This document shows, piece by piece, positions 1-32,005 of a stretch of 32,005 nucleotides of DNA. The notes beneath the pieces were generated by a model. It was not told the DNA's origin. It searched no databases and worked only from the letters and a program-made list of their open reading frames with translations. Source of the DNA: an uncultured Anaerolineae bacterium (GTDB lineage: Bacteria > Chloroflexota > Anaerolineae > JAYEMR01). Numbering within the stretch: the stretch's first letter is position 1; each line of letters begins with the position of its first letter. The stretch is from positions 1-32,005 of the forward strand of contig CAYRNM010000004.1 of assembly GCA_964425465.1 (NCBI GenBank). Reading direction: 5' to 3'. Position numbers and translations under genes: made by a program.

Positions 1-560
1 ATCTCCTCCCGTGGGGAGATGATCAGGAGAGTTGGGGGCTGGGTCAGCCGGAAAGCAACGGGGGGCCAGACGACAGGGCCCACAGTGAACCCCTCCTCGG
101 CTAACGCCTCTCCCACCTGATGCTCTAAGATGGCTTCCACCATCCCCTGCTCCCTGGCCTGCTGCCGGGTCAGAGCATCCAGCTCAGCCTGCAATGCTCG
201 ATCCTCTCCCGTCACTTGATGGCGGGGTGTGGTGCTGTAGAGGCGCTGCAGCTCCCCTTCCACATACCGGATGCGCTGTGTACGGGTGAAGAAAGCGCGA
301 ACCTGTGTCTCCTGCTCTGAGGAAGACAGAGAGGGCACTTGATAGGCCAGGATCTGCTCGCCCTTGTCCATCAGGGCCTGTAACTCCCAGGCAGCGAGGT
401 TGAACTGGTAGCCGGCGATGACGATTCCCAACCGGTAATCGAAATATCGGCTGGGAGGGATGGCATCGCTGCGGACGACTGTGAGGAGCAGGGTCAGCGC
501 CAGGGTCAGGCGGATCAGCCGGCCCAGGGCACTATGGATGATATGCCGAGCACGATTCAT
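1..560 (-). CDS. hypothetical N-terminally membrane-anchored protein (5' part; the ORF runs off the left edge)
   Basis: The minus-strand frame is open from ATG 560..558 to position 3 with no stop. It reads MNRARHIIHSALGRLIRLTLALTLLLTVV (hydrophobic helix), then a Q/E/R-rich stretch, ending ...WPPVAFRLTQPPTLLIISPREE. It is absent from the ORF track because no stop lies in the window. No family recognised. Confidence 0.5.
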   Translation of the reverse strand, partial: MNRARHIIHSALGRLIRLTLALTLLLTVVRSDAIPPSRYFDYRLGIVIAGYQFNLAAWELQALMDKGEQILAYQVPSLSSSEQETQVRAFFTRTQRIRYVEGELQRLYSTTPRHQVTGEDRALQAELDALTRQQAREQGMVEAILEHQVGEALAEEGFTVGPVVWPPVAFRLTQPPTLLIISPREE

Positions 561-607
561 GGGGGCGTCCATTCGAGCGCGGTTTCCGGTGATCGTTCCC
601 CCACCGG

Positions 608-637
608 GTAGGAGCGACCGCAGGGGTACGCCCCTAC
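608..637. repeat. degenerate copy of a GTAG-headed palindromic (REP-like) element
   Basis: Sequence GTAGGAGCGACCGCAGGGGTACGCCCCTAC. It shares the 11-mer TACGCCCCTAC exactly with 5729..5739, and ACGCCCCTAC with 1327..1336. It has an inner AGGGG/CCCCT stem with a UACG loop. The position is intergenic. A GGGGCGT half-site also lies at 562..568. Confidence 0.4.
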
Positions 638-731
638 AGTGAGGCCATAGGACAACTATTGGAGTGCGGACTTGCGTCCGCTCATGGGAGAAGGATTATA
701 GGTCGGGCTGTAGAATTGCGCAACGAGGATA

Positions 732-760
732 TTGACAACTGAGCCTACCGATGGTATATT
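732..760 (+). promoter_or_regulatory. sigma70-like promoter for the bactofilin gene
   Basis: TTGACA (732..737), a 17-nt spacer, then TGgTATATT (extended -10; hexamer 755..760). A GGGAGAGGA Shine-Dalgarno sequence lies just upstream of ATG 804. Confidence 0.45.
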
Positions 761-803
761 CTTCGTCCAGAAAGGGCTTTATCATTACGGAAGGGAGAGG
801 ATC

Positions 804-1223
804 ATGTTTGGTCGGAAACAAAAGGAAATGGTACCGGAGACCATTGAGACGCTCATCGGGCCAACGGCCAACTTCGTGGGCGACCTCAAGAGCGACGGCG
901 GGGTGCGCATCGAGGGGATGCTGGAAGGGTCGTTGGAGACAGCGGGCAATCTGGTGGTCGGAGAGAAGGCCCGGATTGTGGCCCACATCACCGCCCACAA
1001 CATCTCGGTCGCCGGTACTATCAAGGGCAACATCAGCGCCAATCGGGTGGAGGTGTTGAGCACCGGCAAGGTCTGGGGCGACATCTCCGTGAACTCTTTC
1101 CTGCTGGATGAGGGAGGATTCATCCAAGGGCAGATCAACATGCAGGGGGAGGGCCTAGAACCACCCCAATCCACACCTCAGGCTGTGAAGGCTGATTCCA
1201 GTGGAGAGGAGGAGGGTTCCTGA
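804..1223 (+). CDS. bactofilin (polymer-forming cytoskeletal protein, DUF583/CcmA family)
   Basis: MFGRKQKE..TLIGPTANFVGDLKSDGGVRIEGMLEGSLETAGNLVVGEKARIVAHITAHNISVAGTIKGNISANRVEVLSTGKVWGDISVNSFLLDEGGFIQGQINM. This shows the typical repetitive beta-helix pattern with a Pro/Glu-rich tail. The internal ATG at 804 is preferred over the TTG at 732, which is itself the -35 box. Confidence 0.85.
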   Translation: MFGRKQKEMVPETIETLIGPTANFVGDLKSDGGVRIEGMLEGSLETAGNLVVGEKARIVAHITAHNISVAGTIKGNISANRVEVLSTGKVWGDISVNSFLLDEGGFIQGQINMQGEGLEPPQSTPQAVKADSSGEEEGS

Positions 1224-1256
1224 TGGGCTGAGCTCAGGGTAGGATGAGGAATGACA

Positions 1257-1282
1257 CACGCCAGGCATATAGGCCTGGCGTG
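1257..1282 (+). terminator. hairpin downstream of the bactofilin gene
   Basis: CACGCCAGGC-atatag-GCCTGGCGTG forms a perfect 10-bp stem. It is followed by cgcTGTATTTCGGGTT and lies 34 nt after the stop at 1223. Confidence 0.4.
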
Positions 1283-1308
1283 CGCTGTATTTCGGGTTGG
1301 GGTCATCA

Positions 1309-1335
1309 TAGGGGCGTCATTCAATGACGCCCCTA
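1309..1335. repeat. REP-like palindrome, a possible bidirectional terminator between convergent genes
   Basis: TAGGGGCGTCATT-c-AATGACGCCCCTA has perfect 13-nt arms. It shares the core GGGGCGT...ACGCCCCTA(C) with 5712..5739 and lies 36 nt beyond the aspartase stop (1371). Confidence 0.5.
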
Positions 1336-1370
1336 CGGATGGTTCATTTATGTTGGCCCCTTCACGGCGA

Positions 1371-2780
1371 TCACTTTCCCCGCACCCCTGGCTCGGTCAT
1401 CGCTCGAGGCGAAAGGACCTTCTCCAGTTCCTCCTCGCCGAGCAACCCCCTCTCTTGCACGATCTGGCGGATACGCTTTCCCGTCGCCATCGCCTCCTGC
1501 ACCACTTTGGCCGCCGCTTCATAGCCAATGTAGGGATTGAGCGCCGTAGCAATCCCCATGCTGCCCTCCACCCAGGCCCGACATCGCTCCTCATCGGCCT
1601 CGATCCCCCTCACGCAGCGCTCGGTGAAGGCACGCACTCCATGGGTCAGGATGTGGATGGAGTGCAGCAGGTTGTGGCCAATGATGGGCATCATCACATT
1701 CAGCTCCAGTTGTCCCGCCTGGGCGGCGAGCATGATCGTCAGGTCATTGCCCATCACCTGAAAGCAGACCATGTTCAGCATCTCGGCCATCACCGGGTTG
1801 ACCTTGCCGGGCATGATGGAGGAACCAGGTTGCACCGCCGGCAGCCTGATCTCGGCCAGGCCGGTCTTGGGGCCAGAGCTCATCAGCCGCAGGTCGTTGG
1901 CGACGCGGTCCAGCGTCACCGCCAGGGTGCGCAATGCCGCCGAGAGGTGCACAGGATCGGCCATGTTCTGCATGGACTCGAACAGATTTCCCGAGGAGTG
2001 CAGGTCCAATCCTGTCAGCTCCGAGAGCCGCTTCACCATCTCCGGATGGTAGCGAGGATCGGAATTGAGGCCTGTACCCGTGGCCGTACCACCAATGCCG
2101 ATGCGTTTCATGTCCTCCGCCGCCCGCTCGATGCGGGCCATGTCATGGGCCACGGCCTGAGCATAGGCCCCGAACTCCTGTCCCAGCCGTACCGGGACGG
2201 CATCCTGAAGGTGAGTGCGGCCAGCCTTGATGATGGGATCGAACTCCTGGGCCTTGTTCCGCAGCGCCGCCTCCAGACCTTGCAGGGTGGGCAACAACTC
2301 TCGCAGGGCCATCAGTGCTGAGATACGGATCACGGTGGGGATCACATCATTAGTGGACTGGGCCATATTCACGTGGTCATTGGGGTGTACCCGGCGGTAG
2401 GTGCCTCGTGGCTCGCCCAGCAGTTCCCCGGCGCGGTTGGCGATCACCTCATTAGCATTCATATTGTGGGAGGTCCCGGCTCCGGCCTGGAAGGGATCCA
2501 CCACGAACTGGTCGTGCCACTGGCCGGCGATGATTTCCTGCGCCGCTTGGACGATAGCCCAGCCGATCTGGGGGTCGAGTTGTCCCAGGGCCATGTTCAC
2601 CTCGGCGGCGGCCTGCTTGACCGCCGCCGTGGCCACGATGCAGGCCGGGTAGGGGCGCAGCCCGCTGACGGGAAAGTTTTCCACCGCTCGCTGGGCCTGG
2701 GCGCCATAAAGCGCCTCTGCTGGGACACGGACTTCGCCCAGAGAATCGTGTTCAATTCGCCATGTCTGTCCTTCGTTCAT
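1371..2780 (-). CDS. aspA: aspartate ammonia-lyase (class II fumarase/aspartase superfamily)
   Basis: It has the SS-loop signature GSSIMPGKVNPVMAEM, plus GAGTSHNMNANEVIANRA, QSTNDVIPT and the C-terminus ...LSPRAMTEPGVRGK. These resemble Bacillus AspB-type aspartases (GSSIMPGKVNPVMPEV ... THPGIAGRK, from memory) more than FumC (WQTGSGTQ, KVNPTQCEA). Assignment as a fumarase cannot be fully excluded. Confidence 0.8.
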   Translation of the reverse strand: MNEGQTWRIEHDSLGEVRVPAEALYGAQAQRAVENFPVSGLRPYPACIVATAAVKQAAAEVNMALGQLDPQIGWAIVQAAQEIIAGQWHDQFVVDPFQAGAGTSHNMNANEVIANRAGELLGEPRGTYRRVHPNDHVNMAQSTNDVIPTVIRISALMALRELLPTLQGLEAALRNKAQEFDPIIKAGRTHLQDAVPVRLGQEFGAYAQAVAHDMARIERAAEDMKRIGIGGTATGTGLNSDPRYHPEMVKRLSELTGLDLHSSGNLFESMQNMADPVHLSAALRTLAVTLDRVANDLRLMSSGPKTGLAEIRLPAVQPGSSIMPGKVNPVMAEMLNMVCFQVMGNDLTIMLAAQAGQLELNVMMPIIGHNLLHSIHILTHGVRAFTERCVRGIEADEERCRAWVEGSMGIATALNPYIGYEAAAKVVQEAMATGKRIRQIVQERGLLGEEELEKVLSPRAMTEPGVRGK

Positions 2781-3715
2781 AAAGTCCTCTCAGATGTCAA
2801 CACGCAGCACTCGGTCCCACGCTCGATGGTCAGCCCTAACTCCTGGGCCAGCGCCACCGCTTCGCGGGCCGGGCTGACGATGCAGTTGAGGCCAACACGC
2901 ACGGCCAGAGGGTCAAGTGCCTTTCGATAGGGGCCGCGAGGACGCATACAGCCCAGGTAAAGGGGGGTCTGGGGAAAGCGGAGTCGGGCCTCGATCAAAA
3001 GATGGACCACCTCAGCCACGGCGGGCGGTTGATGGTCAGCGTAACGAGTGCCCGGAGTGGGAATGAACACCAGAAAGACCAATGCCTTGCAGCCCAGTTC
3101 GGCCAGGATGCCAAGAGCTTTTCGCTCATGGCCCAGCTCGCCGCCTCTCAGGCCGATGGTGAGGTGGGGAATTACAGGCACCTGCTGCCGCAGGAGCTGG
3201 TAGGTAGCCACATAGTCGGCCACACTGCGCTCCAGGCCGTACACCTCACGGACAGTCTCGTCATCGCCCACAAAATCAAAGGAGATGACATCCACGTAGG
3301 GTCGGATTGCCTCCAGCTCACCCTGGCCGATGAGCCCCACGTGCCAATTGAGTCTACGGCCAGGGCGAAGCCCATCCAGCAGCCGGAGGTGTTGTTCCCC
3401 GACCAGCACCCGGCCCTGTGGGTCGCAGCCGCCGGAGATGAGCAGGCTCGGCGCAGGGCCGATCCGCTCCGCTGCCTGCTCAATGGGGATCATGTGGGCT
3501 AGATAACGCCGGCCGCAGTGGGCACAGTCCAGTGCACAGGCTGTGCCGGTGAGGCTGATCACGGCTGTGTCCACCGGGTAGTCGAAGCCTATCAGGGGTG
3601 GAAAATGGGCCTGGCGTGTCCGCCAGGCTGCATCCAGACTATCCTCGTACCTCATGCCTTGCAGCATAGCAAACTCGATTTGCCCCTGGCGACCAAGCGT
3701 GGTATAATCTTTCAC
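2777..3715 (-). CDS. radical SAM protein of unknown specificity
   Basis: It has the CX3CX2C motif in ISLTGTACALDCAHCGRRY, followed by LLISGGCDPQGRV, VISFDFVGDDETV, TIGLRGGE and a C-terminal ...TECCVL. GTG start at 3715; ATG at 3667 is an alternative. Its stop overlaps the aspA start (ATGA at 2777..2780). Confidence 0.75.
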   Translation of the reverse strand: MKDYTTLGRQGQIEFAMLQGMRYEDSLDAAWRTRQAHFPPLIGFDYPVDTAVISLTGTACALDCAHCGRRYLAHMIPIEQAAERIGPAPSLLISGGCDPQGRVLVGEQHLRLLDGLRPGRRLNWHVGLIGQGELEAIRPYVDVISFDFVGDDETVREVYGLERSVADYVATYQLLRQQVPVIPHLTIGLRGGELGHERKALGILAELGCKALVFLVFIPTPGTRYADHQPPAVAEVVHLLIEARLRFPQTPLYLGCMRPRGPYRKALDPLAVRVGLNCIVSPAREAVALAQELGLTIERGTECCVLTSERTL

Positions 3716-3799
3716 TCGCGTGATAGATCACTTACCCGGCGCGGTGTGGTCCTCAGCCCCCGCGCCGAGCTGTGCTAGGTGTTTCCAGGATGGTGTCTT

Positions 3800-4150
3800 A
3801 TGGTGGACCTCGTTCGCTCGCTGGAACAGCGCCAGCTCAAAGCAGAAATGCCTGACATCCGACCTGGAGACACAGTGCGGGTTCACCACCGCATTGTGGA
3901 AGGGGATCAGGAGCGGGTTCAGGTGTTTCAGGGCACGGCGATTCGCGTGCGCAAGGGTGGGGTGAATGCCAATTTCACTGTGCGTCGCATTGCCAGCCAC
4001 GGCATCGGTGTGGAACGGACCTTCCTATTCCACTCCCCACGTGTGGAGCAGGTCGAGGTGCTCCGCCGCGCCCATGTGCGGCGGGCCAGGCTCTATTTCC
4101 TGCGCGGACGGCGGGGCAAGAAAGCCCGGCTGCGCCAAGAGCGTTTCTGA
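3800..4150 (+). CDS. rplS: 50S ribosomal protein L19
   Basis: MVDLVRSLEQRQLKAEMPDIRPGDTVRVHHRIVEGDQERVQVFQGTAIRVRKGGVNANFTVRRIASHGIGVERTFLFHSPRVEQVEVLRRAHVRRARLYFLRGRRGKKARL matches the canonical L19 pattern. ATG 3800 is preferred over ATG 3779. Confidence 0.95.
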   Translation: MVDLVRSLEQRQLKAEMPDIRPGDTVRVHHRIVEGDQERVQVFQGTAIRVRKGGVNANFTVRRIASHGIGVERTFLFHSPRVEQVEVLRRAHVRRARLYFLRGRRGKKARLRQERF

Positions 4151-4164
4151 AGCGCCCAGCCGCC

Positions 4165-4821
4165 ATGACACAGTGGCCTACCCTGACTCTGGAACGTCGC
4201 CTTTTGGCCCAAGGATTCCTGCATATCGCTGGCCTGGACGAGGCGGGCCGGGGGGCGTGGGCTGGCCCGGTGGTCGCCGCAGCGGTCATTCTGTCCCTTC
4301 GGAGGCAGGCAGTTGAGGCAACGCTCCCCCAGGAACTGAAGGGCATCCGGGATTCCAAGCTCCTCTCCCCCCACCGGCGAGAGGAGCTTTTCCACGTTAT
4401 CCAGGAGAAGGCCCGGGCGGTGGGCGTAGGGGTAGTGGGGCCGGAGGAGATTGATGCTCAGGGGATCGTCCCGGCCACCCGACAGGCAATGCGGTTGGCG
4501 CTCGCCAAGTTGGAGGTTGTTCCTCACTATCTCCTCATTGATTATCTCCCCCTGCCGGAGGTGAAGGTGCCCCAACAGGCGATGGCGCACGGTGACAGGC
4601 TGTGTCTCTCCATCGCTGCGGCGTCCATCATCGCTAAGGTGCATCGGGACCGGCTGATGGTGGAGTTGGACGCGCAGTTCTCAGGGTATGGCTTCGCCCA
4701 GCACAAAGGCTATGGCACTCCCGCTCACCGAAGGGCATTGGACCTGCTGGGGCCCTCGCCCGTCCATCGTCTCTCCTGGGCCCCCTGTCGGTGGCTGAGG
4801 CATGGTCCCTCATCAAGGTGA
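4165..4821 (+). CDS. rnhB: ribonuclease HII
   Basis: IAGLDEAGRGAWAGPVVAAAVIL contains the DEAGRG catalytic motif. Also present are SIAAASIIAKVHRD and GYGFAQHKGYGTPAHRRAL..GPSPVHR. The 3' end overlaps the convergent thioredoxin-like gene by 9 nt. Confidence 0.9.
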   Translation: MTQWPTLTLERRLLAQGFLHIAGLDEAGRGAWAGPVVAAAVILSLRRQAVEATLPQELKGIRDSKLLSPHRREELFHVIQEKARAVGVGVVGPEEIDAQGIVPATRQAMRLALAKLEVVPHYLLIDYLPLPEVKVPQQAMAHGDRLCLSIAAASIIAKVHRDRLMVELDAQFSGYGFAQHKGYGTPAHRRALDLLGPSPVHRLSWAPCRWLRHGPSSR

Positions 4822-5339
4822 GGCCTTCAGCGCCTCCTCGATCATGGAAGCCAGCACCTCGGCTTCGATGATAGCCCCCACACGATGGGCCTGTACCACT
4901 CCCTCTCGGTCAATGATGAAGGTCTCCGGGACACCCGTCAAGCCATAAGCACGGGCGATCTCCCCTCGTGCGTCAAGCCCGTTGGGATAGGTTAGCCCAT
5001 AGCGCTGCACAAAGGCTCGTGCCCGCTGCGGGACCTCATGGTGGGCGATCCCCACGAGGGCCATCTCACCCCTATAGTCCTTCCACACCTGCTCCAGCGC
5101 CGGCGCTTCCAAGCGGCAGGGGCCACACCAACTGGCCCAGAGTTGAGCACCACGACCTGGCCGCGCAGTTCCTTCAGACGGAGCTCGCCCCCATCCAGCA
5201 GAGAGAGGGTGAAATTGGGGGCCCGTCCTCCGACCTGCACGGAGGAGGGGCCGGACCTGAGGAACCCCCATACCAGGACGATCAGGACCAAGGCCCCGGC
5301 CAGGAAGGGTACAAGCCAGGGAGCTTTGTTCTTACTCAT
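4813..5339 (-). pseudogene. TlpA/ResA-family membrane-anchored thiol:disulfide oxidoreductase, interrupted by a 1-nt frameshift
   Basis: The N-terminal part is in the frame starting at 5339: MSKNKAPWLVPFLAGALVLIVLVWGF (TM helix) ...GRAPNFTLSLLDGGELRLKELRGQVVVLN. The rest is in the frame of ORF 4813..5271: (L)WASWCGPCRLEAPALEQVWKDYRGEMALVGI...GVPETFIIDREGVV. The frames meet at about 5140..5144, where GTGCTCAACTCTGGGCC would read VLNFWA if one T were restored (AACTTCTGG). Confidence 0.7.
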
Positions 5340-5488
5340 CTCGCGGACCGGGCCCGCAGCGAATCGGGCGTAATCTGCATGAGCTCAATGACAGAGGTGC
5401 ATATGCCCCACCCCTTCCCCGGGCTCCTGTCGCAGGCTCCCCGCCGGGGAAGAGCTCCACAGGCTGTCTTGGCGCTGCCCGCAGGTAG

Positions 5489-5711
5489 ACAAGCCACACC
5501 TCGCCGTCGTGGTCCAGGCGAAAGGCCTCTTCGAACCCCAATCACTGGCGGGGTATTCTCCAAGCTCTTAAGGACGTGGGGTACGACAATGTGGTCTCCA
5601 TCGAGCTGGAGGATGTGCCTGGCGTATCTCGTCCCGGCCAGCCCTCGACCAAGGCTCTGGATCGGGAATTCCTTCTCGCCAAAGAGTATCTGCGGAAGAA
5701 GAAGGAGGAGA
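5489..5711 (+). pseudogene. 3'-terminal fragment of a xylose-isomerase-like TIM-barrel (sugar phosphate isomerase/epimerase) gene
   Basis: The frame opens after TAG 5486..5488 and reads ...NHWRGILQALKDVGYDNVVSIELEDVPGVSRPG...LDREFLLAKEYLRKKKEES. This is the typical C-terminal W..il.aL...GYdG.vsiE.ED segment of that family. The roughly 200 upstream codons expected are absent. The rest of track ORF 5576..6091 is antisense to the next gene. Confidence 0.4.
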
Positions 5712-5739
5712 GTAGGGGCGTAGCGCGCTACGCCCCTAC
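5712..5739. repeat. perfect 28-nt GTAG-headed palindrome (REP-like), probable terminator of the long minus-strand operon
   Basis: GTAGGGGCGTAGCG|CGCTACGCCCCTAC has 14+14 perfect arms. The TAG stop of the 561-aa gene (5736..5738) lies inside one arm. On the minus strand it is followed by UCUCCUCCUUCUUCUUCC. Confidence 0.6.
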
Positions 5740-7421
5740 CGCTTATCCCGCCCTAGACCCTCCACCTTGGGCAGGTATCCTAGCTCCTTCAGCGCCTGCA
5801 CCAGCCGTGGCCAGTCATCCTCGGCCACCAGTGCCGCCTGGGGGCCGAGCACCTCCTGCAAATAATCGCGGATCTGGGGCAAATGCTGGAGCTCTTGCAA
5901 CGTCAGCTCATCGGCCGTCTGCAGGAGCACCGCCTGACGCAGTGCGATTTTGCCCGCTTTCCGCTCCCAGTCGGCCAAAAGGATCGGCCCATTGTGGGGC
6001 AACTTCCTCCCCGCCGCCTGCTCCAGAAAGGCCACAATCTGAGAGAGGGCGATTCCCTGCTCTCGGCTGCGGGCCAAAGACTCCGGCGTAATGCGGTAGC
6101 CAAAGGGCACAACGCCTTCCACCCGCTCGGCGAAGCGGGCCAACTGGAAGCGATCGTAGAGGCTGCCCTCCACCGGGGCTCGAATGGTGAGGTCTGGAGC
6201 TACGGCCAGGGGAAGTGGGGGTTCAGGCGCCAATAGCTCCTCACCGGCCAGAAAGGCCGCTCCCTGGTGGGTGATCTGAAAGGCCGCAGGCCTCCCTTCA
6301 TCCATCCCCAGAATCACGATGCCCAGCCAGAAGAGGGTTCTGGTCAGGAGGTCGCGGATGAGCGCCCCTTCCACCTTATCCCAGGATTCAAAGCCGGTGA
6401 GGTATTCCCTGCTAGCCGCATCGCGGATGTACCAGCCGTCGTAGTCCCCGTCGGGGCGCTGGAAATCGGGATCAGCGAACTTGAGGGCCTGGACGAAGGA
6501 TTCGATGCTTCGCCACTCCTCGGCTGGGCAGCGGGCCAGCCAGCTCAGGAGCCGATGACGGGTGGCCAGGGGATCATTTTTCCAACCGGTGGGTTGGCAC
6601 TGCAAGCCTGGCACCCGCCACAGCTCATTCCAGTCTGGGCTGTCATGCCAGCCCTGCTGTAGGCTCTGCAGTTGCTGCGCGGGCGATGCTCGCAGCCAGG
6701 CTCTGGCCCGCGAAGGGTCCAGTCGCAGCCGGCGATCGCGCTCCCTAATCAAGCCCAGTCGCCAGGACAGGTGCTCGATGAGCGCCAGCCGGTCTGGGTC
6801 CTCCTCCAGTAGGGCTCCCAGCAATCGTCCGTGATGTTGTTGCGGAAGTGTGCCCTTCGGCCCGGGCCGCACCGCCACACGGTACAGGTAGATGAGAAAG
6901 GTGCACATATCCTGTCGGAAGGCCTGCCCGCCCTCCTTCTGCTGCTCTGGCAGCGGGGCAGGGGCCACAACGAACGGCGGTTCCCCCTCCTGAGGCTTGG
7001 GCAGCAGGGGAAGGAGATCGGAAGGGATGTAAACCACCTCTGCGTCGGGGGCTTCCAGATTGAAACCCAGAGCGATGAGCCCCCGGTACCAGAGGCCTTC
7101 CGCGCCACTTACGGGCTCGCGCCAGGGCTCCTCCCGCCGCAGGCGGCCAGGGCCTATGCGCCGGATGGGGCCGTGATGGCGGGTAAAACGCCCCGCTGGC
7201 ATTCGGCCTCCGGCGGCCAGGAGCGCATCCAAAGCGGCTTGCTCCTGGAGAGAGAGGTCAGCTAGCGTTGCCGCCACTGCCTCAGGCCGCGGCAGCGCCG
7301 ACTCCAGATGATCGAGCACCTCTCCCTTTTGATGGCTCTCCAGGACCAACCCCCAGCGCTGGGCGATCACCTCCAGAAAAGTCAGGTCTCGGTCCAGAAG
7401 GCTTTGGCGTAGGGTGTTCAT
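5736..7421 (-). CDS. 561-aa hypothetical protein with a C-terminal XPB/Ssl2 N-terminal-domain-like (Helicase_C_3-like) region
   Basis: The start MNTLRQSLLDRDLTFLEVIAQRWG at ATG 7421 overlaps the aminotransferase stop (ATGA 7418..7421). The 84-nt extension in the track ORF is Arg/Gly-rich and overlaps the upstream gene. The C-terminus reads ...LTIRAPVEGSLYDRFQLARFAERVEGVVPFGYRITPESLARSREQGIALSQIVAFLEQAAGRKLPHNGPILLADWERKAGKIAL.... This follows the pattern of the XPB damage-recognition domain (Y-R-I-T..SL..A...G.s...I..FL......P.N), recalled from memory. Confidence 0.6.
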   Translation of the reverse strand: MNTLRQSLLDRDLTFLEVIAQRWGLVLESHQKGEVLDHLESALPRPEAVAATLADLSLQEQAALDALLAAGGRMPAGRFTRHHGPIRRIGPGRLRREEPWREPVSGAEGLWYRGLIALGFNLEAPDAEVVYIPSDLLPLLPKPQEGEPPFVVAPAPLPEQQKEGGQAFRQDMCTFLIYLYRVAVRPGPKGTLPQQHHGRLLGALLEEDPDRLALIEHLSWRLGLIRERDRRLRLDPSRARAWLRASPAQQLQSLQQGWHDSPDWNELWRVPGLQCQPTGWKNDPLATRHRLLSWLARCPAEEWRSIESFVQALKFADPDFQRPDGDYDGWYIRDAASREYLTGFESWDKVEGALIRDLLTRTLFWLGIVILGMDEGRPAAFQITHQGAAFLAGEELLAPEPPLPLAVAPDLTIRAPVEGSLYDRFQLARFAERVEGVVPFGYRITPESLARSREQGIALSQIVAFLEQAAGRKLPHNGPILLADWERKAGKIALRQAVLLQTADELTLQELQHLPQIRDYLQEVLGPQAALVAEDDWPRLVQALKELGYLPKVEGLGRDKR

Positions 7422-8512
7422 CTGCGGATGAACTCCTCTGCCCCGGCCAGGAAAGCGGCGATGTACCCCTCGGAATGGGCCCGCCCCATGTGGCCCACGC
7501 GGCACATCTTCCCCCGCAGAGGGCCCATCCCTCCGCCGATGAGGATGCCATGTTCGTGCCTGAGAAAGGCGGCGAACTCCTCCGCTGTCCGGCCTGGATA
7601 GGAACCCACGGCGGTGATGATGGGCGCAGCCAGTGGCTCTTCGACCATCAGCGGAAAGCCCAACTCGCGCAGGCCATCGCGCACCCTCTGGGCTGCCATG
7701 CGATGGCGGGCCTGAAAGGCGGTTAACCCCTCCTCTAGGATGCGTCGCAGGCTGACCTGCAGGGCCAGGATGTTGTTGGTGGGCAGCGTGGTGGGGTAGG
7801 GATGCCAGTCCGCCCAGTCACGGGCGTACTGGAGCCAGGTGCGCAGGTCCAGGTACCATCCACGGTGGGCAGGGTTGGCCTCGATCCGCTCCCAGGCCCG
7901 CTCGCTCACCGACAGCAGCGCCACCCCCGGCGGCGCAGCCAGGCACTTATTGGCCACGCTGATGCATAGGTCAATCCCCCACTCATCCACTGGCAGATCC
8001 ACCCCGCCCAGCGAGGAGACGGCGTCCACGATAAAGGGCAGGCCGTATTTCCGAGCCAGGGTGGCGATCTCCGGCAGGGGGTTCAGCACCCCGGTCGAAG
8101 TCTCGTGATGGACCACTGCCAGTCCATCCATTTTCTTCGTCCGCAGCCGGGTCTCCACCATCGCCAAGTCCAGTGGCTTCCCCCACTCACATGCGACCTG
8201 CTCCACCTCCAGGCTGTTGGCCTCGGCGATGGTTGCTATTCGCTCGCCGAAGAAGCCATTGGTGGGGATGAGCACCCGGGCCTCCGGTGGGAGGAGGCTG
8301 CCCAGGGCGGCGTCCAGCCCAGCGCTGCCCGGGCCAGGCATCAGCAGCACATCCCCCTGGGTCTGGAAGACCGCCCGCAGGAGTGCGACCACATCCCGAT
8401 AGACCTCCATCCACTCCGGGCCGTAGTGGACTGGTATGGGCTGGCCCATCGCGGCCAGCACCTCCGGCTCGACATCCACCGGGCCGGGGATCATGAGCTT
8501 GTATCTCTGCAT
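7418..8512 (-). CDS. class V PLP-dependent aminotransferase (serine-pyruvate/alanine-glyoxylate/AEP-transaminase-like)
   Basis: MQRYKLMIPGPVDVEPEVLAAM..., VVHHETSTGVLNPL, IVDAVSSLGGVDLPVDEWGIDLCISVANKCLAAPPGVA (Lys in the SxxNK context), and the C-terminus ...GKMCRVGHMG. The start at ATG 8512 is preceded by AAGGAG 10 nt upstream. The track ORF extends to 8626. Confidence 0.85.
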   Translation of the reverse strand: MQRYKLMIPGPVDVEPEVLAAMGQPIPVHYGPEWMEVYRDVVALLRAVFQTQGDVLLMPGPGSAGLDAALGSLLPPEARVLIPTNGFFGERIATIAEANSLEVEQVACEWGKPLDLAMVETRLRTKKMDGLAVVHHETSTGVLNPLPEIATLARKYGLPFIVDAVSSLGGVDLPVDEWGIDLCISVANKCLAAPPGVALLSVSERAWERIEANPAHRGWYLDLRTWLQYARDWADWHPYPTTLPTNNILALQVSLRRILEEGLTAFQARHRMAAQRVRDGLRELGFPLMVEEPLAAPIITAVGSYPGRTAEEFAAFLRHEHGILIGGGMGPLRGKMCRVGHMGRAHSEGYIAAFLAGAEEFIRR

Positions 8513-8648
8513 GGCTACCCAGCTCCTTGAACCGGCATCGTTCACAGCCTCCGACACAGCTCGTCGGCTGGCCTCGGCGAATTCTTCCACTTCGTGGGCG
8601 TAGAACTGGTATCCCTCGGCAGCCAAGCCGTTCCCCTCCTCTCCACAT

Positions 8649-9824
8649 TCACCACCGCGGCCTCAAGGGCACCCAATCGGGGCTTCGCCTGCGCATCTCT
8701 GCCGCGTCATCCCGCTCACCTTCCTGAAGCCGGATGTAGTTCTCCGCCAGCACTTGTACCCTCTCCTTGTCCAGCTCAACTCCCAGCCCTGGACCCTCTG
8801 GCACGGCCAGTTCGCCACCCACAAACTGGAGTTTTCCCCCGACGAGCACATCCTCCTCCACCCAGGGATGGTGAGTGTCGCAGGCGTGGAGCAGGTTGGG
8901 GATGGCCGCCGCCAGATGGACCATGGCGGTCAGCGATACCCCCAGATGGCTGTTGGAGTGCATGGAGAGCCCCAGCCCAAAGGCGCTACAGATGGCAGCC
9001 AATTCCTGGCTGGCCCGTAGCCCACCCCAGAAATGGTGGTCTAGGAGGATCACATCCACCGCGCCGGCTCGCACCGCAGGGGCGATGTGCTCAAAGGTGG
9101 TGACGCACATGTTGGTGGAGAGAGGCACCTCTACCCGCTGGCGCACGGCAGCCATGCCCGCGATTCCCCAGGTAGGGTCCTCCACATACTCAAGGCCCAG
9201 TTCCTGCGTTTCCCGGATGAAGCGCACCGAAGTCTCGGCCGACCAGGCAGCGTTGGGGTCAATGCGCAGCTCGTGGTCAGGGAAGGCCTCCCGCAGGAGG
9301 CGCATCGTCTCTATCTCCTGCTGGGGTGGCAGCACCCCTCCCTTCACCTTGAGGGTGCGGAAGCCATGCTCATCTACAAACCGGCGGGCCAGTTCCACCA
9401 TCGCCTCGGGGGTCAGGACCTCACCCCACCGGTCATCCCCGGCATACTTGAAGAAGAGGTAGGCGGAGAAATTCACTCCATCCCGCACCCGGCCACCCAG
9501 CAGGTCGCACAGGGGCCGCCTCGTGGCCCGACCAATGAGGTCCAGGCAGGCTACCTCGATGGCGCTGAAGGCGTGGGGATCGCGGATAAGGAGCCGCAGT
9601 CGGTTGAGGTCGTAGGGGTCGGCGCCCACTACTTTCGCCTCGGCCCGTTGCAGCGCCAAGAGCATCCTCTCCCCACCGTAGGTCTCACTCAGCCCCACCA
9701 GCCCTTCTTCGCTGTGAAGTCGGAGAAGGGTGCGCAGGGCGAAGGGGGCGTGCACGCCCCAGGAGTTGCGCAAGGGAGGATCGGGAAAGGCGATAGGGAT
9801 CAGTTCTAATTGGGTGATGCGCAT
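8649..9824 (-). CDS. enolase-superfamily enzyme, glucarate dehydratase-like
   Basis: It has LKVKGG (KxK), RIDPNAAW, YVEDP, STNMCVT, DHHFWGG and MHSNSHLGVSL. These parallel E. coli GudD FKLKGG / LDPNGAW / YAEDP / ATNMIAT / DPHFW / HSNNHFDISL (from memory). At 391 aa it is shorter than GudD. Confidence 0.8.
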   Translation of the reverse strand: MRITQLELIPIAFPDPPLRNSWGVHAPFALRTLLRLHSEEGLVGLSETYGGERMLLALQRAEAKVVGADPYDLNRLRLLIRDPHAFSAIEVACLDLIGRATRRPLCDLLGGRVRDGVNFSAYLFFKYAGDDRWGEVLTPEAMVELARRFVDEHGFRTLKVKGGVLPPQQEIETMRLLREAFPDHELRIDPNAAWSAETSVRFIRETQELGLEYVEDPTWGIAGMAAVRQRVEVPLSTNMCVTTFEHIAPAVRAGAVDVILLDHHFWGGLRASQELAAICSAFGLGLSMHSNSHLGVSLTAMVHLAAAIPNLLHACDTHHPWVEEDVLVGGKLQFVGGELAVPEGPGLGVELDKERVQVLAENYIRLQEGERDDAAEMRRRSPDWVPLRPRW

Positions 9825-9926
9825 TGCGCTCTCCTAACCAAAAGCACTCAGATATCAGTCCGCCTGTTCCACGGTTGATAGCTGATAACTGATCGCTGAA
9901 AGCTTACTTCCCCAATTCCTGCGGGA

Positions 9927-10656
<730 letters not shown>

Positions 10657-10667
<11 letters not shown>

Positions 10668-11445
10668 TTTTCATTCTCCTTTCCAGCACTCGGCTCAACG
10701 AGGAAAGGGCCAGGGTCATGATCAGGTACAGCAGGGCCACGGTGTTATACCCCTCGAAGGCGCGAAAGGTCCGTGAGATATACAGGCGGCCCATCTGCAA
10801 CAGGTCGGGCAGGGCGATAACCGCGATCAGCGAGGAGTCCTTAAGCAAGGCAGATAGGTCGTTGACTAGAGGGGGCAGGATGACCCGAAAGGCCTGGGGC
10901 AGGATGATGTAGCGCATGGACTGAAAGTAGGTCATGCCCAGGGAGCGGGCGGCCTCCATCTGCCCCCGGTGGATAGACTGGATGCCAGCCCGGTAGACCT
11001 CGGTCAGATAGGCCCCATAGCCGAACCCCAGCCCCATGATGGCCCGTTGAAGCAGGGGCGGATCGAAGGCCCCGCCGGTGGCGTCACGAACCCAGGGGCC
11101 GATGACGAAGCCGACGTACAGGATGATGACCAGCATGGGGAGGCCACGGATGACCTCGACGTAGAGGGTAGCGATAGCGTACAGGATGGGATTCTTGGAA
11201 ACGCGCCCCAGGCCCCCCATCAGGCCCAGCACCAGGGCCAGGGCGAAGGCCAACACGGTGGTCTGCAACGTCAGCTTGACCCCCTCCATAACGAAGCGGA
11301 TGACTTTGAGATAGGCCTCAGAGTTCAACACCGAGTAACCGACGAAGATGCCGAGGACGGCGATGATGACCGCCCACCAGGGAACGCGTCCCCAAGGGAT
11401 AAGCAAGGCCACGCTTCTCCTTGACTTTCCGACTTCAGAGTTCAT
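10657..11445 (-). CDS. polar amino-acid ABC transporter permease (HisM/GlnP family)
   Basis: YVEVIRGLPMLVIILY and EAARSLGMTYFQSMRYIILPQAFRVILPPLVN (EAA loop) are present. ATG 11445 (GGAGGGG 9 nt upstream) is preferred over ATG 11463. Confidence 0.9.
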
Positions 11446-11486
11446 GATTGGAATCCCCTCCATTCTCCCCTTTAACCCTCAAGGGC

Positions 11487-12431
11487 TCAATCTATGCGCA
11501 GGCGGGGGTCCAGGGCGTCGCGTAGGCCATCTCCCAGCAGGTTGAAACCCAGGACAGTCAACATGATGGCGACGCCGGGGAAGATGATGATGTGGGGAGC
11601 GGTGAACATGGAGAACCTTCCTTCGCCGAGCATGGCTCCCCACTCTGGAGTAGGTGGTTGGGCTCCCAGGCCGAGGAAGCTCAGCCCGGCCGCGTCCAAT
11701 ATGGCTGTAGCGATCCCCAGGGTGCTCTGGACGATGATGGGGGTGATACAATTGGGCAGGATGCTCCGAAAAAGCATCCGCATCGGGCCAACGCCAATAG
11801 CCTGAGCAGCCAGGATGTAATCTTGCTCTTTGACTGACAGGACCTGACTTCGAACCAGGCGCGCGTAGGTCGGGATGGAGACGATGGCGATGGCTACCAG
11901 CATGTTCATCAGCCCCGGCCCCAGGATGGCCACGATGGCGATGGCTAGAAGGAGGGCAGGAAAGGCCAGCATGATATCCATGACACGCATGACTACGTTG
12001 TCTGCCCCACCTCCCCAGTAACCCGATACAGCCCCCAACAAGGTGCCGACCACGATAGCGAAACTAACCGAGAGCACACCTACGCGCAGTGAGAGCCGAG
12101 CTCCATAGATGATCCGGCTCAAGATGTCACGCCCCAAATCATCTAGACCAAAAACATGCTCAGGTGAAGGGGGTTGACGTCGGATCTTTAGCTCCTGCGC
12201 GGTGGGATCATAGGGTGATAAAAGCGGAGCAAATAAGGCGCAGAGGAGAAAAACGCCAAGAATGACCAGGCCCACAATGGCCAACTTGTTTCTCAGCAAG
12301 CGACGCAGGGCATCGCGCCAAAGGCTGGTGAGGGCTCGCTCTTCAAATTGAAAAACAACGCTCCTTTTCTCTGGCAGCTCCATTGAGCCCCTCTTCTGTG
12401 CTGGGCTGACCACCGCGGGGCCATTTTTCAT
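11487..12431 (-). CDS. peptide/nickel-type ABC permease (DppC/OppC family)
   Basis: ...LLSPYDP..., VFGLDDLGRDILSRIIYGARLSL, and AAQAIGVGPMRMLFRSILPNCITPIIV (EAA loop). AGGAG lies 5 nt upstream of ATG 12431. Confidence 0.9.
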   Translation of the reverse strand: MKNGPAVVSPAQKRGSMELPEKRSVVFQFEERALTSLWRDALRRLLRNKLAIVGLVILGVFLLCALFAPLLSPYDPTAQELKIRRQPPSPEHVFGLDDLGRDILSRIIYGARLSLRVGVLSVSFAIVVGTLLGAVSGYWGGGADNVVMRVMDIMLAFPALLLAIAIVAILGPGLMNMLVAIAIVSIPTYARLVRSQVLSVKEQDYILAAQAIGVGPMRMLFRSILPNCITPIIVQSTLGIATAILDAAGLSFLGLGAQPPTPEWGAMLGEGRFSMFTAPHIIIFPGVAIMLTVLGFNLLGDGLRDALDPRLRID

Positions 12432-12472
12432 CTTTTCTCCTTTGACAGTCCCACTGAATCACTCTGTTCCGC

Positions 12473-13552
12473 TTAATCGAAGCGAATACGAGGATCCAGA
12501 TAAGCGTAGGAGATGTCCACCAAAAGGTTGATCAACACAAACATAAAAGCAATCAGCAAAACACCCCCTTGTACGGCAGGGTAGTCGCGGGCCAGAACGC
12601 GATCCACCACCAGGCGCCCCATCCCAGGCCAGGAGAAAATGGTCTCGGTCAGGATGGCCCCTCCCAAAAGGCCACCCAGCAGCAGGCCGATCACCGTGAT
12701 GACCGGCAGGAAAGCGTTTTTCAGAGCATGAACCAGGATCACTACCTGTTCCTGCAATCCCTTGGCCCGGGCGGTACGGATGTAATCCTGGCCCAGCACC
12801 TCCAGAAGGCTGCTGCGGGTCATGCGGGCGATGTAGGCCATGGGGATGGTGCCCAAAGCCAGGGAGGGAAGCACAAGGTGTTTGAGAACATCTATCAAAG
12901 CTGTCAGATTGCGGATGATAAGAGCATCAAGGATATAGAAGTTGGAGAGGAAATCGGTAAAAGCGATGATTTTGGCTCCAGTGGGTCCAGTGAGGGTCTC
13001 TTTGAGGTGATAGGCCTCAGCGATGGTCTTCAGTTCGACCCCCACTGTCAGGCGCATGGAGGGAGGCAGCCATTGTAACTTGAAACCGAAAAGGTACATC
13101 AGGATCAGGCCCAGCCAGAAGACAGGCATGGAGACACCCATCAGGGCTCCAACCATGGTGGTCAAATCGAAGAAAGAATTGTGGTGGTAGGCGGCCACGA
13201 TGCCGGCCGGAATGCCGATCAAACAGGCCACAAACATAGCCCCCAAGGTCAGTTCCACCGTGGCCGGCAATCGCTGGGCCAATTCTTCTGTGACCAGGAA
13301 ATTGGTACGCACAGAGCGCCCCAGGTCTCCCCGGGCAATTTTACTTACATAGCGTAAGTACTGGATAGGTATGGGATCATCCAGACCGTACGCCTTCCTG
13401 AAGCGAGCCACCTTCTCATCCGTGGCGTGCTCTCCCAGCATCACATCGGCCGGATCGCCCGGGATGAGGTGCATCATAGTAAAAGTGACAATCGAAATCC
13501 CCAATAAGACGAAAAATAACAGCAGCAAACGCTGGATAATGTAGCGGGTCAA
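12473..13552 (-). CDS. peptide/nickel-type ABC permease (DppB/OppB family)
   Basis: MTRYIIQRLLLLFFVLLGISIVTFTMMHLIPGDP..., DYIRTARAKGLQEQVVILVHALKNAFLPVITV, and C-terminus YAYLDPRIRFD. The TTG start at 13552 has AAGGAG 8 nt upstream. Confidence 0.9.
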   Translation of the reverse strand: MTRYIIQRLLLLFFVLLGISIVTFTMMHLIPGDPADVMLGEHATDEKVARFRKAYGLDDPIPIQYLRYVSKIARGDLGRSVRTNFLVTEELAQRLPATVELTLGAMFVACLIGIPAGIVAAYHHNSFFDLTTMVGALMGVSMPVFWLGLILMYLFGFKLQWLPPSMRLTVGVELKTIAEAYHLKETLTGPTGAKIIAFTDFLSNFYILDALIIRNLTALIDVLKHLVLPSLALGTIPMAYIARMTRSSLLEVLGQDYIRTARAKGLQEQVVILVHALKNAFLPVITVIGLLLGGLLGGAILTETIFSWPGMGRLVVDRVLARDYPAVQGGVLLIAFMFVLINLLVDISYAYLDPRIRFD

Positions 13553-13572
13553 ACGTTCATCTCCTTCTTAGA

Positions 13573-13607
13573 CTACAGTGCAGGGGGAAGATCCCCCTGC
13601 ACTGTAG
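13573..13607 (-). promoter_or_regulatory. perfect 16-bp intercistronic hairpin between the receptor and permease genes
   Basis: CTACAGTGCAGGGGGA-aga-TCCCCCTGCACTGTAG. It lies 24 nt after the receptor stop (13632..13634) and immediately before the SD/TTG of the next gene. No U-tract follows, so it looks like an mRNA stabiliser or processing stem rather than a terminator. Confidence 0.6.
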
Positions 13608-13631
13608 GGTATGGCCTGACACCGGATGAGC

Positions 13632-16046
13632 CTATTCTCCCTTGAACCCGCCGAAGAAGTCAGCGAAGTAGACGTACTCGTTGGTGTGGGCGGTAGCGCG
13701 ATAGGGATGATTGGGATCCCAGGCCCGCTCGATGTTGAAAAGCACGGCATCGGCGTTGAAGTCTGTCCCGTCGTGGAACTTGATGCCCTGCTTGAGCTTG
13801 ATGGTCCATACCAGACCGTCGGCGGAGACTTCAGGCATCCCATCGGCCAGCTTCGGCTCGATCTCAGTTGAGCCCGGCTTCCGGGCATAGAGCCCCTCGA
13901 AGATCTGGTTGGTGACCATGAAAGACTCGCCATCGGTCTCGTCCCAGGCATCCAGGCCCACGGCGTCGCCGGCGCGACCCCAGATGAAAGTGCCGGTAGG
14001 GGTTTCGATTGGCCACCAGTTCTCCAGGTAGAAGGGGTCAGGGACGATGTTCTTGACGTCCTTCTTGGCAGCGAAGGCGCCGGCGTTGTGCATCACCGGC
14101 ACACCGAGGGCGATGTCGTGGATGCGCTGGTTGGCCTGGTGGTACAGCTCGGTGCGCTTGGCGACATCGGGCTCAGAGCGGGCCTTGACCAGCAGGTCGT
14201 ACAGCTCCTGATCAGGCGGCCCCTTAGCCCAGCTATCGGTGGTGCCACTGAAGAAGGTGAACAGGTTGTTGTCCGGATCGCCAAAGTCGGACATCCAGCC
14301 CCCCATCCACAGGTCGGCCTCGTCGTGGCGGATCTTGTACAGGTAGGTGCCCCAGTCGTAGGTCACCAGGTGACAATTGATGCCAATGCTCTGGAGCTGT
14401 TTCTGCATGATCTCGGCGATCAGCTTGGCCTCCGGATAGTACGAGCGTCGCACCGGCAGATACCACAGGTAGATCTCCAGGCCCTCGGAGTAACCAGCCT
14501 GGGCCAGCAGTTCCTTGGCCTTTTCAGGGTTGTACTCGTAGTCCACGATCGCGTCGTTGTAGCCCCACATCAAGGGCGGCAGGTATTCCTTGGCCGTCTG
14601 AGCTGTCTTCGGAGCGATAGCCTCTACGATGGCTTGCTTGTCAATGGCGTAATTGACGGCCTGGCGCACCTCCAGCTTGTTGAACGGCTCGCGGTCGGTG
14701 TTCATCCCCAGATAGCCGATGGTGAAAGCCGGGCGAACGTACAGAGCCAAATTCGGGTCGGCCTCGATCACGGGGATGTCGTCAGGTCGGACGCTGTCGG
14801 CGCCGTCAATGGTCCCCGTCTGCAACTCCAGGAGCCGGGCGGCGTCATCCTTGATGACCCGGAAGACCATCTTGTCCAGCTTGGCCTTCTCGCCCCAGTA
14901 GTTGTCGTTGCGGACAATGGTGATGGTGTCCTCGGGCTTCCACTCCACGAACTTCATGGGACCCGTGCCCACCGGGTTCTTGAAGCTGTCTGCCATGTTC
15001 TTCTTGACTGCCTCTGGGCTGACCATGGGCATCATGGCCGAGGCCAACTGGGCCAGGAAGGGAGCATGGGGCCGGTGGAAGGTGAATCTCACGGTGTAAT
15101 CGTCCACCTTCTCCACCGACTTGAGCACGCACCTTGCCTCCTCAACTGGCGGTGCTGCTGGGGCCGCCGGCACGGCGAACCACTTGTTGTAGATCTCATC
15201 GTACTGGCCACTGGCTTTGACTGCGGCCAGACCGGCGTTGATGGCGGCCAGCACTTCGGGGCGCTCCTTGCGCACGGCGATGCCGTACTGCTCCTCGGTA
15301 TAGACGCCCGGCAGCACTTTGAGCTTCATCTCCGGGTTGGCCTTGACAATCTCAATGGCCGTCGGGCCGTCGGCCACGGCCGCGTCCACGTCACCGGCAG
15401 CCAGGGCCTGGAAAGCCAGGGTGTTCTCGTCGTACCGCACCACCTCAGCCTTGGTCTGCTCCGTCAGCCAGATGTCGCCGGTGGTGCCCAACTGGACGCC
15501 CACCTTCTTGCCCGCCAGGTCTTCGGGGCCCTTGATCCGGGTCTCGTCGGTGCGGACGGCGATCATCTGCCCAGCGTTGAAGTAGGGGTCGCTGAAGTCC
15601 ACGGTCTGGGCCCGTTCCTCGGTGATGGTGGCCGCCGAGATGACGGCGTCGAACTCACCGGAGGCCAGGGCCACGAAGATGCCATCCCAACGGGTGTTGA
15701 TGGACTCGAACTCGAAGCCCGCCGCTTTGGCGATGGCGTCGAAGAGGTCGGGGTCGAAGCCGATGATATTGCCCGCCTCATCCACCATCTCAAAGGGCGG
15801 GTACTCAGCGTTGATGCCGACTTTCAGTTTGCCGAGTTTGGCTGGCGTGGGCGTCACCACCACCACCTTCTCGACCGGCACCTCCTTGACCACCTCCTTC
15901 TCGACCGGCACCTCCTTCTCCACCACCACCGTCTCCACCACTTTCTCCCTAACCACCTGAGGGGTTGGAGCGCCGCAGGCGGTGAGAAGCAGGCTGACGA
16001 TCAGGCCCAAAGTCATGATGGTCCAAGCTCTATTGCGTATAAGCAT
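13632..16046 (-). CDS. fused ABC substrate-binding lipoprotein: family-3 (amino-acid) domain plus circularly permuted family-5 (DppA-type) domain
   Basis: The start MLIRNRAWTIMTLGLIVSLLLTAC (lipobox LLTAC) is preceded by GGAGGAG. The track ORF begins 11 codons earlier, at 16079. It is a single uninterrupted frame of about 800 codons. Domain details are in the three following entries. Confidence 0.85.
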   Translation of the reverse strand: MLIRNRAWTIMTLGLIVSLLLTACGAPTPQVVREKVVETVVVEKEVPVEKEVVKEVPVEKVVVVTPTPAKLGKLKVGINAEYPPFEMVDEAGNIIGFDPDLFDAIAKAAGFEFESINTRWDGIFVALASGEFDAVISAATITEERAQTVDFSDPYFNAGQMIAVRTDETRIKGPEDLAGKKVGVQLGTTGDIWLTEQTKAEVVRYDENTLAFQALAAGDVDAAVADGPTAIEIVKANPEMKLKVLPGVYTEEQYGIAVRKERPEVLAAINAGLAAVKASGQYDEIYNKWFAVPAAPAAPPVEEARCVLKSVEKVDDYTVRFTFHRPHAPFLAQLASAMMPMVSPEAVKKNMADSFKNPVGTGPMKFVEWKPEDTITIVRNDNYWGEKAKLDKMVFRVIKDDAARLLELQTGTIDGADSVRPDDIPVIEADPNLALYVRPAFTIGYLGMNTDREPFNKLEVRQAVNYAIDKQAIVEAIAPKTAQTAKEYLPPLMWGYNDAIVDYEYNPEKAKELLAQAGYSEGLEIYLWYLPVRRSYYPEAKLIAEIMQKQLQSIGINCHLVTYDWGTYLYKIRHDEADLWMGGWMSDFGDPDNNLFTFFSGTTDSWAKGPPDQELYDLLVKARSEPDVAKRTELYHQANQRIHDIALGVPVMHNAGAFAAKKDVKNIVPDPFYLENWWPIETPTGTFIWGRAGDAVGLDAWDETDGESFMVTNQIFEGLYARKPGSTEIEPKLADGMPEVSADGLVWTIKLKQGIKFHDGTDFNADAVLFNIERAWDPNHPYRATAHTNEYVYFADFFGGFKGE
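13635..14003 (-). other. SBP family 5 segment equivalent to the N-terminal ~1/4 of mature DppA, relocated to the C-terminus
   Basis: Residues 693-815 read TPTGTFIWGRAGDAVGLDAWDETDGESFMVTNQIFEGLYARKPGSTEIEPKLADGMPEVSADGLVWTIKLKQGIKFHDGTDFNADAVLFNIERAWDPNHPY...YVYFADFFGGFKGE*. This corresponds to DppA ...[45 protein letters not shown]...LNADDVVFSFDR...YEYFEGMGLPELI (from memory). Confidence 0.8.
14004..15131 (-). other. SBP family 5 segment equivalent to the C-terminal ~3/4 of DppA
   Basis: Residues about 317-692 read VLKSVEKVDDYTVRFTFHRPHAPFLAQLA...NPVGTGPMKF...PPLMWGYNDAIVDYEYNPEKAKELLAQAG...GGWMSDFGDPDNN...KDVKNIVPDPFYLENWWPIE. This is colinear with E. coli DppA from SEVKKVDDNTVQF to its C-terminus KEVKGYVVDPLGKHHFENVSIE (from memory). 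Confidence 0.8.
15174..15833 (-). other. SBP family 3 (PBPb, polar amino-acid binding) domain of the fusion protein
   Basis: KLKVGINAEYPPFEMVDEAGNIIGFDPDLFDAIAKAAGFEFESINTRWDGIFVALASGEFDAVISAATITEERAQTVDFSDPYFNAGQMIAVR...YGIAVRKERPEVLAAINAGLAAVKASGQYDEIYNKWF. This is a full-length domain (ORF residues about 83-302). Confidence 0.85.
15866..15917 (-). repeat. 30-bp tandem duplication inside the receptor tether
   Basis: The 22-mer CCTTCTCGACCGGCACCTCCTT occurs at 15866..15887 and at 15896..15917. It encodes KEVPVEKEVV/KEVPVEKVVV within the V/E/K-rich linker REKVVETVVVEKEVPVEKEVVKEVPVEKVVVVTPTP. Confidence 0.75.
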
Positions 16047-16162
16047 GTCTCCTCCTCTCGAATGCAGGTCTTGAAACACGGATGGACAGGACAGGAAAAC
16101 GGTCTCTCTTCGGCATCACCTCCCTTCGCAGAGAACTCATCACACGCCAGTCCAAAAGCAAG

Positions 16163-16189
16163 GGAGAAAGCAGGAGTCCTGCCTCCTCC
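16163..16189 (-). terminator. terminator-like hairpin inside the ~190-nt leader of the receptor operon (possible attenuator)
   Basis: The minus-strand RNA reads GGAGGAGGCAGGA-c-UCCUGCUUUCUCC (two G-U pairs) followed by CUUGCUUUUGG. It lies between the promoter at 16242..16269 and the start codon at 16046. Confidence 0.3.
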
Positions 16190-16241
16190 GCGAGGCGATC
16201 CTCAGCTACAATTCATGGTGGGTCTCCAGGATTTGAGTACT

Positions 16242-16269
16242 ATTATAGCGACAATTGCTAATCTGTCAA
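16242..16269 (-). promoter_or_regulatory. consensus sigma70-like promoter of the receptor/ABC operon
   Basis: The minus strand reads TTGACA (16269..16264), a 16-nt spacer, then TATAAT (16247..16242). Both hexamers match the consensus perfectly. Confidence 0.55.
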
Positions 16270-16294
16270 ATCACCTGGCTGCGGCTGACCCGTG

Positions 16295-16323
16295 TTGCCT
16301 ATATCGAAGTATTGTGGTAAAAT
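16295..16323 (+). promoter_or_regulatory. sigma70-like promoter for the liv operon
   Basis: TTGCCT (16295..16300), a 17-nt spacer, then TGgTAAAAT (hexamer 16318..16323). GGAGAGGG lies upstream of TTG 16390. Confidence 0.4.
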
Positions 16324-16389
16324 TGACGCCATTGCAGGGAGGTCATTGCGCCTCTGCAGAATCCCGAAACCACAGGAGAGGGTAGGCCG

Positions 16390-17187
16390 TTGGATAATCT
16401 CAGTAGTGACAGAAAGCAGCGCTCGATCCTGTACGTGGAGCGGGTGAGTAAAGCCTTCGGCGGCTTGATGGCTGTGAACGACCTCTCCCTGGAGGTGTCT
16501 CCGCGGACCATCACGGGCCTCATCGGCCCCAACGCGGCCGGTAAGACCACCCTCTTCAATCTGATCTCCGGGCTGTACAAGACCGACGCTGGGGCCATCT
16601 ATTTCAACGGAGAGCGCATTGATGGTCTGCCACCGCACAGGATTTTCCACAAAGGCATCTGTCGTACCTTTCAAATCACCCGTGAGCTCAAACTGATGAC
16701 CGTGCTGGAAAACCTGATGCTGGTGCCGCCAAGCCAGGCCGGGGAGAGCCTGCTGAACACCTGGCTGCGGCCCTGGCGGGTACGGACCCAGGAGCGGGAG
16801 CTCAGGGAGAAGGCGCTGGAGGTGTTGTGCTTCGTGGAGCTGATTGACCTGCAGGATGAATATGCAGGCCATCTATCAGCCGGACAGAAGCGGCTGCTGG
16901 AGCTGGCCCGCACGATGATGGCCGATCCGCAGCTCCTTCTATTGGACGAGCCGGGTGCTGGGGTGAACCCCACTCTGCTGAAGCGGTTGGTGGAGTACAT
17001 CCAGCGGCTGGCCTTTGAACATGGGGTGACCATCTTCCTGATCGAGCACGACATGGACCTGGTGATGAGCACCTGTAACCCGGTCATCGTGATGAACAGC
17101 GGTGAGAAGTTGGCCGAGGGACCGCCGGATGCCATCCGGCGCGATCCGCAGGTGCTGGAAGCCTACCTGGGAGGGCAACAGCGATGA
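16390..17187 (+). CDS. livG: branched-chain/hydrophobic amino-acid (HAAT) ABC transporter ATP-binding protein LivG
   Basis: FGGLMAVNDLSLEV, Walker A GPNAAGKTTLFN, LSAGQKRLLELARTMM, LLLLDEPGAGVNP, and C-terminus DPQVLEAYLGG. TTG start. The stop overlaps the livF ATG (ATGA). Confidence 0.9.
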   Translation: MDNLSSDRKQRSILYVERVSKAFGGLMAVNDLSLEVSPRTITGLIGPNAAGKTTLFNLISGLYKTDAGAIYFNGERIDGLPPHRIFHKGICRTFQITRELKLMTVLENLMLVPPSQAGESLLNTWLRPWRVRTQERELREKALEVLCFVELIDLQDEYAGHLSAGQKRLLELARTMMADPQLLLLDEPGAGVNPTLLKRLVEYIQRLAFEHGVTIFLIEHDMDLVMSTCNPVIVMNSGEKLAEGPPDAIRRDPQVLEAYLGGQQR

Positions 17188-17891
17188 GCCTGCTAGAAGT
17201 CGAAAATGTCGTCTCGGGCTACGGGGAGGAGATGGAGATCCTGCACAATGTCTCCATCCGCGTCGAGAAGGGGGAGATTGTTTCACTGATTGGACCCAAC
17301 GGCGCCGGCAAGTCCACGCTGATGAAGACCATCTTCGGGCTCCTGAGGGCCTGGAAGGGTCGCGTCCTCTTCGCCGGCGAGGAGATCACCCGCCTGCAGC
17401 CCGAACAGATCGTGCGCCGGGGACTGTGCTATGTGCCACAGGTGGACAACGTTTTCCCCTCGCTGACCGTGCAGGAGAATCTGGAGATGGGGGCCTTCAT
17501 CCGTGATGACGACTACCGGCCGCGCATAGATGAGGTCTACGACATGTTTCCGGACCTGAAGGGCCGGCGGGGCACTCGGGTCGGCAGGCTCAGCGGCGGG
17601 ATGCGGCAGATGGTCGCCCTGGGCCGGGCGCTGATGCTAGACCCCCAGATGCTGCTGCTGGATGAGCCCTCGGCCGGGCTGGCCCCCCTGGTTGTGGAGC
17701 TGATCTTCGAGCGCATTCGGGCCATCAACCAGCAGGGGGTGACCATCGTGATCGTGGAGCAGAACGCACGCAAGGCGTTGGAGAACTCGGATCGGGGTTA
17801 TGTCCTGGTGGACGGACAGAACCGCCTGGAGGGCGCGGGACAGGCGCTGCTGGCCGATAAGCAAATTGGTGAGCTATTCCTGGGGAGATAG
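17184..17891 (+). CDS. livF: HAAT-family ABC transporter ATP-binding protein LivF
   Basis: LEVENVVSGYG, GPNGAGKSTLMKTI, VPQVDNVFPSLTVQENLEMG, LSGGMRQMVALGRALM, LLLLDEPSAGLAP. Confidence 0.9.
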   Translation: MSLLEVENVVSGYGEEMEILHNVSIRVEKGEIVSLIGPNGAGKSTLMKTIFGLLRAWKGRVLFAGEEITRLQPEQIVRRGLCYVPQVDNVFPSLTVQENLEMGAFIRDDDYRPRIDEVYDMFPDLKGRRGTRVGRLSGGMRQMVALGRALMLDPQMLLLDEPSAGLAPLVVELIFERIRAINQQGVTIVIVEQNARKALENSDRGYVLVDGQNRLEGAGQALLADKQIGELFLGR

Positions 17892-17894
17892 GCG

Positions 17895-18800
17895 GTGGCT
17901 GAACTGGTGGGCTACGGCGTTGTGCTGGGCAGCATCATCACTCTAGGAGCGATTGGTCTGACGCTGATCTACGGCATCGTCCGCTTCGGCAACTTTGCCC
18001 ACGGCGATCTGATGACCCTGGGAGCTTACCTGGCCCTGCTGCTGGCGGCGCGCCTATTCCCTGCTTTGGGCGTATCCGACAGCCGTCTGGGCGCCCTGTC
18101 CTTCGGCTGGGTGATGCTGGTCTCATTTGTACCGGCCATGGTGGTCACCGGCCTGGTGGCGGTGGGGGTGGACCGGCTGGTGTACCAGCGGCTGCGGCAT
18201 TTGAGGGTCCCGCCGGTGATGCTGGCCATGGCCTCGCTAGCTATGGCCTTCATCCTGCGAAGCCTGATCTACATCTTCTGGGGGCCCGACTTTCACTTCT
18301 ACACCTCGGGCCTACGACCGATGTTGATGCTGCCCCTGGGGATCAAACTGCGCCCTGACCAAATCTTCATTATCGTCACCGCCTGGGTCCTGGTCGTGGC
18401 TCTGTACCTCTTCCTGCAGCGGACGAAGATGGGCAAGGCGCTGCGGGCCATGGCCGACAACCCGGACCTGGCACGCATCAGCGGCATCCCCACCGAGCAG
18501 ATGACGACCTGGACCTGGATCATCGGCGGGGGAATGGCGGCGGCCGGTGGCATCCTGTTGGGCATTGACTCCCAGGTCCGACCGGAGATGGGCTGGATTC
18601 TGCTCCTGCCCCTCTTTGCCGCCATCATCCTGGGTGGTATTGGCAACCCCTATGGCGCTCTGGTCGGTGGCCTGGTGATTGGTGTTGTCCAGCAAGTTTC
18701 CACCCAGTGGCTGCTTCCGGCCTATAAACCAGCTGTGGCCTTCGCTGTCCTGATCGTGATCCTTCTGTTTCGCCCCCAGGGCATCTTCGGAGGGAGTTGA
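17895..18800 (+). CDS. livH: HAAT-family ABC transporter permease LivH
   Basis: The pattern is typical of LivH: GSIITLGAIGLTLIYGIVRFGNFAHGDLMTLGAY..., MGKALRAMADNPDLARISGIP, ...LLFRPQGIFG. GTG start with GGGGAGA upstream. Confidence 0.9.
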   Translation: MAELVGYGVVLGSIITLGAIGLTLIYGIVRFGNFAHGDLMTLGAYLALLLAARLFPALGVSDSRLGALSFGWVMLVSFVPAMVVTGLVAVGVDRLVYQRLRHLRVPPVMLAMASLAMAFILRSLIYIFWGPDFHFYTSGLRPMLMLPLGIKLRPDQIFIIVTAWVLVVALYLFLQRTKMGKALRAMADNPDLARISGIPTEQMTTWTWIIGGGMAAAGGILLGIDSQVRPEMGWILLLPLFAAIILGGIGNPYGALVGGLVIGVVQQVSTQWLLPAYKPAVAFAVLIVILLFRPQGIFGGS

Positions 18801-19768
18801 TGGACATCGTCCGCGTGCTTCATTTCCTGGCTGGCTTTACGATCACAGCCTCCATCTACGCCATCTTCGCCCTGGGACTGAATGTCCACTGGGGCTACAC
18901 CGGGCTGTTCAACATCGGCATCGCCGGCTTCTTCGCCATTGGCGCCTATACCTCGGCGCTGGTGACCAGCCCGCCGCCCTCCGGCGTCCGCGCCGACTAT
19001 GTCCAGCAGGCCATCGGGCTGAACCTGCCCTTCCCGGTGGGGGTGATCGCTGCCGGCCTGGTCTGCGGCCTGCTGGCCATTCTGATCGGTATTCCCACCT
19101 TACGGCTCCGGGAGGACTACCTGGCTATCGCCACCATCGGCATCGCCGAAACGATCCGACGGGTGTTCAACAATGAGCGCTGGCTGGCCAACGGGCCACA
19201 GGGGATGGTGGGGCTAGCGCAGCCATTGGGAGAACTGGTTCCGCCCAACTACTACAACTTCGTCTACCTGGCCATCATTTTAGCGGTTCTGGTGGTGGTC
19301 TACATAGCCCTGGAACGGGGCATTCGCTCCCCCTGGGGCCGTGTCTTGCGGGCCATCCGTGAGGATGAGATCGTCACTGAGGCCGCCGGCAAAGATGTGT
19401 TCCGGTTTAAGATGCAGTCTCTGGTCCTGGGAGCAGCGATCATGGGCCTCGGCGGGGCGCTGTACGCCCACTCGGTGCGCGCCATTCAGCCCAGCGTCTT
19501 CACCCCTCTGTTCGGCACCTTCATCATCTGGGTCATGCTCATCCTGGGGGGCAGCGGCAACAACAAGGGAGTGGTGCTGGGAGCCTTCATTGTTTGGGGG
19601 ATCTGGTCGGGGACGGGCTACGTCATTGATCGGGTGATACCGGTCGCCTGGGCCGCCCGGGCGCCCTTTATCCGCCTGCTGGTGATCGGACTGCTGCTGG
19701 TGGGTATCCTGCTGACCCAGCCGCAGGGCATCCTGGGGGAGGAGAAGCAAGTTTCGCGTATGATGTAG
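18800..19768 (+). CDS. livM: HAAT-family ABC transporter permease LivM
   Basis: ALGLNVHWGYTGLFNIGIAGFFAIGAYTSA..., LRLREDYLAIATIGIAETIRR, and RAIREDEIVTEAAGKDVFRFK. ATG 18800 overlaps the livH TGA (TGATG). The track ORF starts 3 nt earlier at a TTG. Confidence 0.9.
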   Translation: MDIVRVLHFLAGFTITASIYAIFALGLNVHWGYTGLFNIGIAGFFAIGAYTSALVTSPPPSGVRADYVQQAIGLNLPFPVGVIAAGLVCGLLAILIGIPTLRLREDYLAIATIGIAETIRRVFNNERWLANGPQGMVGLAQPLGELVPPNYYNFVYLAIILAVLVVVYIALERGIRSPWGRVLRAIREDEIVTEAAGKDVFRFKMQSLVLGAAIMGLGGALYAHSVRAIQPSVFTPLFGTFIIWVMLILGGSGNNKGVVLGAFIVWGIWSGTGYVIDRVIPVAWAARAPFIRLLVIGLLLVGILLTQPQGILGEEKQVSRMM

Positions 19769-19834
19769 AAGAGAACCGCTGCCGTAAAGCGATTTGGCCA
19801 TCAACTAGTTTTCACACCCCACAAGTTTCCCACC

Positions 19835-19864
19835 GGGCGGTTTCGCGCAAGTCGCGAACCGCCC
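19835..19864 (+). terminator. hairpin downstream of livM
   Basis: GGGCGGTTTCGCG-caagt-CGCGAACCGCCC forms a 12-bp stem with one bulged T, followed by TGATCATTTAT. It lies 67 nt after the livM stop. Confidence 0.45.
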
Positions 19865-19976
19865 TGATCATTTATCACTCGAGATCGCGTAGCAGTGCAC
19901 GTAGCTGTAGGACGAACATAGGAGTGAGCTGAGTAACCAGGCCTACTCCTCGCCCGGCGTGACTGCACAGGCCAGG

Positions 19977-20005
19977 TTGCGGACTGGACCTAACATTGCT
20001 ATACT
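19977..20005 (+). promoter_or_regulatory. sigma70-like promoter for the small membrane-protein gene
   Basis: TTGCGG, a 17-nt spacer, then TGcTATACT (extended -10). AGGAGG lies 6 nt before ATG 20057. Confidence 0.45.
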
Positions 20006-20056
20006 CAAGAGGCATTTGCAGGAAACGGCGGGGGGAAGTAGGATCAGGAGGAGTAC

Positions 20057-20470
20057 ATGAGTCCCAAGCGAGAGCGACGGAAGCGGGCGCGGCAGGAGGT
20101 GGGCCGCAAGTCGGAAGCAGGCATTCAGTGGCTAGGCATCCTGCTGGCATTGTGCGGGGTGGGGATGTTTGCCAGCGGGCTGTACCTGATCGGTATCCTC
20201 CCTCCGCAACTCTTTCCCCGCGTCCAGCGTTTTTGGGAGCCGGCATCCACTGCTCTCCGTATCGGCGCGATCGGCGATCTGTTGGCCGGGACAGTGGTCA
20301 TTGCCTTAGGAGCTTTGGGTATCCGAAAGCGCCTGGCCAAGAGATCATTGTACATTGTCATGGCCTGCGCCTTCCTGGGACTCATCGCTGACATGCTGGG
20401 CGGCCTGTACGCTATCAGCGCTCAGGTAACCTGGTATCTGGCCCTGTTCACGGTGCTATTCCGCCGGTAG
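20057..20470 (+). CDS. small integral membrane protein (about 4 TM helices), no family recognised
   Basis: It has a strong SD and a basic N-terminus (MSPKRERRKRARQEVGRK) followed by four hydrophobic segments. It is preferred over the antisense ORFs 19875..20246 and 20125..20394. Confidence 0.6.
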   Translation: MSPKRERRKRARQEVGRKSEAGIQWLGILLALCGVGMFASGLYLIGILPPQLFPRVQRFWEPASTALRIGAIGDLLAGTVVIALGALGIRKRLAKRSLYIVMACAFLGLIADMLGGLYAISAQVTWYLALFTVLFRR

Positions 20471-20501
20471 ATGGAATGGGTAGCGGATTCCAAAAGGGTG
20501 G

Positions 20502-20774
20502 CTAGAGTACCTCGAACCATATCAGGATGCCCAGTACTACAAAAGCTACCGCCGAAGCTTTGCGTAGGAAGATAGCAGGTACCAGCCGACACAGGACCTG
20601 ACCTCCTAGTACGCCCAGAAGTGTCACTACTGCCAGAGCCCCAACCGCTCCCATAAAGACCGCCCCCGGATGGCCATACTTGCTGACCATGCTAATAACG
20701 GCCAGTTGTGTCTTATCCCCCAGTTCAGCCACAAACAGCAGCACGAAGGTGCTGAGGAGAACATTCCAGTCCAT
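20502..20774 (-). CDS. single-repeat UPF0016 (GDT1/TMEM165/MneA) family cation (Mn2+/Ca2+) transporter subunit
   Basis: It is 90 aa with 3 predicted TM helices and the family signature E-x-G-D-K-T in FVAELGDKTQLAVISM. Only one copy of the repeat is present. Confidence 0.85.
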   Translation of the reverse strand: MDWNVLLSTFVLLFVAELGDKTQLAVISMVSKYGHPGAVFMGAVGALAVVTLLGVLGGQVLCRLVPAIFLRKASAVAFVVLGILIWFEVL

Positions 20775-20808
20775 TTCCTACCTTCCAATGGGTACAACCA
20801 AGGCGAGA

Positions 20809-20878
20809 ACTTTGATCCGCCAGAGCGTGTCTTGCCTCCGCAGGCCACAGGAGTTCGCCCGTTGGTAGCGCATCAAGT
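20809..20878 (-). promoter_or_regulatory. structured 5' leader of the UPF0016 gene
   Basis: The RNA 5'-ACUUGAUGCGC (20878..20868) pairs with GGCGGAUCAAAGU (20821..20809), giving 10 bp with one bulge and one mismatch. This stem encloses a CUCC...GGAG hairpin. It begins at about the predicted +1. No known riboswitch motif was recognised. Confidence 0.25.
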
Positions 20879-20885
20879 GATGATA

Positions 20886-20913
20886 GTTATAGCCTGAATG
20901 GAAGCTTTGTCAA
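20886..20913 (-). promoter_or_regulatory. sigma70-like promoter for the UPF0016 gene
   Basis: The minus strand reads TTGACA (20913..20908), a 16-nt spacer, then TATAAC (20891..20886). Confidence 0.5.
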
Positions 20914-21182
20914 GTACGTGGGGAAAGGAAAACAGGGTCGTTGGGGTACGGGCAGATGTGCTCGGTCGCGAGCGGTGCGAGCGACTCTGCCTATCTCGCG
21001 GGTTTGCAGCGGAACCCAAGCTAGGCAGATCCTTCTGTTGGGCTCCAGACTTGACCCAGAGTCCGCCAACCGGGCCCCGTTAGGTGAAACCCGAGGAGGT
21101 TCGGAATGAACCTCCGACGAGTCCCGGCCGCATTACCCTCCCCAAGGTTGCCTGGACTTGGTAAGACACCTGAGGAAAGGCT

Positions 21183-21212
21183 TTTGCCTTTGGTGTGAAT
21201 CTATGCTATAAT
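21183..21212 (+). promoter_or_regulatory. sigma70-like promoter for tatA
   Basis: TTGCCT (21183..21188), an 18-nt spacer, then TGcTATAAT (hexamer 21207..21212). AGGAGG lies at 21254..21259, ahead of ATG 21265. Confidence 0.5.
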
Positions 21213-21264
21213 AAAGGCTGAAGTATCCTAGTGGAACAGGTAGGAGATTAGTTAGGAGGAGAAA

Positions 21265-21456
21265 ATGCCGCATTTGGGACTTCCGGAACTGATGATTATC
21301 CTGGTGATTATCATCATCATCTTCGGCGTGGGGAAGCTGCCGCAGATCGGTGGGGCTTTGGGTCGGGGGATCCACGAGTTCCGAGAGGCCACACGCCAGG
21401 GGGAGGAAGAAGAAGAGGTCTCCCCATCTGAACCTAAAGGAGAGGAAGAAGCGTAA
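21265..21456 (+). CDS. tatA: twin-arginine translocase subunit TatA/E
   Basis: [42 protein letters not shown] followed by an acidic tail. This is the canonical TM helix, the FG..KLP hinge and an amphipathic helix. Confidence 0.9.
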
Positions 21457-21613
21457 TCGCTTTAGGGTTAAACAGCCTGATAGCAGCGGCTCTGGGTCTT
21501 GCCAGGAGCTGAAAAATCGCTATGGCTATAAGTCACCTTGGCCTGATCTTAGTCCTTTCTGCTGGGCAGGGATTCGTCAGTGTGACCTCTAGTTGCTCCG
21601 CGTATGTAGAAGA

Positions 21614-21639
21614 GGGATATCGCGATATGCAGATATCCC
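21614..21639. terminator. hairpin between tatA and the convergent GT2 gene
   Basis: GGGATATC-gcgatatgca-GATATCCC forms an 8-bp stem, followed on the plus strand by CTTTGGTCTTTCT. Confidence 0.3.
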
Positions 21640-21707
21640 CTTTGGTCTTTCTATCCCATGCACTGTAAGCGCAAAAGTCTCTTCACTTACTCTGCGTGGT
21701 CGAAAGG

Positions 21708-22703
21708 CTATCCATGGGGATAGTGGTCGGGGATCTGCTGGAGATGCCGCCAACGCCACCACCATCCCACCGGATAACCGATCATCTTGGCCACATCGCC
21801 CGTTACCCGGATCACCGGCACCCAGACGATGGCCTGGCACCTCCCCCAGAGGGAAAGCGAGCGTATCATGGGAAGCAGCCGCTTGTAGGGGGTGTAGAAC
21901 ATCATCCCGCCCCCTGCAAGAAAGGCCGCTAGCCACAGGGGGCTGTGAAGCAGGCTCAGCAGAAGGAGCAGGGGAGCGGCGACCAGATAGGTCAGATAAC
22001 GGGCCGCATGGCGTTTGCGCCACAGGTCCGCCTTACCATCCCCCCGGCCATAGTGGTAGTATTGGCGGAAAAAGGCAGCCAAGTTGGGCCGAGGGCGAAA
22101 GTGGGCCAAGGCCTGGGGCGCGAAGGCGAAGGGGCCGTGTCGTTCCCGCAGGGCGAAGTCAAAGAGCAGATCCTCGCAATAATCAATCCACTCCGGATAG
22201 CCCCCCACCGCTTTCCAGGCCTCCTTGCGAAAGGCCACCGAGCGACTGGAAGGCATAAACCTGGAAGGATCCACACCGGCCAACGCGGGCAGAATCGTAG
22301 CGCCTAAAGCGGTCTCGAAGATGGACTGAGGATCAGGGGCGAAGAAACCGCTCACGACCTGAGTCCGGGGCTCCTCCTCAAAGGGGGCGATCAGAAAGGC
22401 CAGCCAATTGGTCTCCAGTCGCACCCCGGCATCGGCGACGGCGATGATGAGCCCCTTGGCCTCGGCGATGGCGGCGTTGCGCCCCTGGGAGATGTTGGCC
22501 CCGGGCCGCATGATCACCCGCAGGGGCAGTTTCCCCTCTCGGGCATAACTTCGCAGGATGTCCAGGGTATCATCCGTGGATCCCCCGTCGCAGATCACCA
22601 CCTCATCCGGCGGGCGGCTCTGAGTAGCCAGTGAATCCAACAGACGGCGGATGTTCTTCCCCTCATTGCAGACTGTAACGATGACTGAAACCCTCTCCCC
22701 CAT
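21708..22703 (-). CDS. family 2 glycosyltransferase with C-terminal TM helices (polyprenyl-phosphate sugar synthase-like, GtrB/ArnC/Dpm1 type)
   Basis: VSVIVTVCNEGKNIRRLLDSLATQSRPPDEVVICDGGSTDDT, AVADAG..., and two or three hydrophobic helices near the C-terminus (YLVAAPLLLLLSLLHSPLWLAAFLAGGGMMF; AIVWVPVIRV). It starts 12 nt after the upstream gene stop. Confidence 0.85.
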   Translation of the reverse strand: MGERVSVIVTVCNEGKNIRRLLDSLATQSRPPDEVVICDGGSTDDTLDILRSYAREGKLPLRVIMRPGANISQGRNAAIAEAKGLIIAVADAGVRLETNWLAFLIAPFEEEPRTQVVSGFFAPDPQSIFETALGATILPALAGVDPSRFMPSSRSVAFRKEAWKAVGGYPEWIDYCEDLLFDFALRERHGPFAFAPQALAHFRPRPNLAAFFRQYYHYGRGDGKADLWRKRHAARYLTYLVAAPLLLLLSLLHSPLWLAAFLAGGGMMFYTPYKRLLPMIRSLSLWGRCQAIVWVPVIRVTGDVAKMIGYPVGWWWRWRHLQQIPDHYPHG

Positions 22704-22715
22704 GCACTCTCTCCC

Positions 22716-25091
22716 TCAATGCCTCACCGTCAGCCAATTGGACTGCCACAGGGGCCGTAGGCCTGGCCCACCGCCCAGCGGCTGTACCTCCCCCTCCAGA
22801 CGGTAGCGCCCCGGGGGAGCGTGGGACGGGATGAGCAGGTCGTACTGTCCCCGCACAAGCTCCCCGGGCTGCCAATCGGTGGTGGGATAGGGTTGCCCAG
22901 CCAGCGGGATCTGCTGCCCACTCCACCAGGTCTGGTCCCCCTCATCCACCAGACGCAGGTTCAGCCGCCAGTGGGTGTGGAGAGCCTGGTGAGCCTGCCA
23001 GTAGAGATTGAGGTGCAGGATGTCACCGGGGTGCAGCGGTTCCTCCGGACGCCAATCGAAGCCCAACTTGTAAACGTCGTAACCCAGAAGGGTGAGGGGA
23101 TCATACGGGAGCTGAATGGGATACTGGATCCCGTAGGCCTCCAGCGGCAGCAGGGCAGCAGGACGGGCCACGCTGACCTGGCCGAGCAGGACCTTGTCGT
23201 CACCATTGGCTGGCAGTCGCTTCCCGGTGGTCAGGCTGTAGAGGCCGGCGATGAGCCGATAGCGGCCCGGCGGCGTTCCGGGACGAACGAGCACCCCGTA
23301 GTTGTCAGCGATGGTCTTGCCCACTGGCCAGAGCGTCGTCAGCCATGCCCCTCCCCCCGGCTCCGCGTCCCGCTGGCCAACGATGTGATTGGCCGCATCG
23401 AGCACCTGGACGAAGACTTTGTACCGCTCTGCGATAGGCGCCTCTGCGCGCCAGAAGAGAGTGAGTTGCAGGATCTCCCCGGCGACGATGGACTCCTCCT
23501 GCAGGGTGTAGCCCTGCAGAGTGATCCGATCCCCCAGCCGGATGTTGAGCTGCTGCTCCATCTCGCCGGGAGAGATGGCCTTCGGCAGGGCATAGGTCAC
23601 GAAGCGCACATTCCCCCGCCAGAGGTCCAGGGCTTTGTAGGCCTGCTGATCCAACCAACCCTCGACGATGCGCTTCGGATCGCTCTCCTCCGTGGCCCAG
23701 AAGAGGCAAAAGAGGCGGCGGTGCTCCGCACCGATCCTCTCCAACTCGGCGAGCGTGCTTTCCTCATCGAGGGGGCGCTTTCGGGGCAAGGGGTAGATCG
23801 GCAGTTCACCTGGGTAATAGTAGGTGAAGGCATCCCACTGTCCTGGCGCATTCAACAGGATGGCGTCCCCCTGACGCTCTACTGCGGTGATGTAGGCTGC
23901 CGTGCCCCGGTAGTCGTCGCGGGCGAAGGCGGGGTCGAAGTAGTAATGGGCCAAAGAGTTAGAGGAGGCGACGAGGATCAGGGAGAGGCTGACCACCGCC
24001 CAGGCGTTGCGCAGGGCCCACCACCGGGTGTGCAGGCCACTGACGATGCCTTGACCGAGGAGCACGGCGAAGGCGGGTGCGGCCACGAGGAAGAACTTGG
24101 GCCGATAGGCGGGCTGGAAAAGGGACATCCCCCACTGAAAGAGCACTGGAAGCAGGCAGTATCCCAGGGCCAGGCCCTGGCGCAGCCAGAGGGGCAGGGC
24201 AAACCGGCCCTCCTCCTGATGTGCTGGCCAAGCTCCTAGCAGCCATAGCACGATCACCCCCCACAGCAGGCAGAAGCTGCCTGTGCCGCCCGGAGCCGTC
24301 TCGCCCAGGCTCCACAGTCGAAAGGCCTGGTGCAGGTAGAAGCGGAGCCCGTGCACCTGGCTGATGGCCGGCCAGGCGCTAAGCTGCCGATAGGCGATGG
24401 GCAGCCAGGGAGCATAGCATCCCACAATGACCCATTGCCCAATAAGCCATATCCCGATCCTCTGGGGTAAGGGTGAGGCATTCGTGCCAAATGCCTCACC
24501 CCCACTGGCGCGGGTGGAAATGATCCAGGCCACCCATACTGCGTTCGCCATCCCCCAGAGGATGGGGAAGGAGTAGTGGGTGTAGAGGCCAGCTGCCGCA
24601 CTGAGGATGAAGCCGATCAACCCCAGCAGCTTCTCCGATTCCAGATAGCGCAGCAGAGCGTACATCGATGCTGCGCCCAACAGCGCCAGCAGGATGTACA
24701 TCCGCGCTTCCTGGCTGTAGTACACCTGGAAGGGGGAGAGCACAGCAGTGAAGGCCGCAGCCAGCCCCACCGACCGCCCGAAGAGGCGTCTCCCCAACAA
24801 GTAGGTGAGAGCCACCAGCAGCACCCCCAACAGGGCGGACAGGGAACGAAGGCCCACCTCGCTGCTGCCGAAGGCGCGCACCCAGAAGTGCAGCAGCCAG
24901 TAATACAGTGGGGGATGGATGTCGTGTCCAGCGTCGCGGGCGATGCGGCCCAGCGAGCGGAGGGCCAGGGCAGCGCTGTTGCCCTCATCGGCCCACAGAC
25001 TCTGCCCATCCAGCCGGTAGAAGCGCGGGGCGGCGGCTAGGAGAAGGATAATCAGCAGCGGGAGTGCTTTCCTCAATGTTGTCTTCTCCAC
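22716..25091 (-). CDS. GT-C fold glycosyltransferase (GT39/GT83, PMT/ArnT-like, PMT_2) with two C-terminal beta-sandwich repeats
   Basis: RFYRLDGQSLWADEGNSA has the loop-1 DE motif. It also has HPPLYYWLLHFW, multiple TM helices, and a roughly 330-aa extracytoplasmic C-terminus. A GTG start at 25091 (AGAGGGA 4 nt upstream) is proposed. The track ORF reaches 25163 but would overlap the upstream gene by 91 nt. Confidence 0.85.
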   Translation of the reverse strand: MEKTTLRKALPLLIILLLAAAPRFYRLDGQSLWADEGNSAALALRSLGRIARDAGHDIHPPLYYWLLHFWVRAFGSSEVGLRSLSALLGVLLVALTYLLGRRLFGRSVGLAAAFTAVLSPFQVYYSQEARMYILLALLGAASMYALLRYLESEKLLGLIGFILSAAAGLYTHYSFPILWGMANAVWVAWIISTRASGGEAFGTNASPLPQRIGIWLIGQWVIVGCYAPWLPIAYRQLSAWPAISQVHGLRFYLHQAFRLWSLGETAPGGTGSFCLLWGVIVLWLLGAWPAHQEEGRFALPLWLRQGLALGYCLLPVLFQWGMSLFQPAYRPKFFLVAAPAFAVLLGQGIVSGLHTRWWALRNAWAVVSLSLILVASSNSLAHYYFDPAFARDDYRGTAAYITAVERQGDAILLNAPGQWDAFTYYYPGELPIYPLPRKRPLDEESTLAELERIGAEHRRLFCLFWATEESDPKRIVEGWLDQQAYKALDLWRGNVRFVTYALPKAISPGEMEQQLNIRLGDRITLQGYTLQEESIVAGEILQLTLFWRAEAPIAERYKVFVQVLDAANHIVGQRDAEPGGGAWLTTLWPVGKTIADNYGVLVRPGTPPGRYRLIAGLYSLTTGKRLPANGDDKVLLGQVSVARPAALLPLEAYGIQYPIQLPYDPLTLLGYDVYKLGFDWRPEEPLHPGDILHLNLYWQAHQALHTHWRLNLRLVDEGDQTWWSGQQIPLAGQPYPTTDWQPGELVRGQYDLLIPSHAPPGRYRLEGEVQPLGGGPGLRPLWQSNWLTVRH

Positions 25092-26806
25092 CGCATCCCT
25101 CTTTGCCAGCCATAAACTACGGCCCCGAGAACCAGGGCCACACCCGACCCAGCCAGGATCCAATTGAGCGGGAAGGATCGGGAGCGCACAATGAAGCCAT
25201 CAATGACCACAGGTCCCTCTACCACTTCCAGTGTGACGTGATGACTGCCGGGGCGCAGTCCGCTGGTAATCGCCAACTCGACACCGTACTGCGGTCTCTC
25301 AGCCCTCAGATTGAAAACCCTGGGCCGGCCGCCATCCACGGTCGCCCGGAGTTGGCCACCGTCAGCTCCCTTGGTAACTACCAGGGCCACGCTGTGGCCA
25401 TGGAAGGTGAAATCGGCTTGCGCTCCTGTCTCATCTGTCCTGCGGCAGGTCCCCAGCACAGCCTGCCCGTCGTTGACCCTTTTCCAGTTCCCCGCCCAGC
25501 GCACTGCCCAGTGATCCTCCTGATAGAAGCCCTGGTACATCACCGGCCTTTGGTTGGCGTAGGCCTTAAGCGCCTCATACACCGGCAGGGGGGTGAAATC
25601 GGGTTCCATCATGCGGAAGTAGTACCAGGCCTGGTCCTGCTCGGCGTCGGAGGCGCGCTTGAAGAACCAGAAGTTGACCACCCCCACCCAGGGCCACTCC
25701 GCCTGCGCCCGCTGGTAGGCCTCCACCGCGTAACGGGCCTGCTGCTCCAGGGTGACCCGACCGTAGTAGGGTGGTGAGGGGTGATCGGACGGGAGCGCAT
25801 TCCAGTTCATCTCCGAGATCCAGATGGGCTTGTGGGCATCGCCATTTTTAACCATGATGTCGCGGATGAAGAGGTTGCGGGAGAAATTGATGGTGATGGG
25901 CCGCATTCGCCGGTCGTAGGGGCCGGACCACAGCCCATACCCCTGCACGCTCATGACGTCGAAATACTCTCCTGCTCCAGCATCGTACATGCGCTGCAGA
26001 AAGAGGAGATCATTCATGTCCCGTGGGCCAAGCTCAATGGTCGGGGCCAGCGCACCGCAGATGATGACCACCTCCGGGTCCACCGCTTTAGCCCGGATGT
26101 AAGCTTCTCTCAGCAGCGCAGTGTAGCCCACCGGGTCCACCGGCTGCTCCCCCCACTCGGGGTAGATGTTGGGCTCATTCCATATCTGGTAGTAGCGGAC
26201 TCGTCCCTGGTAACGGCGCACGACCGCCTCCACGAAGTCGCCGAAGTCGGTCAAGTTATCCGGTGGGGCGAAGGTGCCTCGTGCGTCGCCGTCGTGACGT
26301 GACCAGGCTGGCGGGTTACTCAACCGGGCAATGATTTCTATACCATACTTATAGGCCAGCTCTACGATGTAATCGTATTTCTCCCAGGCGGAGATGCACT
26401 GCTCATGTCGGCAATCGGTGAAGTCGCCTTTGGCATGGACTTCAATATCCTCCCAGGGGAACTCCTGACGGATCCACTGGAAGCCGGCCTCGTGGAGAAG
26501 ACGCAGCGACTCCTCCCGCTTCCAGAGCTCCACCTCCTGCTGGAGGAAGGTGTTGCAGCCGAAGGGGTTGACGCCGGCATGAGCGATGGGCACCAGAGGC
26601 TCAAGTTTGAGCCGAGGGCGGATGAGATCAGTGCCCAACTGGAGCATCCCTCGTACCTGGGGCAGCAGCTCCTCCTCACCCGTCCAGTGCAGGAGCAGAT
26701 TGTGCCCGTAGGGACGGGTGATCCACAGACCTACTGATAGCAGAAGAGCAGCGATTACAAGTGCGACAAGAACTGGCCAAAGTCGGCGAAGGCAGCTCAA
26801 TGGCAT
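25073..26806 (-). CDS. membrane-anchored clan GH-A (TIM-barrel, GH5/GH39-like) glycoside hydrolase with a C-terminal beta-sandwich and TM anchor
   Basis: MPLSCLRRLWPVLVALVIAALLLSV is the N-terminal anchor. YYQIWNEPN holds the acid/base Glu in the NEP motif. KPIWISEMNW holds the candidate nucleophile Glu. A C-terminal hydrophobic helix is ILAGSGVALVLGAVVYGW. The start is taken at ATG 26806 (or TTG 26797). The track ORF continues upstream into a pseudogene remnant. Confidence 0.75.
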   Translation of the reverse strand: MPLSCLRRLWPVLVALVIAALLLSVGLWITRPYGHNLLLHWTGEEELLPQVRGMLQLGTDLIRPRLKLEPLVPIAHAGVNPFGCNTFLQQEVELWKREESLRLLHEAGFQWIRQEFPWEDIEVHAKGDFTDCRHEQCISAWEKYDYIVELAYKYGIEIIARLSNPPAWSRHDGDARGTFAPPDNLTDFGDFVEAVVRRYQGRVRYYQIWNEPNIYPEWGEQPVDPVGYTALLREAYIRAKAVDPEVVIICGALAPTIELGPRDMNDLLFLQRMYDAGAGEYFDVMSVQGYGLWSGPYDRRMRPITINFSRNLFIRDIMVKNGDAHKPIWISEMNWNALPSDHPSPPYYGRVTLEQQARYAVEAYQRAQAEWPWVGVVNFWFFKRASDAEQDQAWYYFRMMEPDFTPLPVYEALKAYANQRPVMYQGFYQEDHWAVRWAGNWKRVNDGQAVLGTCRRTDETGAQADFTFHGHSVALVVTKGADGGQLRATVDGGRPRVFNLRAERPQYGVELAITSGLRPGSHHVTLEVVEGPVVIDGFIVRSRSFPLNWILAGSGVALVLGAVVYGWQRGMRWRRQH

Positions 26807-27001
26807 CTCCTCACAGCGCGGCTTCCCGAAAAAGCCGAAGAGCAGTCTGGCGGGCGAAGGGGTGCATGGGAAGGGCTGGGGGTCGGCTTCGGTGACCCAG
26901 CGGCCCTGGCGGGCGTCGGAGCGGGCATGGTGCTCGCCTGAAAGGTAGCGGCTCCGCACGTAGTTCACCACGTAGTGGAAGTGGACGCGGCCAGCGTCGT
27001 C

Positions 27002-27335
27002 TTTACGATAGCGGGTCATATAGCCCACACCGCTGATCAGGCCCCGGCGGGCGATCTCGTCGCGTATCGCCTCCGCCAGATTCAGGTGAACCAGCTTCTC
27101 CCCAAAGAGAGCACAGCCTGCCTCGATCACATCCCACTCCGGCTCATGCGCATAAGGCGGCAAGAGCACATAGACCGCATCGAGATCCTCCTGGGCGAGC
27201 ATCTCCCTATGATCCAGGTAGCTCGGCACGCCAGATAGTGCTTGCTGTTGGGATCAGTAAGACAACGAGCTATTGGCCCATCACAAGCCATCACTACGCT
27301 GCGGGCTACCCCTGACCGGGACAGGCAGGAGCTCA
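27002..27335 (-). pseudogene. 5'-truncated, frameshifted, 3'-deleted remnant of a Gfo/Idh/MocA oxidoreductase gene
   Basis: The frame of track ORF 25073..27229 reads (V)PSYLDHREMLAQEDLDAVYVLLPPYAHEPEWDVIEAGCALFGEKLVHLNLAEAIRDEIARRGLISGVGYMTRYRK. This matches the family core y.d..ell....lDaV.i..P...H......a...G..v..EKP.a....a. A second frame just upstream reads ...VVMACDGPIARCL..., resembling the vAvcD strand. The GxGxxG start and the whole C-terminal domain are missing. Confidence 0.45.
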
Positions 27336-27341
27336 AGGAGT

Positions 27342-29939
27342 TTATTGCGGCCTGCTGAAGTCTAACGTCAGTGACTGGTCGCCCCAATGGATCTCCATAT
27401 CAGAGGCAGGCCAGTCAACAGTGCAGTAGGGGTTCTCGTAGTGCTGGAAGCCGGTGAGGGGCTGTTCTTTCCCATTCACCGTCAGCGGCCCCTCCCAGCC
27501 GAAGGCCAGTGTCTCACCGCGCAGGGCGGCACAGCGCACTGCCAACCCCTCGAAGGCCACATCCAGCCCCAGCACCTTCTCCTGAAACTGGCCAAAGCTG
27601 CCATCCCGCGCGGCATGGCCCATGTGGCAGAGCCACACATTCTGCAGCCCGTAGGAGCGCAGCTCGCGGTGGGCGCTCTGCCCCCGCTTGATGAGCGTCA
27701 TCCCTTGGGCAGCGGTGAGGGCCAGATAGCCATCCCCCTGGCGGGCGAAGGCCCAGCCATCCCGCAGGAGGTGCTCGTCAAAGGCGTGGAGGGGGAAGTA
27801 GGCATGGGTGAAGCCCAGCCAGTCGTCCGGGGGCAGGTTGTGGATAGCGATGAGCACATCCCGCCACTGAGCGACCCGAGGCAGGATGCGGTTCCCACAC
27901 CAGAAGTTGGGCCGCCGTGAGCTCTCTTCGCTTAGGCAGGGGGGGTGAGTGACAAAGACCACCGCGTCAGGCCCCAATGTGGCCTGCCAGATGTGCTGCT
28001 GATCCCCCTTCTCGCCTGGATGGTGGTCCTGTGCCGAGCAGAGCATGTAGTCCGGCGTCCTGTACGTGACCTTGTTCACCTCCCAGGAACTGGTGGCTCG
28101 ATCGCACCCCTCCTCCAACTCGCCTCCGTGATGCTCCCGATTCCACATCTCCTTGGGCAGATCACAGGCGATGCGCTCGATGACCGCTGGCAGCCCGTAG
28201 CCTTTGGCACAGGCCAGGCTGACCGCGCCCATGAGGTGGGTGTTGAAGACACCCAGGCCCCACATCAGACGGCTGATGCCCGCCGTGGCCTCCAGGTGAG
28301 CACTCAGGATGGATGGAGCATCGGTGCGCCCATGGGTGGAGCCAAAGGCCCCCCGGTGGGAGTTGAGGGCCAGGGTGAAGAGCATTTTGTCCATGACCAT
28401 CGCCGCCAACTGCCGCACCTCAGAACTCTCGGCCAGGTCTACTAAGTGGGCCAGGGCTAGGAGGTCTCCCTCGAAGGAGCAGTTGGAGTCCCATTCCTGG
28501 AAGCCGCCTTGACCTCGCTTGCGCAGCCAGGAGAGCGCTTTCCGCTCCCCCTTCTCCCGATGCCACTGCCCTTTCTGCCCGATGTTGGTGAAGATCCGAT
28601 CAGGGTAGAGCTGCCCGGCCAGAATCTCGCAAGTGGGGAATAAGATCTGGTGGCTCTCTGAGCAATAGTCCATGGCGTCCTCGCCCGGCTCATCCATCCC
28701 CGTGCCTGACAGGACAGGCCAGTACTTGAAGTGGAGGACGCACTCCTCCAGCCGCTCTTTGAGCTTTTCAGGGAAGGCTGGATCCGGCAGGTAGCGATAC
28801 ATCATCCCCAGCAGGCCAACCATGTGCCCATCGCTGCCAGCCTGGCACTGGTTGATGGACTCGATGGCCTCCATGATCACCTCAGCCTCCACATATCGCC
28901 AGCGTCCCAACTCCATCTTGGCCATCTCGGAATAGAGGTCGTGTCTCCACCTCTGAGCTGCGTGCTCCAGAGCCTCCTGACAGCGCTGCTCGTAAGCGCC
29001 ATAGGGCGTCTGTGAGTAGAGATTGTTGAGTACCTGGAGGTTGATGGTCTTTGTCACTCGCTGGTTGCCCTCGTAGTACTCCCTGGGCTGGGGCATCACG
29101 ACCACCTGGTACGATCCATCTGGGGTTTCAAAACCCTGTAGCAGACGGTGGGATTCGGAGGCCTTGCCCGTGATCCAGGCCTCCCGCGAGATCCGGCCCC
29201 TGGGGTCTTGAAAGCGGACGCCCACACTGGCTGTGATCCCCAGGTCCTCAGGCCAGCGCACGATGACCTCATCGTTCCTGGTGTAGAGATACCGATCCAG
29301 GTAGGCCGCTTCGATCACCCGCTCCAGAGTCTGGCGGCGGGCGATGGCCTCGATGGGTGTGGGGAGCATCACCAGCACCCCCTCGGAGAGCAGGCCGATG
29401 ATCTGTAAAGCCATGGTGTAAGGGCACTCCCGTACTGCCACCTCCTCGAAGCGGATCAGGATCTGATTCTGGCCCTTCTGGAGAGTTGCCGCACAGGAGA
29501 CGCTGTGGGGATCCTGGTGGTAGAAATGCTCCTGGCGATGGAGGTGCTGGCCATTGAGCCACAGGTCCGCCGGGCCATGGGTGGTGAGGACAAAGGTCAC
29601 CTCTTGCTCCTGGGGACACTTCACCTCGGCATAGGCCCAGGCGCGCAGGTAGTGGCAGGTGGGGTAGAAAGCCGACAGGTCAATGAAGTGATCCTCCAGG
29701 CAGCGGGTGTAGCGCCAGCGGAAGGTCTCATCACCGATGGATAGGGGCGGCTCCCACTCCTGGGGGGGTTGAGTGACTCCTGAGCCTTCCTCATAGTAGT
29801 GGCGGGCAATCTGGAGCTGGAACTCCTCTCCGGCGAAGCGGTCTAGCTCGGGGACGGGGATGGCCTGAGGCCCCGCCAGAAGCCAGTGTTGGATGTAGCC
29901 CTCTGGGTGCAGCTCGTAGGTCAGATAATAGACGGACAT
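27342..29939 (-). CDS. 865-aa cytoplasmic protein, heparinase II/III-like or glycoside-hydrolase-like multidomain architecture (function unknown)
   Basis: There is no signal peptide. The N-terminal beta-sandwich-like region reads ...VTFVLTTHGPADLWLNGQHL...NQILIRFEEV. The central part is helical. The C-terminal part reads ...HHPGEKGDQQHIWQATLGPDAVVFVTHP...ILPRVAQW...GDGYLALTAA, reminiscent of the heparinase II/III C-terminal sandwich. GAGGAG lies upstream of ATG 29939. The family call is weak. Confidence 0.7.
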   Translation of the reverse strand: MSVYYLTYELHPEGYIQHWLLAGPQAIPVPELDRFAGEEFQLQIARHYYEEGSGVTQPPQEWEPPLSIGDETFRWRYTRCLEDHFIDLSAFYPTCHYLRAWAYAEVKCPQEQEVTFVLTTHGPADLWLNGQHLHRQEHFYHQDPHSVSCAATLQKGQNQILIRFEEVAVRECPYTMALQIIGLLSEGVLVMLPTPIEAIARRQTLERVIEAAYLDRYLYTRNDEVIVRWPEDLGITASVGVRFQDPRGRISREAWITGKASESHRLLQGFETPDGSYQVVVMPQPREYYEGNQRVTKTINLQVLNNLYSQTPYGAYEQRCQEALEHAAQRWRHDLYSEMAKMELGRWRYVEAEVIMEAIESINQCQAGSDGHMVGLLGMMYRYLPDPAFPEKLKERLEECVLHFKYWPVLSGTGMDEPGEDAMDYCSESHQILFPTCEILAGQLYPDRIFTNIGQKGQWHREKGERKALSWLRKRGQGGFQEWDSNCSFEGDLLALAHLVDLAESSEVRQLAAMVMDKMLFTLALNSHRGAFGSTHGRTDAPSILSAHLEATAGISRLMWGLGVFNTHLMGAVSLACAKGYGLPAVIERIACDLPKEMWNREHHGGELEEGCDRATSSWEVNKVTYRTPDYMLCSAQDHHPGEKGDQQHIWQATLGPDAVVFVTHPPCLSEESSRRPNFWCGNRILPRVAQWRDVLIAIHNLPPDDWLGFTHAYFPLHAFDEHLLRDGWAFARQGDGYLALTAAQGMTLIKRGQSAHRELRSYGLQNVWLCHMGHAARDGSFGQFQEKVLGLDVAFEGLAVRCAALRGETLAFGWEGPLTVNGKEQPLTGFQHYENPYCTVDWPASDMEIHWGDQSLTLDFSRPQ

Positions 29940-29950
29940 GCATTAACTCC

Positions 29951-31294
29951 TCAGCTGTAGTATTCAGCCAGCTCTCTGTTCCCCTCCATGGCCAGCAGAT
30001 CTTCCAGAACAGCCACAGCCTGGTCGTAGGAATGGGTCTGATGTCTTTCCAGCGCGTTCCACAGCAGCATGGAGCGGTCGCCTGTCTGAAAGGACAGGAG
30101 GGCACGCTCCATCTCCAGCCAGTTGGGCAGGATCTGCTCCAGCATGATCTTGGGCGGGAGGGATCCGACATGTAGGGGCTGGATACCTTTCTGATTGACG
30201 ATGGCCGGCACCTCCACCACCACGTTATCGGGCAGCCCTTCCAGCGCGCCCCGGTTGGGGACATTCACCTGAAACTGGGCTTCGCGGTTGTTGACCAATC
30301 CATCCATGATGGGCACCTGCTGCTCCCGGGTCTTAGAGCAGCCAAAGACCTCAACCAAGCTCGCCTTGGGGTTATGGGCCAGTCTCGTCATCTCGGCGAT
30401 GCGTCCTTCCAGATTCGCCACAAAGAGGGGACGTGCCAGCTCGGTGTCCGGCCCGCCCCACGGCTCGCCGAACCAGTGCTTCTTGGTCTTGATGTCCGTA
30501 TGATACCACCATCCACCTCTGCGGACGGTGTCGCCTACGGGGAACAGCCCGTACATGCGGTATTGATGCACCGCCCCTCGTGACATCTGTGTGTCGTGGG
30601 TGTGAGTCGCCACGTGCGTCCGCCAGTATTCCTCGGCCTTCGTCGCAATCCACTCGTCAATCAGGGGGTAGGCATCCTTCCCCTCGTAGAGGAAGTGGGT
30701 GAGCCAGATATTGTGGTTGAGGCCCGGTGCTTGCCAGGTGATTTGCTCTGGATACTCGAGCCCAATAGTCCCGGCGATCCCGTAGACGCCATAGTGGCCG
30801 TGGCACAGGCCACAGACCTTGATGCCTGTCGCCCGAGTCATCAAGGTGCAGCCAGCGAAGACCGGGTTGCCCGACTGGATGAGCCAGGCATGGGGACAGA
30901 TTTCCTCCATGTCCCGCGCCACATCCAACATCAGTTGCAACTGGTAGAAACTTCCCAGGTGCACGCCGCCATAGTAGTAGCCGTGCCCAGCGGTCACCTC
31001 ACGCATGGCCCGCTCGTGATGGTGGCCCTTAACGTAGGCGGTGTTGATGACGAAATCGGCATCCTGTAGGGATGCCCGGCGATCTGCCGTGCTCTCGAAG
31101 TGCAGACCTGCTCCCAGTTCGCCCGCGTAGCGTGCAGCAAGCTGGTGGATCATCTCCAGCCGTTCCGGGTTGATATCCATGAAGCACACCTGGCTGCCGG
31201 CCAGGCTCTCGGTCAGACAGAGGTCTTTGACCAGGCCCAGCGAGAACTGCGCGCTCCCAGCTCCGATGACGCTGATTTTCACAGCAGTAGCCAT
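29951..31294 (-). CDS. family 4 glycoside hydrolase (NAD+/Mn2+-dependent alpha-glucosidase/alpha-galactosidase type)
   Basis: KISVIGAGSAQF is the N-terminal Rossmann motif. FVINTA, QSGNPV and the metal-binding GLCHG motif are present. Length 447 aa. Confidence 0.9.
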   Translation of the reverse strand: MATAVKISVIGAGSAQFSLGLVKDLCLTESLAGSQVCFMDINPERLEMIHQLAARYAGELGAGLHFESTADRRASLQDADFVINTAYVKGHHHERAMREVTAGHGYYYGGVHLGSFYQLQLMLDVARDMEEICPHAWLIQSGNPVFAGCTLMTRATGIKVCGLCHGHYGVYGIAGTIGLEYPEQITWQAPGLNHNIWLTHFLYEGKDAYPLIDEWIATKAEEYWRTHVATHTHDTQMSRGAVHQYRMYGLFPVGDTVRRGGWWYHTDIKTKKHWFGEPWGGPDTELARPLFVANLEGRIAEMTRLAHNPKASLVEVFGCSKTREQQVPIMDGLVNNREAQFQVNVPNRGALEGLPDNVVVEVPAIVNQKGIQPLHVGSLPPKIMLEQILPNWLEMERALLSFQTGDRSMLLWNALERHQTHSYDQAVAVLEDLLAMEGNRELAEYYS

Positions 31295-31330
31295 ATCCAG
31301 CCTCCTTGTTTCGTGATCTGCTGAGTCCGT

Positions 31331-32005
31331 TTAATTCTCAAGTCCGTTGTCCTCCCCCAGCATGGTCGGAAAGGGTTCCGAATCCCGAAAGCGGCTGGCA
31401 TAGAGAAAGCGGTAGATATCGTGGAAATAGAATTGGGGGAATGGCTTGCGCGGCAGGCTCTCCAGGAATTGATCTTCGATCTCCTCAGTCTGGGCAGAGC
31501 TGATCCCCGAGGAGACCTCGTAATCGTAGTAGTATGCCAGGTCCCGCTCCGGGCGGGCGATGAGGCGCGAGACCCCATACGCTGCCGGCTCATCGGCCAC
31601 GCGCGCGTATCGTTCCAATAGAAAGGTGCCCGTACAGCCGGAATGGATCAGGCCTCGGTGGGCGTTGAAGAACTGCGCTGTCTCCCAAGCCTCCTCCTCG
31701 GTCTCCCCCGGGAAGCCGAAGAAGATGAAGACATGGTTCCAGATCCCTGCTTCCGCACCCTCTCTCAGGATCCGTTGTGCTGTCTCCAGCCGCGTGCCCT
31801 TGTCCATCCGATCCAGCACCCGTTGGGAGCCGGATTCAAGCCCGTAGAGCACCATGCGGCAACCCGCCCGGCGCATCTGTCTCAGCAGCTCCGCGCTGAT
31901 CCCCGGCTCGAAGCGGGCACAGCATGTCCAGTGGAAATCTGTGCCGGCCTCGATGAGCTGCGCTGAGAGGAGCTTGAGCATGCGGGGGGAGAGCGCTTCA
32001 TCGGC
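31331..32005 (-). CDS. radical SAM protein, probably B12-binding-domain class (3' part; the ORF runs off the right edge)
   Basis: ...RAGCRMVLYGLESGSQRVLDRMDKGTRLETAQRILREGAEAGIWNHVFIFFGFPGETEEEAWETAQF matches the pattern of the distal half of the radical-SAM barrel in B12-rSAM enzymes. The frame is open to position 32005. The CX3CX2C region is outside the window. Confidence 0.7.
   Translation of the reverse strand, partial: ADEALSPRMLKLLSAQLIEAGTDFHWTCCARFEPGISAELLRQMRRAGCRMVLYGLESGSQRVLDRMDKGTRLETAQRILREGAEAGIWNHVFIFFGFPGETEEEAWETAQFFNAHRGLIHSGCTGTFLLERYARVADEPAAYGVSRLIARPERDLAYYYDYEVSSGISSAQTEEIEDQFLESLPRKPFPQFYFHDIYRFLYASRFRDSEPFPTMLGEDNGLEN

What the first reader, a model, noticed from the sequence alone, without database searches (positions are those of the whole stretch)
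13635..15131. Circularly permuted DppA-type substrate-binding domain
After the family-3 domain and a PAAPAAPPVEE linker, the chain starts in the middle of a family-5 fold. VLKSVEKVDDYTVRF corresponds to DppA SEVKKVDDNTVQF. It then runs colinearly to the native C-terminus: PPLMWGYNDAIVDYEYNPEKAKELLAQAG, GGWMSDFGDPDNN, ...KDVKNIVPDPFYLENWWPIE. Without a stop or signal peptide, it continues into the native N-terminal quarter: ...GLDAWDETDGESFMVTNQIFEGLYARKPGSTEIEPKLADGMPEVSADGLVWTIKLKQGIKFHDGTDFNADAVLFNIER.... It ends at ...YVYFADFFGGFKGE*. This is exactly the point where the first segment begins (DppA: YEYFEGMGLPELI|SEVKKVDD). Every part of the fold is present once, with no gap or overlap. That is the signature of a duplication/truncation circular permutation rather than a truncated tandem pseudogene. 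The native termini of cluster-C binding proteins lie in the same lobe, so the permuted fold is structurally plausible. The new N-terminus is where the amino-acid-binding domain is attached. I know of no described permuted family-5 SBP. The DppA comparison is from memory.
Basis: partly seen in the sequence, partly recalled or inferred. Interest (0 to 1): 0.85.

Follow-up and report, generated by a model that had tools for sequence, protein, structure and literature searches.

The report
Circularly permuted peptide-binding protein fused to amino-acid binder
This gene encodes a membrane-tethered nutrient receptor whose peptide-binding half has its chain order naturally rearranged (the last three quarters come first and the first quarter comes last); the rearrangement is real, conserved across hundreds of Chloroflexota proteins, and I found no description of it for this protein family.

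Summary
ORF 13632..16079 (- strand; likely start ATG at 16046, 804 aa) encodes a lipoprotein with four parts: a linker, an SBP_bac_3 domain, a PAAPAAPPVEE linker and an SBP_bac_5 domain. The SBP_bac_5 pieces are swapped. Residues 306-680 match E. coli DppA 152-524, and residues 693-804 match DppA 31-143.

It is not a misassembly or a decayed tandem gene. More than 180 homologues from independent assemblies share the same start and end points. They include standalone lipoproteins named from Anaerolinea thermophila, Leptolinea, Thermoflexus and Bellilinea. AlphaFold models the permuted domain as one globule (pLDDT 93, pTM 0.89). The dipeptide-binding Arg and Asp of DppA are invariant.

The operon continues with DppB, DppC, GlnP-like and GlnQ-like genes. 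I read the protein as a two-headed receptor for two ABC importers.

- Tandem SBP5 arrays exist, as the duplication/truncation model predicts.
- At least four other breakpoints occur in signal-peptide-bearing SBP5 proteins.
- Most query-type partners have a DppB with a ~25-residue periplasmic insertion.

A natural permutation is published for a cluster B binding protein (TpMglB-2). I found none for family 5. Verdict: a new variant of a known kind.

The parts
15975..16046 (-). Signal peptide and lipobox (MLIRNRAWTIMTLGLIVSLLLTAC). The probable true start is the ATG at 16046.
   Evidence: GAGGAGGAG lies directly upstream of the ATG. Cys24 is conserved in at least 90% of 48 homologues. The model shows a helix at residues 4-22.
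15831..15974 (-). Flexible tether rich in V, E, K and P (GAPTPQVVREKVVETVVVEKEVPVEKEVVKEVPVEK...).
   Evidence: pLDDT is below 50 over residues 20-65. Sequence.
15171..15830 (-). SBP_bac_3 (cluster F) amino-acid-binding domain.
   Evidence: PF00497 E 1.5e-44. About 50% identical to T. maritima ArgBP 6svf/4prs, E 3e-58.
15132..15170 (-). Inter-domain linker PAAPAAPPVEEAR.
   Evidence: pLDDT is below 50 at residues 294-301.
14007..15131 (-). Permuted SBP5 domain, first piece. It corresponds to the native last three quarters (E. coli DppA 152-524) and begins at the strand VLKSVEKVDDYTVRF.
13971..14006 (-). Junction joining the native C-terminus to the native N-terminus (ETPTGTFIWGRA).
   Evidence: Modelled with pLDDT 90-97. 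The SP...LDP span is 31 residues in the window protein, P0155 (same type) and P0133 (break ~415), and 30 in the inter-copy junction of the tandem protein P0121 (my count of sequences).
13635..13970 (-). Permuted SBP5 domain, second piece. It corresponds to the native N-terminal quarter (DppA 31-143) and ends ...FFGGFKGE before the stop codon.
   Evidence: PF00496 model 1-60, E 1e-19. DppA model 48-144. The C-terminus is conserved in all permuted homologues.
14445..14447 (-). Arg534 (PVRR), equivalent to E. coli DppA R383, which binds the dipeptide carboxylate.
   Evidence: Alignment. Invariant in A1 and A4. Role of R383 from PMC12136057.
14286..14288 (-). Asp587 (GWMSD), equivalent to E. coli DppA D436, which binds the dipeptide amino group.
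12473..13552 (-). DppB-like permease. It carries a ~25-residue insertion (window 12947-13021) in the loop between the third and fourth transmembrane helices, which I place in the periplasm.
   Evidence: NCBIfam DppB E 9e-100. Insertion shown.
11487..12431 (-). DppC-like permease.
   Evidence: OppC_N plus BPD_transp_1. DppC and GsiD models at about E 1e-92 to 1e-99.
10657..11463 (-). GlnP/HisM-type polar amino-acid permease.
   Evidence: GlnP model E 2.8e-41.
9927..10667 (-). GlnQ-type ATPase. It has no oligo_HPY domain.
   Evidence: GlnQ model E 2.2e-99. Pfam result.

Best explanation
The gene encodes a lipid-anchored extracytoplasmic receptor with two heads, from a Chloroflexota (Anaerolineae-like) bacterium. 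After the lipobox and a long flexible tether comes an ArgBP/GlnH-like amino-acid-binding domain. A short Pro/Ala linker follows, and then a DppA-like peptide-binding domain that is a natural circular permutant. The permuted chain enters the fold at a loop that I place, from memory of the DppA crystal structures, in the N-lobe subdomain II (DppA precursor ~144-152). It runs to the native C-terminus, crosses a short connector into the native N-terminal strand, and stops where it began.

The fold and the dipeptide-binding Arg/Asp pair are intact. I therefore infer that the domain binds di- or oligopeptides and delivers them to the DppB/DppC permease encoded next in the operon. I also infer that the SBP3 head serves the GlnP/GlnQ-type importer encoded after that.

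The permutation most likely arose from a head-to-tail SBP5-SBP5 fusion that was then trimmed at both ends. It relocates the tether or fusion point from the native N-terminal strand to a loop that was already a short surface connection.

Shown here: the permutation, its conservation, a confident single-globule model, retention of the ligand residues, and synteny with the permease genes. Inferred: ligand class, which head serves which translocator, the origin by tandem duplication, and any functional advantage of the new termini.
For: - **Swapped matches.** HMM and PDB coordinates are swapped and cover the fold once.
- **Conservation.** Of the SBP3+SBP5 (or LivJ-type+SBP5) fusions checked, 67 with usable coverage have the permuted order, at 33-97% identity. 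All 119 new relatives of the standalone protein P0237 have the same breakpoints, with HMM coordinates of about [112-488][1-111] in the examples printed. These include proteins named from Anaerolinea thermophila, Leptolinea tardivitalis, Thermoflexus and Bellilinea.
- **Shared termini.** Standalone versions start at the same strand right after a lipobox and Pro/Thr linker, and end at FGGF(K/L).
- **Structure.** AF2 gives pLDDT 93.3 and pTM 0.89 for the domain alone and pLDDT 88.6 for the full length, with the junction above 90. Foldseek superposes the colinear ~385 residues on DppA at 2.5 A (TM 0.71 of a rough ceiling of 0.77 that I estimated).
- **Ligand residues.** R534 and D587 are invariant. 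They equal DppA R383 and D436, whose double mutation abolishes dipeptide binding (PMC12136057).
- **Operon.** It reads DppB-DppC-GlnP-GlnQ. The same layout occurs in L002 and L090. L005 adds DppD and DppF. GlnPQ is absent from L001, where the N-terminal partner is LivJ-type rather than SBP3.
- **Tandem arrays.** P0121, P0175, P0217, P0221, P0240 and P0127 are tandem SBP5 proteins. The window domain aligns colinearly across the P0121 junction.
Against: - No permutation-aware structural superposition could be run, because model coordinates are not exposed. Native packing of the last 112 residues therefore rests on AF2 confidence and sequence homology.
- There are no DppD/DppF ATPase genes in this window's operon, so the energising subunits of DppBC are unknown here.
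- Ligand specificity is untested.
- My NJ tree does not recover query-type permutants as one clade (0/100 bootstraps). A few (P0015, P0155, and by DppB type L006) sit near canonical-order fusions and a differently permuted protein. A single origin is therefore not established.
- No experimental data exist for any member.
Confidence: 0.85

Rival explanations
1. Assembly chimera or in-frame accident. In this reading, the last ~123 codons are a fragment of a neighbouring or decayed SBP5 gene joined to a truncated one by misassembly or chance.
For: Metagenome-derived windows can be chimeric. SBP5 genes do occur in tandem in related genomes (L031 and L042; L086).
Against: The same order and the same termini occur in more than 180 proteins from ENA, JGI, NCBI and Logan assemblies, down to 31-35% identity. 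They include a protein named from Anaerolinea thermophila on a 3.53-Mb contig. The C-terminal piece is among the best conserved regions. The fold is covered exactly once.
Confidence: 0.01
2. The permuted SBP5 module is not a transport receptor. It would instead be a scaffold or docking module that holds other binding domains (SBP3, LivJ-type, RbsB-type) near the DppBC permease, or a sensor, having lost peptide delivery.
For: It is the C-terminal partner in fusions with three different binding-protein classes (PF00497, PF13458/PF01094, PF13407) and in triple fusions. The window operon lacks DppD/F. Most partner DppB proteins carry an unusual periplasmic insertion.
Against: The dipeptide-binding Arg and Asp are invariant. 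Standalone permuted proteins sit in ordinary SBP-DppB-DppC units. L005 has DppD/F in the same operon. GlnPQ genes occur where the SBP3 domain does, which suggests each head has its own translocator.
Confidence: 0.1
3. The permuted chain does not close on itself. The C-terminal native-N quarter would complement another protomer, giving domain-swapped dimers or polymers of the receptor.
For: Circular permutants and split folds can domain-swap. I had no oligomer modelling and no coordinates to inspect.
Against: The monomer model has pTM 0.89 with pLDDT above 90 across the junction and the last 112 residues. The short native C-to-N connector has the same length (30-31 residues from SP to LDP) in two permutation types and in a tandem protein, by my count of sequences. 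That fits an intramolecular closure.
Confidence: 0.04

Closest known systems
E. coli DppA / Haemophilus HbpA (GbpA): cluster C, family 5 dipeptide/glutathione/heme-binding proteins (PDB 1dpp, 8z1y, 3m8u)
   Same: They are homologous over the whole fold (E 1e-86 to 1e-89; about 36% identity over the colinear 385 residues; 2.5 A to 8z1z_F). The R383/D436 ligand pair is retained. The gene sits next to DppB/DppC genes.
   Different: The chain order is circularly permuted with new termini in the DppA 144-152 loop. The protein is a lipoprotein. It is fused behind an SBP3 domain. No DppD/F genes lie in this operon.
Treponema pallidum TpMglB-2 (Tp0684), proposed 'Type Ic / Cluster Bc' circularly permuted glucose-binding lipoprotein (PMC4990184)
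   Same: It is a natural circular permutation of an ABC-importer binding protein. It is found mostly in organisms whose binding proteins are tethered. Function is retained. Those authors suggested a link to tethering.
   Different: It belongs to a different structural cluster (B, type I fold) and has a different breakpoint. The permuted part has poor sequence similarity there, whereas here both pieces are clearly homologous. It is not fused to a second binding protein.
Lactococcus lactis GlnPQ and related importers with tandem substrate-binding domains (e.g. PDB 6h30)
   Same: There are several binding domains in one polypeptide, and the domains are of the SBP3 type. The window SBP3 domain matches 6h30 at E 2.5e-55.
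   Different: From my own knowledge, the GlnPQ domains are of one class and are fused to the permease. Here two different classes (cluster F plus cluster C) are fused to each other and lipid-anchored. The operon encodes two different permease sets.
Canonical-order SBP3-SBP5 fusion lipoproteins of Chloroflexota (e.g. P0010, P0019, P0036)
   Same: The domain composition and length are the same. The SBP3 domain is 70-90% identical to the window's. The operon layout is the same, DppB-DppC-GlnP-GlnQ.
   Different: Their SBP5 domain is in native order. Their DppB lacks the 25-residue insertion.

Membership tests
SBP_bac_5 / cluster C substrate-binding proteins (DppA-like) | Sequence homology to the family profile over the whole domain | tested here: met
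   PF00496 E 1.8e-104. Model positions 1-60 and 65-366 are both matched. The DppA equivalog model is matched at 48-144 and 152-524.
SBP_bac_5 / cluster C substrate-binding proteins (DppA-like) | Native N-to-C order of the fold elements (colinear with DppA/OppA) | tested here: not met
   The order is swapped in every profile and PDB comparison. No PDB chain is colinear over all 499 residues.
SBP_bac_5 / cluster C substrate-binding proteins (DppA-like) | Bilobed three-domain fold | tested here: inconclusive
   The AF2 domain model has pLDDT 93.3 and pTM 0.89. Foldseek places about 385 colinear residues on DppA at 2.5-4.7 A. A permutation-aware superposition of the remaining 112 residues could not be run.
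SBP_bac_5 / cluster C substrate-binding proteins (DppA-like) | Dipeptide-binding Arg and Asp (E. coli DppA R383, D436) | tested here: met
   R534 and D587 align to them and are invariant in 48-50 permuted homologues. Their role is from PMC12136057.
SBP_bac_5 / cluster C substrate-binding proteins (DppA-like) | Encoded with DppB/DppC-type permeases and DppD/DppF ATPases | tested here: inconclusive
   DppB and DppC lie immediately downstream. No DppD/F gene is in the window. They are present in the related locus L005 and in the differently permuted locus L089.
SBP_bac_5 / cluster C substrate-binding proteins (DppA-like) | Binds peptide and stimulates its translocator | not testable with these tools
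   This needs ITC or DSF and transport assays.
SBP_bac_3 / cluster F polar amino-acid-binding proteins | Full-length profile match and similarity to solved amino-acid binders | tested here: met
   PF00497 matches model 1-131/132, E 1.5e-44. ArgBP 6svf gives E 3e-58 at about 50% identity.
SBP_bac_3 / cluster F polar amino-acid-binding proteins | Cognate GlnP/HisM-type permease and GlnQ-type ATPase in the operon | tested here: met
   10657-11463 matches GlnP at 2.8e-41 and 9927-10667 matches GlnQ at 2.2e-99. These genes are absent in L001, where the SBP3 domain is absent.
Circularly permuted binding proteins of the TpMglB-2 type ('Cluster Bc') | Homology to cluster B (MglB/RbsB-type) sugar-binding proteins | tested here: not met
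   Pfam and NCBIfam give only SBP_bac_5 and SBP_bac_3 families for this ORF. The resemblance is in principle only.
Multi-domain importers with binding domains fused to the permease (GlnPQ/OpuA type) | Binding domain(s) covalently fused to the transmembrane domain | tested here: not met
   The ORF has a lipobox and no BPD_transp domain. The permeases are separate genes.

The most novel reading that the evidence does not exclude
Family 5 binding proteins may be unusually prone to natural circular permutation through tandem-array intermediates. Besides the query type (break near position 110 of my 489-column canonical profile), signal-peptide-bearing proteins with the fold covered once, or nearly so, break at about 158 (P0222), about 260 (P0145 cluster, including a Ca. 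Methanofastidiosia archaeon protein), about 328 (P0140, P0239, P0192, P0232; one from Planctomycetota) and about 415 (P0133, which sits in a full dppBCDF operon). Three topologies (canonical, query type, break ~415) coexist at about 55% identity, so interconversion may be recurrent. In the main query-type lineage the partner DppB has gained a 25-residue insertion in what I infer to be a periplasmic loop. This raises the possibility that the docking or tether geometry was re-engineered for lipid-anchored strings of several binding proteins in bacteria that I take, from my own knowledge, to lack an outer membrane.
Probability: 0.4. Interest if true: 0.8.

Novelty: new variant of a known kind. 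Interest (0 to 1): 0.66.

Why it matters
Binding proteins of ABC importers are textbook models of fold evolution and favourite biosensor scaffolds, where circular permutants are engineered by hand.

This family would show three things:

- Nature has already produced a stable, widely inherited permutant of the large cluster C fold.
- It tolerates attachment of other binding proteins at the new N-terminus.
- The permutation route (tandem fusion, then trimming) is visible in living relatives.

It also affects annotation. Profile searches report the domain in two out-of-order pieces, and the named database members carry only generic substrate-binding-protein names. The topology is therefore invisible in current databases.

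The two-class fusion, with two matching permease sets in one operon, offers a testable case of one tethered receptor feeding two transporters.

Tried and rejected
- **Misassembly or pseudogene:** rejected on conservation.
- **Permutation caused by, or dependent on, the SBP3 fusion:** rejected. Standalone permutants and canonical-order fusions both exist.
- **Strict coupling of the DppB insertion to the permutation:** rejected. L006 and L090 are query-type loci without the insertion.
- **Single origin of the query type:** could not be established. NJ trees gave 27/60 support for a 66-member clade in the small set and 0/100 for all permutants in the large set. No ML software was available.
- **The search for related loci with the nine-sequence alignment A2:** failed because no stretch was conserved enough.
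- **Genome scan with A3:** returned mostly canonical DppA genes. Its table does not distinguish chain order, so I re-derived the order with tblastn. Only L006 and L007 were permuted.
- **Foldseek:** it aligns sequentially, so it could only confirm the colinear three quarters.
- **Rfam and tRNA scans of the window:** found nothing.
- **Literature searches for a permuted OppA/DppA/SBP_bac_5:** found nothing relevant.
Full report
**1. The observation**

The region lies inside one uninterrupted ORF, 13632..16079 on the - strand (815 codons from the first GTG). The likely start is the ATG at 16046, which is preceded by GAGGAGGAG and gives 804 aa. All residue numbers below use this 804-aa numbering.

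Pfam finds SBP_bac_3 (E 1.5e-44) followed by SBP_bac_5 (E 1.8e-104) in two stretches. I scanned the two halves separately:

- The first 378 aa of the family-5 region match PF00496 positions 66-366 (E 3.5e-85).
- The last 123 aa match positions 1-60 (E 1e-19).

NCBIfam's DppA model is matched at 152-524 and then 48-144. phmmer against PDB sequences gives HbpA 125-497 then 22-117, and E. coli DppA 152-524 then 31-143.

**2. The permutation is not an artefact**

A search of 5.8 billion proteins returned more than 100 proteins of 750-840 aa with the same Pfam content. I blasted the three query segments against the 120 listed hits. This showed two architectures in the same phylum:

- SBP3-[C three-quarters]-[N quarter], like the window.
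- SBP3-[N quarter]-[C three-quarters], the canonical order.

Among hits with usable coverage there were 67 of the first kind and 38 of the second. The permuted set spans 33-97% identity and comes from ENA, JGI, NCBI and Logan assemblies.

In an alignment of 48 permuted full-length proteins, the C-terminal piece is among the best conserved parts, and the consensus ends at ...FFGGFKGE.

An exhaustive phmmer search of 1.84 billion cluster representatives found further permuted clusters. These include standalone lipoproteins of 549-584 aa: P0123, P0155, P0218, P0237, P0256, P0257 and P0262. They start at the same strand (xLKSIEAVDxYTVKF) directly after a lipobox and a Pro/Thr-rich linker. They end at the same FGGF(K/L) motif.

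A search seeded with P0237 returned 119 new hits. Every one has the same breakpoints by an HMM built in canonical order, with coordinates of about [112-488][1-111] in the examples printed. Sources name Anaerolinea thermophila (on a 3.53-Mb contig), Leptolinea tardivitalis, Thermoflexus sp. and Bellilinea sp. The names given to these proteins are generic, such as 'ABC transporter substrate-binding protein'.

**3. Fold and ligand site**

| Model | Mean pLDDT | pTM | Notes |
|---|---|---|---|
| Full length (48-sequence alignment) | 88.6 | 0.66 | Low confidence only in the tether (20-65) and the inter-domain linker (294-301) |
| Permuted domain alone | 93.3 | 0.89 | No segment below 50; junction and last 112 residues at about 90 or above |

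Foldseek, which aligns sequentially, places about 385 colinear residues on DppA-family structures. The best is 8z1z_F at 2.5 A with TM 0.71, against a rough ceiling of about 0.77 that I estimated for 385 of 499 residues. No PDB chain is colinear over the whole domain with a low rmsd. I found no solved structure with this topology.

E. coli DppA R383 and D436 bind the carboxylate and amino group of the dipeptide, and the R383D+D436R mutant loses binding (PMC12136057). They align to R534 (PVRR) and D587 (GWMSD) of the window protein. Both are invariant in the permuted alignments.

The SBP3 domain is about 50% identical to Thermotoga maritima ArgBP (E 3e-58).

**4. Genomic context and likely mechanism**

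Downstream on the same strand lie four transporter genes:

| Window coordinates | Gene product |
|---|---|
| 12473-13552 | DppB-like permease |
| 11487-12431 | DppC-like permease |
| 10657-11463 | GlnP-type permease |
| 9927-10667 | GlnQ-type ATPase |

Related loci show the following:

- L002, a LivJ-type+SBP3+permuted SBP5 triple fusion, has the same four genes.
- L090 (P0015) also has the same four genes.
- L005 has DppB-DppC-DppD-DppF-GlnP-GlnQ.
- L001 has a LivJ-type domain in place of SBP3 on a permuted domain 88% identical to the window's. It has DppB and DppC but no GlnPQ.
- Standalone permutants sit in plain SBP-DppB-DppC units.

I infer a lipid-anchored receptor with two heads. The SBP3 head would serve the GlnPQ-type importer, and the permuted DppA-like head would serve DppBC. 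The ATPases for DppBC are not in this window. That is an open point.

Domain identities are mosaic. The window's SBP3 domain is 90-92% identical to that of P0006 and P0052, whose SBP5 domains are only 29-46% identical to the window's. Its SBP5 domain is 88% identical to those of P0002-P0005 and P0007, whose N-terminal partners are 50% identical or of another class. The modules therefore appear to have been exchanged at the linkers.

**5. Origin**

Tandem SBP5 proteins exist, as classified:

- two copies: P0121, P0175, P0217, P0221
- three copies: P0240
- four copies: P0127

P0121 is the best-scoring hit that is not a near-identical relative. The window domain aligns to it colinearly (query 14-499 to P0121 191-666, E 2e-164), running from copy 1 across the junction into copy 2.

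By my count of the sequences, the native C-to-N connector (from SP to LDP) is 31 residues in the window protein, in P0155 and in the differently permuted P0133. It is 30 residues in the P0121 junction. This is what the duplication/truncation model predicts.

**6. Other permutation types**

Mapping proteins onto the canonical-order HMM (489 positions) revealed proteins with their own signal peptides or lipoboxes, the fold covered once or nearly so, and other breakpoints:

| Break (HMM position) | Proteins | Notes |
|---|---|---|
| ~158 | P0222 | Single cluster representative |
| ~260 | P0145 | C-terminal membrane anchor; cluster includes a Ca. Methanofastidiosia archaeon protein |
| ~328 | P0140, P0239, P0192, P0232 | Four independent clusters; P0232 from Planctomycetota (its second piece ends at ~304) |
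| ~415 | P0133 | See below |

P0133 sits in a complete dppBCDF operon. It is about 54-56% identical to query-type P0155 and P0015, as are the canonical fusions P0010, P0032 and P0061.

My NJ trees do not resolve whether the query type arose once. Identical breakpoints argue for few events. The close mixing of three topologies argues for recurrent interconversion. This needs proper phylogenetics.

**7. A covarying feature in the partner permease**

DppB next to query-type permutants carries a ~25-residue insertion (window DppB residues 178-202). It lies in the loop between the third and fourth transmembrane helices. I infer that this loop is periplasmic because it precedes the helix that leads to the cytoplasmic EAA loop.

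- **Present:** window, L001, L002, L003 (the operon with a Peripla_BP_4+permuted SBP5 fusion), L005, L007, L086 (the permuted unit) and L087.
- **Absent:** query-type L006 and L090, the differently permuted L089, canonical fusions in L003 and L088, a canonical unit in L086, and about 60 canonical loci from other phyla.

Two genomes (L003, L086) show the contrast within one contig. The correlation is strong but not absolute. It may be lineage history rather than functional coupling.

**8. Comparison with what is known**

A natural circular permutation of an ABC binding protein has been described for the cluster B glucose-binding lipoprotein TpMglB-2. Its authors proposed a 'Cluster Bc' subclass and speculated about a link to tethering (PMC4990184). 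Searches for permuted OppA, DppA, SBP_bac_5 or solute-binding proteins found only engineered biosensors.

From my own knowledge, tandem binding domains are known in GlnPQ-type importers, but there they are of one class and are fused to the permease.

The window protein is homologous to family 5 and very probably works like DppA. It fails the family's implicit topological definition. I file it as a new variant of a known kind. It is well supported bioinformatically, untested experimentally, and not unique to this window.

**9. Limits**

- No permutation-aware superposition was possible.
- There is no ML phylogeny.
- The taxonomic picture comes from names attached to a minority of hits.
The finding that only 2 of 80 loci were permuted says little about the true distribution.

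Noticed in passing
Proteins P0133, P0140, P0145, P0192, P0222, P0232, P0239; locus L089 6001-7749: Other circular permutations of SBP5 exist with different breakpoints (about HMM 158, 260, 328 and 415). Each has its own signal peptide or lipobox and the fold covered once or nearly so. One cluster includes an archaeal (Methanofastidiosia) protein, one protein is from Planctomycetota, and P0133 sits in a full dppBCDF operon.
   Followed up: partly
window 12947-13021 (DppB residues 178-202); L001, L002, L003, L005, L007, L086, L087: The DppB partner of most query-type permuted SBP5s has a ~25-residue insertion in the loop between the third and fourth transmembrane helices (inferred periplasmic). 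It is absent from DppB next to canonical SBP5s, including within the same contigs (L003, L086). It is also absent from two permuted loci (L006, L090).
   Followed up: partly
window 13635-16046 compared with P0002-P0007, P0006 and P0052: The protein is a mosaic. Its SBP3 domain is 90-92% identical to that of proteins whose SBP5 is only 29-46% identical. Its SBP5 domain is 88% identical to that of proteins whose N-terminal partner is 50% identical or a LivJ-type domain. This implies module exchange at the linkers.
   Followed up: partly
window 16390-19768 (+ strand): A LivG-LivF-LivH-LivM branched-chain amino-acid importer is transcribed divergently from the fusion gene. I saw no LivJ-type binding-protein gene next to it. 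Relatives carry a LivJ-type domain fused in front of the permuted SBP5 (P0007) or in triple fusions (P0032, P0077, P0117).
   Followed up: partly
window 9927-13552: The operon encodes two permease sets (DppB/DppC and a GlnP-type permease) but only one ATPase, which is GlnQ-type. I found no DppD/DppF genes among the window ORFs I scanned. Some relatives (L005) include them in the operon.
   Followed up: partly
L003 2742-5432; P0032, P0051, P0077, P0117: The permuted or canonical SBP5 is the C-terminal module of fusions with three other binding-protein classes (SBP_bac_3, Peripla_BP_6/ANF_receptor, Peripla_BP_4), including three-domain proteins of about 1130-1190 aa. Proteins of about 500 aa with the SBP3 match in either half look like SBP3-SBP3 tandems.
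   Followed up: partly
P0121, P0127, P0134, P0175, P0217, P0221, P0240: These are single polypeptides with two to four or more head-to-tail SBP5 domains, up to 3461 aa.
   Followed up: partly
window 15831-15974: The lipoprotein tether contains a reiterated V/E/K/P motif (VVEKEVPVEKEVVKEVPVEK). Relatives have similar tethers (P0010, L006) or Pro/Thr/Ala-rich ones.
   Followed up: no
window 7418-9824 (- strand): Downstream of the transporter genes lie an enolase-superfamily enzyme (MR_MLE; its best NCBIfam match, far below cutoff, is glucarate dehydratase) and a class-V aminotransferase-like gene. They may belong to the same catabolic unit.
   Followed up: no
window 19800-21600: This stretch has lower GC (0.55-0.57) and only short ORFs. 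From the translations alone I read a TatA-like 63-aa ORF (21265-21456), a 90-aa hydrophobic ORF on the - strand (20502-20774) and a 137-aa hydrophobic ORF (20057-20470). There are no Rfam or tRNA hits anywhere in the window.
   Followed up: partly
window 27342-29939, 2777-3715 and 4968-5723: Three sizeable ORFs (865, 312 and 251 aa) have no Pfam match at E <= 1e-4.
   Followed up: no
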